Positions 1-64,000 of a stretch of 64,000 nt of DNA are shown here, piece by piece. Position numbers and translations under genes: made by a program. This DNA comes from Caldilineae bacterium (lineage in GTDB: Bacteria > Chloroflexota > Anaerolineae > DUEN01), in the NCBI GenBank assembly GCA_011176545.1, contig DUEN01000009.1:9510-73509 (forward strand), given 5' to 3'. How positions within the stretch are numbered: the first letter of the stretch is position 1; the number at the start of each line of letters is the position of its first letter. The notes under the pieces were generated by a model. That model was not told the origin of the DNA. It did not search any database and saw only the letters and a list, made by a program, of their open reading frames with translations.

Positions 1-172
1 TAGTTTTAGAAAACTCCTTGCTTCCCCCGGAAGGCCTCGGAGACGGAGGGACTTTTCACCCACCCTGATCTTCGATGGCTTGTTCTCGAAGAGCGGCCGG
101 TATATGAGCTGGCGAACACTGGCTTTTGACGGATTGGCGGCGTTCAGTCCACGTCGCACGTAGATCACCCAT

Positions 173-3100
173 GTGAGCGCATCTATGACGCGTGAATTCC
201 ATGTGATCGTCTCAACCCTTCCGGGATTCCTGGAACCCTCGCCTGCCATCGCGGCCTGTCGAGCCGGCGAATGGGGGATCCTGAACCTGGAATACGTGGA
301 AGACGATGAAAGCGCTTTGCAGGCTGCGGCGACTCTGGCCCATTACGCTAGGGGAAAGTATGGCCTCACGCTGAGCTGTCATCAAGAGGCCTTGTTGTCT
401 AGGCTCCTCGGCGAAAGCCCCGCCCGCCCTGATATGATCCTGCTGACAGGCCACGATACCCACCTGCTGCGGCAGGCGATCGAGGCGATCCATCAAAAGG
501 GCCTGCGCGTGCTCTTGGAGGTTACCGACCTGGAGCACGCTCGCCTGGGAGAGGAACTGGGTGTCGAAGGCATCGTCGCCAAGGGGTATGAGGCCGGTGG
601 CCTGGTCGGCCGGGAGACCGCCTTCGTCCTGTTGCAACACCTGTTGAACCACATCTCCCTCCCCATCTATGTACAGGGGGGGATCGGGCTGCACACGGCG
701 GCCGCCTGTTACGTCGCGGGGGCCGCGGGTGTGCTCCTGGACGCCCAACTCGCTCTGACGCGTGAATCTCGGCTGCCCGACGCGGTACGAGAGCGCATCG
801 CGGCCATGGATGGCAGCGAGACGATATGCCTCGGTAACGACCTTGGGGAGGCTTACCGGGTTTACTTCAAGCCAGGGTTGAAGGCTGTCGATGAGTTACG
901 CCGCATCGAGGAGGAACTCATCGACGCCGATCTTCCTGCCGCGGAGAAGGTGGCCGCCTGGCGGTCAGCCGTCGAAGGACGCATCGGATGGGCGGCCCCG
1001 GGGCGGCATGTGTGGCCCCTGGGACAGGATGCCGCCTTCGCCGCATCGCTGGCGCGTCGCTTCGTCACCGTATCAGGTGTCCTCAGCGCGATCCGCGAGA
1101 CCATCGAGGCCCATTGTGAGGCTGCGGCGCGGCTCCGTCCCCTTGATGAGGGTTCCCCTCTCGCTCAATCGCATGGGACCCGATATCCCATCGTGCAGGG
1201 GCCGATGACCCGGGTGAGCGACAATGCCCCGTTTGCCCTGGAGGTCGCCAGAGCGGGCGGGCTGCCCTTCCTCGCCCTCGCCCTGATGAACGGAGAGGAC
1301 GCTCTGCTGCTGCTGGAGGAGACCCGACGAACGTTAGGCCAATATCCCTGGGGCGTGGGCATCCTGGGCTTCGTCCCGCCGCAGGTGCGTCAGGAGCAAT
1401 TCGAGGCCATCCGAGCGACCCGGCCCGCCTTCGCGCTGATCGCCGGGGGGCGTCCGGACCAGGCGCGCGAGTTGGAGCAGGAGGGGATCCCTACCTATCT
1501 GCATGTGCCTTCCCCCGAGCTGCTGCGGATGTTTCTGGCCGATGGCGCCACACGGTTCGTCTTCGAAGGCCGCGAATGCGGCGGCCATGTCGGCCCTCGC
1601 TCCAGCTTCGTCCTGTGGGAGATGCTGGTCGATGTGCTGCTGGCGCATCTCTCCTCAACCAATGTCGATGCCCAGAAGTTCCACGTGTTGTTCGCTGGGG
1701 GCATCCATGACGCTCTCTCCTCCTCTATGGTGGCGGCGTTAGCTGCTCCTCTGGCTGAACGAGGGGTTCGCGTGGGCGTACTGATGGGGACCGCCTACCT
1801 CTTCACGCGAGAGGTCGTATCCACCGGCGCGATCACACCTCGGTATCAGCAGGAGGCCCTGCGCGGCACGACGACGGTGGAGCTTGAGACTGGTCTGGGG
1901 CATGTCACGCGCTGCCTTCCCACGCCATACGTGCAAACCTTCATCGAGCGGAAGCGGAGCCTGTTGCGGGAGAACATCCCCGGCGATCGCCTGCGCCAGG
2001 AGCTGGAGGCCCTGAACCTGGGGCGGTTGCGCATCGCGGCCAAGGGGATCGCACGCCATCCGAGTGATCCGGGAGATCCGAAGACGCCCAGATACGTCTC
2101 CCTGGACGAGGACGAGCAGTATCGTCAGGGGATGTACATGATCGGCCAGGTGGCCGCGCTGCGAGATCGCGTCTGCACCATCGAAGAGCTCCATCGAGAT
2201 GTTTCGGTGAAAGGCACAGAGCGGTTGACGGCTCTGGTGGCTAGGCAATACGCAGAGCGCTCTCTGGAAGCCGCTGAGCCGGCCTCCCCGCGGCCCTCCC
2301 GCATCGCCATCATCGGCATGGCCTGCATTTTGCCGGGCGCGACCAACTTGCAAGCCTATTGGGAGAACATCCTGAACAAGGTGGACGCTATCACGGAGAT
2401 TCCTCCCGATCGCTTCGATTGGAGGCGCTATTTCGATCCGGATCGCCACGCGCGCGATAAGATCTACTCCCGATGGGGTGGCTTCATCGATGAGATCCCG
2501 TTCAACCCCCTCGATTATGGCATGCCCCCCAGCTCGATCCCCTCGATCGAACCAGCGCAGCTGTTGATGTTGGAGGTGGTTCGGGCAGCGCTGGCGGACG
2601 CCGGTTACCTGGAACGCCCCTTCCCGCGCGAGCGCACCGGCGTCATCGTCGCCGCGGGCGGCGGCCTGGGCGATCTGGGCTTCCTTTATTGTTTCCGTTC
2701 CTTCCTCCCCCACTTCCTGGACTCATCAAGGGAGGTCATCGAGCGGCTCAAGGAGATGTTACCCGAGTGGACCGAGGATTCCTTCCCTGGGATCCTGCTC
2801 AATGTGCTGGCCGGCCGCATCGCCAACCGCTTTGATCTGGGCGGCCCGAATTATGTAGTCGATGCGGCTTGTGGTTCTTCCCTGGCCGCCGTGGATGCCG
2901 CGGTGAAGGACTTGGAGACCCACCGCGTCGATATGGCTATCGTCGGCGCGGCCGATACCGTCCAGAGCCCGTTCGCCTTCCTGGCCTTCAGCAAAACCCA
3001 GGCTTTGTCACCCAGCGGGCGTAGTCGCCCCTTTGATGCGAACGCCGACGGCATCGCTATCAGCGAGGGGATCGCCGTCGTCATCCTCAAGCGGTTAGAG

Positions 3101-6100
3101 GATGCGGAGCGGGATGGCGATCGCATCTATGCCGTGATCCAGGGGATCGGAGCCTCCAGCGATGGTAGGGATCGAGGGTTAACCGCGCCGCGCCCTGCGG
3201 GACAGCTCCGGGCGTTGCGGCGTGCCTATACCAAGGCGGGTATCTCCCCCGCCACCGTCGGCCTCGTCGAGGCGCATGGGACGGGCACCCGGGTAGGGGA
3301 CGTGGTCGAGGTCGAGGCGCTGAATGCCCTGTTCCAGGAAGCTCAGTCCTTCCCTCGCAGTTGCGCCATCGGCTCCGTGAAGTCGATGATCGGCCACACG
3401 AAGAGCACCGCGGGGCTAGCCGGGTTGATCAAGACGGCCCTGGCGCTATATCACAAGATACTTCCCCCGACGCTGGTGGACGAGGTGAATCCCGATCTCT
3501 GCCACGAGGGTAGCCCCTTCTACGTGAACACCGCGCCGCGGCCTTGGCTGGTCGCTGGCGATGAGGTCCCACGGCGGGCCGGTGTCAGCGCCTTCGGCTT
3601 CGGCGGCACCAACTTCCACGCCGTGTTGGAGGAATACAGGGACGCCTACGGGTCCGAACTGGCCTGTCTCCAAACCTGGCCGGCCGAGCTGTTCATCCTG
3701 AGCGCCTCGGATCAGGAGGCGTTGCAGGCGGAGGTGGATCGCCTGATCGCCTGGCTGGCCGAGGGGAATGAGCCTCCCCTGCGAGACTTGGCGTACACGC
3801 TGTACACCCGATATCGCCAGATGTCCGACGCCGAGGGTGATGAAGGAGAATGGTGGACGGCGGCCGTTGTTGCGACGTCTCTGGCGGATCTACAGGAGAA
3901 GCTGGCCCAGCTCCAGGAGAGGATGCGCGCTGGTGAGGCGCAAGTCTGGGATGCGCGAGGCATCTATTTCTCACGGGAGCCGCTGGGCCGAGGGGGCAAA
4001 CGGGCCTTCCTGTTCCCCGGGCAGGGATCTCAATATCTCAACATGTTGCGCGATCTGGTCATGCAGTTCCCGCGGACGCGTGAGGCGTTTGAGGAGGCCA
4101 ATAGGGCGCTGGCGGGCCAATTCCCCAAACCCCTCAGCGATTACATCTTCCCGCCTCCCGCCTGCCGCCGCGACGAGTTGGAGGCTCAGCAGCAGGCCCT
4201 CACGGACACGCGCGTGGCCCAGCCCGCGTTGGGCGCGGCCGACCTGGCCGTCGCCGACCTGCTGCGGGAGATGGGGGTCTGCCCGGACTTCGTGGCTGGC
4301 CATAGCTACGGGGAGATCGTGGCGCTGTGTTGGGCCGGCGTGTTCGATCGCTATGATCTGTTCGCTATCTCCGAGGCTCGCGGGCGCTTCATGGCCGAGG
4401 CGACGGGGCTGGATTCCGGTGCTATGGCGGCCGTGTGGGCCGGCCGAGACGAGGTGGCCACGGCCATGGGCGGGATCGAAGGGGTGACCCTGGCCAATAT
4501 GAACTCGCCCAGACAGACGGTGATCTCCGGCGCCACGTCCGCCGTGGAGGAGGCGATGCGCCGCTTGGAGGCCCTGGGCATCCGGGCACGACGGTTGCCC
4601 GTCGCCTGCGCCTTCCACTCGCCATTGGTGGAACCAGCCCGGGATCGGCTGGCCCGATTCCTGCGCTCTGTGACCTTCCACGCGCCCCGTATCGCCGTCT
4701 TTTCAAACACCCTCGGCGATCTTTACCCCAATGAGCCGGAACACATACGCGAGATCCTGTCCCAACATCTGGCCCGTCCTGTGGAATTTCAGCAGGAGAT
4801 CGAGGCCATGTATGAGATGGGGGCCCGCGTCTTTATCGAGGCAGGCCCACGCGATATCCTGAGCGGGCTAGTGCGCCAGATCCTGGAGGGCCGGCCGCAT
4901 TTGGCCGTGGCCATCGATACCCGGGGGCCGGGATTGCTGTCGCTGCAGAAGGCGTTAGGGCAACTGATCGCCGCCGGGATCGACGTGCGTCTGGATCCCC
5001 TCTTCGAGGGTCGACGGGTGGCGCGACTGGACCTCGCCCGCCCATACGAGTCCCCGGAGCGGGCTCGCTATGGGCCTACCACCTGGCTTGTCAACGGCGG
5101 CCGCGCCCGTCCGTGGCGTGATGGCGAAGGAGGCGAATCGAGGCCAGCCGTGCAGCCATTGCAGGTCCGGCTTGTCGGCGAGGCTCCATCCTCATCCGAT
5201 CAGCCCGCGGCGCGACGGGAGGCGACGGAGACTTCTCCGGCCCAGGGCGACGTGCCCGCGGAAGGCCCGATTCCCGTCAACCCAGCTTCATCGACCTCAG
5301 CCCCGTCGGAGGTGGCCCCTGCTGATGGCGGCCAGACCGCATCGGTCGATGACGAAGTGGCCGGCGTGATGCTGCAGTATCAGCAACTGATGGGGCGCTT
5401 CCTGGAGATGCAGCAGAACATCATGTTGACGTATCTGGGAGATGCCTCGGCGGAAGGGGCGGGTTCGGCTCCTCCGATCCCCGATATCTCCGAGCGGCCG
5501 CCGGAGCTCGCGTCGGAAGGACCATCGCCCAAGCCCTCTTCGGCGCCGGAGAAGCAAGTGAAGGCGGCGTCGGAGCCCGAAGAGAGCAAGGGAACCGGGG
5601 CTCCCACGGCATCAGCGTTGGACGAGCCCTCGCTGGCGGAGATGCTCCTGACGTTGGTCAGCGAACGTACGGGCTATCCCAAGGAGATGCTGGACCTGGA
5701 CGCGAACCTGGAGGCAGACCTGGGCATCGACTCGATCAAGCGGGTGGAGATCCTGGGGGCGTTGCGCCAGCGCCATAGCGCCCTGGAGGAGCGGATCACC
5801 GGGCCTGTCATGGAGCGGCTTCAGGCGCAGCAGACCCTGCGCGGGATCATCGAAGCGGTCATGGCCGAGGCGCTATCGGCGTCCAAAGGAGCGACGGCTC
5901 AAAGTCAGCGCGCTCCGGGGAATGATCATAGCCTGGAGAACTCGGAGCGGCCCATAACGGCCTCCGCGGAGGGGGCAGCGCCCATCTCACGCTATATCTT
6001 AAGACCAGTGGAGGTGCCTCCAGCGGAGGCCGAGGCCGCGTTGGCGCCGGATCGTGTGATCCTGATCACCGACGATGGGAGAGGGATCGCTGGGGAGGTC

Positions 6101-7612
6101 GCTGGATTATTGCGTCAGCGCGGCCATCGTGCCGTGTTGATCGCCAATACCCCGGGTGCGGCGCGCGAGGCCGGTGATCAATATATGGCGGATCTCACCA
6201 GCCCGGAAAGGGTGCAGGCCCTGCTAGCCGAGATCCGTCAGGCTCATGGCCCGATCGGCGGCCTGCTGCATCTGGCGCCGTTGAAGGGAGCGCGCGCCTT
6301 TGATGATCTTGACCTGGCGAGCTGGCGGGCGGCGCTCCAAGGGGATTTGGTCTCCCTGTTCCTACTGATTCAAGGGCTCCACGATGATCTTGTGGCTGCG
6401 GCCCAGGCTGGGGGCGCCTGTCTGTTGGCGGCTACCGGCATGGGCGGCACCTTCGCCAGTGGCGGTCACGACCGGGGCATCGGCTTCTTCCCCGGGGATG
6501 GCGGCATCGCCGGCCTGATGAAGACGGCCGCTCACGAACTGCTCGCCGTCCGGGTCAAGGTGATCGACTTCAAGCCTGGAGACGATCACGCCGCCGTTGC
6601 CCAGGCCGTCCTGCATGAGCTTTTCGCCGGAGATGGGCTAGTGGAGGTGGGGTATGATGGCGCGTTGCGTCGGATCTTACAGCCGGTGTTGGCGCCGGTA
6701 GACGATGCCACCCCCAGCCTTGAGCTCGATCCCCAATCGGTGGTCCTGATCACCGGCGGCGCGCGGGGGATCACGGCGATGGTGGCACGGGAGTTGGCCG
6801 CCCGGTATCAGCCGACCTTGATCCTGGTTGGGCGCTCGCCCCTGCCGCCAGCGGAGGAGTCGCCGACCACGGCCGGGCTAACCACCGCGCGGGAGATCAA
6901 GGCGGCCCTGATCAAATCACTGGGTGGCGATGGCCGCAAAGTGCCGCTGGCCGAGGTCGAGGCAGCCTACGCGCGGCTCCTGCGGGAGCGCGAGATACGA
7001 GCGAACCTGGAGGCGTTGAGGGAGGCCGGATCACATGTCGAGTATCACCCAGTGGACGTGCGGGACGAGGAGGCGTTCAGCAGGCTCATCGATGACATCT
7101 ACCGCCGGTTCGGCCGCCTGGACGGCGTCATTCATGGCGCCGGGTTGATCGAGGACAAGTTGATCAAGGATAAGCCCGTGGCATCGTTCCGGAGGGTGCT
7201 CAGCACGAAGGTGGACGCAGCCTTCACCTTAAGTCGCAAGCTGCGCCCGGAGACGTTGAAGTTCCTGGCCTTCTTCTCCTCGGTCAGCGGGCGATTTGGC
7301 AATCGTGGACAGGGCGATTACGCGGCGGCCAACGAGATCCTGAACAAACTGGCTGTCTATCTGGACCAGCGCTGGCCCGCCCGCGTGATGGCGATCAACT
7401 GGGGGCCATGGGAGGGGCCGGGGATGGTGTCGGAGGCGTTGCGGCGGGAATTCGCCCGTCGCGGCGTTGACCTGATCCCACCTGAGGTGGGGGTGCGAAG
7501 GTTCATCGAGGAACTTCGCTATGGCCGTAAGGGCGAGGCCGAGGTGCTGGTCTGTGGCGAGGGCACTCTAGCGATGATCAAAACGTCCGTGAGAGAGGCG
7601 AGCGGTGCATGA
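173..7612 (+). CDS. Giant iterative type I PKS / PUFA-synthase-like protein: NMO-like, PfaD-like ER, KS, AT, ACP, KR
   Basis: 2479-aa ORF. ER motifs (nitronate monooxygenase / PfaD type): YPIVQGPMTRVSD and FEGRECGGHVG. KS Cys-His-His: DAACGSSL, EAHGTGT, GSVKSMIGHT. AT: FPGQGSQ, GHSYGE, AFHS. ACP: LGIDSIKRVE. KR: ITGGARGIT, YAAAN. Start may be GTG 173 or ATG 185. Confidence 0.9.
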   Translation: MSASMTREFHVIVSTLPGFLEPSPAIAACRAGEWGILNLEYVEDDESALQAAATLAHYARGKYGLTLSCHQEALLSRLLGESPARPDMILLTGHDTHLLRQAIEAIHQKGLRVLLEVTDLEHARLGEELGVEGIVAKGYEAGGLVGRETAFVLLQHLLNHISLPIYVQGGIGLHTAAACYVAGAAGVLLDAQLALTRESRLPDAVRERIAAMDGSETICLGNDLGEAYRVYFKPGLKAVDELRRIEEELIDADLPAAEKVAAWRSAVEGRIGWAAPGRHVWPLGQDAAFAASLARRFVTVSGVLSAIRETIEAHCEAAARLRPLDEGSPLAQSHGTRYPIVQGPMTRVSDNAPFALEVARAGGLPFLALALMNGEDALLLLEETRRTLGQYPWGVGILGFVPPQVRQEQFEAIRATRPAFALIAGGRPDQARELEQEGIPTYLHVPSPELLRMFLADGATRFVFEGRECGGHVGPRSSFVLWEMLVDVLLAHLSSTNVDAQKFHVLFAGGIHDALSSSMVAALAAPLAERGVRVGVLMGTAYLFTREVVSTGAITPRYQQEALRGTTTVELETGLGHVTRCLPTPYVQTFIERKRSLLRENIPGDRLRQELEALNLGRLRIAAKGIARHPSDPGDPKTPRYVSLDEDEQYRQGMYMIGQVAALRDRVCTIEELHRDVSVKGTERLTALVARQYAERSLEAAEPASPRPSRIAIIGMACILPGATNLQAYWENILNKVDAITEIPPDRFDWRRYFDPDRHARDKIYSRWGGFIDEIPFNPLDYGMPPSSIPSIEPAQLLMLEVVRAALADAGYLERPFPRERTGVIVAAGGGLGDLGFLYCFRSFLPHFLDSSREVIERLKEMLPEWTEDSFPGILLNVLAGRIANRFDLGGPNYVVDAACGSSLAAVDAAVKDLETHRVDMAIVGAADTVQSPFAFLAFSKTQALSPSGRSRPFDANADGIAISEGIAVVILKRLEDAERDGDRIYAVIQGIGASSDGRDRGLTAPRPAGQLRALRRAYTKAGISPATVGLVEAHGTGTRVGDVVEVEALNALFQEAQSFPRSCAIGSVKSMIGHTKSTAGLAGLIKTALALYHKILPPTLVDEVNPDLCHEGSPFYVNTAPRPWLVAGDEVPRRAGVSAFGFGGTNFHAVLEEYRDAYGSELACLQTWPAELFILSASDQEALQAEVDRLIAWLAEGNEPPLRDLAYTLYTRYRQMSDAEGDEGEWWTAAVVATSLADLQEKLAQLQERMRAGEAQVWDARGIYFSREPLGRGGKRAFLFPGQGSQYLNMLRDLVMQFPRTREAFEEANRALAGQFPKPLSDYIFPPPACRRDELEAQQQALTDTRVAQPALGAADLAVADLLREMGVCPDFVAGHSYGEIVALCWAGVFDRYDLFAISEARGRFMAEATGLDSGAMAAVWAGRDEVATAMGGIEGVTLANMNSPRQTVISGATSAVEEAMRRLEALGIRARRLPVACAFHSPLVEPARDRLARFLRSVTFHAPRIAVFSNTLGDLYPNEPEHIREILSQHLARPVEFQQEIEAMYEMGARVFIEAGPRDILSGLVRQILEGRPHLAVAIDTRGPGLLSLQKALGQLIAAGIDVRLDPLFEGRRVARLDLARPYESPERARYGPTTWLVNGGRARPWRDGEGGESRPAVQPLQVRLVGEAPSSSDQPAARREATETSPAQGDVPAEGPIPVNPASSTSAPSEVAPADGGQTASVDDEVAGVMLQYQQLMGRFLEMQQNIMLTYLGDASAEGAGSAPPIPDISERPPELASEGPSPKPSSAPEKQVKAASEPEESKGTGAPTASALDEPSLAEMLLTLVSERTGYPKEMLDLDANLEADLGIDSIKRVEILGALRQRHSALEERITGPVMERLQAQQTLRGIIEAVMAEALSASKGATAQSQRAPGNDHSLENSERPITASAEGAAPISRYILRPVEVPPAEAEAALAPDRVILITDDGRGIAGEVAGLLRQRGHRAVLIANTPGAAREAGDQYMADLTSPERVQALLAEIRQAHGPIGGLLHLAPLKGARAFDDLDLASWRAALQGDLVSLFLLIQGLHDDLVAAAQAGGACLLAATGMGGTFASGGHDRGIGFFPGDGGIAGLMKTAAHELLAVRVKVIDFKPGDDHAAVAQAVLHELFAGDGLVEVGYDGALRRILQPVLAPVDDATPSLELDPQSVVLITGGARGITAMVARELAARYQPTLILVGRSPLPPAEESPTTAGLTTAREIKAALIKSLGGDGRKVPLAEVEAAYARLLREREIRANLEALREAGSHVEYHPVDVRDEEAFSRLIDDIYRRFGRLDGVIHGAGLIEDKLIKDKPVASFRRVLSTKVDAAFTLSRKLRPETLKFLAFFSSVSGRFGNRGQGDYAAANEILNKLAVYLDQRWPARVMAINWGPWEGPGMVSEALRREFARRGVDLIPPEVGVRRFIEELRYGRKGEAEVLVCGEGTLAMIKTSVREASGA
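194..1102 (+). other. N-terminal NMO/TIM-barrel-like domain 1 (degenerate ER-like)
   Basis: IVAKGYEAGGLVG and PIYVQGGIG motifs resemble the FMN-binding nitronate monooxygenase fold. It lies upstream of a second, better-conserved copy. Confidence 0.55.
1175..2242 (+). other. PfaD-like enoyl reductase (NMO family) domain
   Basis: YPIVQGPMTRVSDNAPFALEVARAGGLPFLAL, WGVGILGF, FVFEGRECGGHVGP, LFAGGIHD, GVLMGTAYLFT. Confidence 0.8.
2300..3637 (+). other. Ketosynthase domain (PKS1)
   Basis: IAIIGMACILPGA start, active-site DAACGSSL, HGTGT and GHT motifs, GFGGTNFHAVLEE end. Confidence 0.9.
3995..4912 (+). other. Acyltransferase domain (PKS1), malonyl-type by motif
   Basis: FLFPGQGSQYLNM, GHSYGE, ACAFHSPLV. 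Confidence 0.85.
5630..5872 (+). other. ACP domain (PKS1)
   Basis: LEADLGIDSIKRVEILGA; phosphopantetheine Ser codon at 5732-5734. Flanked by Pro/Ser/Ala/Glu-rich linkers. Confidence 0.85.
5990..7609 (+). other. Ketoreductase didomain (structural plus catalytic subdomain)
   Basis: VILITDDGRGIAGEVA (pseudo-Rossmann), then VVLITGGARGITAMVARELA, HGAGL, GQGDYAAANEILNKLA. Confidence 0.8.
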
Positions 7613-7621
7613 GAGGTGGGC

Positions 7622-10600
7622 ATGACGGTCAAGGGTAAAGGCGACGTCGCCATCATCGGGATGGCCTGCATGTTCCCAGGGGCTCCCGATCTGCAGACGT
7701 ATTGGCATAACATCTTGCATAAGGTCGACGCGGTGACGGATCCGCCCCCGGAAGCTTGGGATTCGGACGTGTTCTATGATCCCGCCTCCGATGCCCCGGA
7801 CAGGGTCTATTGCAAGCGGGGAGGCTATTTGGGGCCTCTGGCGAAGTTCAACCCCCTGGACTATGGGATCATGCCGGCCGGCCTGGACGGCGGTGAGCCG
7901 GATCAATGGCTGGCGTTGAAGGTCGCCCACGACGCCCTGGCCGACGCTGGCTATCTGGAGCGGTTGAGGGAGCATCCGGAGGAGCGCCATCGCACCGCCG
8001 TGATCCTGGGAAAGGGGACTTACCTGAACCGGGGCAACCTCAACATGGTCCAGCATAGCCTGATAGTTGAGCAGACCCTACAGATCTTGCAGACGTTGCA
8101 CCCCGAATATAGCCGGGAGGATCTGGAGCGGATCCGGGACGAGCTGCGGCGGGGCCTTCCGCCTTTCAACGCCGAGACCGCGCCAGGATTGGTCCCCAAT
8201 ATCACCGCCGGCCGTATCGCCAACCGCCTGGATCTCATGGGGCCTTCGTATACGGTGGATGCGGCCTGCGCGTCCTCGCTCATCGCCGTGGAGATCGCCA
8301 TGCGGGAGTTGCTCACGGGGAGGTGTGACCTGGCTTTGGTCGGCGGCGCTCAGGTCACCACGCCGATTCCGATCCTGAGCCTGTTCTGCCAGCTCGGCGC
8401 GCTCTCCCGCCGTCAGGAGATCCGCCCCTTCGATAAGAACGCGGACGGCACGATCCTGGGCGAAGGCATCGGGATCATTGTGCTGAAACGCCGCGAGGAT
8501 GCGGAGCGCGATGGCGATCGCATCTATGCCTTCATCAAGGGGGTAGGGACTGCCAGCGATGGCCGAGGCATGAGTGTACTTACCCCGCGCGTCGAGGGCG
8601 AGGTCCTGGCGTTACGTCGGGCTTATGAGGACGCTGGGGTCCCACCGGATACCATCGAGCTGATCGAGGCCCATGGGACGGGCACGCCAGTGGGAGATCA
8701 GGCGGAGATCCAGGCATTGCGAGAGGTCTTCGGCGAGCGGGATGGGCATCCCCCGCGTTGCGCGCTGGGCTCGGTGAAGTCGATGATCGGGCACACGATG
8801 CCGGCCGCGGGGATCGCCGGGATCATCAAGGTGGCCCTGGCCTTATATTACAAAGTCCTGCCGCCCACGATCCACTGCGATGAGCCTCATCCCAAGTTGG
8901 AGTTGGAGAAGACGGTCTTCTATATCAATCGGGAGGCCCGTCCCTGGATCCACGGTGTTCAGGATATACCCCGGCGGGCTGGGGTGAACGCCTTCGGCTT
9001 CGGCGGCATCAACGCCCACGTGGTCATGGAGGAGGCCCCGGAGGCGATCTTGCCCGGCCCCATGCGTCGCTGGGAAAGCGAGGTCGTGATCCTGGCGGCT
9101 GGCTCGCGGCCAGAGCTGATCGAGAGGGCGCGCTCGGTGAGCGCGTACGTTGAGGCCGTGTCGGATGTGTCTCTCCTGGATCTGGCGTATACCCTCAACT
9201 CCCAGATCAACGGTCAACCCTTCCGGCTGGCGGTGGTCGCCGAGTCCCCTGAGGACCTGCTCCAGAAGCTCGCCCGGGCCATCGCCCGTCTGGAGAGGCC
9301 TCAGACCCGCCAGATCAAGGAGGTGAGCGGGATCTACTTCTTCGAGGAGCCGCTTTATCCGGAGGGCAAGCTCGCCTTCCTCTTCCCCGGCGAAGGATCC
9401 CAATATCCCAACATGTTAGCCGACCTGTGCCTGCATTTTCCGGAGGTACGCGCCTGCTTCGATCGAATTGACCGCCTCTTTGCCGATCACCCGCGCGGTT
9501 ATCGGCCCAGCGATTTCATCTTCCCTCGCTCCGTGGGCCCTGGGGAGGAAGATCTAAGCCGGCATTTGTGGGAGATCGACGGTGCGATTGAGGCCGTGCT
9601 CACCGCGAACTCGGCCTTGTTCACTCTGCTCAGCGAACTGGGGTTGCGAGCGGACGCCATGGTCGGCCATAGCACCGGGGAATACTCGGCCATGCTGGCG
9701 GCCGGGGCCATCCCAGTGAACGAGGATGAGTTCGTCGGCCGCTATCTGGCCACCCTCAACCGTATGTATGAGGAGGTCACCGCGGAGGCCCATATCCCTC
9801 AGGCGATGATGATCGCCGTGGGCGCGGGGCTGGATCGGGTCCTGCCCATCATCGAACAGGTCGAGGGCGAGATCTACGTGGGCATGGATAACTGTCCCCA
9901 TCAGTCGGTGATCGTGGGGGAGAGAGCCGCCGTGGAGTCCGCCATGGCGATCATGAAGGATCAGGGCTTGATCTATGAGGCGCTGCCGTTTGAGCGGGCC
10001 TATCATACGCCGCTGTTTGCCCCTTACATGCAGCTCTTCCGGGACTTTTACGATCAATTGCCCCTGGCCGTGCCCAAAGTACGGCTTTACTCGTGCGTGA
10101 CCGCCGCGGCCGTCGATGGCGATGTGGCCGAGATCCGCAGGCTGGCCGTAGAGACCTGGGCTCATCGAGTGCGCTTCCGGGAGACCATCCAGGCCATGTA
10201 TGAGGATGGCATTCGCATCTTCGTGGAGGTGGGTGCCCGCGGCAATCTGACCGCCTTCGTAGGGGATATCCTGCGCGGCAAACCCCACTTGGCGATCCCG
10301 GCCAACCTTCAGCAGCGTTCCGGCATCACGCAGCTTAACCACTTGATCGCCCAGCTTAGCGCGCAGGGCGTGCCCATGGAGTTCGATCCCCTTTACCGTC
10401 GGCGCGCCCCCCGGCGACTGGAGTTAAGCGCGGCCGAGATCGCCGAAGCCCGAAAGAAATCCATTGGCGTGATGAAGCTGGCCACCGGTTGGGCCAGTAT
10501 GAGCCTCTCACCGGAGGTGGCCGCTGACGTTCGCCGCCACGTTGCCCCGTCCTCACCCCGAGAGCGCGAGGAAGGCCCCTCACAGCCTGAAGTATACGGG

Positions 10601-13180
10601 GCCGCGGGGATCGAGAAGGCTACTACGAGGCCAGAGCATGACCGGGATGCCCAAGCCGCATCCTCGCCCTTGCCAGACGTAGAAGTCTCTCATCCGAGGC
10701 GATCATCCACGCGTGCCCAGGTGATGCAGGCGCACCTGCGGCTCATGGAGCAGTTCCTGCGCACCCAGGAGACGGTCATGCGACGGTTCCTGGCTGGCTC
10801 GTCCGTCGCGCCATCCTCCCTGATGCCCCAGGCCGAAAGACCAACCGCTGCGGAGCCCTCTGAACCTGATGTGCCCGCCGGAGCGCTTGTGGAAGAGACT
10901 CAGGAGGCGGAGCGAGCATCCGATTCTGAGGTGAGCCAGGGACCGTCGGAAGCTGCCATGGAGGAGACTTCGGCGGAAGAAAAAAGCATCCAAAAAATAT
11001 TATTACATCTCGTGAGTGCGCAGACGGGTTATCCCGAGGAGATGCTGGATCTCTCGGCTAACCTGGAGGCCGACCTGGGCATCGACTCCATCAAGCGCAC
11101 GGAGATACTGGGGGCCTTCAATCGGGAGACCGGCCTGTTGGCTCCGGAGGAGATGGAACAGGTCACCTCCATGAAGACGCTGGGAGAGATTATCGATTTT
11201 TTCGAGCGGCGACAGGGAACACGGCAGATGGGAGGAGACGAACCCCCTCTGAAATGTGAGCGAACGCCAGCCGGGAGTGCGGCGCCTGAATCCCCCATCC
11301 ATTCAGATGACGGGGGTTCGACCCTCGTCGCCCCAAGCAGGGGGATCTCCGAAGACACGACAGGGCACGCGGAGGGGGCGCGGCCGCCTTCCATGCCTTT
11401 TATCCGTACCGTGCGCGCCTACGTCCCAGGACAGGAGCTAGACGCCATCTGCGTCCTCGACCTGAACGAAGACCTCTTCATGCGGGATCACACCCTGGGA
11501 CGGGACGTCTCGCGATTGGATCCGGACCTGCTGGCGCTGCCGGTGGTCCCCCTCACCATCAGCATGGAGATCCTGGCCGAGGCGGCCGCATCCTTGTTGC
11601 CGGACCTGGTGCTGGTAGGCATGCGAGAGGTACGGGCGTATCGGTGGATTCTAATGGAGGAAGGATCCATTTCCCTGCGGGTGGTGGCTAAGCGCAGGCC
11701 GGCTCCACAGGATCATGAGGTCGAAGTGTTTTTGACGGAAGCTGAGGGGGACGTATCCCCCCGTAAGCATCCGATCATCGAGGGCGTCATGGTCTTCGCA
11801 TCGTCCTATCCCGCCTCGCCGCCGGTGAGTGCGTTCTCGCTAAAGGGAGAGCGCCCCTCGCGTTGGTCGCCTCAGCAGCTCTACGCCGAGGGGATGTTCC
11901 ACGGCCCGGCCTTTCGAGCTGTGGAATCGATAGACAGATGGGGGGAGGACGGCGCCGTCGCCACATTGCAGGCGTTGCCCGTCGATCGGTTCCTGCGCTC
12001 CCAAGCCAGTCCGACCTTCATCGCGGAGCCCATCGTGCTCGACGCGGTGGGACAGATCGTGGGCTTCTGGACGATGGAGCACCTGGAGAGGGGTTTCGTG
12101 GTCTTTCCTTATTTTCTGGAGCGGCTGGATTTTTATGGGCCACCCTTATCCCTGCGAGAGCAGATCCGGTGCCAGGCACGTATCCGCCTGCTCGATGCAG
12201 GGCTGGTCCGCTCGGATTTCGATCTTATCGATCAGGCCGGCCGTCTGCGCATACGGCTCCAGGGCTGGGAGGACAAACGGTTCGATCTCCCCCGGCGATT
12301 TTACCGGTTCATATTGGATCCTGGCTCGCGGCGGCTCAGCGAGCCCTGGACGAAGCCGCTGGCCGGGCTCTCGGATGAGGCGCCCTATCGATGCCGCCGC
12401 GTCCACGGCTTTGCCGAGGGCTTCTTCGAGGCCCATTATGGCTTCTGGGAGAAAGTATTGGCCCACTTGGCCCTCTCTCGGACGGAACGCCAGGTGTGGC
12501 GGCGGAGGGAAGGGCCAGCCAGGCGCCGGATCGAGTGGCTGCTGGGCCGGGTAACCGCAAAGGAGACCGTCCTCGATCTTTTGCAAGAGCGATACGGCCT
12601 GGCCCTGTGTCCGGCGGACATTGAGATCGTTCAGGACGAGAATGGCCGGCCTCTGGTAAAAAGCGTGCGGCCTATTGAGCAGATCGATCGTCCCTTGGAA
12701 CAGTTGATCGCCGTCTCCATCAGCCACGCGGGCGGCATGGCCGTCGCTGTTGCTGGGCCAGCCGATGAGCCCATCGGGGTCGGCATCGACATCGAGCCGA
12801 TCCGCCGGCAGGACGAGGCGTTCGCGGAAGTGGCCTTTACCCCGCAGGAGCGGGCCTTGCTGGCGACGGTGGAGGAGGGAGGGGAGGCGGCCTGGCCGTT
12901 GCGTCTCTGGTGTGCCAAGGAGGCGGCGGGCAAAGCCCTGGGGCGCGGCCTGGTTGGAGGGCCACATGGGATCATCGTGAGGCGGATTGATCCCCGCACG
13001 GGGATCATGCAGGCGAGCCTGGCCGATGAGATCGCTCGCTCGTTCCCGGGAGCCGACGGCCAGGAGATTACGGTGTACACCGCCCGTGAGGGCGATATCG
13101 TTGTAGCTAGCGTGCTGGGTGGAGGTAGTCGTGAAAGGAGCTATGAAGACAAGGCACGAGGTTATGCAGGAAGTGCTTAG
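7622..13180 (+). CDS. Giant type I PKS-like protein: KS, AT, ACP, DH, Sfp-type PPTase
   Basis: ORF 7616-13180. ATG 7622 lies 5 nt after GAGAGG and 9 nt after the PKS1 stop. KS: DAACASSL, EAHGTGT, GSVKSMIGHT. AT: FPGEGSQ, GHSTGE. ACP: LGIDSIKRTE. DH: DHTLGRD...P and LDAVGQ. PPTase: GVGIDIEPIR and LWCAKEAAGKA. Confidence 0.9.
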   Translation: MTVKGKGDVAIIGMACMFPGAPDLQTYWHNILHKVDAVTDPPPEAWDSDVFYDPASDAPDRVYCKRGGYLGPLAKFNPLDYGIMPAGLDGGEPDQWLALKVAHDALADAGYLERLREHPEERHRTAVILGKGTYLNRGNLNMVQHSLIVEQTLQILQTLHPEYSREDLERIRDELRRGLPPFNAETAPGLVPNITAGRIANRLDLMGPSYTVDAACASSLIAVEIAMRELLTGRCDLALVGGAQVTTPIPILSLFCQLGALSRRQEIRPFDKNADGTILGEGIGIIVLKRREDAERDGDRIYAFIKGVGTASDGRGMSVLTPRVEGEVLALRRAYEDAGVPPDTIELIEAHGTGTPVGDQAEIQALREVFGERDGHPPRCALGSVKSMIGHTMPAAGIAGIIKVALALYYKVLPPTIHCDEPHPKLELEKTVFYINREARPWIHGVQDIPRRAGVNAFGFGGINAHVVMEEAPEAILPGPMRRWESEVVILAAGSRPELIERARSVSAYVEAVSDVSLLDLAYTLNSQINGQPFRLAVVAESPEDLLQKLARAIARLERPQTRQIKEVSGIYFFEEPLYPEGKLAFLFPGEGSQYPNMLADLCLHFPEVRACFDRIDRLFADHPRGYRPSDFIFPRSVGPGEEDLSRHLWEIDGAIEAVLTANSALFTLLSELGLRADAMVGHSTGEYSAMLAAGAIPVNEDEFVGRYLATLNRMYEEVTAEAHIPQAMMIAVGAGLDRVLPIIEQVEGEIYVGMDNCPHQSVIVGERAAVESAMAIMKDQGLIYEALPFERAYHTPLFAPYMQLFRDFYDQLPLAVPKVRLYSCVTAAAVDGDVAEIRRLAVETWAHRVRFRETIQAMYEDGIRIFVEVGARGNLTAFVGDILRGKPHLAIPANLQQRSGITQLNHLIAQLSAQGVPMEFDPLYRRRAPRRLELSAAEIAEARKKSIGVMKLATGWASMSLSPEVAADVRRHVAPSSPREREEGPSQPEVYGAAGIEKATTRPEHDRDAQAASSPLPDVEVSHPRRSSTRAQVMQAHLRLMEQFLRTQETVMRRFLAGSSVAPSSLMPQAERPTAAEPSEPDVPAGALVEETQEAERASDSEVSQGPSEAAMEETSAEEKSIQKILLHLVSAQTGYPEEMLDLSANLEADLGIDSIKRTEILGAFNRETGLLAPEEMEQVTSMKTLGEIIDFFERRQGTRQMGGDEPPLKCERTPAGSAAPESPIHSDDGGSTLVAPSRGISEDTTGHAEGARPPSMPFIRTVRAYVPGQELDAICVLDLNEDLFMRDHTLGRDVSRLDPDLLALPVVPLTISMEILAEAAASLLPDLVLVGMREVRAYRWILMEEGSISLRVVAKRRPAPQDHEVEVFLTEAEGDVSPRKHPIIEGVMVFASSYPASPPVSAFSLKGERPSRWSPQQLYAEGMFHGPAFRAVESIDRWGEDGAVATLQALPVDRFLRSQASPTFIAEPIVLDAVGQIVGFWTMEHLERGFVVFPYFLERLDFYGPPLSLREQIRCQARIRLLDAGLVRSDFDLIDQAGRLRIRLQGWEDKRFDLPRRFYRFILDPGSRRLSEPWTKPLAGLSDEAPYRCRRVHGFAEGFFEAHYGFWEKVLAHLALSRTERQVWRRREGPARRRIEWLLGRVTAKETVLDLLQERYGLALCPADIEIVQDENGRPLVKSVRPIEQIDRPLEQLIAVSISHAGGMAVAVAGPADEPIGVGIDIEPIRRQDEAFAEVAFTPQERALLATVEEGGEAAWPLRLWCAKEAAGKALGRGLVGGPHGIIVRRIDPRTGIMQASLADEIARSFPGADGQEITVYTAREGDIVVASVLGGGSRERSYEDKARGYAGSA
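7640..9040 (+). other. Ketosynthase domain (PKS2); active-site Cys present, so not a CLF
   Basis: VAIIGMACMFPGA, TVDAACASSL, EAHGTGTPVGD, SMIGHTMPAAG, GFGGINAHVVMEE. Confidence 0.9.
9368..10315 (+). other. Acyltransferase domain (PKS2), atypical specificity motif
   Basis: LFPGEGSQYPNM, GHSTGEYSA. RAYHTPLF sits where HAFH/YASH normally lies. Confidence 0.8.
10988..11215 (+). other. ACP domain (PKS2)
   Basis: LEADLGIDSIKRTEILGA; Ser codon at 11087-11089. Confidence 0.85.
11387..12295 (+). other. Dehydratase (double hot-dog, PKS-type) domain
   Basis: FMRDHTLGRDVSRLDPDLLALPVVP (His motif), GMFHGPAF, PIVLDAVGQIVGFW (Asp-x3-Gln motif). Confidence 0.7.
12458..13120 (+). other. Sfp-type 4'-phosphopantetheinyl transferase domain fused to the PKS2 C-terminus
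   Basis: WLLGRVTAKETVLDL, ENGRPLV, SISHAGGMAVAVAG, GVGIDIEPIRR, FTPQERALL, LWCAKEAAGKALG. Confidence 0.75.
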
Positions 13181-13427
13181 CCTGCTGGCGCAACTGGCCA
13201 GCGACTGGGAATACGATGGGGAGATCACCGAGGAGACCTACCTGTTCGCCGATCTGGGGTTTCAATCCCTGGATGCCGTCGTGCTGGGGAATTCCCTGCA
13301 GGAGCGGTTCGGCAAGCCAATCCCCTATGCCGACCTGCTGGCCGAGATCGGTCAGCGCGAGGTTCAGGATGTCACCATCGGTGAGTGGGTGGAGTTTACC
13401 TATAGACATCTACAGGATGGAGATTAG
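13143..13427 (+). CDS. Discrete acyl carrier protein
   Basis: ORF 13119-13427. ATG 13143 is preceded by AAAGGAG. FADLGFQSLDAVVLGNSL is a carrier-protein Ser motif. Overlaps the PKS2 3' end by 38 nt in another frame. Confidence 0.7.
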   Translation: MKTRHEVMQEVLSLLAQLASDWEYDGEITEETYLFADLGFQSLDAVVLGNSLQERFGKPIPYADLLAEIGQREVQDVTIGEWVEFTYRHLQDGD

Positions 13428-13449
13428 GGATTAGAGATTGGAGATGAGG

Positions 13450-15060
13450 ATGGGTGTAAAGTCGCTGTTGATCGGCCTCGATGGGGCCACGTTCACCGTC
13501 CTGGACCCCTTGATGGAACAGGGCGTGCTGCCGTTTTTGCGATCGTTTATGGAGGAAGGCGTGCGTGCGGGGCTGCGCACGGTGGTGCCGCCTTTGACCC
13601 CGCCCGCGTGGACTTCGTTGCTGACGGGGCGCACGCCGGGCCATCATGGGATCTTTGATTTCTTTCAGCTGGATGCGCCAGGCAGCAAACAGATTCGCCT
13701 GACCACATCTCACGACCTCCGCTGTGAAACCATCGCCCAGCTGGTGAATCGCTATGGACTGCGGGCCACTGTGCTGAACTTTCCGGTGCACTTTCCACCG
13801 CCTGCACTGGATGGGTACGTGATCGCCGGCTGGATGCCCTGGCGTCAGTTGCGCCTGGGATGCCACCCAGCGGATCTCTACGACCGGCTGAAGCAGCTAC
13901 CTGGATTTCATCCCCGGGAGCTGGCCATGGATATGTCGCTGGAGGCCAAGGCGACCGAGGGCTGCTCTGAGGATGAGTATGTGGACTGGGCCGAGCTGCA
14001 CGCCCGTCGGGAGCGACACTGGCTGGCAGTGGCGCGCCATCTGATCCAGAAAGATCCCACCGAGCTGGTCGCGATCTTGCTCGATGGCCCGGACAAGATC
14101 CAACACCTATGCTGGCGCTTCCTGGATCCATCGCTGTGGCCCGAGCGCCCCACGCCGGAGGAACGGCGGATCCGGGAGGCCTGCCTGGCGTACTTCCGCC
14201 AGCTGGATGGGGTGCTGGAGGAGATGGTGGCGATGGCCGGCCCCGAGGCCACGGTGGTGATCGCGTCGGACCATGGGTTTGGTGCCACGACGGAGGTGTT
14301 CCACGTCAACACGTGGTTGGAGCAGGCGGGCTATCTGGCCTGGTCCACGGAGGCGCCGGTGGACGAAGAGCAGGATGGCCTCCTGGGGATGGGGCATCTC
14401 TCCCGTCATACGCGTTGGCTGGACTGGGAGCGTACCCGGGCCTACGCGGCCACCCCCACCAGCAACGGCATCCATATCGTGACGGCGGAGCACAACGATG
14501 GCCACGGGGTGCGGCCCGAGGAGTATGCCCGGTTCCGCGCGGAGCTGGCCGATGCGCTGCGCAACGTCACCGATCCCGTTACCGGCGAGCAGGTGGTCTC
14601 GCGCATTTGGACGCGAGAGGAGGCCTTCCCAGGAGAAGCGGCTGGCTGCGCACCGGACCTCACCCTGGAGCTGCGGGACGGAGGTCTGGTCTCCATCCTG
14701 CCCGCGGATATGCCCTTACGGCCGCGCCCTCGGCCGGCCGGTGCCCACCGCCCCGTGGGCGTCTTCATCGCGCGCGGCCCAGGCATTCGTCAGGGGATGG
14801 CCTTCAAAGAGCTATCGATCCTGGATATGGCGCCCCTGTTGCTATACAGCATGGCGTTACCCGTCCCGGCGGATCTGGAGGGCCGCGTCCCCCTGGAGAT
14901 CTTCGAACCGTCCTTCCGGGCTAAGCGCCGGGTGGAAACAGCTCCGGCCGTGGGCCAACGGGAGCAGCTGTCCACCGATTCGGCCAGGGAATCCGCCTAC
15001 GACGAGGAGGCGGAGGCTGTGTTGGTGGCTCGGCTGCGAGACCTGGGATATATCGAATAA
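13450..15060 (+). CDS. Alkaline-phosphatase-superfamily enzyme, type I phosphodiesterase / nucleotide pyrophosphatase (NPP)-like
   Basis: LIGLDGATF and PPLTPPAWTSLLTGRTPGHHGI (Thr nucleophile context), VVIASDHGF. Start may be 13438, 13444 or 13450. Confidence 0.7.
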   Translation: MGVKSLLIGLDGATFTVLDPLMEQGVLPFLRSFMEEGVRAGLRTVVPPLTPPAWTSLLTGRTPGHHGIFDFFQLDAPGSKQIRLTTSHDLRCETIAQLVNRYGLRATVLNFPVHFPPPALDGYVIAGWMPWRQLRLGCHPADLYDRLKQLPGFHPRELAMDMSLEAKATEGCSEDEYVDWAELHARRERHWLAVARHLIQKDPTELVAILLDGPDKIQHLCWRFLDPSLWPERPTPEERRIREACLAYFRQLDGVLEEMVAMAGPEATVVIASDHGFGATTEVFHVNTWLEQAGYLAWSTEAPVDEEQDGLLGMGHLSRHTRWLDWERTRAYAATPTSNGIHIVTAEHNDGHGVRPEEYARFRAELADALRNVTDPVTGEQVVSRIWTREEAFPGEAAGCAPDLTLELRDGGLVSILPADMPLRPRPRPAGAHRPVGVFIARGPGIRQGMAFKELSILDMAPLLLYSMALPVPADLEGRVPLEIFEPSFRAKRRVETAPAVGQREQLSTDSARESAYDEEAEAVLVARLRDLGYIE

Positions 15061-15087
15061 CTTCATTGAGCGGCTTGGAGGTGTTCT

Positions 15088-15939
15088 GTGTCGATGATCT
15101 CTGTGAACGGCATCCGGTTCCATTATTGGACGGTCGGCCAGGGACCGGATGTGATCCTGTTGCATGGCCTGGGAGGTAACCTGGCCATCTGGCACTTGAA
15201 GATGGTACCTCTGCTGCGAAACATGTACCGTGTGACGACCTACGATCTGCGCGGCCACGGCTATAGCGATATGCCGCCCACCGGCTACACCACGGGCGAC
15301 ATGGCCGACGACCTGCGAGGCCTCATGGACGGGCTGGGGATCGAGCGGGCCCACCTGGTGGGCCACAGCCTGGGGGCGGATATCGCGCTCCACTTTGCCC
15401 TGCGTTATCCTGATCGGGCGGGCAAATTGATCCTAATCGAGGCTGGGCTCCCGGCCATGGTCAGCGCACGCAAGGACGAGAATTGGATCGGTTGGACATA
15501 CTGGGCGGAGATGATCGAGCGCTTCACCGGACACAAGGTGCCGCCGGAAAAGCGCACGGACTACAAGTATTTGCTGCGTCAGAGCCTAGAGATCCCGATC
15601 CTCTTCGGCCCGGCCCGAGGTAAACCGCGTAAACAGGAGAAGTTCCTGAAGCTGTTGGAGACGACGACCCTGGTGCAGGATTACGAGGTCGTCGGGGAAC
15701 TCACGCTGGAGAACATCGCCACGATCCCACATCCTAAGCTACTGATCTACGATACGAACTCGCCGTATCTCGAGACATATCGGGCGCTTTGTGAGGTGGC
15801 CAAAAACTATACGGCAGTGCTCTTACCAGGCAGCTCCCTTCGGCACTTCTTCCCCCTTGAGGAGCCTGAGAAGCTGGCGGAACACATCAAGGCTTTCCTC
15901 TCGCCGGAGGAAGAAGCGCCTGAGGGCGGGGGCGAATGA
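15088..15939 (+). CDS. Alpha/beta-fold hydrolase
   Basis: GTG start 6 nt after GGAGG. VILLHGLGGN, nucleophile elbow GHSLGA. Confidence 0.8.
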   Translation: MSMISVNGIRFHYWTVGQGPDVILLHGLGGNLAIWHLKMVPLLRNMYRVTTYDLRGHGYSDMPPTGYTTGDMADDLRGLMDGLGIERAHLVGHSLGADIALHFALRYPDRAGKLILIEAGLPAMVSARKDENWIGWTYWAEMIERFTGHKVPPEKRTDYKYLLRQSLEIPILFGPARGKPRKQEKFLKLLETTTLVQDYEVVGELTLENIATIPHPKLLIYDTNSPYLETYRALCEVAKNYTAVLLPGSSLRHFFPLEEPEKLAEHIKAFLSPEEEAPEGGGE

Positions 15940-16796
15940 GCAAGAGTGTGCTGATCACCGGCGCCGGGATGGGACTCGGCCTAGAGACGGCGCTTTACTT
16001 GGCCCAGCGGGGATTCACCGTCTACGCCAGCGTGCCTGAGGCGGCCCATCGGGACCTCGTGATGACGCGGGCGGCCGAGCAGGGCGTAACGTTGCACGTT
16101 CCACGGCTCGATGTGACCGATGAGGCGAGCATCCGGGAGACGGTGGGCACGATTCTGGCCGAGACAGGACATGTGTACGGCGTGGTCCACAACGCCGGGA
16201 TCAGCCTGCGTGGTTATTTCGAGGATTGCGAGGAGGAGGAGATCCGGCGAGTCATGGAGGTGAATTTCTTCGGTACGTTGGCGGTCACGCGGGCGGTCTT
16301 GCCGTCCATGCGCCAGGCCGGACAGGGACGTTTGATCTTCATCAGCTCCATCGGAGGCCGTATCGCCTCCATGGCGCGGACTGCTTATTGTGCCAGCAAG
16401 TTCGCGATCGAAGGGTTCGCTGAGTCGTTGATGCAAGAAGTGGCTCCGTTGGGGTTGCACGTTAGCATCATCGAGCCGGCCATCATTCGCACGGAGCGCT
16501 GGACGGTACATCGCGGGATCGCCAGGCGGGCATTAGACCCGGATAGCCCCTATCGGGAGTGGTTCCAGAGGCAAGAAGAACTGGCCGACGTGCTGGTGCG
16601 TACCTCGCCGACGAAGCCGATGCACGTGGCTCGAGTGGTATATCGGGCGTTAACCGCCAGGCGGCCCCGGTTACGTTACATGGTAGGCTGGCGGGCGAAG
16701 TCGGTATTACTCTTGCGCCGTCTCCTCCCGGGGGAGCTCTTCGAGCGATTCTACTTTGGGGAGGCGATGCGACGAGTGGCAGGATCGTCATCATAG
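15936..16796 (+). CDS. Short-chain dehydrogenase/reductase (SDR) 1
   Basis: ATGA overlap with the upstream stop. VLITGAGMGLGLETA, NAGI, YCASKFA (YxxxK). Confidence 0.85.
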   Translation: MSKSVLITGAGMGLGLETALYLAQRGFTVYASVPEAAHRDLVMTRAAEQGVTLHVPRLDVTDEASIRETVGTILAETGHVYGVVHNAGISLRGYFEDCEEEEIRRVMEVNFFGTLAVTRAVLPSMRQAGQGRLIFISSIGGRIASMARTAYCASKFAIEGFAESLMQEVAPLGLHVSIIEPAIIRTERWTVHRGIARRALDPDSPYREWFQRQEELADVLVRTSPTKPMHVARVVYRALTARRPRLRYMVGWRAKSVLLLRRLLPGELFERFYFGEAMRRVAGSSS

Positions 16797-16815
16797 GCGG
16801 AGGCGGATCGAGAAG

Positions 16816-17853
16816 ATGAGCGCTCTGTATTGGCTGCTCCGCCAACTTGGGCTCCGCCATATCGTGAGGCTTAACAAGGCCAAGCGGCTCAGCGATCGCT
16901 TCATTCGAGGGTTCTATGTGACCCATGCGTTGCTGGGACTCGCCAGCGTGGGGTTTCTCCAGGAGCTAGGGGATCAGGGTTCTGTGGATCTAGCGGAGTT
17001 CGCTTCGCGGGAGGGGATCGATTTGGAGATCCTGACCCCGCTATGTGAGTACCTGTACGGCCTGAAGATCCTACGGTGGGAGGGACAGCGTTACGCCCTG
17101 GATACGACGGGTGAGCTCATCAGCGATATGCTGATGGGGGCGTTGCTCTCGGTGCAGGCTTACGCGAACATCCTCTATCACCTGGAACCCCTGCTCCGCG
17201 GGCAGGAACACTACGGCAGCGAGGTAAGGCGCAGGCCACGTCTCGTCGCCGAGGGGAGCGGCCTTTCAGCTCAATTGCTGGCCTTCCCGCTCGTAGCCAG
17301 CCTGCTCCGGAAGAAGGGAAGCCGGCATGTGTTGGATCTGGCCTGTGGTGACGGGACGTTTCTCGAGGTCCTGTGTTCTCACGATGATCGCATCACTGGC
17401 TATGGGTTGGACATCGCGCCGGAGGCGATCGAGCTGGGCAGGCGAAGGTTGGCGACGCGTGGCCTGGAGGATCGGATTCACCTGTTCGTGGCCGATATGT
17501 TTCGCATCGATGAGATCACGTATCCCTTGCCGGAGATCGATGCGATCACCTGCATCTACGCTTTGCATGAATTTCTGACAGAGAACGGGGAGCAGGTCGT
17601 GGAGCTGTTGAGGAAGCTGCGGGGGCGGTTCCCGCAGACTCCTCTGATCGTGTGCGAGGTCATCCGTCACTCGCCGGATGAGCTGCGGCGAAAGCCGGGC
17701 GGCTTGCTCGAAATCCAGCTAGTGCATGCGCTTTCCGGTCAACGCCTGGGCACGCGACAGGAGTGGCGGGAGATCTTCCGGCGTGCTGGGTTCACAGAGA
17801 TGGAGGAACGATACCTGGGATTCGTTCGGACCGACATCTTCACAGTCCGATGA
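16816..17853 (+). CDS. Class I SAM-dependent methyltransferase with an N-terminal dimerisation / winged-helix-like domain (O-methyltransferase-like)
   Basis: VLDLACGDGTF SAM motif I, IYALHEF. ATG 16816 chosen within ORF 16756-17853. Confidence 0.75.
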   Translation: MSALYWLLRQLGLRHIVRLNKAKRLSDRFIRGFYVTHALLGLASVGFLQELGDQGSVDLAEFASREGIDLEILTPLCEYLYGLKILRWEGQRYALDTTGELISDMLMGALLSVQAYANILYHLEPLLRGQEHYGSEVRRRPRLVAEGSGLSAQLLAFPLVASLLRKKGSRHVLDLACGDGTFLEVLCSHDDRITGYGLDIAPEAIELGRRRLATRGLEDRIHLFVADMFRIDEITYPLPEIDAITCIYALHEFLTENGEQVVELLRKLRGRFPQTPLIVCEVIRHSPDELRRKPGGLLEIQLVHALSGQRLGTRQEWREIFRRAGFTEMEERYLGFVRTDIFTVR

Positions 17854-18743
17854 AAAAGAGAGTAGACAGCTTGACGATGACGGATAGCGTGCTGGTAACG
17901 GGGGCATCGGTCGGGTTCGGCAAAGAGATCGCTTTGCTGTTGGCCGAGCGCGGGTTCACCGTCTACGCGACCATGCGTCATCTGGACCGACGCGGTCCGT
18001 TGGAGGAAGAAGCGGCCCGCCGCGGGGTCTCCGTGCGGATCCGGCGCCTGGATGTCACCGATCGGCCCAGCATCGAGGAGACGGTGCAGTCCATTGTGGA
18101 TGAGACCGGCGGCGTCTATGCCGCGGTCAACAACGCGGGTCTGTTCCTGCGGGGCTTCTTCGAGGATCTGACGGACGAAGAGATCCGTCGGGTCTTCGAG
18201 ACGAACCTGTTCGGCGCGATGGCCGTGACGCGGGCCGTGTTACCTCACATGCGGGCTGCCGGGCGAGGGCGGATCGTGGTGATCTCCTCGGTGGCCGGGC
18301 GAATCGGCTCTCCCTCCGGCAGCATCTACAGCGCCAGCCGATTCGCGCAGGAAGGCTTCGCCGAGGCGCTGCGGCAGGAGGTGGAGCCGCTGGGCATTTA
18401 CGTGAGCCTGGTGGAGCCGGGGATCACCAAGACGGAATCGTGGACCATCGATAAGGGAGCAGGCGTGCGGGCCCGAGACCCCAACAGCCCATACTATCCC
18501 TGGTTTAAGCGTGCCGAGGAACTCTTCGATCAGGCGATGCGGTCGTCGCCCATCACCACGCGAGACGTGGCCGAAGCGGTGTACAGGGCGATCACCGACA
18601 GGCGACCACGATGGCGTTATATGGTCGGATGGCGGGCTCGAATCGTGATAGGGCTCCGCCGTTACGTCCCCGAGGAGCTGTTCAATCGCCTGTACTTTGG
18701 AGAGGTCATGCGCCGCGTCACCGGAGGAGCGAGGGGGACATGA
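17850..18743 (+). CDS. SDR 2 (paralogue of SDR 1) with a YxxxR variant of the catalytic motif
   Basis: ATGA overlap at 17850-17853. VLVTGASVGFGKEIA, NAGL, YSASRFA. C-terminal RPRWRYMVGWRA...LYFGEVMRRV is shared with SDR 1. Confidence 0.8.
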   Translation: MKKRVDSLTMTDSVLVTGASVGFGKEIALLLAERGFTVYATMRHLDRRGPLEEEAARRGVSVRIRRLDVTDRPSIEETVQSIVDETGGVYAAVNNAGLFLRGFFEDLTDEEIRRVFETNLFGAMAVTRAVLPHMRAAGRGRIVVISSVAGRIGSPSGSIYSASRFAQEGFAEALRQEVEPLGIYVSLVEPGITKTESWTIDKGAGVRARDPNSPYYPWFKRAEELFDQAMRSSPITTRDVAEAVYRAITDRRPRWRYMVGWRARIVIGLRRYVPEELFNRLYFGEVMRRVTGGARGT

Positions 18744-20842
18744 AGGCTGCATCGCGGTCAGTGACAGCGTTGGCGGAGCAACTCCCCGGGCGGCTACGGT
18801 TTCATCCGATCAGCCAGCCGGGGTTCGGCGATCGGCATAACAGTTGGGCCTGGGCTATGTGCTGGTGGAAGGGACATCTCTATGTCGGCACGAATCGGGC
18901 CTTCCTCTGCGCCGAGCGGGCATCCATTCGCGCAGCGCTCCCCTGGCTCTCGCGCTTCCCTTTCGTGCGGTATCCGCCTGAGGACCCGGATGCAGAATGC
19001 GCTTCGGATTACACCGATCTGCCGTTGGAGGCGGAGATCTGGCGTTGGTCGCCCGATGACGGGCGTTGGGAGCGCGTGTTCCGGTCGCCTCGGGACGTCC
19101 CCATCCCGGGACATCCGGGTAAATACGTCGCCCGAGATATTGGGTTTCGGGACATGATCGCCTTCTCCGAACCGGATGGTATGGAGGCGCTATACGTCTC
19201 CGGCGTGAACAGCCGTTTCATTTACAGTAAGTACGGCAGGGTGCCGCCGCCGAGATTGTTGCGGACGACGGATGGCCTGCACTTCGAGGCGGTCCCCCAA
19301 GATCCCGGCACGTTCTTCGGCGATCTGGATCGCTCCACCCTACGCACCCTGGCGGTCTACAAGGGGCGACTGTTCGTGGTCGCCGGTGCTGTCCAGGGCG
19401 ATGGGGTCCTGTTGGAATCGGATCAGCCCGCCCTGGGTAATGATGCCTTCCGCCAGGTCAGCCCGGAAGGGATGCGGGTCTTCGAGATGGTCGTTTACAA
19501 CGGCTACCTGTATCTGGGTCTGCGCGATCCCCAACGCGGATATGCTGTGGTGAAGACGGACGCGGAGGGGACGCCCCCTTACACCTTTACGCCCGTGGTG
19601 ACCGATGGGGCTTATCTCCCCCGACCCAGCCTGAGCGTGATCAGCATGTATGTCTTCCGAGACAGATTATACGTGGGTACGGACCGGCCGGCGGAGCTGA
19701 TCCGTATCCATCCGGATGATAGCTGGGACCTGGTCATCGGTACGCCGCGGCAAACCCCGACGGGATGGAAGGAGCCGATCAGCGGCCTGGACGCCGGCTT
19801 CTACAACTGGCTCAATGGACATCTGTGGCGGATGGTCGAATACGAGGGGCGGCTTTACATTGGGACCATGAACATGAGCACCCACCTGCGCACCATCCCA
19901 GAGGCTGAGCGCGTGCTGGCGCCTAATTATGGGTTCGACTTGTTTGAAAGCGAGGATGGGGTCCACTTCACGCCGATCACCTTCAACGGCTTCGGGGACA
20001 TGTTCAACTTCGGGGCACGCACCTTCGCGGCCACGCCGCATGGGCTCTTCCTGGGCACCGCGAATAGCTGGTATGGGTTGCAGATCTGGCGAGGCGTATC
20101 CGCAGCTCGGCGATTTGAGGATGCATCCGAGGGGCATGGCGAGGAAGCCAGTGGGGATGAGACAGTGGGGTGGTTCCCAGCCCGGCTTCAGGCCGAACGC
20201 GTGGATAGGAAAGTCATCCTCTCCTGGGAGCCAGCAGCGCGCGCCCGCCGATATCGGATCTGGCGGGCGCGGGTATCGGACGAGCGACGCGCTGTCGAGC
20301 AGAATCCCTTCTTGCGGCGGCTGCTCAAGATCGCCCGCGCCGTATTGCCCACCTTACAGAACGTCTACCTGCCCCCACTGCCAGAGAAGTTGTGGATCCC
20401 GGGCGCGTATGAGGAGGTGGGGAGCACCGACCAGACCATCTTCGTCGATCCATCGGGCGGGGAAGGGGTCTTCCTCTACTACATCCAGGCGGAGGGCGCG
20501 GATGGAAAGGCATTGGGCTGTTCCAATCTGGTGGCCGTCCCCTCCCTGGCGCCCAGGGCCACCTTCGATCGGCTGATGAAGGCGTTCGATGAGCGAATGC
20601 ATGGGCAGGATCTCGAGGAAGACGCCCTCCGTGATGCGATCGAGCGGGCTCGCGCCGCCGCCCTGGCGGGGGACGTGTCGGAGGCGGATCGCATACTGGG
20701 GGAGATCATGCAGGGGTTGACGGAGGGACGTTTCGGGGTGGGCGATCCTATCGCCCTGGAGGATATCGCGTTGCTGGTCTCGCGTTTGCGACGTCGATTG
20801 AGCCTGATTGAGAGTGGATGGATCTCCCTGGAGGCGCTGTGA
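18740..20842 (+). CDS. Repeat (probably beta-propeller) protein, paralogue 1; no obvious signal peptide; Fn3-like plus helical C-terminal module
   Basis: ATGA overlap at 18740-18743. GFGDRHNSWAWAMCWWKGHLYVGTN, then recurring G-x-L-[YF]-[VIL]-G motifs: GRLFVVAG, GYLYLGLRD, DRLYVGTD, GRLYIGTMN, HGLFLGTAN. Confidence 0.6.
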   Translation: MKAASRSVTALAEQLPGRLRFHPISQPGFGDRHNSWAWAMCWWKGHLYVGTNRAFLCAERASIRAALPWLSRFPFVRYPPEDPDAECASDYTDLPLEAEIWRWSPDDGRWERVFRSPRDVPIPGHPGKYVARDIGFRDMIAFSEPDGMEALYVSGVNSRFIYSKYGRVPPPRLLRTTDGLHFEAVPQDPGTFFGDLDRSTLRTLAVYKGRLFVVAGAVQGDGVLLESDQPALGNDAFRQVSPEGMRVFEMVVYNGYLYLGLRDPQRGYAVVKTDAEGTPPYTFTPVVTDGAYLPRPSLSVISMYVFRDRLYVGTDRPAELIRIHPDDSWDLVIGTPRQTPTGWKEPISGLDAGFYNWLNGHLWRMVEYEGRLYIGTMNMSTHLRTIPEAERVLAPNYGFDLFESEDGVHFTPITFNGFGDMFNFGARTFAATPHGLFLGTANSWYGLQIWRGVSAARRFEDASEGHGEEASGDETVGWFPARLQAERVDRKVILSWEPAARARRYRIWRARVSDERRAVEQNPFLRRLLKIARAVLPTLQNVYLPPLPEKLWIPGAYEEVGSTDQTIFVDPSGGEGVFLYYIQAEGADGKALGCSNLVAVPSLAPRATFDRLMKAFDERMHGQDLEEDALRDAIERARAAALAGDVSEADRILGEIMQGLTEGRFGVGDPIALEDIALLVSRLRRRLSLIESGWISLEAL

Positions 20843-20849
20843 GGGCATC

Positions 20850-22133
20850 ATGGCTCGCTTCCTGATCACCGTGTGGCCCCTATCCGGCCATGTGTACCCT
20901 AACCTGGCCCTGGCGACCGCCTTGCGTGATCGCGGGCATACCGTCGCCTTCTATACCGGGGCCCGGGCCCGCGCCGCGATCGAGCGAGAGGGGTTCACCT
21001 ATCTGCCCTTTAAGGCGCTGGATGGGGAGATCCTCGAGGAGATCATGGCTCCTGGCTATCTCAGCGCTCCGACCCCCTGGCATCGGGTTCGCCGGCAGAA
21101 GGCCATCTATCGTGAATGGCTGGTAGGCACGCTCCCGGGCCAGCTGGTCGATCTGGAGGAGATACTGCGAACGTGGCAGCCTGATGCGATCATCTGCGAC
21201 CCGACCATGTGGGGGCCGATCCTCGTGCTGCACGAGGCGTTTCAGGCGCCCGTGGCCGTCTTCTCCTACACGGTGGGATGTCTCTTGCCTGGGCGTGATG
21301 TGCCGCCACCCGGTCCCGGGTTACCGCCCCCGCGAAACGCGAGGGATCGTCTGCGCGCTGCCGCTTATGGAATCGCTCAGCACTTGGCTACCGCGGATAT
21401 CCGGCGGGCCGCCAACGAGATACGACGACGCTACGGGCTCCCCCCTTTGCGTGTCACGGTCACCGAGCACGCGGGGACGATGCCTTTGTACCTGGTGACG
21501 AGCGTCCCGGAGCTTGATTATAACCGGGATGACCTGCCGCCGAACGTGCACTATGTCGGCCCATGCCTATGGTCCAGGCCGGCCTCGGAGCCCCCAACCT
21601 GGATGGACGAACTTCCCTCAGATCAGCCCTGGGTACACGTCACCGAGGGGACGCTTCATAACCAGCGCCCTCTGCTCCTGTGGGCGGCCGCGCAGGGCCT
21701 GGCCGATCTGCCCGTACAGGTGATCATGGCGACGGGTACCCATCGCCGGCCGGAGGATCTAGGACTGGGGCCGCTGGCGCCCAATATCCACGTCAAAGCG
21801 TGGGTGTCCTATCCGCATCTGCTGCCACGGACCGCCGTGGTGGTGACCGCCGGAGGCGCAGGCACGGTGTTGGCGACGTTGCAGGCGGGCGTGCCGATGG
21901 TCGTCGTGCCTACGGAGTGGGATAAGCCGGAGAACGCTCAGCGAGTGGTGGAGAGCGGGGCCGGGTTACGGCTGAACCCCAAACGTTGCACGCCGACGCG
22001 GTTACGCTCCGCCGTCGAACGGATCCTGCGAGATCCGTCGTTTCGGGAGAACGCTCAGCGGTTAGCCCGGCGGTTCACCCAATATGGGGGGCCGCGACGA
22101 GCCGCGCAATTGTTGGAAGAGATGGTGATATGA
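20850..22133 (+). CDS. GT1-family (MGT/UDP-glycosyltransferase-like) glycosyltransferase
   Basis: MARFLITVWPLSGHVYPNLALATALRDRGHTVAFYTG. C-terminal VVTAGGAGTVLATLQAGVPMVVVP nucleotide-sugar motif. Confidence 0.8.
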   Translation: MARFLITVWPLSGHVYPNLALATALRDRGHTVAFYTGARARAAIEREGFTYLPFKALDGEILEEIMAPGYLSAPTPWHRVRRQKAIYREWLVGTLPGQLVDLEEILRTWQPDAIICDPTMWGPILVLHEAFQAPVAVFSYTVGCLLPGRDVPPPGPGLPPPRNARDRLRAAAYGIAQHLATADIRRAANEIRRRYGLPPLRVTVTEHAGTMPLYLVTSVPELDYNRDDLPPNVHYVGPCLWSRPASEPPTWMDELPSDQPWVHVTEGTLHNQRPLLLWAAAQGLADLPVQVIMATGTHRRPEDLGLGPLAPNIHVKAWVSYPHLLPRTAVVVTAGGAGTVLATLQAGVPMVVVPTEWDKPENAQRVVESGAGLRLNPKRCTPTRLRSAVERILRDPSFRENAQRLARRFTQYGGPRRAAQLLEEMVI

Positions 22134-24301
22134 AACGTGTATCCTGGATTGTTCAGGTAAGCCTCATCTTATGGCTACTGGTCGGAGGGCTTAGTCCCTA
22201 CGGGACAGCCTGGGCTGAAGAGCCTCCCGACCAGGAGGAGTTCGTCCTGGCCGCGCCCCAGGGCTTCGGGGATCGCCACAACAGCTGGGCGTGGTCCATG
22301 CAGTGGTGGAATGGCCATCTCTATGTGGGGACCAATCGGGCCTTCCGCTGCGCGGAGTTCGCCTCGTTGAACCATATCGCCCCCAGCCTCTTTCCGTACC
22401 CGCCGGAGGACCCGGATATCGAGTGCACTCCCGATCCGACGGATCTGCCGTTGCAGGCTGAGATTTGGCGTTGGACTCCCGAGACGGATAGCTGGGAGAG
22501 GGTCTACCAGGCGCCCGCGGATGTGCAACTGCCCAACGGGAAGTGGGTAGCGCGGGATATCGGCTATCGGGGCATGACGGTCTTCCGCGAGCCGGATGGC
22601 ACCGAGGCGCTCTATGTGACCGGCGTCAGCCCTCAGTTCCTCGGCTTTGAAGGAGTGGAGGATCTGCCCGCCCGTATACTGCGATCGACCGATGGCGTGC
22701 ATTTCGAGCCGATCCCGCAGGATCCGGGGACGGCATTGGGGAATTTCCCCTTCGCCGCGTTCCGTAACCCCACCGGTTACAAGGGGAAGTTCTACGTCGT
22801 GGGAGGGATGGTACAGGGCAGCGGCGTGTTGCTGGAATCCGAGACTCCCGCCGAGGGCAATGATAGCTTCCGGGTCGTGAGCCCCTCCGATATGATCGTC
22901 TCCGCCGTGGCCGTCTACAACGGCTATCTGTACCTCGGGCTGCGTGATCTCCTCAGGGGCTACGCGGTCGCCAAGACGGACGCCTCCGGCGAGCCCCCGT
23001 ACACCTTCACCATCATTGTCGATCAGGGCGGTAACCTGGACCTCTGGCGGAATCCCGAGGTGCTGAGCATGCAGGTCTTCGACGGCCGCCTGTACGTTGG
23101 GGGGAACGGGCTCATCATCGGCCCGCTGGGCATCATGGGGCCAGCGGAGCTGATCCGTATCAACCCCGATGACTCATGGGATCTCATCGTCGGCTATCCG
23201 AGGCGCACGCCCGATGGATGGAAGTTCCCATTGAGCGGGCTGACCGCGGGCTTCGGGAACTTCCTCAACGGGCATATGTGGCGCATGGAAGTCTACGAAG
23301 GAGAGCTTTACGTGGGCACCTTCGACAGCAGTACGACCTTCAAGGATGACCCGGATGTGGCGCCCCTCGTTCAGTCGCTGATGGGCTTTGACCTTTACCG
23401 CACCGCCAACGGCGTCGATTTCATGCCCGTGAGCACGACCGGCTTCGGGGACCCGTTCAACTTCGGCGTCCGGACGATGGCGGCGACCCCGCATGGCCTG
23501 TTCATCGGCACGGCTAATCCCTACTATGGGCTGCAGATCTGGCTCAAGAGGCGTTACGGGATGTTCCTCCCCCTGCTGGTGACGTCCCCTGCCCCTTCGT
23601 TACGCTCCTACGCCCCACCTCAGGAGGAAACGGCTTGCAAGGTAGCATCAGGCGATCGAAGGGGAGCCAGCCTGTATGGTGAGCCCATTGGCGGGGCGGT
23701 CGTCCTCTCATGGCGTCCCTTGCGCGGTGCGGCGGCCTATCGCATCTGGCGATCCCAGGCTGGCCTAGCGACCTTTGCCCCGGAAGGCCCACGTGTCCAG
23801 GATGAGGATATGCTTACACTGGAAGTCCTCAAGGGGCAGCGGCCGTCTTTCACGGATATCGGGCAGACGTCAGGTTGCTATTATGTGGATCAGGGGGTAC
23901 ACTTATCTCAGAGATCGTACCTCTACCTGGTCGAAGGCATCGATGCCATGGGGCGGTCGGTCGGGTGGTCTCACTTGACGGCTGTCCCTGGCGCTGCTCC
24001 CTCAGTGACCTTTTCCTCGCTGATCATGAAAGCCACCGAGGCGCACGCCAAGGGATATCTATCCTCAGCGGGATTCGAAGAGCTCAGGCAGAGGCTAGAG
24101 GAGATCCGATGGCTGCTAAGGAATGCCCACGACGCAGCCGCTCGACAGCGACTAGCAGCCCTTCGGGAACGCCTCTCACAGCCTGGGGGGATCTTCCCGG
24201 CCTCATGGATGTCTGAGGATTTCCTCTATCTTGTGGACAAGTTAGAGAGGCGGGTGGATTTGATGGAGAAGGGGTTTATAGAGCCGATGGATCTGGAGTG
24301 A
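22130..24301 (+). CDS. Repeat (probably beta-propeller) protein, paralogue 2; signal peptide; Fn3-like plus helical C-terminal module
   Basis: ATGA overlap at 22130-22133. MKRVSWIVQVSLILWLLVGG signal, GFGDRHNSWAWSMQWWNGHLYVGTN, same repeat series as paralogue 1. Confidence 0.6.
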   Translation: MKRVSWIVQVSLILWLLVGGLSPYGTAWAEEPPDQEEFVLAAPQGFGDRHNSWAWSMQWWNGHLYVGTNRAFRCAEFASLNHIAPSLFPYPPEDPDIECTPDPTDLPLQAEIWRWTPETDSWERVYQAPADVQLPNGKWVARDIGYRGMTVFREPDGTEALYVTGVSPQFLGFEGVEDLPARILRSTDGVHFEPIPQDPGTALGNFPFAAFRNPTGYKGKFYVVGGMVQGSGVLLESETPAEGNDSFRVVSPSDMIVSAVAVYNGYLYLGLRDLLRGYAVAKTDASGEPPYTFTIIVDQGGNLDLWRNPEVLSMQVFDGRLYVGGNGLIIGPLGIMGPAELIRINPDDSWDLIVGYPRRTPDGWKFPLSGLTAGFGNFLNGHMWRMEVYEGELYVGTFDSSTTFKDDPDVAPLVQSLMGFDLYRTANGVDFMPVSTTGFGDPFNFGVRTMAATPHGLFIGTANPYYGLQIWLKRRYGMFLPLLVTSPAPSLRSYAPPQEETACKVASGDRRGASLYGEPIGGAVVLSWRPLRGAAAYRIWRSQAGLATFAPEGPRVQDEDMLTLEVLKGQRPSFTDIGQTSGCYYVDQGVHLSQRSYLYLVEGIDAMGRSVGWSHLTAVPGAAPSVTFSSLIMKATEAHAKGYLSSAGFEELRQRLEEIRWLLRNAHDAAARQRLAALRERLSQPGGIFPASWMSEDFLYLVDKLERRVDLMEKGFIEPMDLE

Positions 24302-24381
24302 CGGCTTTCGTTCCAAGACGCTTGGCTTTATGAGCAGGGTCGTTTTCTTTCGCCGCTCCCGTCTAGTGCAGAAGGAGGTTC

Positions 24382-26388
24382 ATGATGGAGAGCCGTGGTA
24401 TACACATAGGGGCACGTTATCGTAGGCTGGCTCCGATTGCTTTGGTCCTGATGATCGGCCTGCTGACTGCTTTGGCGGTACCCGGGCAGGCCTCGAGCCC
24501 GCAGGCGACGCCGATCCCGCTCACACAGGATGAGTTCTCCTCTATCGCGCCCCAGGGGTTCGGAGATCGTCACAATAGCTGGGCATGGTCGATGCAGTGG
24601 TGGAACGGTTACCTGTACGTAGGCACCAACCGGGCGTGGCATTGCGCCGAGGTCGCTGCCCTGACGAACATCTTCCCTGGGCTGGTGACATATCCACCGG
24701 ACGATCCGGACGTGGAATGTACCCCGGATCCTGAAGATCTCCCCTTACAGGCGGAGATCTGGCGCTGGTCGCCGGCGACTGGATGGGAGCGAGTGTATCA
24801 GGCGCCCGCGGATGTTCCGCTACAAAGCGGCAAGATGGTGGCCAGAGACGTCGGCTACCGGGGTATGACGGTCTTCCGCGAGCCGGATGGCACCGAGGCG
24901 CTTTACGTCACCGCCGTCAGCCCTCAGTTCATCTTCGAGGAGCTGACCGATGTGCCAGCCCGCATCCTGCGGTCAACCGATGGAGTGCACTTCGAGCCGA
25001 TCCCACAAGATCCGGGCACAGCTCTGGGGAACTTCCCCTTCAGCGTCTTCCGCAATCCTACCAGCTACAACGGACGGTTTTACGTCACGGGAGGCACGGT
25101 CCAGGGAAGTGGCGTGTTGCTGGAATCCGACGATCCGGCCGCGGGCAACGATAGCTTCCGCATCGTCTCGCCTCCAGGCATGATCGTCTCCGCGCTGAAG
25201 CCCTACAATGGGTACCTCTACGTGGGCGTGCGGGGGCTCTGGCGTGGCTACTCCATCGTTAAGACGGACGCCAGCGGAGATCCTCCCTATACCTTCACGC
25301 TGGTGGTGGAGAAGGGCGGATATCTCCGGCATGGTCGGAACCCCGAGGTGCTGAGCATGGAGATCTTCGACGGCTACCTGTACGTGGGTGGCAACGGTAT
25401 CTCCGTCGGCTCGATCGGCCCCGGCGCCGCTGCCGAGCTGATCCGCATCCATCCTGATGATTCCTGGGATCTCATCGTCGGCTATCCACGACTGACCCCT
25501 GATGGGTACAAATATCCGCTCAGCGGCCTGGAGGCTGGCTTCGGGAACCCGTTTAACGCCCATATGTGGCGAATGGCGGTGTATGATGGCGTGCTGTACG
25601 TGGGGACCTTTGACACCAGCACCACGCTCCGCAACGATCCTCAGCTCGGCGGATACGCGCAGCGATTCGCGGGGTTTGACCTGTATGCTTCTACGGACGG
25701 CATGCACTTCACGCCGGTGACCATGGACGGGTTTGGGGATGAGTTTAACTTCGGCGTACGAACCATGGCCTCCACGTCTGAGGGGCTATTCATAGGTACG
25801 GCTAATTACTACTATGGCCTGCAAATCTGGCGCGGCCAGAGCGGAGCTCCCCCAGCGTCAACCGAGACTCCAACCCCGACGCAGACCCCTGTCGCGGGAG
25901 AGGTCGCTGGGTGGGTCTTCCTTGACCTGAATGGGGATGGCCGTCGCGATCCGTATGCCGGGGAGACGACCGGTATCCCTGGTGTGACCCTGATCCTCCG
26001 TGATGCGGAGGGGAACGCCTTCACCACGCGAAGCACAAATCCCTCCGGGTGGTACGCATTCTCCAACGTGCCGCCCGGCATGTATACCGTGGAGGAGCAA
26101 CAGCCGCCTGGATACGTCAGCACCAGCCCGGATGTCGTCGCCATCGAGGTGCTTGCCGGAGGACAGCATATCGTGAACTTCGGCGAGATGCTCACCACCT
26201 CCACACCGACGGCGACGCCGCGCGATACGCCTACCGCGACGCCAACGCTGACACCAACGGCGACGCCAAGCAACACGCCCACCGCGACGCCGTCACCGAC
26301 GCCGACGGATACGCCCACACTTACCCCCACTGCCGGGCCCGTGGGAGAGGTCGGCTATGTGGTATACCTGCCGCTGCTGGCGAAGTGA
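24382..26388 (+). CDS. Repeat (probably beta-propeller) protein, paralogue 3; signal peptide; C-terminal SdrD-B/Cna-B-like domain, Thr/Pro-rich tail, terminal YLPLLAK
   Basis: GAAGGAGG RBS before ATG 24382. GFGDRHNSWAWSMQWWNGYLYVGTN. GWVFLDLNGDGRRDP...GWYAFSNVPPGMYTVEE. TPTATP repeats. Confidence 0.65.
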   Translation: MMESRGIHIGARYRRLAPIALVLMIGLLTALAVPGQASSPQATPIPLTQDEFSSIAPQGFGDRHNSWAWSMQWWNGYLYVGTNRAWHCAEVAALTNIFPGLVTYPPDDPDVECTPDPEDLPLQAEIWRWSPATGWERVYQAPADVPLQSGKMVARDVGYRGMTVFREPDGTEALYVTAVSPQFIFEELTDVPARILRSTDGVHFEPIPQDPGTALGNFPFSVFRNPTSYNGRFYVTGGTVQGSGVLLESDDPAAGNDSFRIVSPPGMIVSALKPYNGYLYVGVRGLWRGYSIVKTDASGDPPYTFTLVVEKGGYLRHGRNPEVLSMEIFDGYLYVGGNGISVGSIGPGAAAELIRIHPDDSWDLIVGYPRLTPDGYKYPLSGLEAGFGNPFNAHMWRMAVYDGVLYVGTFDTSTTLRNDPQLGGYAQRFAGFDLYASTDGMHFTPVTMDGFGDEFNFGVRTMASTSEGLFIGTANYYYGLQIWRGQSGAPPASTETPTPTQTPVAGEVAGWVFLDLNGDGRRDPYAGETTGIPGVTLILRDAEGNAFTTRSTNPSGWYAFSNVPPGMYTVEEQQPPGYVSTSPDVVAIEVLAGGQHIVNFGEMLTTSTPTATPRDTPTATPTLTPTATPSNTPTATPSPTPTDTPTLTPTAGPVGEVGYVVYLPLLAK

Positions 26389-26441
26389 TGGCATGCGTGG
26401 TCCTGCATCGCCCGGTGTCCTCATATACCAGAGGCGCCTCA

Positions 26442-26487
26442 GGGCAAGGTGCCGCCCGGGGATCAGGCAGCACCTTGCCCTTGTTTT
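26442..26487 (+). terminator. Intrinsic terminator ending the PKS/propeller operon
   Basis: 11-bp perfect stem GGGCAAGGTGC / GCACCTTGCCC (26442-26452 and 26470-26480) followed by TTGTTTT. Confidence 0.7.
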
Positions 26488-26512
26488 CCAACATCGTTAA
26501 CGAGGAATGCGT

Positions 26513-27847
26513 ATGACCGAACGCCCTAATATCATCGTGTTAGCTGTGGATACTTTACGCGCCGATCATCTCGGGTGTTATGGATACGCGCGCCCTACCA
26601 GCCCGAACATCGATGCCCTGGCTGAGGAGGGTGTCCTGGCGGAGAGGATGCTCTGCCCGGCCATCCCGACTTTCCCCTCCTTCACCACGTTCTACACCGC
26701 CCAGCATCCCCTGACCCATGGGATCATCGCCCATGGTGGGGACGCACGATTGGCTCGCGAGGCGCCTCATCTTGTCCCGCTCTTGTTGGAGGCGGGCTAT
26801 ACGACCTGCGCCGTGGACAACCTCATCCGGGAGAGGATATGGTTCGGCCGCGGCTACGAGTTTTGCATCGATCCAGGGCTACGACGCCCCCTGTCCATGA
26901 TGGTGACCTGCGAGGAACTGAACGCCCGGGCCATCTCCTGGTTGCGCCATTATCATCACGAGCCCTTTTTCCTTTTCATCCATTATTGGGACCCCCATAC
27001 GCCGTACACGCCTCCGGAGCAATATCGAGAGCTCTTCTACGAGGGGGGCAATCCGACCGATCCCGAGAACCGCTCGCTGGAGAAGATGTGGGAGCACCCC
27101 AATGGGATGATCGCCCGGGATAGCTGGCTGCGGACCCCCGAGGGCCTGATCACGGATGCCGACTACGTCGCTGCCCTCTACGACGCGGAGATCCGCTACC
27201 TGGACGATGGGATTGGCCAGATTATCACGGCCGTTGATGAGTTGGGGTTGACCGAGAACACGCTGATCATCCTCATGGCGGATCACGGGGAGAGCATGAC
27301 CGAGCATGGCATCTACTTCGATCACTTCGGGCTCTACGAATGCACGATCCATGTGCCCTTCATCGCGCGCTGGCCCGGCCGTCTCCCGGCTGGAGTGCGG
27401 TTGTCCCACATGTTACAGCTCAGCGACATCGCGCCGACGTTGCTGGAGGCCATTGGGCTGGTGATCCCAGGCGCTATGGAGGGCAAGAGCTTCTGGCCCT
27501 TGCTGACGGGCGCGTCGAACAGCGGGGGATGGGATCGGGTGATCAGCGTGGAGGCGACCTGGCAGGCCAAGTGGAGCCTGCGGACCGAGCGTTATAAGTT
27601 CATCCTCGACCGGGATCTGGGAGAGGACGGGAGTCCAGCTCACGAGCTTTATGATCTGGTCGCCGACCCGGGGGAGACGGTGAATCTGGTTGAAGCCCAA
27701 CCACAATTGGCCGCGGAGATGGAAGCCGAGCTGGAAAGCTGGATCGCGCGCCGGCTCCATGAGCTGGGCAAGCAGGAGGATCCATTGATCACGGAGGGCG
27801 CGATCCTAAAATCGACATGGCTGATGCATCAGGGAGTAAGCGCATGA
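26513..27847 (+). CDS. Sulfatase-fold (alkaline phosphatase superfamily) hydrolase/transferase, apparently Thr-type rather than formylglycine-type
   Basis: NIIVLAVDTLRADHLGCYGY, PTFPSFTTFYTAQHPLTHGI, MADHGESMTEHG. ATG 26513 lies 6 nt after GAGGA. Confidence 0.7.
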   Translation: MTERPNIIVLAVDTLRADHLGCYGYARPTSPNIDALAEEGVLAERMLCPAIPTFPSFTTFYTAQHPLTHGIIAHGGDARLAREAPHLVPLLLEAGYTTCAVDNLIRERIWFGRGYEFCIDPGLRRPLSMMVTCEELNARAISWLRHYHHEPFFLFIHYWDPHTPYTPPEQYRELFYEGGNPTDPENRSLEKMWEHPNGMIARDSWLRTPEGLITDADYVAALYDAEIRYLDDGIGQIITAVDELGLTENTLIILMADHGESMTEHGIYFDHFGLYECTIHVPFIARWPGRLPAGVRLSHMLQLSDIAPTLLEAIGLVIPGAMEGKSFWPLLTGASNSGGWDRVISVEATWQAKWSLRTERYKFILDRDLGEDGSPAHELYDLVADPGETVNLVEAQPQLAAEMEAELESWIARRLHELGKQEDPLITEGAILKSTWLMHQGVSA

Positions 27848-28236
27848 TGGACATGAACACAGCGCAGCAGTCCGATCTGGCTTCTCTCCTGCAGGAATAT
27901 CTTGCAGCCGTGGAAGCGCGGGATCTGGATCGGTGTCTCGACTTTTATACCGATGATGCCATCATCCACTTCGCGATGGGCGTCTACAAAGGCCGTCAGG
28001 CTATCACGGACTGGCATCGCGAGCGGTTCAACGCGGACTTGCGTGTGCTCCAACTCGACAGGGTCTCCTCTCAAGGCGACGAGCTGACCTGCGAGTTGGT
28101 GATCACCTCGAAACGCTTGAAGGCCTGGCGGATCAACACCCTACGGGGTAAGGGGACGTTTCGTTTCGAGAATGGGAAGATCAAGGAGGCTCGATTCTCG
28201 TTGGCGGGAGCGAATCCCCTGGAAGGCTGGCGATAG
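27844..28236 (+). CDS. SnoaL-like / NTF2-fold protein
   Basis: ATGA overlap at 27844-27847. YLAAVEARDLDRCLDFYTDDAIIHF. About 130 aa. Confidence 0.6.
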   Translation: MMDMNTAQQSDLASLLQEYLAAVEARDLDRCLDFYTDDAIIHFAMGVYKGRQAITDWHRERFNADLRVLQLDRVSSQGDELTCELVITSKRLKAWRINTLRGKGTFRFENGKIKEARFSLAGANPLEGWR

Positions 28237-28266
28237 TTGAAAGCGAACGGCGAGTTTGCTCATCCC

Positions 28267-29202
28267 ATGCGAGTGCTGTTGACGGGCGGGACCGGGTTAT
28301 TGGGATGGACGTTGTTGCAGAAGATGCCCCCGGAATGGGAGGTCGTCGTTGCCGTTCACCGGAACCACATCCCTCCCCTGGGCGCTCATATCCGTCCTAT
28401 CCTCATGGATCTGACCTCCCGCCAGCAGGTGCGGGAGGCCGTGCGATGGGCGCGGCCGGACGTGATCATCCACACCGCGTCCATTGGAGATCTCGACGCT
28501 AACGAGAGAAGGCAGGAGGAAGCCTGGCAGGTCAATGTGGAAGGCACGCGGTTCCTGCTAGAGGAGTCGCTGCCGTATGAGCCCCTCTTCGTCTTCTGTT
28601 CGACGATCTACGTCTTCGACGGCACCGAGCCGCCTTATGCTGAGGACGCGGTGCCCAACCCGATCAACTTCTACGCCAGGTGTAAGCTCGCCGGGGAGCG
28701 GCTCGCCCAGCGCTTGGCGCATCGGTTGCTCCTGTTACGCCCGAACACGACCTATGGCTGGCACCTGCCCGGCCAGCGTCCCAACTGGGTCACCTGGCTA
28801 CTTGCCAAACTGAGCGCAGGCCAGCCGGTCAAGGTCGTCGATGATGTGCATAACAACTATGTCTGGGTGGGCGATGTCGCCGATATCATCCTGGCTGGCA
28901 TCATCCAGGGGGTGACAGGGGTCTTTCACGTCGGTGGCCCGGAGTCGATGAGCCGATACGTGTTTTCGCTTCATATCGCTGACGTCTTCGGCTATCCCCG
29001 TGATCTGATCTCGCCGGTGTCCAGCGATTACTTTGCCAGCCTGGCCCCGCGGCCGAGAAGCGCCATATGCTCGATCGAGAAGATGGTGAGGGTTCTGGGG
29101 ATTCGGCCCCTGACCGTCCTCGAAGGGCTGGAGCTCATGAAGCGGCAGGAGGAGATGCGGGTCCGGCTGGGACGGGAGTATCATGAACTGGTCTCGGCCT
29201 GA
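28267..29202 (+). CDS. NAD(P)-dependent sugar-nucleotide reductase/epimerase (RmlD-like)
   Basis: MRVLLTGGTGLLG Rossmann motif, YARCK (YxxxK). Alternative TTG start at 28237. Confidence 0.7.
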   Translation: MRVLLTGGTGLLGWTLLQKMPPEWEVVVAVHRNHIPPLGAHIRPILMDLTSRQQVREAVRWARPDVIIHTASIGDLDANERRQEEAWQVNVEGTRFLLEESLPYEPLFVFCSTIYVFDGTEPPYAEDAVPNPINFYARCKLAGERLAQRLAHRLLLLRPNTTYGWHLPGQRPNWVTWLLAKLSAGQPVKVVDDVHNNYVWVGDVADIILAGIIQGVTGVFHVGGPESMSRYVFSLHIADVFGYPRDLISPVSSDYFASLAPRPRSAICSIEKMVRVLGIRPLTVLEGLELMKRQEEMRVRLGREYHELVSA

Positions 29203-30538
29203 GGATCGGCTCGCCGGCCTAAGCCGACGCCGATTTCTCCAGGGCGCGCTGGCGGGCCTGGCGAGCTCTCTGTTGCCCAGGCGGGTCATGACGGCCTCGC
29301 GATATCGGGTCGGCGTGGGCAAGGACGCGGATCCTTATGTCGCCACCTTGCGGGCCCTGGATGCCTGTAGCGAGTGGCCGCCGCCGGAACTCTTCGGCCG
29401 TCAGGTCATCATCAAGCCCAACCTCGTCGTGCAGGCTTCCCCGGAGACAGGGGCCGTCACAGATCCACAAGTCGTGCGGGCGATCGTGGATACGGCTCTG
29501 GCGGCCGGAGCGGCCGAGGTGTTGATCGCGGAGGGAGCGAAGGGGGGTGAGTATTTTTCGGCATGTGGCTATGATTTCTTCCAGAGTTATGATCCCGCGG
29601 GACGCGTTGCCCTGGTCAATCTGGATGAGCAGCCCGCTACGCTGGTGGCGGTACCCGATGGATTGGCCTATCGTCAGATCTACCTGCCAGAGCTGGTGCT
29701 GGATGCCGAGGCGTACCTGATCAGCGTGGCTAAGCTGAAATGCCACGTGGAGACGCTGGTCACGCTGTCGATGAAGAACCTGTTTGGGCTGCCACCCCTT
29801 CAAAGATACCAACATGCTGAGGCTACGGTGCAGAGCCGCTTCGCCATGCACGAGCGTGGCGTGAATCAGGCCATCGTGGATCTGAATCTGGCGCGTCCCA
29901 TCGATTTCGCCGTGGTGGATGGGATCTGGGGAATGGAAGGAGATGGCCCCTGGGAGGGAGATCCCGTGCGGATGGATATGGTCATCGCGGGGCGCAACGC
30001 GCTGGCGGTGGACCTGGTTTGCCTGCAGGCCATGGATGTCCCTCAAAGCCAGGTGCAGCATCTCGCGTACGCTGTAGAGAAGGGGTTGGGACCAGCCGAC
30101 GCGAGCTCGATTGACGTCTTGGGGGATCCCTTCTCTCCGAAGACTTTTCGCCTGCCCACGATCCCGCCGTTCATTGAGCGCCCGCGGGCCATCCCGTCCG
30201 TCTTCGCCCCGGACAGGGGCGAAGGGACTGCCATCGTTTATTGGGTGGACCGTCCCTGCTGGACTCGGGTAGAGATCATCCGCACCTCCGACCTCACATC
30301 TGATGTGACGGCCGTTCGCCTGTTACGCGGGTGGACCCTCCGCCTTGCCGGAAGGGACATCCTGATCTGGGATGGTCGCGATGACCAGGGCCAGCTCGTG
30401 CCAGAGGGCGAGTACACGATTCACATCGAGGCTACCGGGGGGGAGGTCTCGCGTAACCACGCTCACGCGACCGGTTGGGTCTCGGTGGTGGCGGAGGAGA
30501 TGAGCCAGCGGGCTTACCTGCCCGCCGTGCTCCGATGA
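29183..30538 (+). CDS. DUF362-domain protein with a twin-arginine signal and a C-terminal FlgD-Ig-like domain
   Basis: LSRRRFLQGALAGLASSLL, VIIKPNLV (DUF362 hallmark), ILIWDGRDDQGQLVPEGEYTIHIEA. Ends AYLPAVLR. Confidence 0.6.
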   Translation: MNWSRPEDRLAGLSRRRFLQGALAGLASSLLPRRVMTASRYRVGVGKDADPYVATLRALDACSEWPPPELFGRQVIIKPNLVVQASPETGAVTDPQVVRAIVDTALAAGAAEVLIAEGAKGGEYFSACGYDFFQSYDPAGRVALVNLDEQPATLVAVPDGLAYRQIYLPELVLDAEAYLISVAKLKCHVETLVTLSMKNLFGLPPLQRYQHAEATVQSRFAMHERGVNQAIVDLNLARPIDFAVVDGIWGMEGDGPWEGDPVRMDMVIAGRNALAVDLVCLQAMDVPQSQVQHLAYAVEKGLGPADASSIDVLGDPFSPKTFRLPTIPPFIERPRAIPSVFAPDRGEGTAIVYWVDRPCWTRVEIIRTSDLTSDVTAVRLLRGWTLRLAGRDILIWDGRDDQGQLVPEGEYTIHIEATGGEVSRNHAHATGWVSVVAEEMSQRAYLPAVLR

Positions 30539-31818
30539 GGGACATCAGGCATAAAGAGGAGCTGATGCATATCCGAGATCCGAGGGCGATTGGGGAAGCG
30601 CGACGCGCTATGTTTCCACGATGGGTATACATTCTACAGGTGAGCGTCGTCCTTATCGTGATGGTGGGAGCCTGCGCGCCCCGGAAACGCCCGGTGAAGA
30701 CACCCACCCCAGCGGCCCTGGAGGTTCGGACACCTCCGCCGGTAGAGGAGGTCCCTGTGGGAGAGGGTGCTTGCGCTGTGGAAGAGATCCGCTATTTTGG
30801 GCTGGGCGGGGAGAACGACTGGTCACCCGATGGAGAGCTTTTGGTCTTTCAGCGCCGGGATGCCTCGGGCATCTATCAACTTTACATCGCGCGCCCTGAC
30901 GGCTCCGACGAGCGCTGTATCACCTGTGAGCCGGTGCCTGGCGGTCCCTCCCAGGATCGACACAAGGGATTCCCCGCCTGGCATCCGAGCGGGAAGTACA
31001 TCGTGGCTCAGGTGGAAATGGAAAGCCATCCGCCATTGAAGCGGCTGACCGAGCCAGGACGCGGGGCGTGGAATAACCTCTGGGTGCTGACCCCGGACGG
31101 CAAACAGTGGTTTCAACTCACCGATTATCCCTCCCTGGCGCCCTCTGGGGTGTTGAACCCTCGCTTCTCTCACGACGGCAGGAAGCTGTTCTGGGCTGAG
31201 AAGATCGGTCGGGCGACCAAGGAGAGCCCGTTCGCCCAGTGGCAACTCGTCATAGCGGACTTCGTCGTGGAGGCGGGACAGCCGCGGTTGGAGAACGTCC
31301 AGGCGTTTCGCCCGGGTGATGGGCGTTTCTTCGAGGCCCATGGCTTCACCGCGGACGATTCGAAGGTCCTTTTCTCTTCGGATATCGGCCTATCCACCCC
31401 CTTCGCCATGGATATCTTCACTTATGATCTGGCTACTGGAGAGCTGCGAAATCTCACGAACTCTCCCGACGAATGGGAGGAACATGCCGCCTATTCGCCC
31501 AACAACCATAAGATCGCTTTCATGTCGAGTCAATGCTGTCCCGGATATGACCCAACCCAGTTTAACGTGAGGAATTTACAGATCTTGCAGACGGAAGAGT
31601 ATATAATGGACGCTGATGGGAAGAATTGGGTACAGTTGACCCACTTCAACACACCGGGATTCCCCGAATATACGCCTGAGCACAGCGTGGCAGCCGTGGC
31701 TAGCTGGCATCCCGATGGGACACAGTTGGCCGTGGCCCAATTCCTGGTGGGCGAAAGCTACGACAGCGTGGAGGCCCATCGGCTCTGGATCGTGAAATTC
31801 AAGGGACGGTGTGGTTGA
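30535..31818 (+). CDS. PD40/TolB-like beta-propeller repeat protein (exported or lipoprotein)
   Basis: ATGA overlap at 30535-30538. Hydrophobic VLIVMVGAC. Repeats SPDGELLVF, HPSGKYIV, SHDGRKLFW, TADDSKVLF, SPNNHKIAF, HPDGTQLAV. Confidence 0.7.
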   Translation: MRDIRHKEELMHIRDPRAIGEARRAMFPRWVYILQVSVVLIVMVGACAPRKRPVKTPTPAALEVRTPPPVEEVPVGEGACAVEEIRYFGLGGENDWSPDGELLVFQRRDASGIYQLYIARPDGSDERCITCEPVPGGPSQDRHKGFPAWHPSGKYIVAQVEMESHPPLKRLTEPGRGAWNNLWVLTPDGKQWFQLTDYPSLAPSGVLNPRFSHDGRKLFWAEKIGRATKESPFAQWQLVIADFVVEAGQPRLENVQAFRPGDGRFFEAHGFTADDSKVLFSSDIGLSTPFAMDIFTYDLATGELRNLTNSPDEWEEHAAYSPNNHKIAFMSSQCCPGYDPTQFNVRNLQILQTEEYIMDADGKNWVQLTHFNTPGFPEYTPEHSVAAVASWHPDGTQLAVAQFLVGESYDSVEAHRLWIVKFKGRCG

Positions 31819-31823
31819 TCACG

Positions 31824-33308
31824 ATGGCATGGCAAGGAGAAATCGCCAGGAGGTCCATATCCTCGCGGGGGATGACGTCGACGAGTGCCGGCCGCGTGGC
31901 TCACCATGCCGGGCTGCCTCTGAAGACGAAGGTCCTCTATGGCCTCGGCGAGGCGAGCAACGCCATTAAAGCATTCACCTTCGGCCTGTTCCTGCTGTTC
32001 TTTTACACCACCGTCCTGGGCCTGCCCGGGACCTGGGTAGGCATCGCCACCTCCATCGGCCTGATCTGGGACGCGGTCATCGATCCGTTCATCGGGCATC
32101 TCTCCGATCGCATCCATCCTCGGCTGGGACGCCGCCACGCGCTCATGTTGGTAGGGGCCATCGGCATGGGCGTGGCTTTCTTCGCCATCTTCCGCCCGCC
32201 TCGCGGCCTCTCCAGCACGGCGCTCTTCGCCTGGCTGGTGGCGACGAGTCTGCTCTTGCGCACGACCAACTCTATATTCATGGTACCTTACCACGCCCTG
32301 GGCGCGGAGCTGAGCCGAGACTACCATGAGCGCACCGCGGTGACCAGCGCACGGGCGGCCTTCGCCCTCGTGGGCACGCTGGTGGCGGCAGGGCTCTCCT
32401 TCTCTGTCTTCTTCCCCGATCGCACGCCCAGCGTGGATCCCAAGCTCGATCCCTCCGGTTATGCTACGATGGGCCTGGCCTTTGGACTGGCTATGACGGC
32501 GTTGGGCCTGGTGGCCACTCTGGGAACGTTGTCGCATCGCGCATCTGAGGAGCCGGAGCCCCGCGCCCGACAGGAGGAGCGCCTCGGCTTCGTTCGAGGG
32601 TTGCTCATCTGTCTCCACAACCCGGCGTTCCTGTTGCTGACCCTCTCCGCCTCGCTATTCTTCCTGGCCAGCGTGATCAACGCGACCGTGGCGATCCACT
32701 ATCTCGTCTATTACGCGGGCATCACGAAGAGCAATGCTCTCAGCCTCTTCCAACTCTCTTTCTATGTCGGCGCACTGGCGGGCGTGGCCCTTTGGCTACG
32801 CGTCGCCCGTCGTTGGGAGAAGCAACATCTCTATTTCGTGGCCACCCTCGCGGTCGCCGCGTTGATGGTCGCCGCCTATAGGCTGGTGGGGGAGGGGCGC
32901 CTGTTCGGCACCGGGAACCTGTCGGCCCTGTTGATTGGGCATGGGACTGCGGGCCTCTTTGCCAGTGCCCTCTGGGTGTTGCCGCCGTCGATGATCGCCG
33001 ATGTGACGGATTGGGACGCGCTGATCACCGGACAGCGCCGCGAGGGGGTCTTCTTCGGCATTTATTCCTTCAGCCAGCAGGTGGCGGCCAGCCTGGCCAT
33101 CCTCATCACTGGCGTATTGGTGGATCGCTTCGCGGGCCTGGTGCCTGGCCAGGCCACACAGTCTCCCCTGACGATCGAGCGCCTGGCGATGCTCTTCAGC
33201 TTATTGCCGGCCATGATCGTGTTGGTGGCCGCCCTCCTGATCCTCGGCTATCGCCTCACCAGGGGACGTCTCCAGCAGATCCAGGCGGAGCTTGGGGGGT
33301 GGGTATGA
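31824..33308 (+). CDS. MFS transporter, glycoside-pentoside-hexuronide (GPH/MFS_2)-like
   Basis: LYGLGEASNAIK, WDAVIDPFIGHLSDRIHPRLGRRHA. Multiple hydrophobic helices. Start uncertain (31809-31872). Confidence 0.75.
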   Translation: MAWQGEIARRSISSRGMTSTSAGRVAHHAGLPLKTKVLYGLGEASNAIKAFTFGLFLLFFYTTVLGLPGTWVGIATSIGLIWDAVIDPFIGHLSDRIHPRLGRRHALMLVGAIGMGVAFFAIFRPPRGLSSTALFAWLVATSLLLRTTNSIFMVPYHALGAELSRDYHERTAVTSARAAFALVGTLVAAGLSFSVFFPDRTPSVDPKLDPSGYATMGLAFGLAMTALGLVATLGTLSHRASEEPEPRARQEERLGFVRGLLICLHNPAFLLLTLSASLFFLASVINATVAIHYLVYYAGITKSNALSLFQLSFYVGALAGVALWLRVARRWEKQHLYFVATLAVAALMVAAYRLVGEGRLFGTGNLSALLIGHGTAGLFASALWVLPPSMIADVTDWDALITGQRREGVFFGIYSFSQQVAASLAILITGVLVDRFAGLVPGQATQSPLTIERLAMLFSLLPAMIVLVAALLILGYRLTRGRLQQIQAELGGWV

Positions 33309-33336
33309 GTTCGACATGGGAGGTGAGGAAGCCGCG

Positions 33337-35169
33337 ATGAGGGAGAAGCGCCTCGTCATCTATGGGATGATCCCTTTCCTCCTCGCATATGCGCTCTTGC
33401 TTCTGAACGGGAAGCTGATCATGGCCTCTCCGCATCCGCACGCGAAGATGGATCTGGTCTTGCCTCCTACGCCTCAGCCGTTGCCACCCACGGGCGATTG
33501 CACGCTGGATAACATCTTCTATGGCGCCGTGCCGCCGGGCGGCGAACAGGGTGACGTGCTGGTCTTCGTGCATGGGCTCTCCGGCCTGGCTGAGGATTGG
33601 TGGGCCGAGAACACGACGGCGGGGCTGAATGATATGTACATCCTGGCGTACAACGCGGGCTATCGGACGGCCTTCGTCAACCTGAACGTCGCCGCGGCGA
33701 CCCCGCCGGAATGCCATGTGAAACGCCGGCCCGCCAATGATATGATGGGGAACGGGAAGGTACTCAGCCAGCAGCTCGACGCGATCACGCAACACTACGG
33801 AGTCAGCCAGGTTGATATCATCGCCCATTCCAAAGGAGGCGTCGACGCGCAGGCCGCGACCGTCTGGTGGGGCGCGTGGCCTAAGGTTCGCAACGTGTTC
33901 ACGTTAGGGACGCCTCATCAGGGCTCGCTGCTGGCCGACCTCCTCTGGAGCCCCGAGGGATTCTGGGTGAGCATCCTCCTGGGACAGCGAGATCAGGCGA
34001 CGTTCAGCATGCGGACCGGCTCGATGCAGTTATTCCGATCGCTGACGGATCCCGCCACGGTGGATGACAATATACATTACTATTCGGGCGCCGGGAATCA
34101 CTGGAACACGCCGGGGACGATATATGAGATCACGGGGGAATGGCTTCAGAACCATCCTGAGGGCGGCGACAACGATGGCGCGGTCACCGTGGCGAGCACG
34201 TCCCTGGCCGGGGCGGAGACCCTCTTCCTGGAGCCGTGGAACCATGCCGAAGTATACCTGGGGAGGAACGCCTTCCCCTATATCCTCCAGGTCCTAGAGG
34301 GACCTCCTCCAAGCTTTCACGCCTACCTGCCCTTGTTGTACCGCGAAGGAGGGGCTGCCGCAAGCAAGCCCGAAGGGACCGCTCCTGACGGTGAGAGGGC
34401 TTCGGGCCTCGCGCTTCATCGGGCGGGGCCGATGTCTGGCGTGCTGACCTCCAGCTATGTCCTCCGTGGAGGCCGGCTGGTCGGTTCCATCTGGGAGACG
34501 TTGCCCATCGAGGATCAGGTGCGAACGGCCAGGTTCACCCTGATCACCACGGCGGAGGAAGTTACAGCTACCCTGATAGATCCTCAGGGGAACGAGCTCC
34601 CGATGCGGTGGGTGGGCCGCGGGGATCAACAAGGGCTCTTCGCGTCGGCGTCCTGGCTGACCAGGAGGATGGATCGGCCGGCGCCAGGGGAGTGGAGCGT
34701 ACAGATGGATGGCCCGTCGGGAGCCGGATATCTCTTGATCGTCACGCTGGATAGCCCATTGCGTGTGGGGCTGAGGGGCCTTCCCCGCCAGCCCGTGGCG
34801 CCAGGGCAGGCGGTGCGTTTGCAGGCCTGGGCCCATGATCCGCTGAGCATCACGCGCATCGAGCACGTCCGGGTGCGATGGGAAGCTCCTCCCTGGCTCA
34901 CCTCCCAGGGATGCGCGATGGACGGTGATATGACGTGCAACGTCGCCACTGCGAACACGATGTCCTTTGAAGAGGCGACGGCGGTAGGTGAAGAGATCCT
35001 GAGCCGCGCCTTCGTCGAAGAAGGGGTATATGGGATCTCCGTTAGGGTGAGGGGACATACCGGGGCCGGATGGTCCTTTGAGCGATCCTTCGTTTATTCG
35101 TTCGCCGTCGCGCCCGCGCGGCGAGACCGCGATGTGTGGAAAGCGCAGGCCCTATGGCCTGGGAGGTGA
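33337..35169 (+). CDS. Secreted lipase/esterase (alpha/beta fold) with a C-terminal beta-rich extension
   Basis: GGAGGTGAGG RBS. Signal-like MIPFLLAYALLLL. VLVFVHGLSGL, IIAHSKGGVD (A-H-S-x-G-G lipase elbow), GTPHQGS. Confidence 0.7.
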   Translation: MREKRLVIYGMIPFLLAYALLLLNGKLIMASPHPHAKMDLVLPPTPQPLPPTGDCTLDNIFYGAVPPGGEQGDVLVFVHGLSGLAEDWWAENTTAGLNDMYILAYNAGYRTAFVNLNVAAATPPECHVKRRPANDMMGNGKVLSQQLDAITQHYGVSQVDIIAHSKGGVDAQAATVWWGAWPKVRNVFTLGTPHQGSLLADLLWSPEGFWVSILLGQRDQATFSMRTGSMQLFRSLTDPATVDDNIHYYSGAGNHWNTPGTIYEITGEWLQNHPEGGDNDGAVTVASTSLAGAETLFLEPWNHAEVYLGRNAFPYILQVLEGPPPSFHAYLPLLYREGGAAASKPEGTAPDGERASGLALHRAGPMSGVLTSSYVLRGGRLVGSIWETLPIEDQVRTARFTLITTAEEVTATLIDPQGNELPMRWVGRGDQQGLFASASWLTRRMDRPAPGEWSVQMDGPSGAGYLLIVTLDSPLRVGLRGLPRQPVAPGQAVRLQAWAHDPLSITRIEHVRVRWEAPPWLTSQGCAMDGDMTCNVATANTMSFEEATAVGEEILSRAFVEEGVYGISVRVRGHTGAGWSFERSFVYSFAVAPARRDRDVWKAQALWPGR

Positions 35170-35174
35170 CTTTC

Positions 35175-36470
35175 ATGTGGATAATCTCTTCTCCGTTGGG
35201 ACGGCGGGTCAGCGTGTTCTGTCTCGCCACAGCGCTCCTGTTGGGGCTTGTGGCCCCCGCTGGCCTGGCCCAAGCGGCCCCGCCAATGGAGGCGACCGCC
35301 CTGACCAGGGATTTTGAGCCCATCATCGTTCGAGGGGGTCAGGCTCCCCTATTATCCGGCGCCCCGCTGGATCAGATCTTCGTCTACCGGGAGGTCGGAG
35401 GCATCTGGGAACAGATCCCGTTTCAGATCGACGAGCTCACGGCGTCAGGCACCTACACGGCTACCGAGGATGGGGTCTGGGATGCCAATGACGAGGTTGT
35501 CTTCATGGCCGGCGATCTGGGAGATCGAGCGACGACCTCCATCGTTGCTGCTCTGCCGATTACCGGGCTGTGGTACGAGGTGGAAGTCAGAGATCCCACC
35601 AACCCGTCGCAAAGGGGATGGGCTTACATCGTCCGTTCGACGGTGCTGACGGATAGTGTCGCCACAGATTACGTGGATTACCTCGCCCCGAATCGACGGG
35701 TGCGGGCGCGGAGCTACGAGGTCGGTTGGGCCGCGTCTCACGCGGGGCTGGACTATATGACCCTGTTCGGCGGTGATGATATCCTCGATCGCACGAAGCT
35801 GCGCGTGAAGTACCGCATATGGCCGCTGCCCCAGCGATGGGTGTTGACGGAGGACAACCTGCCGGCCCCCGAGCTTCGGCTGGTCAAGGACGGCCCCGTC
35901 CGCGTGATCGTCCAGCGCGGCGGGGCGACGACGCTGGCTTATGCATCGCTGTTGCAGACGACGAGCCTGATTGACCTCTCCGGGCTGCCCGGGAACGTCA
36001 TCATCGATGAGATCCGTGTCTCCTCCGATCTGACCGGGACCATCACGAACGCCACTTTTTACAATGAGAACGTCCCGGCTGGGGTGACCATCGACGGCAC
36101 GCCGGATGCGGTGCCGACTACGCCGTTCACCCATCCCTGGCGTCAGATCAGCCTGGACGATGGCACGATCGTTCAGGTCGTCAGCCTGGGGGAGACGGGG
36201 GGCACGCTGAGCCACTACTACAAGGATGACGCGACGGTGGATCCCGATGACACGGGCGACCATCAATCGTTTGGCGATTCCGGCGTATTGGTGGTCGGCC
36301 CAACGGAGCGGATCTTCTCCGTCAAGAGCGTCCAGTACATCCTGCCGGGCCGGCAGAGTAACCGAGGTGCCGAGTTCTATGGGATATTCCAAAGTCCGCT
36401 CCAGGTCACCGTTCGCGCTCAGGCGCGGTACCATCTCTTCGCCCCATCCGTGCTCAGGGGGCAGGGATAA
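35175..36470 (+). CDS. Secreted protein of unknown function
   Basis: GGGAGGTG RBS. Signal peptide VFCLATALLLGLVAPAGLAQA. I recognised no family motif. Coding strand chosen over antisense ORF 35445-36434. Confidence 0.55.
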   Translation: MWIISSPLGRRVSVFCLATALLLGLVAPAGLAQAAPPMEATALTRDFEPIIVRGGQAPLLSGAPLDQIFVYREVGGIWEQIPFQIDELTASGTYTATEDGVWDANDEVVFMAGDLGDRATTSIVAALPITGLWYEVEVRDPTNPSQRGWAYIVRSTVLTDSVATDYVDYLAPNRRVRARSYEVGWAASHAGLDYMTLFGGDDILDRTKLRVKYRIWPLPQRWVLTEDNLPAPELRLVKDGPVRVIVQRGGATTLAYASLLQTTSLIDLSGLPGNVIIDEIRVSSDLTGTITNATFYNENVPAGVTIDGTPDAVPTTPFTHPWRQISLDDGTIVQVVSLGETGGTLSHYYKDDATVDPDDTGDHQSFGDSGVLVVGPTERIFSVKSVQYILPGRQSNRGAEFYGIFQSPLQVTVRAQARYHLFAPSVLRGQG

Positions 36471-36644
36471 GGCGTTCGCTCATTAGGAACACGCGATGTG
36501 GTAGGGGCGAGGCCATAGGCTTCCTCTTCCGGGTGTGGCCGCCTTTGGAGGGGGAAAGATGGCAGGAGAGGGCCTCACCCGTGCGGTTAAGAGTGGGCAC
36601 AGCGTCGCCGTGTCTCTACGAAAGTCGAGTCTATGTCGCGTGTA

Positions 36645-36653
36645 TGCTAATAT
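36645..36653 (+). promoter_or_regulatory. Candidate extended -10 promoter element (TGcTAATAT) for the efflux operon
   Basis: TGCTAATAT at 36645-36653, about 65 nt upstream of ATG 36716. No good -35 seen. Confidence 0.35.
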
Positions 36654-36662
36654 GGAAGTGAA

Positions 36663-36678
36663 GCGCAGCATGCTGCGC
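36663..36678. repeat. 16-bp perfect palindrome GCGCAGCATGCTGCGC just downstream of the candidate -10
   Basis: Read directly from the sequence. Candidate operator or 5'-UTR hairpin. Confidence 0.5.
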
Positions 36679-36715
36679 CCCTACCATGGGCATGCGTTCC
36701 GTTAAGGGGTAAGAC

Positions 36716-38275
36716 ATGTGCAAGGGCTTGCTGTCCGTCCGGTATGTGATCGTGATCGCCATCATCGTCGTGATCGCGATCGGATGTCAGCGCGTGAGCG
36801 ATGGCCAGAGCCTGGGGAAGGCGCCGGACGATTTGCAGATCGCCCGGGTGCAACGGGGCACCATCGTGGCCACGGTATTCGCCGTGGGCAACGTCGCCCC
36901 GGACCGGGAGGCGCATCTGGCCTTTCCCATCATGGGGACGGTGCGGAGCGTCGATGTGTCCGTGGGTGATCGCGTTGAGGCGGGACAGGTCCTGGCCTCG
37001 CTGGATACGACCGACCTGGAGCGCGAGCTCGCCAACGCCGAGCTCAACCTGGCGATCCGTGAGGCGGAGCTGGCTCGGTTGAAGGCGGGACCATCTGAGA
37101 CGGATCTGGCGGCCGCCCAGGCGGCTCTGAAGGCCGCCCAGGAGGCCCTGGCGGCGATCCAGGCGGGTCCCAGCGAGGCGGAGGTGGCCGTGGCCAGGTC
37201 CGCGCTTAGGATGGCGCGGGAACGCTATGAGCGATTGAAGTCTCAGCCTGATCCGGAGGCCGTTCGACAGGCTGAACTACAATTGGAGCAGGCGAGAAAC
37301 AGCCTGTGGCATGCCCAGGCACAACGCGATGCGATCTGCGGCATGGAAGGGATGAAGTCCCTGTGTGAGGCCTTCGAGGCCGAAGTGGGCAACAGGCACG
37401 TCGCTGTGCAGATGGCTGAGTTGGCCTTAGAGCAAGCCAAGACGCCCGCGAGCGAGACCGAGTTGCAGGAGGCGTGGGCACAGGTGCAGTTAGCTCAGGA
37501 GAGGCTGGACAAGCTCCTGGCAGGACCGGATCCGGCGGAACTGGCGGCGGCCGAGGAGCGGGTCGCTCAAGCGCGGGCGCGGCTCGAGGCGTTGACGTCA
37601 GGCCCCTCACCGGAGGAGCTGCGGATCGCTGAAGCGCGAGTGCAGCAGGCCCAATTGGCGTTGCAACAGGCTCGGGAGAATCTGGCGGATGCCAGGCTGA
37701 TCGCCCCCTTCGCGGGACTCATCACCTCGGTCAATTATCGGGTGGGCGATGCGGTCAGGCCGAACCTGGCTGGCATCACGCTGGTCGATCCATCGACATT
37801 GAACATCAAGGTCAACGTCGCCGAGGTGGATGTCGCTCGGGTCCAGATCGGACAGGAGGCGGAGGTCATCCTGGACGCCATGCCGGACCGCCCGATTAAA
37901 GGAGAGGTGATCAGCATCGCGCCGGCAGCGCGTTCCGAGCAGGGCGTGGTGAACTACCCGGTCACCGTCCGGCTCATGGAAGCTCTCCCGGAGGTTAAGC
38001 CAGGCATGACGGGTAACGTAAGGATCATGGTCGGACAGCGCGAGGATGTCCTCCTCGTGCCCAATCGTGCTATCCGTCGCATCCGGGGACAACACGTGGT
38101 GATCGTGCTGAAGGGGGATGAGCTGATCGAGACCCCCATACGCATCGGCCTGAGCAACGATACCGTCACCGAGGTTCTGGAGGGGCTTAAGGAAGGGGAT
38201 CGCGTCGTACTTAACCCCACAACGATCCGCTCGGGCCTGGGAAGCGGACTGCTCCAGGGTGGGGCTGGAGATTAA
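36716..38275 (+). CDS. HlyD/MacA-like periplasmic adaptor (membrane fusion protein)
   Basis: N-terminal transmembrane helix VIVIAIIVVIAIGC. Long coiled coil with repeated GPSE/GPDP-x-EL-x-AA units. C-terminal beta-barrel region ending VTEVLEGLKEGDRVVLNP. Confidence 0.8.
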   Translation: MCKGLLSVRYVIVIAIIVVIAIGCQRVSDGQSLGKAPDDLQIARVQRGTIVATVFAVGNVAPDREAHLAFPIMGTVRSVDVSVGDRVEAGQVLASLDTTDLERELANAELNLAIREAELARLKAGPSETDLAAAQAALKAAQEALAAIQAGPSEAEVAVARSALRMARERYERLKSQPDPEAVRQAELQLEQARNSLWHAQAQRDAICGMEGMKSLCEAFEAEVGNRHVAVQMAELALEQAKTPASETELQEAWAQVQLAQERLDKLLAGPDPAELAAAEERVAQARARLEALTSGPSPEELRIAEARVQQAQLALQQARENLADARLIAPFAGLITSVNYRVGDAVRPNLAGITLVDPSTLNIKVNVAEVDVARVQIGQEAEVILDAMPDRPIKGEVISIAPAARSEQGVVNYPVTVRLMEALPEVKPGMTGNVRIMVGQREDVLLVPNRAIRRIRGQHVVIVLKGDELIETPIRIGLSNDTVTEVLEGLKEGDRVVLNPTTIRSGLGSGLLQGGAGD

Positions 38276-38298
38276 GCTCGTCGAGAGGGAGATGCGGC

Positions 38299-39585
38299 AT
38301 GGTGAGGGCTATGATCGTGAGGCTGGAGAGGCCGGAGATCGCCAAACTGGTGACGATCACGCTGGTCGCCGGGCGTAGCCTGTCTGCCAACAAGTTACGA
38401 TCAGCCCTGACCATGTTGGGGATCATCATCGGCGTCGCGGCGGTGATCACGATGCTCTCTATCGGGCGTGGCGCCCAGGAGGCGATCCATTCGCAACTGC
38501 GCGGCCTGGGCACGAACCTGCTCTTCGTGTTGCCGGGCAGCGCGTCCGTCGGCGGCATTCGGGCGGAGACCGGCACCGCAGGGACGCTCACGCTGGAGGA
38601 TGCCTACGCGCTGATGGATCCCATCAACGTCCCCGCCGTGCTCGCGGTGGCTCCCACCTGGAGCGGCATAGGCCAGGTGGTGTATCAGGGCGCGAACCTG
38701 CGTACCCGTATCCTGGGGGTGACCCCTGAGTTCGAGACGGTGCGCAACGCTCGCGTGTCAACTGGCGAGTTCATTCAGCCCGCCCATGTGGCCAGCCGCA
38801 GCAACGTCGTGTTGTTAGGCAGCGTGGTACAAGAGCGGCTCTTCGGCGATCAGGATCCGATCGGACAATGGATTCGCATCAATAACCTGCCTTTTCGCGT
38901 CATCGGCACGCTGGAGAGTAAGGGGGTGACCGGTTTCATCAATCAGGATGACGTGGTGCTGGTTCCCATCACGACCGCCTTGAGCCGCTTGGACCCGGGG
39001 AGATCCTATCGTGGAGCGAACGTCATCACGGGGATCAACGTCCAGGTCGTCAGCGCCGATCTGTTGGATGAGGCGACGGAGCAAATCAGCGCCGTGCTTC
39101 GGAGGCGCCATCATGTGCTTTACGAGGATGACTTCGCCGTCATCGGCCAGAACGAGCTTATGAAGACGGCCAATCAGATCATCGCGATCTTCACGTTCTT
39201 CCTGGGCGGTGTGGCCGCCATCTCCCTGATCGTCGGCGGTATCGGCATCATGAACATCATGTTGGTCTCGGTCACGGAGCGGACCAGGGAGATCGGAATT
39301 CGCAAGGCGGTGGGGGCCACGCGGAGGGACATCCTGGTGCAATTTCTCATGGAAGCGATCACCTTGACCCTGGTGGGCGGGGTCATCGGCGTGCTGCTGG
39401 GCAGCGGCGTGACGGCCCTCGTCTCCGAGGTGGACCTCGGAGGGGTGACGTTAAATCCGACCATTGGCCTGGACGCGGTGCTGCTGGCCATAGGGTTCTC
39501 CGCGGCCGTAGGTATCATATTCGGCTTATATCCCGCCAGACGAGCCGCCTATCTTAACCCCATCGAGGCGCTGCGTTACGAGTGA
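38299..39585 (+). CDS. MacB/FtsX-type ABC transporter permease (no nucleotide-binding domain)
   Basis: LRSALTMLGIIIGVAAVI, periplasmic MacB-core region, C-terminal FtsX helices with REIGIRKAVGA. Confidence 0.8.
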   Translation: MVRAMIVRLERPEIAKLVTITLVAGRSLSANKLRSALTMLGIIIGVAAVITMLSIGRGAQEAIHSQLRGLGTNLLFVLPGSASVGGIRAETGTAGTLTLEDAYALMDPINVPAVLAVAPTWSGIGQVVYQGANLRTRILGVTPEFETVRNARVSTGEFIQPAHVASRSNVVLLGSVVQERLFGDQDPIGQWIRINNLPFRVIGTLESKGVTGFINQDDVVLVPITTALSRLDPGRSYRGANVITGINVQVVSADLLDEATEQISAVLRRRHHVLYEDDFAVIGQNELMKTANQIIAIFTFFLGGVAAISLIVGGIGIMNIMLVSVTERTREIGIRKAVGATRRDILVQFLMEAITLTLVGGVIGVLLGSGVTALVSEVDLGGVTLNPTIGLDAVLLAIGFSAAVGIIFGLYPARRAAYLNPIEALRYE

Positions 39586-39591
39586 ATCGAT

Positions 39592-39612
39592 GCGGTGATC
39601 CCATGTCACCGC
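39592..39612. terminator. Weak hairpin between convergent genes
   Basis: GCGGTGA / TCACCGC 7-bp stem, 7-nt loop, no clear U-tract. Confidence 0.25.
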
Positions 39613-39670
39613 AGAGATGTCGAGGGCGCAGAGGGCCCTTCTATTCTCTTCCTCCTTCCTCCTCGCATGC

Positions 39671-40867
39671 CTACCAGTCCACGTGGCGGCGTTCCTCCAC
39701 GACGCGCCTGTACACATCCACCGTCAGGCCGGCGATGCGATCCCAGTTATACAGCTCGAGCACCATCCGGTAGGCGTTCTCCGCTCGTTGGCGCGCCCAA
39801 TCCGGCCGGGAGAGGGTGTGCACGATCCCCCAGGTCAGCGAATCCGGGTTATCCGGGTAAACGGTGATCCCCGTCTCCGCGTGTTTGACTACTTCCTTCA
39901 ATCCGCCCACCTCGGAGACCACCACGGGGCACTTCGCGGCCATGGCCTCCAACGCCACGATCCCGAACGGCTCGTACAAAGAGGGGAATACGGCACAGGC
40001 CGCCAGATGGAAAAGGCGATTGCGGTCCTCATCGGAGATGAAACCGGTGAACAGGACCTTCTCGCCGACGTTGAGCTCCCAGGCCCGATGGCGGAGCTGA
40101 TCGAGCAGGGGACCGCGGCCGGCGATCACGAACTTGGCGGACGGCTCCTGCGCTAGCACGCGAGGTACAGCCTCCACCAGGACATGAACGCCCTTTTCAT
40201 ACACGATCCGTCCCACGTTGAAGACGATCTGCTCCTCGGGGAGGGCGTACATGGCGCGGAAGCCCGTCAGGTCCTCGTGGGCGACGGCCTGGAAGGGCGT
40301 CGGATCCACCCCGTTGGGGATGACGTCGATCTTGTCGGCCGGGCAGTTGAAGAACTCCCGTATCTCGCCCGCCATGTACTCGGAGCAGGCGATGACCCGC
40401 CACGCCTCATAGGTCAGCCACCACTCCACGTGATGGATCGCGCGGGCCTGGTCGCTGTTGAGTTGCCCCCGGCCGCGTCCTTTCTCCGTGGCGTGGATCG
40501 TCGCGATCAGCGGCGTCTTATGTGTACGCTTGAGCGCGTTCGCGGTGAAGGCCACCAGCCAGTCGTGAGCATGGATCAGGTCGAAAGGCCCGGCTTGGCG
40601 CCACAGCGTCTCCGCGTATCGCTCCAGCTCCAGATTGGTCTGCCAGGCTGAGGTGTAGATATCACCGCTCACAGGCGGAGGATCGACGCGGTGAATCGTC
40701 ACGCGATCCATGGATTCCGTCGGCGCGCCGCCAGCCCAGCGCGGGGTGATGAGATGAACCTCCATATCCCCGCGGCGGGCCATGGCAGGGAGCAACTCCA
40801 TGACATGCTTGCCCAGTCCCCCTACCACGTGAGGGGGATATTCCCATGAAAGCATCAAAACGCGCAC
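39671..40867 (-). CDS. GT4-family glycosyltransferase (glycogen-synthase / GlgM-like)
   Basis: MRVLMLSWEYPPHVVGGLGKHVMEL. C-terminal EPFGIVALEAMAAKCPVVVSEVGGLKEVV. Confidence 0.8.
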   Translation of the reverse strand: MRVLMLSWEYPPHVVGGLGKHVMELLPAMARRGDMEVHLITPRWAGGAPTESMDRVTIHRVDPPPVSGDIYTSAWQTNLELERYAETLWRQAGPFDLIHAHDWLVAFTANALKRTHKTPLIATIHATEKGRGRGQLNSDQARAIHHVEWWLTYEAWRVIACSEYMAGEIREFFNCPADKIDVIPNGVDPTPFQAVAHEDLTGFRAMYALPEEQIVFNVGRIVYEKGVHVLVEAVPRVLAQEPSAKFVIAGRGPLLDQLRHRAWELNVGEKVLFTGFISDEDRNRLFHLAACAVFPSLYEPFGIVALEAMAAKCPVVVSEVGGLKEVVKHAETGITVYPDNPDSLTWGIVHTLSRPDWARQRAENAYRMVLELYNWDRIAGLTVDVYRRVVEERRHVDW

Positions 40868-40911
40868 AGTCGCCTGTCCTCCGTAAGATCAAACTCATTC
40901 ATATCACCGCG

Positions 40912-40953
40912 GAGAACGCAGAGGAGGAAAAAATAGAGAGGCTCTGCGTTCTC
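40912..40953 (-). terminator. Stem-loop downstream of the substrate-binding-protein gene
   Basis: 12-bp perfect stem GAGAACGCAGAG / CTCTGCGTTCTC with an 18-nt loop. No clean U-tract. Confidence 0.4.
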
Positions 40954-41005
40954 GGCGTCTCTGCGATGGGTTAACGTAAGGCGCGCCTCATGGCCGATCG
41001 CCGGT

Positions 41006-42124
41006 TCACGGCACCGGGCCGAAGCGTTCTCCGCCGATGACTTGATATAGATACACTGGGGCGCGGATCCAACTGCCGTCTACGTCGAAGGCGAAAGAGC
41101 CGTTCAGGCCGTCCCAATGGGTCGCGTTGACGGCCGCCATGACGCCTGCTCTGGTGGGGCTCCCATTCTGTCTGATATCCCAGGCGATCGCGTCCAGCAG
41201 CACGTTCGCCGCGTCATAGGCCAGAGCAGCCTCCGGTCCTGGCGGCCCACTCGCCAGCTCTCGATAGCCGTGCACAAAGGCATCCGGCCACACAACGACT
41301 CGCAGGCTGGTCACCCATACCAGGCCCATCGCGGCCGGCCCCGCCCGTTGGAGCACCACCATATGGGCCGCCTCTGGCCCCCCGATGATCGGCCCCTGAT
41401 ACACAGTTCTATCCAGCGATGGTAAGATTTCAGCTACCTGCTCGGGATCTCCTCCCAGCGCGAGGGCCACGCGCGTCGGTGTGGGCTCATCCTGAGGCGC
41501 GAGCTCCAGAACCCCTAGCCGCTCCGCGGCCGCGCGCAACGGCGCGGCGAACGGACCATCTTCCACCACCCTCACTCGTCCATTTCCGCCAGGCGTCGTC
41601 ATCGCCCACCGCACCACGGCCTCGGCCAACGTCTGATCCGAGGCGAAGAGGCGGAACGCGTTGGCATACTCGCGCACCACCTCGTCCGGCACCGAGACCG
41701 GAGCGATCCACGCCAGCCCCGCCTCCGCCAAGGCCGGCGCGGCCGCGGCCGCCGTGGAGCGGCTCAGCGGGCCGATCACCCCGACCACATCGGGATCGAC
41801 GGCCAACTTGCGCGCCTGGAGGGCGGCCTCCTTTGGATCCCCATCATCGTTCAAGGCTACTAGCATCACCCCGTAGCCCGCGACCCCGCCCGCTGCGTTA
41901 CGCTCGCGCAGGGCCAGCTTCACCGCGTATAGGGCCGCGTACCCATCAGGTCGATATAAGCCCTCAAACGGAGCGATCATGCCGATCTTGACGATCGGCG
42001 GGGTAGATCGCGGCAGCGTGCAACCCAGCAGGGATAACGAAAGCAATAAGGCGGGGAGCATGTGTATCAAGCCCTCTGTGAAGCCCACGAGGGCTTTCCC
42101 TGCCAGGCGAGCCCGGGCATCCAT
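41006..42124 (-). CDS. LivJ-like (type I periplasmic binding fold) lipoprotein, orphan
   Basis: Lipobox LSLLGC. VKIGMIAPFEGLYRPDGYAALYAVKLALRERN, VMLVALNDDGDP. Start may be 42124 or 42061. Confidence 0.7.
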   Translation of the reverse strand: MDARARLAGKALVGFTEGLIHMLPALLLSLSLLGCTLPRSTPPIVKIGMIAPFEGLYRPDGYAALYAVKLALRERNAAGGVAGYGVMLVALNDDGDPKEAALQARKLAVDPDVVGVIGPLSRSTAAAAAPALAEAGLAWIAPVSVPDEVVREYANAFRLFASDQTLAEAVVRWAMTTPGGNGRVRVVEDGPFAAPLRAAAERLGVLELAPQDEPTPTRVALALGGDPEQVAEILPSLDRTVYQGPIIGGPEAAHMVVLQRAGPAAMGLVWVTSLRVVVWPDAFVHGYRELASGPPGPEAALAYDAANVLLDAIAWDIRQNGSPTRAGVMAAVNATHWDGLNGSFAFDVDGSWIRAPVYLYQVIGGERFGPVP

Positions 42125-42125
42125 G

Positions 42126-43379
42126 TCACCGTCCCTGGTAGCGCTTGATGTTGGCCTGGTGCTCTTCCAACGTGCGAGCGAAGACGTGGCCGCCATCGCC
42201 AGTAGCGACGAAGTAGAGGTAATCCGTATCCGCGGGGCGTATGACGGCCTCGATGGCCGAGAGCCCTGGGCTGCAGATGGGGCCAGGGGGGAGCCCCGGG
42301 TTCAAATACGTGTTATAGGGGGAGATCACGCTGCGATACTCTTCGAGCGTCACCGGGCTCTTCCACCACTGGCCCGTGTCCGGCTGATACCCCATCGCAT
42401 ACTGCACCGTGGGGTCGGCGTTAAGGTGCATCCCCTTCGCCAGGCGATTGAAATAGACGCTGGCGACGATAGGGCGTTCCTCGGGCAGGGCGGTCTCCCT
42501 CTCTACGATGGAAGCCAGGGTGAGCACCGTATACAGCGAGAGGCCGCGGGCCGCGGCTTCCTGGCGCAGTTCCGGCGTGACCCGACGATCGAAGTTGTCC
42601 AGGAAGATGCGCAGGATCTCGGCCGGCTGGGCGTTCACAGGGAAGCGATAGGTGTCCGGGAACAGGTAACCCTCCAGGGAGGCCCCCTCGGGTCGGTCAG
42701 TGAGGAAGTCATACCCGCTCAGCCCAACGCTGCTGAGATCGCCGCTCCGCACCAGCGCCAGGAAGGCGTCGCCGTCCGTGACCTCTGCCTGCTCTAACAA
42801 TTCAGCGACCTCCTCCGCGCGCAATCCCTCCGGGATGGTGACGACGACCTCTCGGGCCCGGGCCTGCAGCAGAGCCTGAGCGATCTCGGGGATGGTCATG
42901 CCGGGGGAAAGCTCAAACTCCCCAGCCTCCAGCCTGGCGTCGATCCCCTCGTGACGGATATATAATCGGAACAGGTCGGCGTCAGTGATGAGCCCCTCCT
43001 GCTCCAGGCGATCCGCGATCTGAGCCGCGGTCTCCCCTGGTGACACCGTAAATCGCACTCGCGTGGTCGTCTCCGCGGCGGGACGCATCAGATCCGCCTC
43101 ACGAAAACGGAGGTAAAGCTCGATGACATAATCCTCAAGAGTCGCCAGCGTGAGGGGGCGCGGCGTGCCGGGCTGAGCGAGAGCCAGCGCGCGCTCAGGA
43201 TCGGGCTTATCCGCCCATTGCTCCTGAAGGTGTGCCCAGGCGATCGCGCCCGAGCCGATGACGGTGCCGATGGTCAAGAGAAACACCAGGGAGCGCAGGA
43301 TTAAGCCCAACAGGATCAGCGATCGAGACCCAGAGGGCGTGGCTTGTGACGCTCGTGATGGGCGTGGCATCGGCTGCAT
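42126..43379 (-). CDS. mltG: Endolytic murein transglycosylase MltG (YceG family)
   Basis: N-terminal transmembrane helix. LEGYLFPDTYRF, LASIVERE, YNTYLNPGLPPGPICSPG. ATG 43379 chosen to avoid overlap with ruvX. Confidence 0.85.
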   Translation of the reverse strand: MQPMPRPSRASQATPSGSRSLILLGLILRSLVFLLTIGTVIGSGAIAWAHLQEQWADKPDPERALALAQPGTPRPLTLATLEDYVIELYLRFREADLMRPAAETTTRVRFTVSPGETAAQIADRLEQEGLITDADLFRLYIRHEGIDARLEAGEFELSPGMTIPEIAQALLQARAREVVVTIPEGLRAEEVAELLEQAEVTDGDAFLALVRSGDLSSVGLSGYDFLTDRPEGASLEGYLFPDTYRFPVNAQPAEILRIFLDNFDRRVTPELRQEAAARGLSLYTVLTLASIVERETALPEERPIVASVYFNRLAKGMHLNADPTVQYAMGYQPDTGQWWKSPVTLEEYRSVISPYNTYLNPGLPPGPICSPGLSAIEAVIRPADTDYLYFVATGDGGHVFARTLEEHQANIKRYQGR

Positions 43380-43386
43380 GAATCCC

Positions 43387-43845
43387 TCACTCCTCGTCCG
43401 GTTCCGGAGGTTCAGGCAGGAGTGCTGGGCCTCGCCTGGCCTCCAGCCACTCCTCCAGGATAACGGCCGCTGCGGTCGCGTCCAGGCCAGCGCGACCCGA
43501 GCTGCCCACGGCGCGGAGCCGCTCCTCCGCGATCTGCGTGGACAGGCGTTCGTCCCACAGCTCCACCGGCGGCCCATCCGGACCCAGGGCTTCCGCCAGA
43601 CGTTGTGCGAACCGTTCACTGACTCGTGCCTGCGCACTTACGCTGCCGTCCATATGCACAGGGTGACCGACGATGATGCGGGTCACGCCGCGCTCGCGCG
43701 CCAATTGCATGATGGCCGCGAGGTCCCTGGCCAGGGAGCGACGCTTTAGGGTCACCACAGGGGTCGCCAGGATACCCAGCGCGTCGGAAATGGCCACCCC
43801 TATGCGGCGCTCACCCACATCTAGAGCCATCACAGGGCCGATCAT
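43387..43845 (-). CDS. ruvX: Holliday-junction resolvase-like nuclease RuvX (YqgF)
   Basis: MALDVGERRIGVAISD, IIVGHPVHMDGS. Start/stop overlap with the upstream gene at 43842-43845. Confidence 0.8.
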   Translation of the reverse strand: MIGPVMALDVGERRIGVAISDALGILATPVVTLKRRSLARDLAAIMQLARERGVTRIIVGHPVHMDGSVSAQARVSERFAQRLAEALGPDGPPVELWDERLSTQIAEERLRAVGSSGRAGLDATAAAVILEEWLEARRGPALLPEPPEPDEE

Positions 43846-45380
43846 CTCGTCCAATCGATTTGTACGCGAATGCGGAAGGGAATCCATGGGACTCGCCCAA
43901 TCCAGTCAGGTTCCAGGGATATCTCGGGTGGCGCCGCCAGCGGCCATTCCCGGGCCAACAGTTCTTGGGCCTCATCTAACGGTAGCCCGGCGATGGCCGC
44001 ACGTATGGCCGCCCGGTCGATGTCGCTGATCATCTCGCCGGTCGCCGTCAACGAGTACATCACCCGATCCTCGCGCACGGTCACGGGGCCGCGCTGGTAA
44101 CGGACGCTATCGGCCAGGACGCGGGCCCGTTTGGGGATCTGGGCCTGCATCCGCCGCAGGGCGATCTGTTCACCGGCCGCACCGTTCACCGCAATGCCGC
44201 GAGCTAATACGCGCAGACGTAGTCCTAACATATCAGCCGGTTCGTCCACGAAGTGATCGAACGTCTCCGCCAAGATCAACGTCCGCACGGATTCCTGCGG
44301 TAGAAACTCGCCCTCTTCTAACAGTTCGCCGAGGCGTTGATATGCGGTCTGTCGCACCTGACGTAGCACGGCCTCCCGCAGACGATCCTTATCCGCCTCG
44401 GTCACCACGCTGATCTGCCGCACGGTGCCGCCTGTCGTCGGCTGTTCGTTGATGACGCGCACCGCCGGGGCCAGCGGCCCATCCACGTGAGCGATCGTAC
44501 CGCTGCGCACGTTCCCGGCTGGTCCAGGGTCGATCGCCTCGATGGGGACTTCCACTCTAGATCCGATCCCCGCCGGCAGTGTCCCCGTCACCGTCGTACG
44601 GAAACGGACGTTCGTCCCCGTTGATGTACGCACGACCGTGCCCATAGGGATCTCCAGCTGAGCCGTCTGCCGGTTGATGAAGATCACCGTGCCCGTCGCC
44701 CTCTGGTCAGGGGCATCACGGCGCCCGGTCGTCGGCAGGGAACCATTCCCTTCTATTTGAATCTCCACCCAGCGGGCTGGGACGAGGCCCCGCTCGGCGT
44801 CGGGATAGTCCACGCCGGTGGTCGCCGTCAGATCGACGGTGACCGCGGCCGTCTCCCGGGCCGGTACGAGCCGGACGTAGGCCACCGGGACGATGAGGGC
44901 GGCGGCCAGGACGACGATGGAGAGCAATGTGGCCAACGCCAGCGTCCATCCGACGATCTGCGTCCAGACGGAGGAAGGCCGGGGACGCGCCCGATCGATC
45001 ACCCTGGCGCGCTCCGTCGCGCGTTGCGCTCGCCATCGCGCCAGCTCAGCGCGGAGCCCCCGAGAAGGATCCTCGCCCAGATGGCCATCAGGAGGTGGCG
45101 GCGGCATGGATGCCAGCTGGGCCGCTTCCTCCACGCTGTGAAACACAGGAAGGCCCTCTTCCTGAGCCAGCCGGCGCGTGACCGGGTCGGCTGTGACCAG
45201 GCCCACGCGCAACTTCCGACGGGCCGCTCGTCGGCGGATGAGGCGCAGACGTACTGGGTTCGCCAACACCTGACTGTGCGCAGGCAACACGAGCACAACC
45301 GCGCTGTCCCGTATCGCGTCCAGCTGGGCCAGCAGCCCGGATGTTCGCCAGTTATCCGTCAGATGGATAACTCGTGCCAT
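43842..45380 (-). CDS. Single-pass membrane protein of unknown function (beta-rich ectodomain, faintly baseplate-J-like)
   Basis: 512 aa. Cytoplasmic N-terminal domain, transmembrane helix IVGWTLALATLLSIVVLAAALIV, then repeated GT-x-V / PAG-x-G-x-V beta-rich segments. Confidence 0.5.
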   Translation of the reverse strand: MARVIHLTDNWRTSGLLAQLDAIRDSAVVLVLPAHSQVLANPVRLRLIRRRAARRKLRVGLVTADPVTRRLAQEEGLPVFHSVEEAAQLASMPPPPPDGHLGEDPSRGLRAELARWRAQRATERARVIDRARPRPSSVWTQIVGWTLALATLLSIVVLAAALIVPVAYVRLVPARETAAVTVDLTATTGVDYPDAERGLVPARWVEIQIEGNGSLPTTGRRDAPDQRATGTVIFINRQTAQLEIPMGTVVRTSTGTNVRFRTTVTGTLPAGIGSRVEVPIEAIDPGPAGNVRSGTIAHVDGPLAPAVRVINEQPTTGGTVRQISVVTEADKDRLREAVLRQVRQTAYQRLGELLEEGEFLPQESVRTLILAETFDHFVDEPADMLGLRLRVLARGIAVNGAAGEQIALRRMQAQIPKRARVLADSVRYQRGPVTVREDRVMYSLTATGEMISDIDRAAIRAAIAGLPLDEAQELLAREWPLAAPPEISLEPDWIGRVPWIPFRIRVQIDWTR

Positions 45381-45574
45381 GTCCCCTCAAATGGAAGCCG
45401 CGGCACCTCCGAGAGGGCCACGGCTTCACCAAAGATTTCAGGAAATGAACTTTTCCCTCTGCGCCCTCGAGGTCTCAGAGCGTATCCGAGCGTGGTTCTG
45501 CTTGAGGCGGCGATCGAAAACACGCCGCCTGGATCCATCATTCGAACACGTTCTCAGTGGATTCCCAGGTTCTC

Positions 45575-48301
45575 CTAAGAGCTGGGATGCAACTTGCGCG
45601 CCACCCACTGCGGGACCAGCTTCAACGCCTCGTTCATGCGGCTCAGGTCACGGCCGCCTGCCTGGGCGAGCGTGGGACGGCCGCCGCCGCCTCCGCCCAC
45701 CGCCTCCGCTACGACCTTAACGAGCTGCCCGGCATGGAAGCCGCGCTCTACCAGATCCGGTGTGACAGCCGCTACGAAACTGGGGCGGTTCCTGATCGCC
45801 GCGCCGAGGACGATCACCCCTGAGCCCAGACGCTCGCGGAACCAGTCGCTCATACGCCGCATGGTCTCCATATCCTCGGCATCGACGGAAGCCGCCAGCA
45901 CTTTCACGCCCTCGATATCCTGGACCTGCTGAAGCAGGGATTCGAAGTCACGACGGGCCAGCGCCTGTTTCAGCCGGTTCGTCTCCTTCTGTAGCCTCTG
46001 GACCTCATCCAGCAGACTGAGCACCCTGCGATCCACTTCCTCATCCTGGCATCCCAGGAAAGTGGCCGCGCGATGCAACAAGGCCAACTGCCGTTGCACC
46101 AAACGATGAGCCCACCGCCCGGTGACCGCCTCGATGCGGCGGATACCCGCTGCCACGCTTCCCTCAGAAGTAATGTGAAAGAAGCCGATCTCGGCCGTGT
46201 TGTTCACATGGGTACCACCGCACAGCTCCTGGCTGAAGGGCTCATCCGGCGGCCCCACCCGGATGACGCGTACCTCCTCACCGTACTTCTCTCCGAAGAG
46301 GGCGATGGCCCCCTCATTCACGGCCTGCCGATAGGTGGTCCAATGGGCCTCCACCGGATAGGCGGCCAGGATGGCGTCGTTGACGCCCTGCTCGATGGCG
46401 GCCAATTCCTCCTCGGTCAGCATGGCGCTATGCGTGAAGTCAAACCGCAGGCGATCAGGGGCGACCAGCGAGCCCGCCTGGTGGACGTGCTCCCCCAGCA
46501 CCCGGCGAAGTGTGATGTGTAGCAGGTGGGTCGCCGTGTGGTTGCGCATGATGTCTTTCCGACGCTCCCAATCGACCGCAGCCCGTGCCACATCGCCGAC
46601 GCGCACGGTCCCCATGACGACCTCGCCGATGTGGACGATGAGGCCGGGAACGGGCTGGCGCGCTTCGTCGACGCGCACCTCCCAGACCGGCGCGCCTCGC
46701 TCATCATAGCGAGCGATGATGCCTGTATCGCTCACCTGACCGCCGCTTTCCACGTAGAACGGCGTCTGCGGGAGCACGATCTCCACTACGTCGCCAGCCC
46801 GCGCGGCCGAGACGGTATTTCCTTTCTTGATGATGGCCAGGATGGGGGCCTCGACCTCGGCCGCTTCGTAACATATGTGGCGGACGGTCCCCTCGGGCAG
46901 CAGACTCGCCGAGCGCAGCTCCTCCAGGATTTTGGCGTAGCGCGCCACGCGATCCTCCTGATCCGCCGCGAAGCGCGAGGCCGCTCGCGCCCGCTCGCGT
47001 TGCTCCGCCATCGCCCGCTGATAGCCCGCCTCATCAATCGTGAGCCCATGTTCGCGGGCGACGTCGCGCGTCAGATCCAGGGGGAATCCATACGTGTCGT
47101 ACAGGCGGAAGACAGCCTCGCCCGGCAACACTCGCGTTTCCTGCACCTTCGGATCGGCGATGAGCTCCTCCAGGACGGCCAGGCCGGCGGCCAGCGTCTG
47201 CGAGAAGCGCTCCTCCTCTGCGGTGATCGTTTTATAGATGAAGGCTTCCCGCTCACGCAGCTCGCGGTAATGGTGCCCCATGATTTCGATGACCTTCTCC
47301 GCGATCTTGGCCAGGAAGGGGCCTTCAAACCCGGCCTTATGGCCGTATCGCGCCGCGCGTCGGAGGATGAGGCGGAGCACGTACCCCCGGCCCTCACTGC
47401 TGGGGATGACCCCATCGCCGATGAGGAAGGTGATGGCGCGACTATGATCGGCGATGACGCGATAGGCGACCTGCTTCTTCGCCGCCTCCTCGTCGCTATC
47501 TCCCAGCAGCTCCTGGATATGGGCCAGGATAGGCGTGAACAGGTCCGTCTCGTAGTTCGATCGCTTGTTCTGTACGACGGAGGTGATGCGCTCCAACCCC
47601 ATGCCGGTGTCTACGCCATGTCGAGGCAGAGGCATTCGTGTGCCGTCAGCCGCCTGGTTATACTGCATGAAAACTAGATTCCAGATCTCCAGCCAGCGTT
47701 CACACCCATTGTCCAGCGCCACGCTACAATGCGGATCGCCGCACGTGCACGCCTCCGGCCCCCAATCGTAGTGGATCTCCGAGGTCGGGCCGCATGGGCC
47801 GATGTCCCCCATCATCCAGAAGTTCGTCTTCTCCCCCATGCGCAGGACGCGCTCCGGGGGCACCCCGATCTCCTGAGTCCAGACGTTGTACGCCTCGTCA
47901 TCATCCTCGAAGACGGTGAAGACCAGGCGATTCGGGTCAACACCGTAAACCTGCGTCACCACCTCATAGGCGTAATGGATGGCCTCCCGCTTAAAATAAT
48001 CACCGAACGAGAAGTTGCCCAGCATCTCGAAAAAAGTGTGGTGACGCGGCGAGGGCCCGACGTTTTCCAGATCGTTATGCTTGCCGGACACGCGCATGCA
48101 TTTCTGAACCGTGGTCGCGCGGGTGTACGGCCGGCGCTCCAGGCCCAGGAACACATCCTTAAATTGCACCATGCCCGCGTTGGTGAACAACAGGGTGGGA
48201 TCGCCGACCGGGATCAGAGAGGAGCTTTCTACCACGGTATGTCCGTGTTTGGCGAAGTAATCCAGAAAGCGCTGCCTGATCTCCTGGCTGCTCATCGTCA
48301 T
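45575..48301 (-). CDS. alaS: Alanine--tRNA ligase
   Basis: LFTNAGMVQFK, HHTFFEMLGNFSFGDYFK, editing domain HTATHLL, C-terminal GGGGGRP (DHHA1). ATG 48301 is preceded by GGGGAG. Confidence 0.95.
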   Translation of the reverse strand: MTMSSQEIRQRFLDYFAKHGHTVVESSSLIPVGDPTLLFTNAGMVQFKDVFLGLERRPYTRATTVQKCMRVSGKHNDLENVGPSPRHHTFFEMLGNFSFGDYFKREAIHYAYEVVTQVYGVDPNRLVFTVFEDDDEAYNVWTQEIGVPPERVLRMGEKTNFWMMGDIGPCGPTSEIHYDWGPEACTCGDPHCSVALDNGCERWLEIWNLVFMQYNQAADGTRMPLPRHGVDTGMGLERITSVVQNKRSNYETDLFTPILAHIQELLGDSDEEAAKKQVAYRVIADHSRAITFLIGDGVIPSSEGRGYVLRLILRRAARYGHKAGFEGPFLAKIAEKVIEIMGHHYRELREREAFIYKTITAEEERFSQTLAAGLAVLEELIADPKVQETRVLPGEAVFRLYDTYGFPLDLTRDVAREHGLTIDEAGYQRAMAEQRERARAASRFAADQEDRVARYAKILEELRSASLLPEGTVRHICYEAAEVEAPILAIIKKGNTVSAARAGDVVEIVLPQTPFYVESGGQVSDTGIIARYDERGAPVWEVRVDEARQPVPGLIVHIGEVVMGTVRVGDVARAAVDWERRKDIMRNHTATHLLHITLRRVLGEHVHQAGSLVAPDRLRFDFTHSAMLTEEELAAIEQGVNDAILAAYPVEAHWTTYRQAVNEGAIALFGEKYGEEVRVIRVGPPDEPFSQELCGGTHVNNTAEIGFFHITSEGSVAAGIRRIEAVTGRWAHRLVQRQLALLHRAATFLGCQDEEVDRRVLSLLDEVQRLQKETNRLKQALARRDFESLLQQVQDIEGVKVLAASVDAEDMETMRRMSDWFRERLGSGVIVLGAAIRNRPSFVAAVTPDLVERGFHAGQLVKVVAEAVGGGGGGRPTLAQAGGRDLSRMNEALKLVPQWVARKLHPSS

Positions 48302-48353
48302 AGGCTCGAACTCCCCACCGTCTATGACGGTGACTTGCTCAAGGCTAACGGAG

Positions 48354-48382
48354 ATTGTAAGGCAAGTCCAGGCAAAAGTCAA
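48354..48382 (-). promoter_or_regulatory. Near-consensus sigma-70-type promoter for alaS (TTGACT-17-TACAAT)
   Basis: Minus-strand reading: TTGACT (48382-48377), 17-nt spacer, TACAAT (48359-48354). About 50 nt upstream of the start. Confidence 0.6.
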
Positions 48383-48408
48383 AGCAGTTTATGTCAGGAA
48401 CAGGGGGG

Positions 48409-48439
48409 TGCGACGGTGCAGCTCTGCTGCACCGTCGCA
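48409..48439. repeat. 14-bp perfect inverted repeat (3-nt spacer) centred between the divergent alaS and tyrS promoters
   Basis: TGCGACGGTGCAGC tct GCTGCACCGTCGCA. Confidence 0.7.
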
Positions 48440-48471
48440 AAACCCTTCTGATTAACACCCTTCGCGATCGA

Positions 48472-48500
48472 TTGACACCCCTACCTAACGCGATTACAAT
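48472..48500 (+). promoter_or_regulatory. Consensus-like sigma-70-type promoter for tyrS (TTGACA-17-TACAAT)
   Basis: TTGACA 48472-48477, 17-nt spacer, TACAAT 48495-48500. Confidence 0.6.
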
Positions 48501-48549
48501 ACGGGCACCTTTGCTGAATGGCGATCTTCGCGCAAAGACGAGGTGGTTC

Positions 48550-49776
48550 ATGGAGCTCACCATTGACGAACAGATGGCGATCTTGATGCGCGGCGTCGAT
48601 TACGGCGACCCGCAGATCAAAGAGAATATGGAAAAGGAGCTACGCGAGCGGTTGATCGAATCGCAGGAGACCGGTCGGCCGTTGCGCGTTTACTTGGGCG
48701 TCGATCCCACGGCCCCCGATTTGCATCTCGGGCATACCGTCCCCATGCGGAAGCTGCGCCAGTTCCAGGACCTGGGGCACGAATGCATCTTCCTGATCGG
48801 CAACTTCACGGGCCTCATTGGCGACCCCAGCGATAAAGATAGCGCCCGTCGGCAGATGACGCCGGAAGAGTTGGAGGAGAACGCCCGCACGTACGTGGAG
48901 CAGGCGTTCCGTATCCTGGATCCTGAGCGCACGATCATCAAGTACAACGCGGAGTGGCTGGCGCCGCTGACCTTCGCGGACATTATCAAGCTGGCCTCCA
49001 ACTTCACGGTGCAACAGTTCCTGGCCCGGGAGAACTTCGCCAAGCGGATAGAGCGTGGGGACCCGATCTGGCTGCACGAGTTCCTCTATGGCTTGATGCA
49101 GGGGTACGACGCGGTAGCTCTGCAAACCGATGTCCAGATCGGGGGGGTCGATCAGCTATTCAACCTGTTGGCCGGCCGCAAGCTCCAGGAGTATTTCGGG
49201 CAACGGCCGCAGGTGATCATTACGCTGCCTATCCTGGTGGGCACCGATGGCAAGCTGCGCATGTCCAAGACCACCGGCAACGCCATCGGCATCAACGAAC
49301 CGCCCGAAGAGATGTACGGGAAGATCATGAGCATCCCAGATTCAGCCATGCTCAACTACTTCAACCTGTTGACCCGGTACACGCCAGCTCAGATCGCCGA
49401 GATCGAGGAGGGGTTGCAGACGGGGCAACTCCATCCGCGTGATGTGAAGATGCAACTGGCGCGCGAGATCGTAAGCATCTTCCACGGCGAGGAGGCGGTA
49501 GGGCCAGCGGAGGAGCACTTCAAGCGGGTGTTCCAGCAGCGTCAACTCCCGGAGGAGATGCCCGAGTATCGGCTAAGCCAGCCAGAGATGGTCCTTGATG
49601 TGCTCGTAGGGGCCGGATTAGTCTCCTCCCGCAGCGAAGGTCGTCGCCTCATCCGACAGGGGGGCGTGCGGCTGGACGGACAAGTCGTCCAGACGATCGA
49701 CACGGCGATCAACCCGGATAGGGAGCACATCCTTCAGGTGGGGCGTCGGCGGTTCGTTCGTATCGTCAGCGAGTAA
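48550..49776 (+). CDS. tyrS: Tyrosine--tRNA ligase
   Basis: [18 protein letters not shown] (HIGH), KMSKTTGN (KMSKS), C-terminal S4-like domain [13 protein letters not shown]. Confidence 0.9.
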
Positions 49777-49809
49777 GTGACCGGTACTACACAAGTTGAC
49801 TTTGCATCA

Positions 49810-49841
49810 CTGTAGGGGCGACCGGCCGGTCGCCCCTACAG
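49810..49841 (+). terminator. 32-nt perfect palindrome (REP-like) / terminator hairpin after tyrS
   Basis: CTGTAGGGGCGACCGG / CCGGTCGCCCCTACAG, 34 nt after the tyrS stop. No U-tract. Confidence 0.5.
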
Positions 49842-50073
49842 TAGATCCGCTTCCATAAAATATATCGGCGAAGCGAACAGGTGCGGATTCTTGTCTTCCA
49901 TCTTCTGAATCAGGTTAGTCACAGGGGATGCCTCTAAGATGCCGCGTCCTTACCGCCATAGAGAAAGGTCTCAACCTGTGCCGCTAACTTGATACGCATG
50001 GGGCGACGTATGCGTCATCTTTACAAGATGTTGTGCCCTTCGCCCCTATCGGGTGTGATCTGAGGTGATCGAG

Positions 50074-51033
50074 ATGGGAGAGATATCCCTTCAAAGCGAG
50101 ACCCTGCGGCGGCGGTGGCCATGGGTGGCTGGCATCGGTCTAGCCGTCATCTTGCTATGCGGGTTATGCGTGATCATCGGCCTGTCCGTCGTTGTGGCGA
50201 GACAGGGGATCTCCACGGGTGCGGCCATCGCCCTGATCCGGGTGGAGGGGGTCATCCTCAGCGGCTCGCCGCCCAGTCCATGGGTGAGTGGTGCATACAG
50301 CGAACGCATCATCAAGCAACTCGAGAGGGCCGATGAGGACGGCCGTGTCAAGGCGATCATCCTGTACATCAACAGCCCTGGTGGCAGCGTGGTTGGATCC
50401 GACGAGATCTATCGCGCCCTGCGGCGGGTTCGCAAGCCTATCGTCGCCGCCATGGGGGACGTCGCCGCTTCTGGCGGTTATTACATCGCCTGCGGGGCCG
50501 ACTACATCTACGCCAATCCCAACACGTTCACCGGGAGCATCGGAGTCGTGGCCACGATCCCCAACGCGGCCGAACTCCTAGACAAACTGGGCATCGAGGC
50601 GGTCATCCTGCGCAGCGGGCCTCGTAAAGCTGAGGGGAACATCTTTGAGAAGTTGAGCCCAGAGGCACGGGAGATCCTGCAACGCCTGATTGAAGACGCC
50701 TACGAGACCTTCGTGAGCGTCGTCGCCGAGGGGCGCGGCATGGACGAGGAGGACGTGCGAGCGCTGGCGGACGGCCGCGTGTATAACGGCCGACAGGCGC
50801 TAGAGCTAGGGCTGATCGACGCCCTGGGGGATCTGGATGCGGCCATCGAGAAGGCGAAGGAACTGGGCAAGATCCGCGGCGAACCGCGCATCATCGAGTA
50901 CCGCCGCCCACCCAGCCTGTGGGAGGCCCTGCTCTCGGGCTTGGCTCAAGTCCCTCGAATAGAGCACCTGTGGCCCCAGATGTTGGAGGTCCCCAGTGGC
51001 CCCGTTCTGGAGTATCGTTACGTCGTGCCTTGA
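50074..51033 (+). CDS. sppA: Signal peptide peptidase SppA (36K type)
   Basis: Transmembrane helix WVAGIGLAVILLCGLCVIIGL. INSPGGSVVGSDEIY, AAMGDVAASGGYYIA, GSIGV. Confidence 0.85.
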   Translation: MGEISLQSETLRRRWPWVAGIGLAVILLCGLCVIIGLSVVVARQGISTGAAIALIRVEGVILSGSPPSPWVSGAYSERIIKQLERADEDGRVKAIILYINSPGGSVVGSDEIYRALRRVRKPIVAAMGDVAASGGYYIACGADYIYANPNTFTGSIGVVATIPNAAELLDKLGIEAVILRSGPRKAEGNIFEKLSPEAREILQRLIEDAYETFVSVVAEGRGMDEEDVRALADGRVYNGRQALELGLIDALGDLDAAIEKAKELGKIRGEPRIIEYRRPPSLWEALLSGLAQVPRIEHLWPQMLEVPSGPVLEYRYVVP

Positions 51034-51078
51034 GGCTCATTAGTGCCTGGTGGTCTCCTTCCGTGCTCCGACATGGTC

Positions 51079-51843
51079 TTAGACCTTGACCAGCATACCG
51101 TCATAAGCTACCTGGACGTTTTCGAACTCCTCGACGTAAGCTTCGAGCTCATCATGTGGGCGATTGTGGTGGTTGATGTGGGTCAGAATCAGGCGCTTCA
51201 CCCCTAGGTCGTCCTTCAAATGCAGCGCGTCGAGGACGTTGAGATGCTCGTTCCCCGATCTGTCGAAGAAGGGAGTATTGGCGATCAGTAAGTCAGCTCC
51301 CCGGATCAGACAGCGCGCCTGATGCGTGAGCTCCACGCTGCTATCGGAAAGGTAGATGACCTTAAAATCCTCGTAGTAGATGGCGAGCCCGAAGCAGGGT
51401 ACGCCGTGCAGGACAGCAAACGGGGTGATGAAGAAGCCGTCAAATCGGACGGCGACGCCCTGACGGCAGACTAGATGGAACCCCACCTGCTTTAAGCCCG
51501 CCAGTAATCCCTGCCGCTTCAGCCGCTGATGAAGCCCCTGCTCCACCAACAAGTCGACGCGCTCACCCCAGTACGCGAAGTCTACGATCCCGTTCACGTG
51601 GTCATAGTGTTCGTGGGTCAGGAAGATCCCATCGATATGCTCCACGCCATGCCTGGCCAGGAGCTCTCCGATGTGGGGAGGGGTATCCACCAGCAGCTCG
51701 TAATCCTGTAGCGAGAAGAGGATCGCGTTGCGCTCACGGATTAACTTGCCCCCCTGGGTCCGGGCCCGTACACAATGGGCACATCGACAGTTAATGGCAG
51801 GAATGCCCTCTGCGGCGCCTGTTCCTAAGAAGTGGATATACAT
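51079..51843 (-). CDS. PhnP-like MBL-fold phosphodiesterase, paralogue A (motifs intact)
   Basis: MYIHFLGTGAAEGIPAINCRCAHCVRAR (CxCxxC), FLTHEHYDHVNG (HxHxDH). Confidence 0.7.
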   Translation of the reverse strand: MYIHFLGTGAAEGIPAINCRCAHCVRARTQGGKLIRERNAILFSLQDYELLVDTPPHIGELLARHGVEHIDGIFLTHEHYDHVNGIVDFAYWGERVDLLVEQGLHQRLKRQGLLAGLKQVGFHLVCRQGVAVRFDGFFITPFAVLHGVPCFGLAIYYEDFKVIYLSDSSVELTHQARCLIRGADLLIANTPFFDRSGNEHLNVLDALHLKDDLGVKRLILTHINHHNRPHDELEAYVEEFENVQVAYDGMLVKV

Positions 51844-51942
51844 GATGGCATCCCCATATCGGCTGCCGAAGCCGTCCTTTGGATGACGCTGTAAAGGAGC
51901 CATGGTGACCGAGAAGATCTCATGCCAATCCCAAAGGGCTGC

Positions 51943-52707
51943 TCAGATCTCGACGGTCATCCCGTCGTACGCGACGCGCACCCCGTCGAAATTCTGCACG
52001 TAGGCTTGAAGCTCATCATGGGGCTTATTGCGATGGTTGATGTAGGTCAGGATCAGCTCGCCGGCCTGCACCTCTTCTTTAAGGGCGATGGCCTCCACCA
52101 CGGTGATGTGATCCTCCTTGGGCGGCTGGAACACCGGGGTGTTGACGATGAGCAGGTCGGCATACCGCATGAGACAGCGAGCGTAATTCGTCAGGCGCGC
52201 CGGCGTATCCGATGTGTAAACCACGCGCCGATCCCCTTCCTTGAGGGAGAACCCGAAGATAGGGACGTTCCGACGCACGGCGAAAGGTAGGATGGAGAAC
52301 TCACCGAAGTAGAGCGCCGCCCCAGGATAATAGGGGATATGGAACATCACCCGTTCCAGCCGGGCGGTCCAATGTTCCCGCTTGACGATCTTGAACAGGC
52401 GCTCCTCGGCCAGGAGGTCTAGCCGGTCCTGCCAGTACTCGAACTCCTTAATGCCGCCGACATGCTCATAGGCCGCGTGGGTGATCCAGATGCCCTCCAG
52501 CCGGCTCACCTCATAGCGGTTGATCATGTCGCGCACATCGGGGGGCGTGTCAACCAGCAGGTTGTAGCCCGGCAGTTCAAAGAGGATCGCATTGCGCTCA
52601 CGCGTTAACGGCGGGCCTTCCTTCCTCGCCCGCCGACAATGTTCACACTGACAGTTAATGGCCGGGATGCCTTCCGCGGCACCGGTGCCAAGAAAGGTGA
52701 TCTTCAT
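51943..52707 (-). CDS. PhnP-like MBL-fold protein, paralogue B (degenerate metal motif)
   Basis: MKITFLGTGAAEGIPAINCQCEHCRRAR. WITHAAYEHVGG stands in place of HxHxDH. Confidence 0.7.
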   Translation of the reverse strand: MKITFLGTGAAEGIPAINCQCEHCRRARKEGPPLTRERNAILFELPGYNLLVDTPPDVRDMINRYEVSRLEGIWITHAAYEHVGGIKEFEYWQDRLDLLAEERLFKIVKREHWTARLERVMFHIPYYPGAALYFGEFSILPFAVRRNVPIFGFSLKEGDRRVVYTSDTPARLTNYARCLMRYADLLIVNTPVFQPPKEDHITVVEAIALKEEVQAGELILTYINHRNKPHDELQAYVQNFDGVRVAYDGMTVEI

Positions 52708-52763
52708 CCCTGTTCGTCCTTGACCCGGGGTCGCTGACGCAAGCCCCTGTTATTGTGAGTGCC

Positions 52764-52791
52764 AGTATACATCAAGGACCGGACCTGTCAA
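52764..52791 (-). promoter_or_regulatory. Strong sigma-70-type promoter for the MBL gene pair (TTGACA-16-TATACT)
   Basis: Minus-strand reading: TTGACA (52791-52786), 16-nt spacer, TATACT (52769-52764). Confidence 0.55.
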
Positions 52792-53102
52792 CATCTCGCG
52801 ACAACTTACGCATAAAAGGGAGGAGGATATGTAGGCCAGCATACACTTCTGATCAACAGACTCCTCACCGCTCGCCTAGCCCACGTTCAGGAGTCGTACC
52901 CCTTTCGGCCGGATTCAGGCGGGCGGTGCCCTCAGGGGGCGGTTATAATGTTCTATAGGATGTGCCTTTGCCATCCCGATTTGCAAATATTCATTATTTG
53001 AAGGCTCTCACGGCTCCCTTGGTGGGCAGGCTTGGGACGCAGGTATAAGCCCGGACGATTGGGTGGATATGGAAGCGCTACGAGGCTCTGTCGGCAGTCC
53101 CA

Positions 53103-53129
53103 TAGGGGTTCAGCGCCGCTGAACCCCTA
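53103..53129. repeat. TAGGGG...CCCCTA hairpin 33 nt upstream of the VWA gene
   Basis: TAGGGGTTCAGC gcc GCTGAACCCCTA; 12-bp stem, 3-nt loop. Confidence 0.5.
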
Positions 53130-53161
53130 CCTCTGACGAATATGCTACAGGGATAGAAGGC

Positions 53162-56100
53162 ATGAAGTCCGCGTATAGCCGCATTTGGGTCCTCATACTT
53201 CTGGTGATGATGCTCCTCATCCCGAGCGGGCGGGCCTCCGCTTCGCCCGACGTGCAGGCTGGCGCCTCGGCCCCCGTGGATATCGTGCTGCTCATCGACG
53301 ACTCGGGCAGCATGAGCGACTGGTGGGCGGATGGGCGACGGCCGCCGAATGATCCCGAGGGACTGCGTCATAGCGCCGCGCGGCTGTTCATCGATCTGGC
53401 CCGCCCCGGAGATCGCATCGCCGTGATCTCCTTCCATACCACGGCAACCGGCTATGGCGCTGCTGCAGAGGGCGAATTTGACGTCATCTCCGATCAGGCC
53501 TCCCGGGATCAGCTCAAGGCCGCCATCGTGCAGCCCACGGAGCCGGAAGACCCCATGGAGCGGCTGACCGATATGCGCCGAGGGCTGCGCATGGCGCAGG
53601 ATCTCCTGAAGCGTAATCTTTCAGGTAATCGACAGTTCATCATCTTCCTGACGGATGGCCGCCCCTATCCCACCGACCAGCGGCCGGAATTATTCCAGGT
53701 CATCTCCGAGCTCGGCCAGGCGGGGATTCCCATCTTCCCCATCCTCCTGGGAGGCGATGCCGACACTAAAGTCGCGAACCGGATGGCGCTGGAGACCCAT
53801 AGCGTCGTTCAGCAGGTCGATAGCCCTTCCGACCTGTTGCGCGCTTATGCCACGATCTATTCCTATATCCAGCCTAACCGATACGTGGACGTCCTTGATC
53901 TGATAGGCGGTCAGATCGGCACGGTGAAGACCAGCGAGGAACAAGGTGTCACGGAGCTCAGCATCGTCCTGCCCAAGGCCCGCGATGCCTCCGCCGCCTT
54001 CGCCGACTTAACCCATGACGGCACGTCGATCCTGGGAAGCGATCGGCTGGACAACGGGGCCACCATCACCCGCGTCGTTGATGAGCATTATGAGATGATC
54101 ACCATCTCGCATAACAGTCCGCTCGTGGGGGAATGGGTGGCTCGCGCGCTGCAGGCGGTGGGCTCTAGTGGCCTGGTCGTCGCTGAATCGATGACCACCA
54201 TTCAGCTCCTCTATCCCCAACCCGCCGCGGACGCCGATTCCACGGCCGCCCCTCGGTATTATCCGGTGGGTAAGCCGGTCTTCCTGGGCGCGACCGTGCA
54301 GAGCGCCGATGTCCTGATGACGGGTCTGCCCCTCGTGGCGCGGGTCGGGGGCGTGCAGTACCCGATGACCACCGAGGGGCTGACGAAGGATGGCTCCCTG
54401 TATTGGGCCATCATCCCCGCACAACCGGGGACGGAGCCTGGATCGCGTACGCGCGTGCAGATCCAGATCGGCGATCAGATCACGCCCCTGCGGTTGCGTA
54501 AGGAATTCGTCCTGGAGGCGGGCGAGTTCCCGCCCCTGATCGTTGACAGCCCTACGGAACGATCGGATGGGGTGTTGGAAGAGGGCAGGCTGCTCCTGCG
54601 TGTCCACTTCGAAGGGGCTGAGCCTCCCCAGGATGCCCGGGTGGAGGCCATCATACAGGACATGAATACGGGGGATATCGCCCGTATCCTCCTCGCCTGC
54701 GCCGGCGGTGTGTGTGAGGACAAGAGCTTCACGCCGACGCAAGGGCGGCAGTATCACGTCCTCTTCCTCGCCACGGCTACCACCGCCGATGGCATCGTAT
54801 ACAACGACTTCGCGGAGGGCAGCCTGACCATGCGGGACGCGCTGCGTCTGGAGTCGCTGCCCTCCATCCTCGATCTGGGCCGTGTCCCTCTTTACCAGGA
54901 CACCGTCGAGCGCGAGTTGACGTTATCCGCCTACACCGAGCAGCCCTTCCAGCTTAAGGCGCGCGTGGAGCTCCAGTCAGCCACGCCAGGGGTGCGGCCT
55001 GGACAGTTAACGGTCAGCCTGGCGCGACCCACCCACGTGGGCGGCAACCGATACAAGACGCTGCTCACCCTCAGCGGCTTTGACCAGCTAGCGCCTGGGC
55101 AATACGCTGGCACGGTCACTTTCGATGCCGGGAAGGACCTGGACGTGCAGCCGTCCAACGTGCCGCTCAAGTTCAGCATCCCCGAGCCGGAGATCCGCCT
55201 GACGATGCCGGGCTCCGTTGACCTGGGCGAGATCCGACAGCCGCGTGAGCCGCGGGAGTTCCAGATCACGGCGGAATTCACCGAAGGCACGGCGTCGGAG
55301 ATCGAGGGGACATTGACCAACTTGACGTTGAACGGCCAGCCGGTGGGCACCGATCACTTCACCGTGCTGGTCGGTCAGCCTATCCCGCGGGGGGAGGAGG
55401 GGCACACTTTCACGATCCCCGTACGGCTCACTGCCATCGCCCGGCCGCCCGCAGGTGTCTATCGCGGAGACATCATCTTCACCTCGCCTTCCGGGCTTTC
55501 TATTGAGCCGCGCCGGATCCAGGTCGTGTTCAACGTCCCCCAGCCCAAGGTGATCCTCTCCCTCGAAGGGGACGTGTTGGACTTCGGCGATGTCACCGAT
55601 CTGAGCCAGCCGACCAGCGTGCCGATCTACATGGAGCTCAAATATATCGATGGCCCACCGCGCATCGACGTCGCGCTCTCGGATGTGCGGCATTCCGGCG
55701 GCAGCGTCCAGGCCGCGAGCGCCTTGGGTGTTCGCACGGGCGTGATCCAGCAGGAAGGGGAGGGCTATCGGATGCCCCTGCTGCTCAGCGCTGAGGGGAA
55801 GGTCCCTCCCGGGGTATATCAGGGCACCATCGTCCTGCGTGCCGCTGAAGGGGTGGTGATTCAGCCGTCCAAGATCAGCTTCACCGTCCGTCAGTTGACC
55901 ACGATGCAGGCGCTGGGCAAGTGGCTAGCCCCTGTAGGGTCGTTCTTCCGCACCTGGTTCTGGCCGTTACCCCCGATTCGGATCACCGGCTTTGTGGGTT
56001 GGCTAGTCTTGCTGGTGCTCATCAACACGGGACTGCGTTTGCGGCCCGCGGCGCCCCAGGAAGGCGGCGTGGTCATAGCTGACGCGTCGGGTGAGATGGC

Positions 56101-56431
56101 CACGGTGCCCCGCGATCGGCCCTTATACCTGGTGATGGGGAGCGAGGGCGTCGGCTTCAGCACCAGGCAACAGGATCGGGTGCGCGCGCTGGCCATCGTC
56201 GATATGGAGCAGAGGGTCACTGGGAGTTCCACCCGGGCGAGCTGGCGGGCCGTCCTGAAGAGCAACCCCATCGCGCCGACGCAGGTGCGCGTGTCCTACT
56301 GGCGTCCGGAGACCGGGCGTTGGCGCCTGGTGGGCGAACAGGGGCACGTGCTGAGCCCGGGGACACGCTTCCGTGTTCGACTGGTTGAGAGCGGAGACAA
56401 GTACTACTTCCGGTACATGGATGAGGGATGA
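53162..56431 (+). CDS. Exported von Willebrand factor A (VWA) domain protein with a long beta-rich region, C-terminal transmembrane anchor and ~130-aa cytoplasmic tail
   Basis: Signal peptide IWVLILLVMMLLIPSGRASA. MIDAS motif VLLIDDSGSM (53297-53311), FLTDGRP. Transmembrane helix ITGFVGWLVLLVLINTGL (about 55981-56034). Confidence 0.8.
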   Translation: MKSAYSRIWVLILLVMMLLIPSGRASASPDVQAGASAPVDIVLLIDDSGSMSDWWADGRRPPNDPEGLRHSAARLFIDLARPGDRIAVISFHTTATGYGAAAEGEFDVISDQASRDQLKAAIVQPTEPEDPMERLTDMRRGLRMAQDLLKRNLSGNRQFIIFLTDGRPYPTDQRPELFQVISELGQAGIPIFPILLGGDADTKVANRMALETHSVVQQVDSPSDLLRAYATIYSYIQPNRYVDVLDLIGGQIGTVKTSEEQGVTELSIVLPKARDASAAFADLTHDGTSILGSDRLDNGATITRVVDEHYEMITISHNSPLVGEWVARALQAVGSSGLVVAESMTTIQLLYPQPAADADSTAAPRYYPVGKPVFLGATVQSADVLMTGLPLVARVGGVQYPMTTEGLTKDGSLYWAIIPAQPGTEPGSRTRVQIQIGDQITPLRLRKEFVLEAGEFPPLIVDSPTERSDGVLEEGRLLLRVHFEGAEPPQDARVEAIIQDMNTGDIARILLACAGGVCEDKSFTPTQGRQYHVLFLATATTADGIVYNDFAEGSLTMRDALRLESLPSILDLGRVPLYQDTVERELTLSAYTEQPFQLKARVELQSATPGVRPGQLTVSLARPTHVGGNRYKTLLTLSGFDQLAPGQYAGTVTFDAGKDLDVQPSNVPLKFSIPEPEIRLTMPGSVDLGEIRQPREPREFQITAEFTEGTASEIEGTLTNLTLNGQPVGTDHFTVLVGQPIPRGEEGHTFTIPVRLTAIARPPAGVYRGDIIFTSPSGLSIEPRRIQVVFNVPQPKVILSLEGDVLDFGDVTDLSQPTSVPIYMELKYIDGPPRIDVALSDVRHSGGSVQAASALGVRTGVIQQEGEGYRMPLLLSAEGKVPPGVYQGTIVLRAAEGVVIQPSKISFTVRQLTTMQALGKWLAPVGSFFRTWFWPLPPIRITGFVGWLVLLVLINTGLRLRPAAPQEGGVVIADASGEMATVPRDRPLYLVMGSEGVGFSTRQQDRVRALAIVDMEQRVTGSSTRASWRAVLKSNPIAPTQVRVSYWRPETGRWRLVGEQGHVLSPGTRFRVRLVESGDKYYFRYMDEG

Positions 56432-56447
56432 GGTAGGGGAGTGTCCT

Positions 56448-59045
56448 ATGGCAGGACTGACACGCATTTCACCCAATGGTGATCAACCGACGAAGCCCAC
56501 GCTTCGTCCGACCCTGGTGTTGGGACTGGGGGGTACGGGCGTAGACGTGCTGCGCTTCTTTAAGCGGCGACTGCGGGAGGCTTGGGGGCTTGGCTCCGCG
56601 GAGGAGATCCCCGGGATCATCCAGCTCCTGGGCGTGGATACCATGCCCTGGGCGAATCTGCCCGGCCAGGAGTACCTGCATCGGCATGAATACGCGTACA
56701 TCGGCGGCTATAACGCCTCTCAGGTCCTGCGCCATCTGGACAATCACCCTACCATCAAAGCCTGGTGGAACTGGCCACCGGAGATGGTGCCCCTGGGGCA
56801 GATCCATAGTGGCGCCCGGCAGATCCGGTGCATCGGCCGGCTTTCCTTCTTCCGCCGCTATCGCACGTTCTGGAGCCATCTGGAGCCTAAGCTAAGCCGT
56901 ATGGCGGCCGTGGCCACCATCGAGGAGACGGAGAATCGCGGCTATCCGGTCATCCGGGAAGGCGGTATCCGCCACATCTACATCGTCACCTCGCTCTGTG
57001 GCGGCACCGGCAGCGGCATCTTCCTGGACGTGGCACACAAGCTCCGCCATCTCTTCGGCGAACAGGCCATCATCACTGGCATCCTGGGCATGCCTTCCAT
57101 CTTCCTGGAAGAGTTGGATAGCGATCTCCAGAAGCGGCGCATCCAGGCGAACGCCTACGCGGCGTTAAAGGAGCTAGACGCGTTCCAGAGCGGTCGCGAT
57201 TTCGTGGTCCAGTACCCCGGCGAAGATCCCATCACGGTCAGCCGTCCGTTCGACCGCATCTATCTCATCGAGCGACGCAACATCGCTGGCGAGGTCCTGG
57301 ACACGCTGGACGATGTCAAGCAGATGATCGCCCACCAGATCTTCCTGGAGACCGTTTCCCACATTGGGTCCCGGATATGGTCGTACGACGTCAACATCTC
57401 CCAGGAACGACACCGCGACGGGACCAGCATGTTGGCCTATAGCTCCTTCGCCACGTCTGCATTGGTGGTGCCAAAGGAGCGGATGCTGGAGTATTGTGCG
57501 CTTAAGTATGCCGAGCGGCTGCTCGACCTGGGGTTGCTGCGCGAGTTGAAGCCCGAGGATAAGAACGCCCTGATGGCGGAAGCCCAGTTGGTGATCACCT
57601 TCGTGCGGGATACGATCATGGGACGTCGGGAGCGTCAGACCCCCGCAACGACGTACCCGGGGAGCGACATGGAGGAGTCGTTCGAAGAGGAAGAGGAGCT
57701 GTTCGAGGAGTTTGAGGACGAGGAAGAGGAGGAGACCTGGGAGCAGGAGGAACAGCAGCCGCTGGCGACCTGGAACGAGGCCGCATATGATCGGCTGTTG
57801 TTAGACCTGCGCGATCAGATCCATCAGATCGTGCGCCAATATGGCCTGCGCGGCGCGCACTTCTTCGTGGACACCCTGTATCAGTCGCTCCTGGCGCAGC
57901 GCGAGCAGGCGCGGGAGGATGAGGATAACCTGACGCGGCGTATCGAGGCGTTGGAGATCAACCTCGCCCGGGTGCGCGATCCATTCATCGTCAACCTCCT
58001 CAACTTCTGGCCCTTCGACATGCTCTTTGTGGACAACCTCAAGAGGGCGACCCGACGCGAGCGGGCGCTCTTGAGCGAGCAGATGATGCGCCTGAGCCGT
58101 GCCCGTACCCGGGTGCGGACCATGCATGATGTATGGGATCAGCTCATCCCCGTCGCTGAAGGGCTGCGTTGGGAGATCGAGAACCGCATCGGCGATATGG
58201 AGGCCGCGCGCGAGAAGGGGATCATCGAGCCGTTGGGCCTCTTCTTCCGCCTAGGCGGGCGGGATACCTGGGAGAACGCCTACGCCTTGACCAGCGAGGC
58301 CGTGGACGATCGGTATATCGTCAACGATTTCGAGCGGCGCAACTGGGATCGCGTGCTGCGACATCGCCTGGAGGAGTCTTTAAGTCGGCTCGCCGAGGAT
58401 CCGGTGATCTTCCGCGTTGAGGTTGAGACCAGTGAGCAGCGGGCGTTCGGCGAGACGGTGTACGCCAAGTCGCTTAAGCTCGTGTCTCACCTTCCGGATC
58501 ATGAGGATCAGCCGCTCACCTGGTTTGACATCCGCGATCGGCTCCTGCGGCATAGTCGCTATGAGGTGGTAGATGTCTCGATTCAGGATGAGGAGTTCCA
58601 CTTCGCCCGCATCCTGGCGACCAATCGGGCGCTCCTGCAAGAGCGGGTCAAGCAGTTGTTCGCCCGGTGCCATCCCTTCTGGCGATACGACCTGGACCGG
58701 GGCGGGTTGGACGAACAGGATCTGGAGCATACCATCCTGGTGGGCGTAGACGATGCCGTTCGCCATATGAAGCTCTACGATGACCTGTTGCGGGATTACA
58801 GCGAATATGAGCGGGTCTCCACGGGGGATCCGTTGCGCATCGAAGCGTGTAAGATCAGTCACGGCTTGCCGATCATGTACGTCGAAAATATCGAGGTCCT
58901 TTATCGTCACTATCGGGAGTTCGTGACGCGTGGCCCCGTCCACCTTCGGATGGATTGGCAGGATCTACCCGAGATCGTCCTGGCCGAGGCCGTAGCTCGT
59001 CCCGCGGATGGTCCCCATGAGCCGCAACGTCCAGGCCTGGCCTGA
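56448..59045 (+). CDS. Tubulin/FtsZ-superfamily-like GTPase (Tubulin_2-type), cytoplasmic, with an internal poly-acidic insert
   Basis: GLGGTGVDV (56523-56540, T1-like loop), LLGVDT, SLCGGTGSGIFLD (tubulin signature GGTGSG at 57000-57017). ATG 56448 follows GAGGTAGGGGA. Confidence 0.65.
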   Translation: MAGLTRISPNGDQPTKPTLRPTLVLGLGGTGVDVLRFFKRRLREAWGLGSAEEIPGIIQLLGVDTMPWANLPGQEYLHRHEYAYIGGYNASQVLRHLDNHPTIKAWWNWPPEMVPLGQIHSGARQIRCIGRLSFFRRYRTFWSHLEPKLSRMAAVATIEETENRGYPVIREGGIRHIYIVTSLCGGTGSGIFLDVAHKLRHLFGEQAIITGILGMPSIFLEELDSDLQKRRIQANAYAALKELDAFQSGRDFVVQYPGEDPITVSRPFDRIYLIERRNIAGEVLDTLDDVKQMIAHQIFLETVSHIGSRIWSYDVNISQERHRDGTSMLAYSSFATSALVVPKERMLEYCALKYAERLLDLGLLRELKPEDKNALMAEAQLVITFVRDTIMGRRERQTPATTYPGSDMEESFEEEEELFEEFEDEEEEETWEQEEQQPLATWNEAAYDRLLLDLRDQIHQIVRQYGLRGAHFFVDTLYQSLLAQREQAREDEDNLTRRIEALEINLARVRDPFIVNLLNFWPFDMLFVDNLKRATRRERALLSEQMMRLSRARTRVRTMHDVWDQLIPVAEGLRWEIENRIGDMEAAREKGIIEPLGLFFRLGGRDTWENAYALTSEAVDDRYIVNDFERRNWDRVLRHRLEESLSRLAEDPVIFRVEVETSEQRAFGETVYAKSLKLVSHLPDHEDQPLTWFDIRDRLLRHSRYEVVDVSIQDEEFHFARILATNRALLQERVKQLFARCHPFWRYDLDRGGLDEQDLEHTILVGVDDAVRHMKLYDDLLRDYSEYERVSTGDPLRIEACKISHGLPIMYVENIEVLYRHYREFVTRGPVHLRMDWQDLPEIVLAEAVARPADGPHEPQRPGLA

Positions 59046-59062
59046 ACCGGGAGAGAGGAATC

Positions 59063-62000
59063 ATGGGGGTGGCTAGAAGTAATCGGGCGGCGCTCATCGG
59101 TCTGGGGGGATGGGGATGCCGGGTATTGGCCCACCTCTGGCCTCGGCTTCGTCAGGCTGATGAGCGTCGATCGCTCGTCACGCCTAACCTCACCCCGATC
59201 CATTATACGGTCAGCTTTGCCCTCGTCATGCCAGATGGCGAGGGCTCTCTTGCCATCGCGCGGCCTCGCCCGGGACGTTGGGATACCCCCTCATTCTCCG
59301 AGACGCCCTGGCACGCTTTATCCGACCTCTCCGATGGTGATCGCCATAGCCGCGCCTGGTGCCAGGACACGTATCGGCGCCTTCAGGAGACGATAGAGAC
59401 CCTGGAAACGTATACGGCGCCGCTGGATAAATCCCCGGTCGATCGCCAGGGCATGCTGCACATCCTGGCCGCCCACGAGTCGGCCATCGCCCGGCAGTTG
59501 GCTTGGATCATGGACCAGGCGCGCGTGGATCGCGGAGAGCCCACGGCGGAGATCGCCAAGCTCACCGTGTACATCCTGGCTTCGTTGGCTGAGGATTTGG
59601 CCTCAGCCCTGGTCTGGCCGTTGGCCGCGATGATCCGGCAGGCGGTGGGGAACTACACTCCTATCGAGGTGATCGGCCTCTTTCAGGTGGATACCTTCGC
59701 CGCATCGCCGGAGCGAGCGTATGAGTTAGCGAGCATCCATCTGGCCCTGCAGGAGATGGCCGCCTTCGAGTCGAGCGATCCGGAGCAGCAGAAGGCCATC
59801 CGCGCGGCGCTCCCCCGGGCTCAATGGCTGGAGGCCCTGGGTACGCACCCGTTGGACTTTCGTTATCTCCTCGGCCGCGAGAAAGTAGGGGGGACGATCG
59901 CCGGGGGTGAGGGCGAGATCATCACTATGGTGGGTAACGCGCTGGAGGCGTTCCTGCTCTCGGATGCTGATCGCTTCCTCAGCGAGCGATTGGCGCCGGA
60001 TCTGCCCATGCTGCAGGAGTCGGCGGGATACAGCAGCCTGGGGGCCGCATCCGTTTACGTCCCCGTCGAGCAGATGCGCGCTCGCAGTCGCGATCAGGTA
60101 CGGCTGCGGCTTCTACGCGACCGGCTGTTGGCTCCGTTAACGCCCGAGCAGGTGCAGCAGATCGACGAGCTGGCCCAGACGTTGGCTGAGGATGTGCTCT
60201 CCGTGGTACGGCTGGAGCAGGCCCTGATCGGCAGCGGACCTATCGAGTTAGACACAGGGATCGCCAGCCTGCGCGGGAGGACATCCGGCCCCTTCGTTCC
60301 CGTCCGCCTGAGCGAGAGCGAGCTCCGACCGCCGCTTAGCGGCACCGAGGGTCTGGGTCCCATCGCGCGAGTGGAGTTCATCCAGCAACATTTTGATCAA
60401 CTGGAGGGTGCGCGCCTTCCCCGCTGGCGACAGGAGCTGCTGGCCCGGGCCGGGGTGATCCCCATAGAGCCCCCGGAGGAGGACCTGCAGGAGGCGTTAG
60501 GAGAGGAGCCGGAAGGTGATCAGCCGTTATCTCCCAAAGCCTATGTCCCCAGGCAGACAGCGGTGAACCATCTTCTGGAAGAGTTAGACCGTTTCCTGCT
60601 GGATTTGATGCGGGAGGGGGAGCGTGGGGGGATCCGCATGGCGCTGCGTTGCGCGGAGCGGGTGGCGGACCTGGTGCAACGGGCCAGCACGGGGCTTGCC
60701 TCGCAACGCAGTGAGATGGCCATCCCGCCGGCTTTGCGCAATCTCAGCACCTCGACCGAGGTGAACCGCCTGACCCGCATCATGGGGTGGTGGAGTCAGG
60801 TCCAGGGCCATCCGGGTTGGGTTTTCCTGTTCTCGCTGATGCTCACCCTGGTAGCGGCGACTGCGAGCGTCCGGGCGACCGGCATGGGGCCCGGAGAGCT
60901 GCAAGCCGCTGGCTTGGTGCGCTTGGTCATCAGCGCGGTGATCGTAGGCGTGGCCATCGGGGCGGGCGTTATGTCCCTCGCCCGACGCCAGCTTGACCAG
61001 TTGGCCGATCGGCTTCTGCGTGCCAAGGCCGCCGTGATCAATCGGCATCTCAACGATCTCGTGTACGAGCTGGTCGTGAACGCTCATACCTCGCTTCATG
61101 AGCAGGTCCTGGCCCGGGTTCACTCCCTACAACAGACGTTGATGGAGCTGGAACGTGAGCAGGCGCAGTTAGCGCGCGCGCTGGCGCGGCCTATGATCAC
61201 GGACGCCTCCTTTGTACGGGCGGCCATTCCGGATCGCACCATTTATGATGGCATCTGGGCGCGAGCGCAGCGATGGATCAGCGGCAGCGTATCCCCTCGC
61301 TTGTGGACCAATGGAAATGGCCCTCAGGACGAGCTGCAAGCGGCTTGGTGGGATACGCTAGAAGGCGTTCCCGCCGAACCGACGCTGGCTCATCTGGATC
61401 GGCGCCCCGCTCTGAGCTATACCGAGGATGCGGGCACCCGCACGCCGCTCACGGAGGCAATCTCGGGGGCCATCGCTCGCTACGCGGCGATGGTGTCTCA
61501 GCCCTATCTACCCTCCGGCACCAACGTGGAGTCCTCGTTGGAACGATTGGCCCGCTCCCGCGATGGTGAAGGGCTGCGGGTGGATGCTGGATGGCAGTTG
61601 GACGATCTGTGTGTGCGCGCTCGTCCCTTCATCGGCCTCGAGGAGACGGAGCGAGAGCTTGTCAATATAGTGAGCATTGACCTCGCGGCGGTGCCACATA
61701 CCATGAGCCAGTGGCTGGAGCGGGAAACGGGCGCGGCGTTACACGTCCATCCGGTCCCGTCGTCGGACCCGTTCTCGATCATCGTGGTGCGCACACTGCA
61801 TGGTCTGCCGGTGGAGTGCCTGCCTCAACTGCGTCATTGCGCGGCCGCGTTTGAGGAGCTGAGCCCTGAGGAGCGCAGTCGGCTGGTTGTCAGTCCGACG
61901 CTGGCAGGCGAGCCTCCCGCGCTGGAGGCTGAGGGGCTGGCGGACGGGGAGACGACGTTGATCGCAGAGGTTGAGCCTGCCGCCTCGGAATCGGCGGGTA

Positions 62001-62104
62001 GCGAGGAAGGGACACAATCGTCAGCCGATGTTGAGGTGTCCCCGCGGCAACCGGTAGAGGATGAGGCCCCCACTGAGACGACTTCTCCATCGTCAGAGGT
62101 TTAA
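59063..62104 (+). CDS. Degenerate paralogue of the tubulin-like protein, with two transmembrane helices and an acidic Ser/Glu-rich tail
   Basis: GLGGWG (59099-59116). VYILASLAEDLASALVWPLAAMIR aligns gap-free with IYIVTSLCGGTGSGIFLDVAHKLR of the upstream protein. Transmembrane helices at about 60814-60870 and 60911-60982. Confidence 0.55.
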   Translation: MGVARSNRAALIGLGGWGCRVLAHLWPRLRQADERRSLVTPNLTPIHYTVSFALVMPDGEGSLAIARPRPGRWDTPSFSETPWHALSDLSDGDRHSRAWCQDTYRRLQETIETLETYTAPLDKSPVDRQGMLHILAAHESAIARQLAWIMDQARVDRGEPTAEIAKLTVYILASLAEDLASALVWPLAAMIRQAVGNYTPIEVIGLFQVDTFAASPERAYELASIHLALQEMAAFESSDPEQQKAIRAALPRAQWLEALGTHPLDFRYLLGREKVGGTIAGGEGEIITMVGNALEAFLLSDADRFLSERLAPDLPMLQESAGYSSLGAASVYVPVEQMRARSRDQVRLRLLRDRLLAPLTPEQVQQIDELAQTLAEDVLSVVRLEQALIGSGPIELDTGIASLRGRTSGPFVPVRLSESELRPPLSGTEGLGPIARVEFIQQHFDQLEGARLPRWRQELLARAGVIPIEPPEEDLQEALGEEPEGDQPLSPKAYVPRQTAVNHLLEELDRFLLDLMREGERGGIRMALRCAERVADLVQRASTGLASQRSEMAIPPALRNLSTSTEVNRLTRIMGWWSQVQGHPGWVFLFSLMLTLVAATASVRATGMGPGELQAAGLVRLVISAVIVGVAIGAGVMSLARRQLDQLADRLLRAKAAVINRHLNDLVYELVVNAHTSLHEQVLARVHSLQQTLMELEREQAQLARALARPMITDASFVRAAIPDRTIYDGIWARAQRWISGSVSPRLWTNGNGPQDELQAAWWDTLEGVPAEPTLAHLDRRPALSYTEDAGTRTPLTEAISGAIARYAAMVSQPYLPSGTNVESSLERLARSRDGEGLRVDAGWQLDDLCVRARPFIGLEETERELVNIVSIDLAAVPHTMSQWLERETGAALHVHPVPSSDPFSIIVVRTLHGLPVECLPQLRHCAAAFEELSPEERSRLVVSPTLAGEPPALEAEGLADGETTLIAEVEPAASESAGSEEGTQSSADVEVSPRQPVEDEAPTETTSPSSEV

Positions 62105-62301
62105 CCGCTTGAGACGCAGCGATTGAGCATATTCCTCAGACATTGCGCTGCTTCGTACACACGCCCGAGAGTCAGCCCGGAGGAGGACCTCCAGGCCGTT
62201 GTGAATACCGCAGTTTACCGAAAACGATTTGACTTCGCAGGCGAAAACCCCGTAGCTCGCACCTTCCGTCGGGTCGTTGGCTCTATCAACCCGTTATCAA
62301 G

Positions 62302-62330
62302 TTGCTCCGCGCCCCTCGCCGTGGTATAAT
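62302..62330 (+). promoter_or_regulatory. Sigma-70-type promoter with extended -10 (TTGCTC-17-TGgTATAAT) for crp-pyrK-pyrD
   Basis: TTGCTC 62302-62307, 17-nt spacer ending in TGG, TATAAT 62325-62330. Confidence 0.6.
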
Positions 62331-62393
62331 CCCCTCTGATTGAGCTGGCCAGGCTATATTCGCCGTGAGGCGTGTACATAACCGGGGGAGGGA

Positions 62394-63095
62394 ATGGATA
62401 AGCTGCAGTTTGATATGGTACAGATTGTCAAATCTGTACCATTGTTTATGTCGCTCACCAAGAAAGACTGGGAAGATGTGGCACATATGCTGGTCGGCCG
62501 ATGCTATCCCAAGGACGCTTACATCTTCCACGCAGGCGATCCCCCCGATGCCCTGTACATCGTCTGGACAGGCCAGGTCAAGATCCTCCGTCATTCCGAG
62601 GAGGGACGGGATATCGTCCTAGATGTGATCGGCCCTGGTCACATGTTCGGCGAGATGGCCGTGTTCGATGGCATGCCCTATAGCGCCAGCGCCCAGGCCA
62701 TGGAGGATGTAGCCCTCGTGGCCATCTCCCGCCCCGATTTCTTCCGTCTGTTGGAGCGCTACCCCGGCGTCTCCTTGGCCGTGATCAGCGAGCTAAGCCG
62801 GCGCTTACGTAACGCCAGTGACCTGGTACATAGCCTCGCCGTCGAGCGCGTGGAACGCCGCATCGCCCGTATGCTCCTCAAACTGGCGGCCAATAGCGCC
62901 AGATATCGGGATAATGGCTTGGTCATCGACCTCCCGTTGACCAGGCAGGACATCGCTGATATGACCGGCACCACGGTGGAGACGGCGATCCGGGTCATGA
63001 GCCGGTTCCGCAAGGAAGGGCTCATCACCACCGAGCGCGGCCGCGTGGTCGTCCTCGACCCGGAGGGGCTTCGCGCCGTCGCAGAGGAGCGTTGA
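62394..63095 (+). CDS. Crp/Fnr-family transcriptional regulator
   Basis: cNMP-binding-like N-terminus (FHAGDPPDALYIVWTGQVKI, FGEMAVFDG). HTH RQDIADMTGTTVETAIRVMSRFRKEGLI. Confidence 0.85.
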   Translation: MDKLQFDMVQIVKSVPLFMSLTKKDWEDVAHMLVGRCYPKDAYIFHAGDPPDALYIVWTGQVKILRHSEEGRDIVLDVIGPGHMFGEMAVFDGMPYSASAQAMEDVALVAISRPDFFRLLERYPGVSLAVISELSRRLRNASDLVHSLAVERVERRIARMLLKLAANSARYRDNGLVIDLPLTRQDIADMTGTTVETAIRVMSRFRKEGLITTERGRVVVLDPEGLRAVAEER

Positions 63096-63104
63096 GGCCG
63101 CGAT

Positions 63105-63884
63105 GTGAAAGCCTTCCAGGGGTTCATAGAAGGTCGCCACCCCCTAGGCCCCGGCCTTTTGCTTCACCTAAGATGCCCATCCCTTGAGCCTCCCTGCTCC
63201 GCGGGGCAGTTCTTTCTGGTACGTTGCACCCCTTCACCCGATATCTGGGATCCCTATCCCCGTCGAGCGTTATTCCCTGCCCTGATCGAACCCGAGCGTC
63301 TGACCTTGTGGCTGGCCGACGCGAACGATCGCGGCTTGGCGTGGCTCGTGACCCAGCCGGAGGGTACTCGACTGGACCTGCTGGGGCCGGGCGGGCGAGG
63401 ATTCGAACTCCCCCCATCCCGGGCTCGCGTGCTCATCCTGGCTCAGGATGAAGGCTTGGGGCCCGTGTGGCCGCTCCTGCGCCGCGCGCTGACCGAAGGG
63501 CATCAGGTGACGTTGGCCCTGGGCGTCAGGCGCGGCGATCTGGCCGTGTCGCCGGAGTGGGTACCCGTCGCCGTCGAATACAGGTTAGCCACGAAGGACG
63601 GGAGGGCGGGCAGGGAGGGCGACGTGTTCGACCTCTTAAGTGGCTTGGAGGAATGGCCGGACCGTATCTACGCAGCCTTGCCGCGGGCGCAATGGTCGCG
63701 ATTACGGGCCTGGATTGAAAGCTGGCGTCCGATGATAGAGCCAGGATTCGCCCAGGTGTTGGTGCTGGGTGACATCTTGTGTGGCATCGGTGCCTGTCTG
63801 ACCTGTATCATTGAACGGCGTGATGGTCGGCTGACGCGAACCTGCGTCCATGGGCCAGTCATGGACTTGACAACGCTGGCCTAA
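63105..63884 (+). CDS. pyrK: Dihydroorotate dehydrogenase electron-transfer subunit (PyrK)-like flavoprotein with a C-terminal 2Fe-2S motif
   Basis: GTG start. QFFLVRC, LILAQDEGLGP. C-terminal CGIGACLTC...C cluster motif. Confidence 0.6.
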   Translation: MKAFQGFIEGRHPLGPGLLLHLRCPSLEPPCSAGQFFLVRCTPSPDIWDPYPRRALFPALIEPERLTLWLADANDRGLAWLVTQPEGTRLDLLGPGGRGFELPPSRARVLILAQDEGLGPVWPLLRRALTEGHQVTLALGVRRGDLAVSPEWVPVAVEYRLATKDGRAGREGDVFDLLSGLEEWPDRIYAALPRAQWSRLRAWIESWRPMIEPGFAQVLVLGDILCGIGACLTCIIERRDGRLTRTCVHGPVMDLTTLA

Positions 63885-63897
63885 CCAGGATCGTCCG

Positions 63898-64000
63898 ATG
63901 TCCATCGAGCTCGCTCCTGACCATAAAACGGGACTGGTTCTGCGGTCTCCGAGGATCCTGGCCGCGGGGATGATCGGTTACGGCGACGCGCGCTCGCGAG
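63898..64000 (+). CDS. 5' fragment of a probable dihydroorotate dehydrogenase catalytic subunit (truncated by the window end)
   Basis: ATG 63898; MSIELAPDHKTGLVLRSPRILAAGMIGYG. Position directly after the pyrK-like gene. Only 34 codons are visible. Confidence 0.4.
   Translation, partial: MSIELAPDHKTGLVLRSPRILAAGMIGYGDARSR

What the first reader, a model, noticed from the sequence alone, without database searches (positions are those of the whole stretch)
23561..36458. Recurrent [YF]-L-P-[LA]-[LV]-[LVY] motif at C-termini or domain boundaries of five exported proteins: candidate sorting or processing signal
Seen in sequence:
- MFLPLLVT in paralogue 2 (23561-23584), at the propeller/C-terminal-module boundary.
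- VVYLPLLAK-stop in paralogue 3 (26359-26385).
- AYLPAVLR-stop in the DUF362 protein (30512-30535).
- AYLPLLYR in the lipase (34321-34344), at the catalytic/C-terminal-domain boundary.
- A weaker YHLFAPSVLRGQG-stop in the unknown secreted protein (36429-36458).

All five proteins have N-terminal Sec or Tat signals. I saw no such motif in the cytoplasmic proteins of the window.

A short hydrophobic Pro-containing motif placed terminally or just before a linker recalls sortase- or exosortase-type signals. However, it has no following transmembrane helix or basic tail, and no sortase-like gene is in the window. That it acts as a sorting or cleavage signal is inference.
Basis: partly seen in the sequence, partly recalled or inferred. 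Interest (0 to 1): 0.7.

Follow-up and report, generated by a model that had tools for sequence, protein, structure and literature searches.

The report
YLP-box C-terminal sorting motif, Chloroflexota
The recurring Y-L-P-L-V-x-R tail is real and specific to exported proteins of Chloroflexota bacteria, but NCBI's protein-family library already lists it as the "YLP-box putative sorting motif", and how it works is still unknown.

Summary
The strict pattern occurs four times in all six reading frames of the window. The fifth, weaker site (LFAPSVLR) is a degenerate copy at the position where most of its homologues carry a canonical box.

The motif is not new. NCBIfam holds two very short models for it, NF050076 sort_motif_YLP and NF053834 ultrashort_CTERM, both described as "YLP-box putative sorting motif".

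What I found:
- The consensus is [VI]-Y-L-P-L-[VI]-x-[RK]-stop.
- It is concentrated in Chloroflexota.
- It is strongly biased to C-termini.
- It is tied to N-terminal signal peptides, both across neighbouring genes and within one family.
- It sits on dozens of unrelated extracellular domain families.
- In one family the same C-terminal slot holds a type IX secretion (T9SS) sorting domain or a membrane anchor instead.
- AlphaFold2 leaves the box unpacked, both as a tail and inside a linker.

Conserved internal and tandem copies show that a free C-terminus is not required.

No sorting enzyme was found in the window or as a recurrent neighbour. "Candidate sorting signal" is a well-supported reading, but it is already catalogued. 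The mechanism (cleavage or docking) remains inference.

The parts
26362..26385 (+). Terminal YLP box VYLPLLAK of propeller paralogue 3. The stop codon is at 26386-26388. The box follows an SdrD_B domain and a Pro/Thr-rich linker.
   Evidence: PSSM 20.3 bits, rank 1 of 20,302 positions. It fits the consensus of 115 tails.
30512..30535 (+). Terminal YLP box AYLPAVLR of the Tat-exported DUF362/FlgD_ig protein. The stop codon is at 30536-30538.
   Evidence: PSSM 15.4 bits, rank 2. 39 of 120 homologues carry a tail appended after the last Ig strand; 81 show no box in their last 30 residues, most ending at or just after that strand.
34321..34344 (+). Internal YLP box AYLPLLYR in the linker between the lipase catalytic domain and its C-terminal beta-sandwich.
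   Evidence: The box is conserved at this boundary in about 40 of 107 homologues. AlphaFold2 gives pLDDT below 50 for residues 328-344, with both flanking domains mostly above 90. PSSM 13.3 bits, rank 3.
23561..23584 (+). Internal, weak YLP box MFLPLLVT in propeller paralogue 2. It lies about 10 residues after the propeller ends and before the FN3/helical module.
   Evidence: A box sits 7-13 residues (one at 20) after the propeller end in 39 of 55 scorable homologues, 24 of them internal. PSSM 9.7 bits, rank 6.
36435..36458 (+). Degenerate YLP box LFAPSVLR, followed by GQG and the stop, in the unknown secreted protein.
   Evidence: PSSM 10.8 bits, rank 5. At least 65 of 150 family representatives carry a canonical box at this C-terminal slot.
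22130..24301 (+). Carrier: exported propeller paralogue 2. Signal peptide begins MKRVSWIVQVSLILWLL.
24382..26388 (+). Carrier: exported propeller paralogue 3 (propeller, SdrD_B domain, Pro/Thr linker, box).
29183..30538 (+). Carrier: DUF362 plus FlgD_ig-like protein with a twin-arginine leader.
33337..35169 (+). Carrier: PGAP1-like alpha/beta-hydrolase (lipase) with a C-terminal beta-sandwich.
35175..36470 (+). Carrier: secreted protein with no Pfam or NCBIfam match. Its family shows a choice-of-anchor pattern.
18740..20842 (+). Internal control: propeller paralogue 1, with no signal peptide and no YLP box.

Best explanation
These are instances of the YLP box. It is an ultrashort motif, specific to one bacterial lineage, carried by proteins that Chloroflexota (Anaerolineae, Chloroflexia and relatives) export through Sec or Tat. 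The consensus is [VI]-Y-L-P-L-[VI]-x-[RK]-COOH.

Proposed mechanism: after export the box stays unfolded, either as a free tail or inside a flexible linker. A factor of the Chloroflexota envelope reads it in trans as a linear peptide, and the protein is then sorted to or retained at the cell surface. In that sense it works like the signals read by sortase, PorU or exosortase.

The part recognised is the hydrophobic core, not the terminal carboxylate. The box also works internally and in tandem. The K/R residue is needed mainly when the chain ends there.

Shown here:
- restriction to the lineage;
- bias to C-termini;
- coupling to export;
- promiscuity across carrier families;
- interchange with other sorting signals;
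- lack of packing in structure models.

Inferred only:
- that a dedicated factor exists;
- that the outcome is surface retention.

I cannot tell whether the factor is an endopeptidase or transpeptidase that cleaves at the box, or a receptor that only binds it. I put the two at about even odds, leaning slightly towards recognition without obligatory removal of what follows.
For: Identity:
- NCBIfam NF050076 and NF053834 ('YLP-box putative sorting motif') hit 22 and 12 of 51 carriers found in the genome scan.
- Tails of the window proteins' homologues pass the curated cut-offs: P0017 scores 17.1 and 16.6 bits, and the tandem tail of P0005 scores 19.0 and 21.1 bits.

Lineage:
- A genome-collection scan for YLPLxx[KRQHNS]-stop returned 120 loci, 54 of them Chloroflexota.
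- 51 of those 54 lie at the end of a long ORF, against 10 of 66 in other phyla.

Position:
- Unseeded hits in the same Chloroflexota loci are 9 of 12 within 4 codons of the stop and 11 of 12 within 13.
- In 115 non-redundant tails, P is invariant, L occurs in 105, Y/F in 110, and K/R at +6 in 94.

Export coupling:
- 28 of 39 tail-bearing complete ORFs have an N-terminal hydrophobic leader and no other TM segment, against 40 of 221 neighbouring ORFs.
- In the propeller family, 62 of 81 signal-bearing members have the box. Among signal-less members, 25 lack it and 3 carry it, and at least two of those three look N-terminally truncated or borderline.

Modularity:
- 63 Pfam families occur among 51 carriers.
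- They include NCBIfam choice-of-anchor B, D, Q and T domains.
- The DUF362 family occurs with and without the appended tail.
- Bacillaceae lipase homologues lack the box.

Interchange:
- In the family of the window's unknown protein, the C-terminal slot holds a YLP box in at least 65 of 150 representatives.
- In others it holds a T9SS type A sorting domain (6 pass the TIGR04183 cut-off) or a TM helix with a basic tail.

Linear motif:
- AlphaFold2 gives pLDDT below 50 for the P0017 tail, next to a propeller with pLDDT above 95.
- It gives pLDDT below 50 for the lipase linker that contains the box.
Against: - No experiment or paper on the motif was found.
- No sortase-, exosortase-, rhombosortase- or PorU-like gene is in the window.
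- No non-carrier gene recurs next to carriers in 54 loci.
- The window's own five peptides and its full-length proteins give no NCBIfam YLP-box hit at E<=10, so formal membership rests on consensus and homology.
- Unlike every characterised C-terminal sorting signal, there is no TM segment to hold the substrate at the membrane.
- Conserved internal boxes followed by folded domains of about 230-275 residues are unusual for a classical cleaved C-terminal signal.
Confidence: 0.6

Rival explanations
1. Cleaved sorting signal in the strict sense. A dedicated endopeptidase or transpeptidase cuts in or next to the box and attaches the protein covalently to a wall, sheath or lipid acceptor. It could be sortase-like, PorU/C25-like or CPBP-like. 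Anything downstream of the box is discarded.
For: - The box sits in the same slot as T9SS sorting domains and TM-type anchors, all of which are enzyme-processed systems.
- The L-P core with a beta-branched residue two positions later recalls LPXT (my own knowledge).
- An enzyme would serve many substrates in catalytic amounts, which fits 63 carrier families and the absence of a linked gene.
- PorU-like C25 peptidases exist in these organisms and carry YLP boxes themselves.
Against: - Internal boxes are conserved upstream of functional domains. Those domains stay fused in box-less and signal-less paralogues and in Bacillaceae homologues.
- Tandem boxes occur.
- There is no TM retention segment.
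- The distance from the core to the C-terminus varies from +2 to +9, so there is no CAAX-like ruler.
Confidence: 0.28
2. Non-covalent docking motif. The exposed hydrophobic core binds a groove on an abundant envelope protein, such as an S-layer, sheath or wall-associated receptor. The carrier is tethered without cleavage.
For: - The box works at internal positions in disordered linkers.
- Tandem copies occur (P0003 and P0005), as does an internal plus terminal pair (L109). This suggests avidity.
- K/R at +6 is present in 82% of terminal boxes but only 28% of internal ones. That fits the idea that it merely offsets the terminal carboxylate.
- The box is unpacked in AlphaFold2 models.
Against: - Known non-covalent anchors of single-membrane bacteria (SLH, LysM, GW, WxL) are folded domains, not 8-residue peptides (my own knowledge).
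- No receptor candidate was identified.
- A stoichiometric receptor for so many cargos would have to be very abundant.
Confidence: 0.3
3. Intramolecular structural element: a closing or edge beta-strand, or a hinge, belonging to the carrier's own fold.
For: In the propeller family the box sits 7-13 residues (one at 20) after the last blade, where a closing strand could lie.
Against: - AlphaFold2 does not pack it.
- The same 8-residue motif follows 63 unrelated folds, sometimes after long Pro/Thr linkers.
- Many close homologues end without it.
Confidence: 0.03
4. Direct membrane anchor, or a C-terminal degradation or quality-control tag. The hydrophobic tail would insert into the bilayer, or would mark non-exported copies for proteolysis.
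For: The motif is a short hydrophobic stretch ending in a basic residue. It is coupled to exported proteins.
Against: - Six or seven hydrophobic residues interrupted by Pro give only about -1 kcal/mol on the Wimley-White interfacial scale (my own estimate). That is too weak to anchor proteins of 50-170 kDa.
- A degradation tag would not be expected at conserved internal positions or to be interchangeable with T9SS sorting domains.
Confidence: 0.06
5. Chance or compositional coincidence.
For: The bare hexamer VYLPL[VIM] also occurs in conserved TM segments of Rnf/Nqr subunits and ABC permeases in many phyla. One chance PSSM hit lies in the window's sulfatase.
Against: - Shuffling statistics.
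- Taxon and position contrasts.
- Conservation at homologous positions in four families.
Confidence: 0.01

Closest known systems
NCBIfam NF050076 (sort_motif_YLP) and NF053834 (ultrashort_CTERM), 'YLP-box putative sorting motif-containing protein'
   Same: - Same core, Y-L-P-L-[VI]-x-[RK], and same terminal placement on exported Chloroflexota proteins.
- Homologues of three window families and 22 of 51 independent carriers hit the models.
   Different: - The window's own five copies are divergent (L or A at variable positions; F-A-P and M-F-L-P variants). They fall below the tool's reporting threshold.
- Two are internal.
- The library gives only a name. I found no enzyme, mechanism or publication.
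Sortase LPXTG-type cell-wall sorting signals
   Same: - Located at the C-terminus of Sec-exported surface proteins.
- An L-P dipeptide at the core.
- A basic residue at the end.
- Many unrelated cargo families, with no required gene linkage.
   Different: - No Thr-Gly.
- No hydrophobic span of about 20 residues.
- Only one basic residue.
- Functional internal and tandem copies.
- No sortase in the window.
Type IX secretion C-terminal domain (TIGR04183) processed by PorU
   Same: - It occupies the same C-terminal slot in homologues of the window's unknown protein.
- The cargo types overlap: C25, M14 and M28 peptidases, beta-helix, FG-GAP and PKD domains.
- PorU-like C25 peptidases carry the local signal themselves.
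   Different: - The T9SS sorting domain is a folded beta-sandwich of about 70-100 residues used to cross an outer membrane. The YLP box is 8 unfolded residues.
- The window proteins gave no NCBIfam match to any T9SS model.
PEP-CTERM/exosortase, PGF-CTERM/archaeosortase, GlyGly-CTERM/rhombosortase and MYXO-CTERM/myxosortase signals
   Same: - Lineage-specific C-terminal tags on diverse exported proteins, discovered by comparative genomics.
- They are attached to 'choice-of-anchor' domains.
   Different: All of these are tripartite: motif, TM helix and basic cluster. The YLP box has no TM helix.

Membership tests
NCBIfam YLP-box (NF050076 / NF053834) | HMM score at or above the curated cut-off (15 and 10 bits) | tested here: not met
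   The window's five peptides, full-length paralogue 3 and the full-length DUF362 protein give no hit at E<=10; full-length paralogues 1 and 2, the lipase and the unknown protein give none at E<=1. Homologue tails pass: P0017 at 17.1/16.6 bits, P0005 at 19.0/21.1 bits, L109 at 16.5/14.3 bits. The tool detects only 22 of 51 canonical tails, so its sensitivity is low.
NCBIfam YLP-box (NF050076 / NF053834) | Sequence consensus [VI]-Y-L-P-L-[VI]-x-[RK] | tested here: met
   An independent PSSM built from 145 homologue tails gives VYLPLLAK 20.3 bits, AYLPAVLR 15.4 and AYLPLLYR 13.3. The training 10th percentile is 12.9. LFAPSVLR (10.8) and MFLPLLVT (9.7) fall in the weak tail of the distribution.
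NCBIfam YLP-box (NF050076 / NF053834) | Located at or near the extreme C-terminus | tested here: met
   This is met for three of the five sites: the stop comes directly after the box in two and after GQG in one. Two sites are internal, at positions where homologues also carry internal boxes. NF050076 itself scores an internal box in L109.
NCBIfam YLP-box (NF050076 / NF053834) | Carrier is an exported protein (N-terminal signal peptide) | tested here: met
   All five carriers have Sec or Tat leaders on reading. A hydropathy heuristic gives odds ratio 11.5 across loci and 27 within the propeller family. No SignalP-type predictor was available.
NCBIfam YLP-box (NF050076 / NF053834) | Chloroflexota host | tested here: met
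   The closest named homologues are MAGs of Anaerolineae, Caldilineales and Chloroflexota. 54 of 120 genome-scan loci are Chloroflexota.
Sortase LPXTG-type signal | LPXTG-like pentapeptide followed by a hydrophobic span of about 20 residues and a basic tail | tested here: not met
   Only 1-3 residues follow the core before the stop, and there is no Thr-Gly.
Sortase LPXTG-type signal | Sortase (Pfam PF04203) encoded in the genome | not testable with these tools
   None is in the window. The whole genome was not available.
Exosortase / archaeosortase / rhombosortase signals | Tripartite signal (motif, TM helix, Arg/Lys cluster) and a cognate membrane enzyme | tested here: not met
   There is no TM helix after the box. 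No NCBIfam match to a tripartite C-terminal sorting-signal model appears on the window proteins.
T9SS type A sorting domain (TIGR04183) | Folded C-terminal beta-sandwich of about 70 residues that matches the model | tested here: not met
   The window proteins give no TIGR04183 hit. Six homologues of the unknown protein carry it in place of the YLP box.
CAAX-like C-terminal ruler signals | Fixed distance of the motif from the C-terminus | tested here: not met
   The distance from core to end varies from +2 to +9, and internal copies are conserved.

The most novel reading that the evidence does not exclude
The YLP box may not be a cleaved C-terminal signal at all. It may be a position-independent, reusable docking peptide of 8 residues that works at the end of a protein, inside linkers and in tandem. 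It would tether Sec- and Tat-exported proteins to a Chloroflexota-specific envelope receptor. That would be a class of surface-retention signal without precedent among sortase-type systems. A sub-variant is that the PorU-like C25 peptidases, which themselves carry YLP boxes, are the cognate processing enzymes.
Probability: 0.3. Interest if true: 0.65.

Novelty: already known. Interest (0 to 1): 0.35.

Why it matters
Chloroflexota are a large phylum, abundant in the environment, and their cell-envelope architecture is debated. How they keep secreted enzymes and adhesins at the surface is not known.

A phylum-wide 8-residue tag on dozens of extracellular protein families marks the cargo of an unidentified sorting or retention pathway. 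It can be used now to predict the surface proteome of uncultured Anaerolineae and Chloroflexia.

The motif itself is already catalogued. This analysis adds four things:
- quantitative support for export coupling;
- evidence that it can be interchanged with T9SS and TM anchors;
- conserved internal and tandem copies;
- evidence that it is an unpacked linear peptide.

Together these narrow the possible mechanisms.

Tried and rejected
- DNA-level repeat: rejected, because each copy uses different codons.
- Closing strand of the propeller, or another packed element: rejected by AlphaFold2. The tail and the linker have pLDDT below 50 next to domains with pLDDT above 93.
- Linked sorting enzyme: all-against-all clustering of 331 ORFs from 54 Chloroflexota loci plus the window found no recurrent non-carrier neighbour. 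Pfam annotation of the window's larger ORFs found no sortase-like gene. It did find HlyD plus MacB/FtsX downstream and an S49 peptidase 14 kb away, neither of which recurs.
- Literature: six searches by peptide words, model names and topic found nothing relevant. The peptide words returned frog temporins; the term 'YLP motif' returned insect-cuticle and human-gene papers. A full-text term search of the myxosortase preprint found no mention of Chloroflexota.
- Metagenome scan for VYLPL[VIM] without a stop codon, intended as an unbiased position test: it was swamped by conserved TM segments of Rnf/Nqr and ABC permeases. Only the x[KR] subset was informative: 9 terminal, 2 internal in linkers, 1 membrane protein.
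- CAAX-like fixed-distance processing: rejected, because the distance varies.
- Direct bilayer anchor: rejected on hydrophobicity grounds (my own estimate).
- First NCBIfam scan at E<=1 missed the YLP-box models. They appeared only when 51 carriers were scanned at E<=10.
- Foldseek of the propeller model shows only generic Kelch/WD40-type propellers, which says nothing about the motif.

Full report
**Observation**

The pattern [YFW]LP[LAVIM][LVIMA][LVIYMFA] occurs exactly four times in the six-frame translation of the 64-kb window. All four hits are in real plus-strand genes: 23564, 26365, 30515 and 34324. Two are one residue before the stop.

The copies use different codons, so the conservation is at the protein level. 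Shuffling residues within the 37 window proteins gives 0.47 hits on average (P about 0.002 for four or more). It gives 0.005 hits within the last ten residues, against two observed.

**What the carriers are**

Pfam and NCBIfam identify them as follows:
- two paralogues of an unannotated beta-propeller family, one of which also has an SdrD_B domain and a Pro/Thr linker;
- a Tat-exported DUF362/FlgD_ig protein;
- a PGAP1-like lipase with a C-terminal beta-sandwich;
- a protein with no family match.

A third propeller paralogue (18740-20842) has neither a signal peptide nor the motif.

**The motif elsewhere: four homologous families**

- Propeller family. A [YF]-[LM]-P-x-[VIL] box lies 7-13 residues (one at 20) after the last blade in 39 of 55 scorable homologues. 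In 15 it is the C-terminus (for example IYLPLVIRK-stop). In 24 it is followed by a Gly/Ser/Ala-rich linker and further domains. Two members end in tandem boxes, for example LYLPLLLRAPERLGLIRIYLPLIQR-stop.
- DUF362 family. 39 of 120 homologues have a spacer of a few residues plus a box appended after the last Ig strand. The other 81 show no box in their last 30 residues; most of them end at or just after that strand.
- Lipase family. The box is conserved in the interdomain linker in about 40 of 107 homologues. P0318 ends at a canonical box, and P0294 and P0295 end in divergent box-like tails. Bacillaceae homologues have both domains and no box.
- Family of the fifth protein. At least 65 of 150 representatives at the 50% identity level end in a canonical box. 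This makes the window's LFAPSVLRGQG a degenerate copy at the homologous slot.

**Lineage and position**

I scanned one genome per GTDB species for TAC-CTG-CCN-CTG-NTN-NNN-MRN-TRA. Of these, 54 are Chloroflexota: Anaerolineae, Thermoflexales, Caldilineaceae, Chloroflexaceae, Roseiflexus, Oscillochloris and Chloroploca. In 51 of the 54 the match ends a long ORF, against 10 of 66 in other phyla.

I then re-scanned the same loci for Y[LI]P[LVIA][LVIM] without requiring a stop and excluding the seed matches:
- Chloroflexota (366 kb): 12 hits in long ORFs, 9 within four codons of the stop and 11 within 13.
- Other phyla (493 kb): two hits, neither near a stop.

The consensus of 115 non-redundant tails is [VI]-Y-L-P-L-[VI]-x-[RK]-stop. 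Internal boxes keep the core, but only 28% have K/R at +6, and Gly/Ser/Ala follow.

**Export coupling**

In the scanned loci, 28 of 39 complete tail-bearing ORFs have an N-terminal hydrophobic leader and no other TM segment. Among neighbouring ORFs the figure is 40 of 221 (odds ratio 11.5, p=7e-11). Several of the exceptions are Tat leaders or ORFs with over-extended starts.

Within the propeller family, 62 of 81 signal-bearing members have the box. Among signal-less members, 25 lack it and 3 carry it; at least two of those three look N-terminally truncated or borderline (odds ratio 27, p=8e-10).

**Modularity and interchange**

The 51 carriers span 63 Pfam families. These include Beta_helix, NosD, LVIVD, FG-GAP, PD40, Kelch, Chlam_PMP, DUF11, PKD and peptidases C25, M14 and M28. 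They also include NCBIfam choice-of-anchor B, D, Q and T domains.

In the family of the fifth protein, some members have a T9SS type A sorting domain in the same C-terminal slot (six pass the TIGR04183 cut-off). Others have a TM helix with a basic tail. Unrelated sorting signals occupying one slot is the pattern expected of a sorting signal.

**Structure**

- AlphaFold2 models the propeller of P0017 with pLDDT above 95, but the tail 486-494 (IYLPLVIRK) is below 50.
- In the window lipase both domains are mostly above 90, and the linker 328-364, which contains the box at 330-336, is largely below 50.

The box is therefore an exposed linear peptide and not part of a fold.

**Comparison with what is known**

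Scanning the 51 carriers against NCBIfam at a permissive threshold brought up two very short curated models. They are NF050076 sort_motif_YLP (11 positions) and NF053834 ultrashort_CTERM (10 positions). Both are described as 'YLP-box putative sorting motif-containing protein'.
- Homologue tails pass the curated cut-offs, including both copies of a tandem tail.
- An internal box in a Thermoflexales PorU-like C25 peptidase also passes.
- The window's own copies are not reported at E<=10. The tool finds only 22 of 51 canonical tails.
- An independent PSSM ranks the five window sites 1, 2, 3, 5 and 6 of 20,302 positions.

The motif is therefore already catalogued, and the window holds divergent members. 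I found no publication on it.

**Mechanism**

The motif fails the defining features of several known systems:
- sortase, exosortase and rhombosortase signals, because it has no TM span;
- T9SS sorting domains, because it is not a folded domain;
- CAAX-like rulers, because its distance to the C-terminus varies and internal copies exist.

No candidate enzyme is in the window, and none recurs next to carriers.

I conclude that it works like a sorting or retention signal, read in trans as a linear peptide after export. Enzymatic processing and non-covalent docking are about equally likely. Three observations lean towards recognition that does not need a free end or removal of downstream domains:
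- the conserved internal boxes;
- the tandem boxes;
- the K/R residue being dispensable in internal copies.

**Caveats**

- Signal peptides were judged by a hydropathy heuristic and by eye.
- Gene calls in the fetched loci are crude longest-ORF calls.
- 51 of the 115 tails in the logo were seeded with a pattern that fixes the stop position.

Noticed in passing
window 164-18240 and 20808-39585; L241 1-15700: The motif-bearing genes sit in a larger cluster. It contains two giant PUFA-synthase or type-I-PKS-like ORFs, a phosphodiesterase, a hydrolase, an SDR, a methyltransferase, an EryCIII-like glycosyltransferase, a sulfatase, a SnoaL-like protein, an RmlD-like protein, an MFS_2 transporter and HlyD plus MacB/FtsX. 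The core (propeller, glycosyltransferase, epimerase, lipase, DUF362, MFS_2, second lipase) is syntenic in a Caldilineales MAG, and lipase, DUF362 and propeller homologues share one 36-kb contig in an Anaerolineae MAG. This suggests a conserved envelope or glycolipid pathway of unknown function.
   Followed up: partly
window 53123-62104 (+): A VWA-domain protein is followed by two large Tubulin_2 (PF13809) proteins in a row.
   Followed up: no
window 43845-45386 (-): A Baseplate_J-like protein lies alone between YceG and alanyl-tRNA synthetase.
   Followed up: no
window 18740-20842 (+): Propeller paralogue 1 has no signal peptide and no YLP box. Across the family, 25 of the 28 signal-less members lack the box. 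This implies cytoplasmic and exported versions of the same propeller plus FN3/helical architecture.
   Followed up: yes
L109 2473-5382 (-); L210 (- strand ORF, 686 aa): PorU-like C25 peptidases of Thermoflexales-type organisms (NF033707, 228 bits, below the cut-off of 420) carry YLP boxes. L109 has one internal (505-515) and one terminal. L210 ends TFLPVTLRGY. This parallels PorU, which carries its own T9SS sorting domain. It is a speculative enzyme candidate.
   Followed up: partly
L241 16970-18925 (+): A Caldilineales SdrD_B-domain protein in the syntenic cluster ends in a TM helix plus an Arg-rich tail (GGGYLLAAIAALVLLLRGRRARSLAR). The window's SdrD_B-containing paralogue 3 ends in a YLP box instead.
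   Followed up: no
L121-L240 (metagenome loci): The hexamer VYLPL[VIM] is also a conserved TM-segment signature of Rnf/Nqr-type subunits (LGVYLPLITTNC) and of ABC permeases in many phyla. Bare regex searches for the YLP box therefore need the x[KR]/terminal context or a taxon filter.
   Followed up: yes
window 27347-27370 (+), inside the sulfatase gene 26507-27847: IHVPFIAR in the sulfatase catalytic domain scores 11.0 bits on the YLP-box PSSM. That is as high as the two weakest real sites, which shows the chance floor for weak variants.
   Followed up: yes

Follow-up and report, generated by a model that had tools for sequence, protein, structure and literature searches.

FtsZl1 and its vWA operons were defined by Makarova and Koonin in 2010 (Biol Direct 5:33; PMC2875224), who described operons in which FtsZl1 accompanies a vWA protein that is secreted or membrane-bound and has an intact MIDAS, also in Bacillus, Clostridium and Deinococcus, and who listed the triplet Cagg_1317/1316/1315 of Chloroflexus aggregans (1017, 763 and 1083 aa) in Additional File 5. 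The distribution is patchy, and among the Chloroflexi genera that we searched for in the 2010 lists only Chloroflexus (C. aggregans) was found. Since FtsZl1 is normally found in addition to a conventional FtsZ, the same authors argued that the module is not division machinery and proposed a role in membrane remodelling; the authors' response adds that every characterised member of the FtsZ/tubulin superfamily forms filaments (PMC2875224). Subsequently, paired tubulin-domain genes accompanied by extracellular vWA proteins in Firmicutes were read as conflict systems by Kaur et al. (2020; eLife 9:e52696; PMC7159879), who propose a conflict role for tubulin-vWA modules in multicellular bacteria. 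Literature searches retrieved no experimental work on the FtsZl1-vWA family.

The locus examined in this study lies within a stretch of 64,000 nucleotides from a Caldilineae bacterium (DUEN01000009.1), hereafter the window. It is a triplet of the already known FtsZl1/vWA type, and the novelty implied in the original prediction was overstated, as VWA-FtsZl1 operons, including the same triplet in C. aggregans, were known in 2010 and the Firmicutes pairs in 2020. Two features were not found in that literature: the FtsZl1 paralogues that lack the signature and are embedded in the membrane form a coherent family (81 clusters or more at E<=1e-30), and the triplet occurs by itself, without DO-GTPase or GAP1 genes.

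Organisation and conservation of the locus

The module (53162-62104) consists of three closely spaced + strand genes, g1, g2 and g3 (Table 1), separated by 16 nt (g1/g2) and 17 nt (g2/g3), with a purine-rich ribosome-binding site in both gaps (GGGGAG; GGGAGAGAGGA); an alternative start of g2 is the GTG at 56373. The ORF coordinates agree with the gene number, strand, spacing and flanking gaps (454 and 289 nt) originally reported. The 454-nt gap is a divergent intergenic region, and in three relatives (L003, L009 and L010) a TATAAT, with a comparable GT/TCTGTAA(A)G stretch after it, is likewise found 5' of g1. At the other end, where a new promoter had been placed at 62302, a promoter-like element delimits the module on the 3' side; a consensus scan missed it because its -35 match is only 3/6. 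The nearest neighbours of the triplet in the window are an MBL-fold hydrolase and the Crp-family regulator, the latter 3' of the module at 62394-63095. The three genes form an operon of the FtsZl1-vWA class that is complete in itself.

Table 1. Features of the module, with positions counted from the first nucleotide of the window.
Feature	Residues	Position	Strand	Basis or remark
Candidate -10 element TATAAT of the module's own promoter		52945..52950	+	consensus match only; weak
g1, surface VWA/MIDAS protein	1089 aa	53162..56431	+	ORF call, Pfam VWA, topology
g1 VWA domain	40-222	53279..53827	+	Pfam PF00092, E=1e-9
g1 MIDAS DxSxS	46-50	53297-53311	+	inside VWA domain
g1 three tandem ~120-aa repeats	572-691, 693-811, 813-924	54875..55933	+	membrane-proximal ectodomain
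g1 TM helix and cytoplasmic tail	936-954; 955-1089	55967..56428	+	hydropathy peak 1.99, then RLR
g2, cytosolic FtsZl1 / Tubulin_2 GTPase	865 aa from ATG	56448..59045	+	
g2 tubulin-like GTPase domain	23-359	56514..57524	+	motif positions
g2 T1 loop GLGGTG	26-31	56523-56540	+	motif position
g2 T4 signature GGTGSG	185-190	57000-57017	+	within SLCGGTGSG, 182-190
g2 candidate T7-like loop DVNISQER	314-321		+	T7 assignment inferred
g2 acidic disordered linker, then long helical-hairpin stalk	395-433; 444-608	57630..58271	+	AF2 secondary structure, pLDDT
g2 stalk tip	511-528	57978-58031	+	hydrophobic, aromatic: PFIVNLLNFWPFDMLFV
g2 C-terminal alpha/beta domain, common to g3	615-840	58290..58967	+	AF2 model; hhalign
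g3, integral-membrane FtsZl1 paralogue without GTP-binding motifs	1013 aa	59063..62104	+	
g3 N-terminal tubulin-like pseudo-GTPase domain	7-390	59081..60232	+	Tubulin_2 29.7 bits; AF2
g3 degenerate T4 region SLAEDLAS	174-181	59582-59605	+	SLAEDLASA in place of T4 signature
g3 TM hairpin	585-603 and 621-639	60815..60979	+	hydropathy; ~17-aa external loop; tip of helical stalk
g3 C-terminal domain, homologous to that of g2		61424..61858	+	hhalign; AF2 model low-confidence here
Promoter-like TTGCTC-17 nt-TGgTATAAT		62301..62329	+	read from sequence; predicted promoter of downstream Crp-family gene

The co-occurrence of the three genes was complete, their order and orientation being retained in 16/16 related loci for which sufficient sequence was available, among them relatives with 20-30% identity, and the arrangement is therefore not due to chance. 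All triplet loci with a named source belong to Chloroflexota, and the flanking genes vary between lineages.

The three gene products

g1 is exported, and its C-terminal anchor holds the protein on the outer face of the cytoplasmic membrane. Its N-terminal signal peptide has its h-region at 8-26 and an ASA cleavage motif. The protein displays a VWA domain for ligand binding, with the metal-dependent site (MIDAS) intact, on a stalk of which the three ~120-aa repeats form part. The DxSxS of the MIDAS, the downstream Thr and the Asp of [T/S]DG are kept in 15/15 g1 homologues in which the N-terminus is present, and a g1 homologue occurs in every triplet examined. The signal peptide, VWA domain, intact DxSxS motif, single TM helix and tail described originally were all recovered, while the approximately 700 aa of beta-rich repeats held in part: the family profile of each of the three repeats matches the other two (i-E 3e-16, 3e-18, 7e-10 and 2e-8) and a PG.Y.G motif closes each, whereas residues ~240-570 gave no match to the three repeat profiles. 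Conservation of the 135-aa tail, which starts with RLR, is limited to close relatives (column conservation 0.03 outside them), so that coupling through a structured cytoplasmic tail is unsupported; the TM hairpin of g3 is a better candidate for the transmembrane link.

The assignment of g2 to the FtsZ/tubulin fold was confirmed by its match to Pfam Tubulin_2 (PF13809; 214 bits, E=3.6e-63) and by its AF2 model (mean pLDDT 72), for which the top Foldseek matches in the PDB were all tubulins, gamma-tubulin or CetZ at probability 1.00, with low TM-scores (0.30-0.45 normalised to target, RMSD 6-16 A). The GGTGSG signature and GLGGTG loop noticed originally are both present, and zero TM helices are predicted, as claimed. 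Across 31 homologues, residues G26, G28, G29, G31, G185-G188, G190, N316, E320 and R321 are invariant. Apart from the core strands of the GTPase, the stalk tip has the sole hydrophobic peak; a WP[FL][SD][LM] motif there is retained in most orthologues. Altogether, g2 is a cytosolic tubulin-fold GTPase with intact G-loops, acidic linker, helical-hairpin stalk and C-terminal domain. It may also be the polymerising GTPase originally envisaged; nevertheless, neither a catalytic loop of T7 type nor an activation domain like that of tubulin could be established in g2, nor was T6-H7 found in FtsZl1 by Makarova and Koonin (PMC2875224), and polymerisation is therefore not assured.

As judged from its sequence, g3 is a full-length paralogue of g2 with a two-helix membrane hairpin and with the nucleotide-binding loops lost, in accordance with the original description. 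It is related to g2 by BLASTP (E=1e-4) and by hhalign, both over the core domain (97.9% probability, E=5e-13) and between the C-terminal domains (g3 ~788-932 with g2 ~683-824; 91.5% probability, E=8.6e-7), and it matches Tubulin_2 at 29.7 bits (cutoff 27), as do 19/32 diverse family members on their own. Profile comparison thus ties g3 to g2, but the structural tie is weak, Foldseek matches to tubulins reaching probability 0.9-0.99 with E=0.04-0.2. In the AF2 model the N-domain mostly has pLDDT 70-90 and is followed by helices at 556-605 and 615-708, the model being poor past residue 710; the hairpin is placed by this model at the stalk tip, in the same predicted stalk position as the hydrophobic tip of g2 (AF2, hydropathy). 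The family comprises 192 clusters at 50% identity (E<=1e-3), or 81 at E<=1e-30, and reaches ~20% pairwise identity with the ~1000-aa ORF intact. Its full-length members have no T4 motif where T4 would lie, the central TM hairpin is present in almost every one, and a set of invariant residues is particular to the family, e.g. E177, N292, E295, G327 and P334; topology is kept across homologues of the module genes. g3 is a maintained protein, not a product of decay.

Proposed role and competing explanations

The explanation that we consider best, although tentatively and with somewhat less than even confidence, is that g3 tethers g2 at the membrane beneath g1, in an envelope- or membrane-organising role within the Chloroflexota clade. 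g3 would both tether g2 to the membrane and be its partner subunit, with pairing via their homologous tubulin-like and C-terminal domains, so that a GTP-binding and a non-binding subunit would come together at the membrane, where the hydrophobic stalk tip of g2 might add a peripheral contact. GTP binding and hydrolysis by g2 would govern self-assembly of the membrane-bound complex. g1 would be joined to it within the membrane, more likely via the g3 hairpin than via its own unconserved tail, and ligand binding outside would thereby be connected to GTP-dependent assembly inside. If true, the module would constitute a GTP-regulated transmembrane assembly, and the role favoured in this clade would be organising or remodelling of the membrane or cell envelope, as Makarova and Koonin propose.

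Counted in support of the envelope role were the fully kept flank synteny between two relatives (L005 and L007), the position of the AlaRS gene, which precedes the triplet upstream in L003 as in the window, the divergence of g2 at a rate as slow as that of flanking housekeeping genes (81% identity vs 78% for AlaRS; 88% vs 78-88% for flanks), the absence of a PADLOC match for g1, g2 or g3, and the lack of any detected enzymatic effector domain in the triplet. Counted against it were the defence-type neighbourhoods of FtsZl1-vWA modules on a Meiothermus megaplasmid (BrxL, Swt1-HEPN, DUF1156) and a Nostoc plasmid (CHAT and caspase genes), the filing of related tubulin-vWA modules under conflict systems by Kaur et al., and the patchy distribution. 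Against the mechanism stand the statistically weak structural match of g3 to tubulin (best E=0.04) and its poor model past residue 710, the T7-type loop and activation domain that could not be established in g2, and the unconserved g1 tail.

Several of these observations bear on a conflict system, in which the extracellular VWA domain would sense an invader or contact with non-kin, the signal would pass through the membrane, and the tubulin-like pair would assemble as a threshold switch or effector, leading to arrest or death of the cell. The plasmid neighbourhoods and patchy distribution would fit such a system, as would the IetA/TRIP13-like AAA+ and HerA-like ATPases adjoining divergent Chloroflexota triplets, a Type ISP restriction gene inserted beside the triplet in L007, the faster evolution of g1 and g3 than of g2, a weak Foldseek likeness between g3 and alpha-pore-forming toxins (AhlB, MakA), for which we hold the stalk and hairpin responsible, and the link of Firmicutes tubulin pair and vWA systems to multicellular lineages including Chloroflexi made by Kaur et al. 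(PMC7159879). We nevertheless regard it as rather unlikely: PADLOC matched no triplet gene, DO-GTPase and GAP1 are missing and the neighbours are instead an MBL-fold hydrolase and a Crp regulator, flanks in the clade are housekeeping genes with L005/L007 synteny retained, in the Chloroflexota clade compared the divergence of g2 matches that of housekeeping genes and g1 shows no hypervariability, no toxic enzymatic effector was detected, and the toxin-like matches lack significance and are of a kind that long helical hairpins typically give. Somewhat less improbable, but still on the unlikely side, is a module without filaments, g2 being a GTP-dependent switch or dimer, more dynamin- or mitofusin-like than cytomotive, and g3 its membrane-embedded regulatory partner. 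T6-H7 and C-terminal polymerisation elements were not found in FtsZl1 by Makarova and Koonin (PMC2875224), TM-scores to tubulins are low, and the layout of GTPase, stalk and tip resembles dynamin-like proteins and mitofusins; yet the faint matches of g3 to MxA, MxB and SynDLP (probability 0.15-0.28) are not significant, the invariant N316/E320/R321 loop lies just past the core helix, in the expected T7 place, and the characterised superfamily members all form filaments according to the authors' response.

A third explanation makes g1 an adhesin for substrate, sheath or neighbour cell, with g2/g3 driving its position or clustering from inside. It is modelled on integrins or myxobacterial focal adhesions, and a possible likeness of g1 to VWA adhesins and integrin I-domains was counted for it, together with the strictly conserved, intact MIDAS, carried on a long stalk with repeats that could reach across the wall, and the anchoring of g1 next to a membrane-bound cytoskeletal-type pair. 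The unconserved g1 tail and the absence of linked motility genes from every locus examined make it improbable, as does the occurrence of FtsZl1-vWA operons in Bacillus, Clostridium and Deinococcus, where we know of no gliding motility in the carriers. Finally, loss of the GTP-binding loops and the fastest divergence in the triplet (59-61% identity where g2 has 81-88%) could portray g3 as a functionless decaying duplicate in an incidental three-gene adjacency. Against this, the ~1000-aa ORF is intact in 81 or more clusters (50% identity, E<=1e-30), with family-specific invariant residues and the TM hairpin, and it always lies directly 3' of g2; such conservation leaves decay effectively refuted, with a minimal probability.

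Comparison with known systems

In the operons described in 2010, as here, FtsZl1 lies directly 3' of a MIDAS-intact secreted or membrane vWA gene and membrane proteins complete the operon, and Cagg_1317/1316/1315 have the same arrangement as g1-g2-g3. However, the third gene was there labelled COG0576 GrpE and its FtsZl1 paralogy went unrecognised (P0239, a distant g3 relative, gives the same GrpE match in Pfam), and many of those operons have protein kinases, P-loop GTPases and OmpA-like proteins, of which the triplet has none. The GAP1-N2 DO-GTPase systems of Kaur et al. resemble the triplet in that Firmicutes combine two tubulin-domain and coiled-coil genes with a TM-anchored extracellular vWA protein, and in being tied to multicellular lineages and to the membrane. 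The DO-GTPase, the GAP1 genes and the FNIII-repeat protein are all missing from the triplet, and Kaur et al. limit the tubulin theme to Firmicutes and Actinobacteria; the passages considered make no mention of a tubulin copy without GTP motifs or embedded in the membrane.

Bacterial dynamin-like proteins and mitofusins likewise combine a GTPase, a helical-hairpin stalk and a hydrophobic paddle or TM hairpin at its tip, an architectural analogy only, their GTPase fold being unrelated to the tubulin-like fold of g2. Paired paralogues are common among them. Adjacent superfamily paralogues, probably paired and with unequal nucleotide chemistry, may also be compared with alpha/beta-tubulin and BtubA/BtubB. 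In alpha/beta-tubulin GTP is hydrolysed at one site only, whereas in g3 nucleotide binding as a whole, not just hydrolysis, appears to be lost; moreover, g3 is an integral membrane protein, and g2 as well as g3 has a long stalk and an additional C-terminal domain. Reliance of a soluble tubulin-fold GTPase on a separate membrane-bound partner, as proposed for g2, recalls FtsZ with its tethers FtsA, ZipA and SepF, which are unrelated to FtsZ, whereas the proposed tether g3 is a paralogue of the GTPase itself.

Operon layout and genomic surroundings

ORF calling placed three large genes at exactly the positions given for them in the original prediction, in the order surface VWA/MIDAS protein gene (g1), FtsZl1/Tubulin_2 GTPase gene (g2) and gene for a membrane-embedded paralogue of the latter (g3). 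Spacers of 16 nt (g1/g2) and 17 nt (g2/g3), each with a purine-rich ribosome-binding site, separate the genes, and the module is flanked by gaps of 454 nt upstream and 289 nt downstream, with a divergently oriented MBL-fold gene as its upstream and a Crp-family regulator gene as its downstream neighbour. The G+C content is unchanged across the module, and an Rfam scan of the window returned no match.

Two palindromic elements were found, one on each side of the module. Ahead of g1, at 34 nt from its start codon, is a stem-loop with a perfect 10-bp stem and a 3-nt loop; it is not followed by a T-run and is not kept in the matching leaders of four related loci (L003 and L009-L011). A perfect 12-bp inverted repeat, flagged by a terminator scan, falls within the first 50 nt of the Crp-family gene and could be an operator for that regulator itself.

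Other features of the window were recorded alongside the module. Two giant ORFs form a PUFA-synthase-like polyketide synthase pair, the larger with the domain order enoyl-reductase (NMO)-KS-AT-ACP-KR and the smaller with KS-AT-ACP-DH and a fused 4'-phosphopantetheinyl transferase. In a long plus-strand gene run, two ORFs with no Pfam match are followed by one with SdrD_B/SpaA-type surface-protein domains, and the three may constitute a cell-surface gene cluster. Two MBL-fold paralogues in tandem, immediately upstream of the module, have the N-terminal motif FLGTGAAEGIPAINCxCxHCxRAR in common; the metal-binding HEHYDH is kept in one and replaced by HAAYEH in the other (Pfam Lactamase_B_2), so that by their motifs they look like another active/degenerate paralogue pair.

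Coordinates of the module and of other features recorded in the window
Feature	Position	Strand	Description
Polyketide synthase pair	173-13180	+	ORFs, 2479 and 1854 aa
ORF without Pfam match	18611-20842	+	743 aa
ORF without Pfam match	21986-24301	+	771 aa
SdrD_B/SpaA-type ORF	24382-26388	+	668 aa
MBL-fold paralogue	51079-51903	-	HEHYDH
MBL-fold paralogue	51943-52707	-	HAAYEH
Stem-loop	53105-53127	+	GGGGTTCAGC-GCC-GCTGAACCCC
g1	53162-56431	+	ORF, 1089 aa
g2	56448-59045	+	ORF, 865 aa
g3	59063-62104	+	ORF, 1013 aa
Extended -10 promoter-like element	62301-62329	+	Precedes Crp-family gene
Crp-family gene	62394-63095		
Inverted repeat	62415-62442	+	ATGGTACAGATT-GTCA-AATCTGTACCAT

Anatomy of the GTPase, its membrane paralogue and the surface protein

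The assignment of g2 to the FtsZ/tubulin fold, proposed in the original prediction, was borne out by profile and structure searches. The protein matches Pfam Tubulin_2 (PF13809), the family equated with FtsZl1 (Santana-Molina et al., 2023), over residues 23-359 with 214.4 bits (curated cutoff 27), and the top 50 Foldseek matches of its AF2 model in the PDB are all tubulins, gamma-tubulin or CetZ, at probabilities of 0.98-1.00 over ~290-385 aligned columns and with modest TM-scores (0.3-0.45 relative to target). The glycines of the T1 loop (GLGGTG, 26-31) and of the T4 region (SLCGGTGSG, with CGGTGSG at 184-190 and GGTGSG at 185-190) are invariant across 31 homologues, and a weak PF00091 match in Pfam coincides with the T4 region. 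After the core helix, an invariant N316/E320/R321 loop, with pLDDT <50 in the model, occupies the place expected for T7, the catalytic loop that together with a C-terminal activation domain completes the active site in the polymers of this superfamily; a clear S7-S10 domain was not recognised in g2, and T6-H7 was likewise not identifiable in FtsZl1 proteins (Makarova & Koonin, 2010; PMC2875224). No solved relative emerged when the PDB was searched by sequence with the g2-family profile, where CetZ was the best match from the tubulin family (E=0.5, confined to the T4 loop), and neither g2 nor g3 had a match in NCBIfam.

In the AF2 model of g2 (mean pLDDT 72), a Rossmann-type GTPase domain ending at ~391 is followed by an acidic disordered linker (395-433), a long helical hairpin (444-509 and 527-608) and a C-terminal alpha/beta domain (615-840), which matches the FtsZl1 architecture of an FtsZ-like domain at the N-terminus, a long coiled coil and a C-terminal domain. 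The tip of this stalk hairpin (511-528, PFIVNLLNFWPFDMLFV) is the sole hydrophobic peak outside the core strands, and its aromatic character is kept in most orthologues.

Several comparisons support g3 as a homologue of g2. By BLASTP, g3 156-338 aligns with g2 163-346 (E=1e-4), with weaker collinear matches at the N-terminal G-loop and the C-terminal domain, and in profile-profile comparison of the two families (hhalign) the core domains align at 97.9% probability (E=5e-13) and the C-terminal domains at 91.5% (E=8.6e-7). As neither the N-terminal ~155 residues nor the stalks gave significant hhalign alignments, it is the T4-to-H8 core together with the C-terminal domain that carries the case for paralogy. 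The window protein itself is barely above the Pfam Tubulin_2 threshold (29.7 bits, cutoff 27); 19 of 32 diverse g3-family members match Tubulin_2 independently, and the g3 profile matches a canonical FtsZl1 protein from Meiothermus. At the place of the T4 signature of g2, g3 reads SLAEDLASA, whose Glu is invariant in its family, and G[GA][TS]G[STA]G is absent at this position from all full-length members. Judged from its sequence, g3 is a tubulin-superfamily homologue, but not a GTP-binding member.

The two transmembrane helices predicted by hydropathy in g3 (585-603 and 621-639) lie at the stalk tip of an AF2 model (mean pLDDT 62) with the same domain order as g2, to which a transmembrane hairpin has been added; both large domains would thus be cytoplasmic, with ~17 residues facing outward. 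The earlier description of g3 as a paralogue of g2 that had lost the signature and carries two transmembrane helices stands. Foldseek gave no match for the g3 model below E=1e-3: tubulins were aligned at probabilities of 0.9-0.99 over ~320-345 columns with an RMSD of 8-9 A, yet at E=0.04-0.2, and the alpha-pore-forming toxins mixed among the matches reflect, we think, the long helical hairpin of the model. An exhaustive HMMER scan, needed because a g3-profile re-search of a word-indexed protein database found no new members, delimited a family of 192 clusters at 50% identity at E<=1e-3, or 81 at E<=1e-30, with the central hairpin in nearly all full-length members. A family of this size, consistently devoid of the T4 motif and almost universally provided with the hairpin, argues for a maintained, specialised pseudo-GTPase, and we rejected the reading of g3 as a decaying copy.

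In g1, the VWA domain (Pfam, residues 40-222) carries a complete MIDAS of the integrin I-domain type DxSxS...T...D (D46-x-S48-x-S50, a downstream Thr and the Asp of [T/S]DG), kept in 15/15 homologues with the N-terminus present. Hydropathy indicates an N-terminal signal sequence, a single transmembrane helix (936-954) and a 135-residue tail starting RLR, a topology that recurs among homologues. The beta-rich repeats attributed earlier to this protein do exist, but they amount to three tandem modules of ~120 residues (572-691, 693-811 and 813-924) that were detected by mutual recognition of family profiles and not by BLASTP self-comparison, while residues ~240-570 gave no match to these profiles. 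The tail is conserved among close relatives only and is low-complexity-like in distant homologues. Its candidacy as an FHA-like phosphopeptide-binding domain was rejected, given no Pfam support at E<=10 and no conservation in distant homologues.

Strict synteny of the triplet in three Chloroflexota classes

Around homologues of g2 and g3, whether close or distant, all examined neighbourhoods had the g1-g2-g3 order. A census by profile covered 18 loci and recovered the full triplet in 16/16 with enough sequence, the other two being cut by contig ends, which answers positively whether the three genes co-occur in other genomes. A scan of GTDB genomes found 11 loci, all in Chloroflexota (classes Anaerolineae, Caldilineae and Chloroflexia); this count is a lower bound, as the scan started from a 12-sequence g3 alignment and two peptide patterns that limit its sensitivity. 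Our results thus show that in three Chloroflexota classes the triplet is an autonomous unit with strict synteny.

Flanking genes vary between lineages. The flanks of the related loci L005 and L007 are fully syntenic, and the window and L003 both have an AlaRS gene upstream of the triplet. Amino-acid identity between the window and L003 is 78% for AlaRS, 81% for g2, 68% for g1 and 59% for g3; between L005 and L007 it is 78-88% for the flanking genes, 88% for g2, 66% for g1 and 61% for g3. Synteny and identities point to a chromosomal module that would have been inherited vertically.

The most distant g3-profile matches also lie in triplets, sometimes with extra downstream genes. In divergent triplets, further co-oriented genes follow g3 (L019, 11103-15788; L021, 8225-10057; L001, 11057-14203), namely one for a protein of 144-179 aa and then lineage-specific ones, such as, in L019, one for a HerA-like ATPase of 949 aa and, in L001, one for a RyR-domain protein; the same position is occupied in Chloroflexus aggregans by Cagg_1314 and Cagg_1313 (Makarova & Koonin, 2010, Additional File 5; PMC2875224). 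The window has none of these genes after g3, nor any fourth conserved gene accompanying its triplet.

A vWA / tubulin-like / hypothetical triplet is also present on the Meiothermus taiwanensis plasmid pMtWR-220 (locus L023, 1-16921), flanked on one side by DUF1156, Swt1-family HEPN and ATP-binding genes and on the other by genes for BrxL, a wHTH protein, a transposase and an exonuclease, surroundings that look like a defence island. Its third gene was rejected as a g3 equivalent, given the lack of a transmembrane helix and an E of 0.41 with the g3 profile, and it does not extend the signature-less paralogue beyond Chloroflexota. Separately, the sole FtsZl1-like match among 50,697 phage records was MT836542.1 7204-7935 (27% identity, E=2e-13), part of a human faecal contig of 9.8 kb that is recorded as 'Bacteriophage sp.' and carries no annotation.

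Possible roles and comparison with known systems

FtsZl1 proteins form one of the branches that have diverged most within the tubulin superfamily, and they occur in many bacterial phyla and in archaea. Their function was stated as unknown in a 2011 review, and our literature search found no experimental study of the family sixteen years after its description, in line with the original prediction. The roles proposed, from genomics alone, are mutually incompatible: membrane remodelling (2010) and biological conflict (2020).

Our analyses show, at the level of predicted features, a strictly co-inherited set of a MIDAS receptor outside the cytoplasm, a tubulin-fold GTPase in the cytosol whose G-loops are intact, and a membrane-embedded paralogue without them. 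In such a set, g3 may tether g2 to the membrane through the domains common to both; the transmembrane hairpin of g3 corresponds in position to the hydrophobic stalk tip of g2. GTP turnover by g2 would then control assembly of the complex, and g1 would be coupled inside the membrane, with the hairpin of g3 a more probable link than the variable tail of g1 itself. One referee of the 2010 paper (PMC2875224) had asked by what means a tubulin-like protein of the cytoplasm and a vWA protein beyond the membrane could act together; membrane coupling by g3, a membrane-embedded pseudo-GTPase, would be a concrete and testable reply to this topological objection. It is a speculative and rather unlikely extension that g2 and g3 form an obligate membrane-embedded tubulin-superfamily heterodimer, of GTP-binding and nucleotide-free hairpin subunits, polymerising at the inner membrane face and coupled mechanically or allosterically to the extracellular receptor. 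If true, the three genes would constitute a bacterial counterpart of integrin-cytoskeleton coupling built on a tubulin-like scaffold and reducible to three genes.

As to the role of the module in this clade, we favour a cellular one, in the membrane or envelope, because its inheritance looks vertical, g2 evolves slowly and the neighbours are housekeeping genes, and because neither an effector enzyme nor, at E<=1, a PADLOC-DB v2 match for g1, g2 or g3 was found. A serious rival is that the triplet is a conflict system, as FtsZl1-vWA modules lie among BrxL, HEPN and DUF1156 genes on the Meiothermus megaplasmid and, on a Nostoc plasmid, next to genes for CHAT and caspase proteins, IetA-like or HerA-like ATPases adjoin some divergent Chloroflexota triplets, and the FtsZl1 family is patchily distributed. 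Kaur et al. (2020; PMC7159879) described DO-GTPase/GAP1-N2 systems, including Firmicutes with two tubulin+coiled-coil genes and an extracellular TM-anchored vWA protein, and read them as conflict systems of multicellular bacteria. Of the two genes that define these systems, that for the DO-GTPase (a TRAFAC P-loop GTPase) is absent at the module, g1-g3 having no domain match to a P-loop GTPase, the flanking genes encoding an MBL-fold hydrolase and a Crp regulator, and none being called in the triplet neighbourhoods of the related loci L001-L007; that for GAP1 (GAP1-N2/M/C domains) appears to be absent too. The module was consequently not filed under this family.

Whichever its role, the Chloroflexota triplet is the smallest self-contained form seen, with one surface receptor, one GTPase and one inactive membrane-anchored paralogue and without kinases, accessory GTPases or variable effectors, and this minimal composition makes it a practical system for reconstitution. 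The finding announced by the original prediction is real and its anatomy accurate, but its kind was already published and computationally defined: Makarova & Koonin (2010; PMC2875224) described the operonic link of FtsZl1 with secreted or membrane-bound vWA proteins with an intact MIDAS, and proposed a membrane-remodelling system. What is new here is the recognition of g3 as a conserved membrane-anchored pseudo-GTPase paralogue, together with the autonomy and strict synteny shown for the triplet and the lack of conservation shown for the g1 tail. The window module agrees with the FtsZl1-vWA operon in its adjacency, g1 lying 16 nt upstream of g2 and encoding a signal peptide, a TM anchor and a MIDAS. 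In Additional File 5 of the same paper, Chloroflexus aggregans carries Cagg_1317 (vWA, 1017 aa), Cagg_1316 (FtsZl1, 763 aa) and Cagg_1315 (1083 aa), the last labelled COG0576 GrpE, a match that one distant g3 relative also gives in Pfam; the arrangement of these three genes is the same as that of the window triplet.
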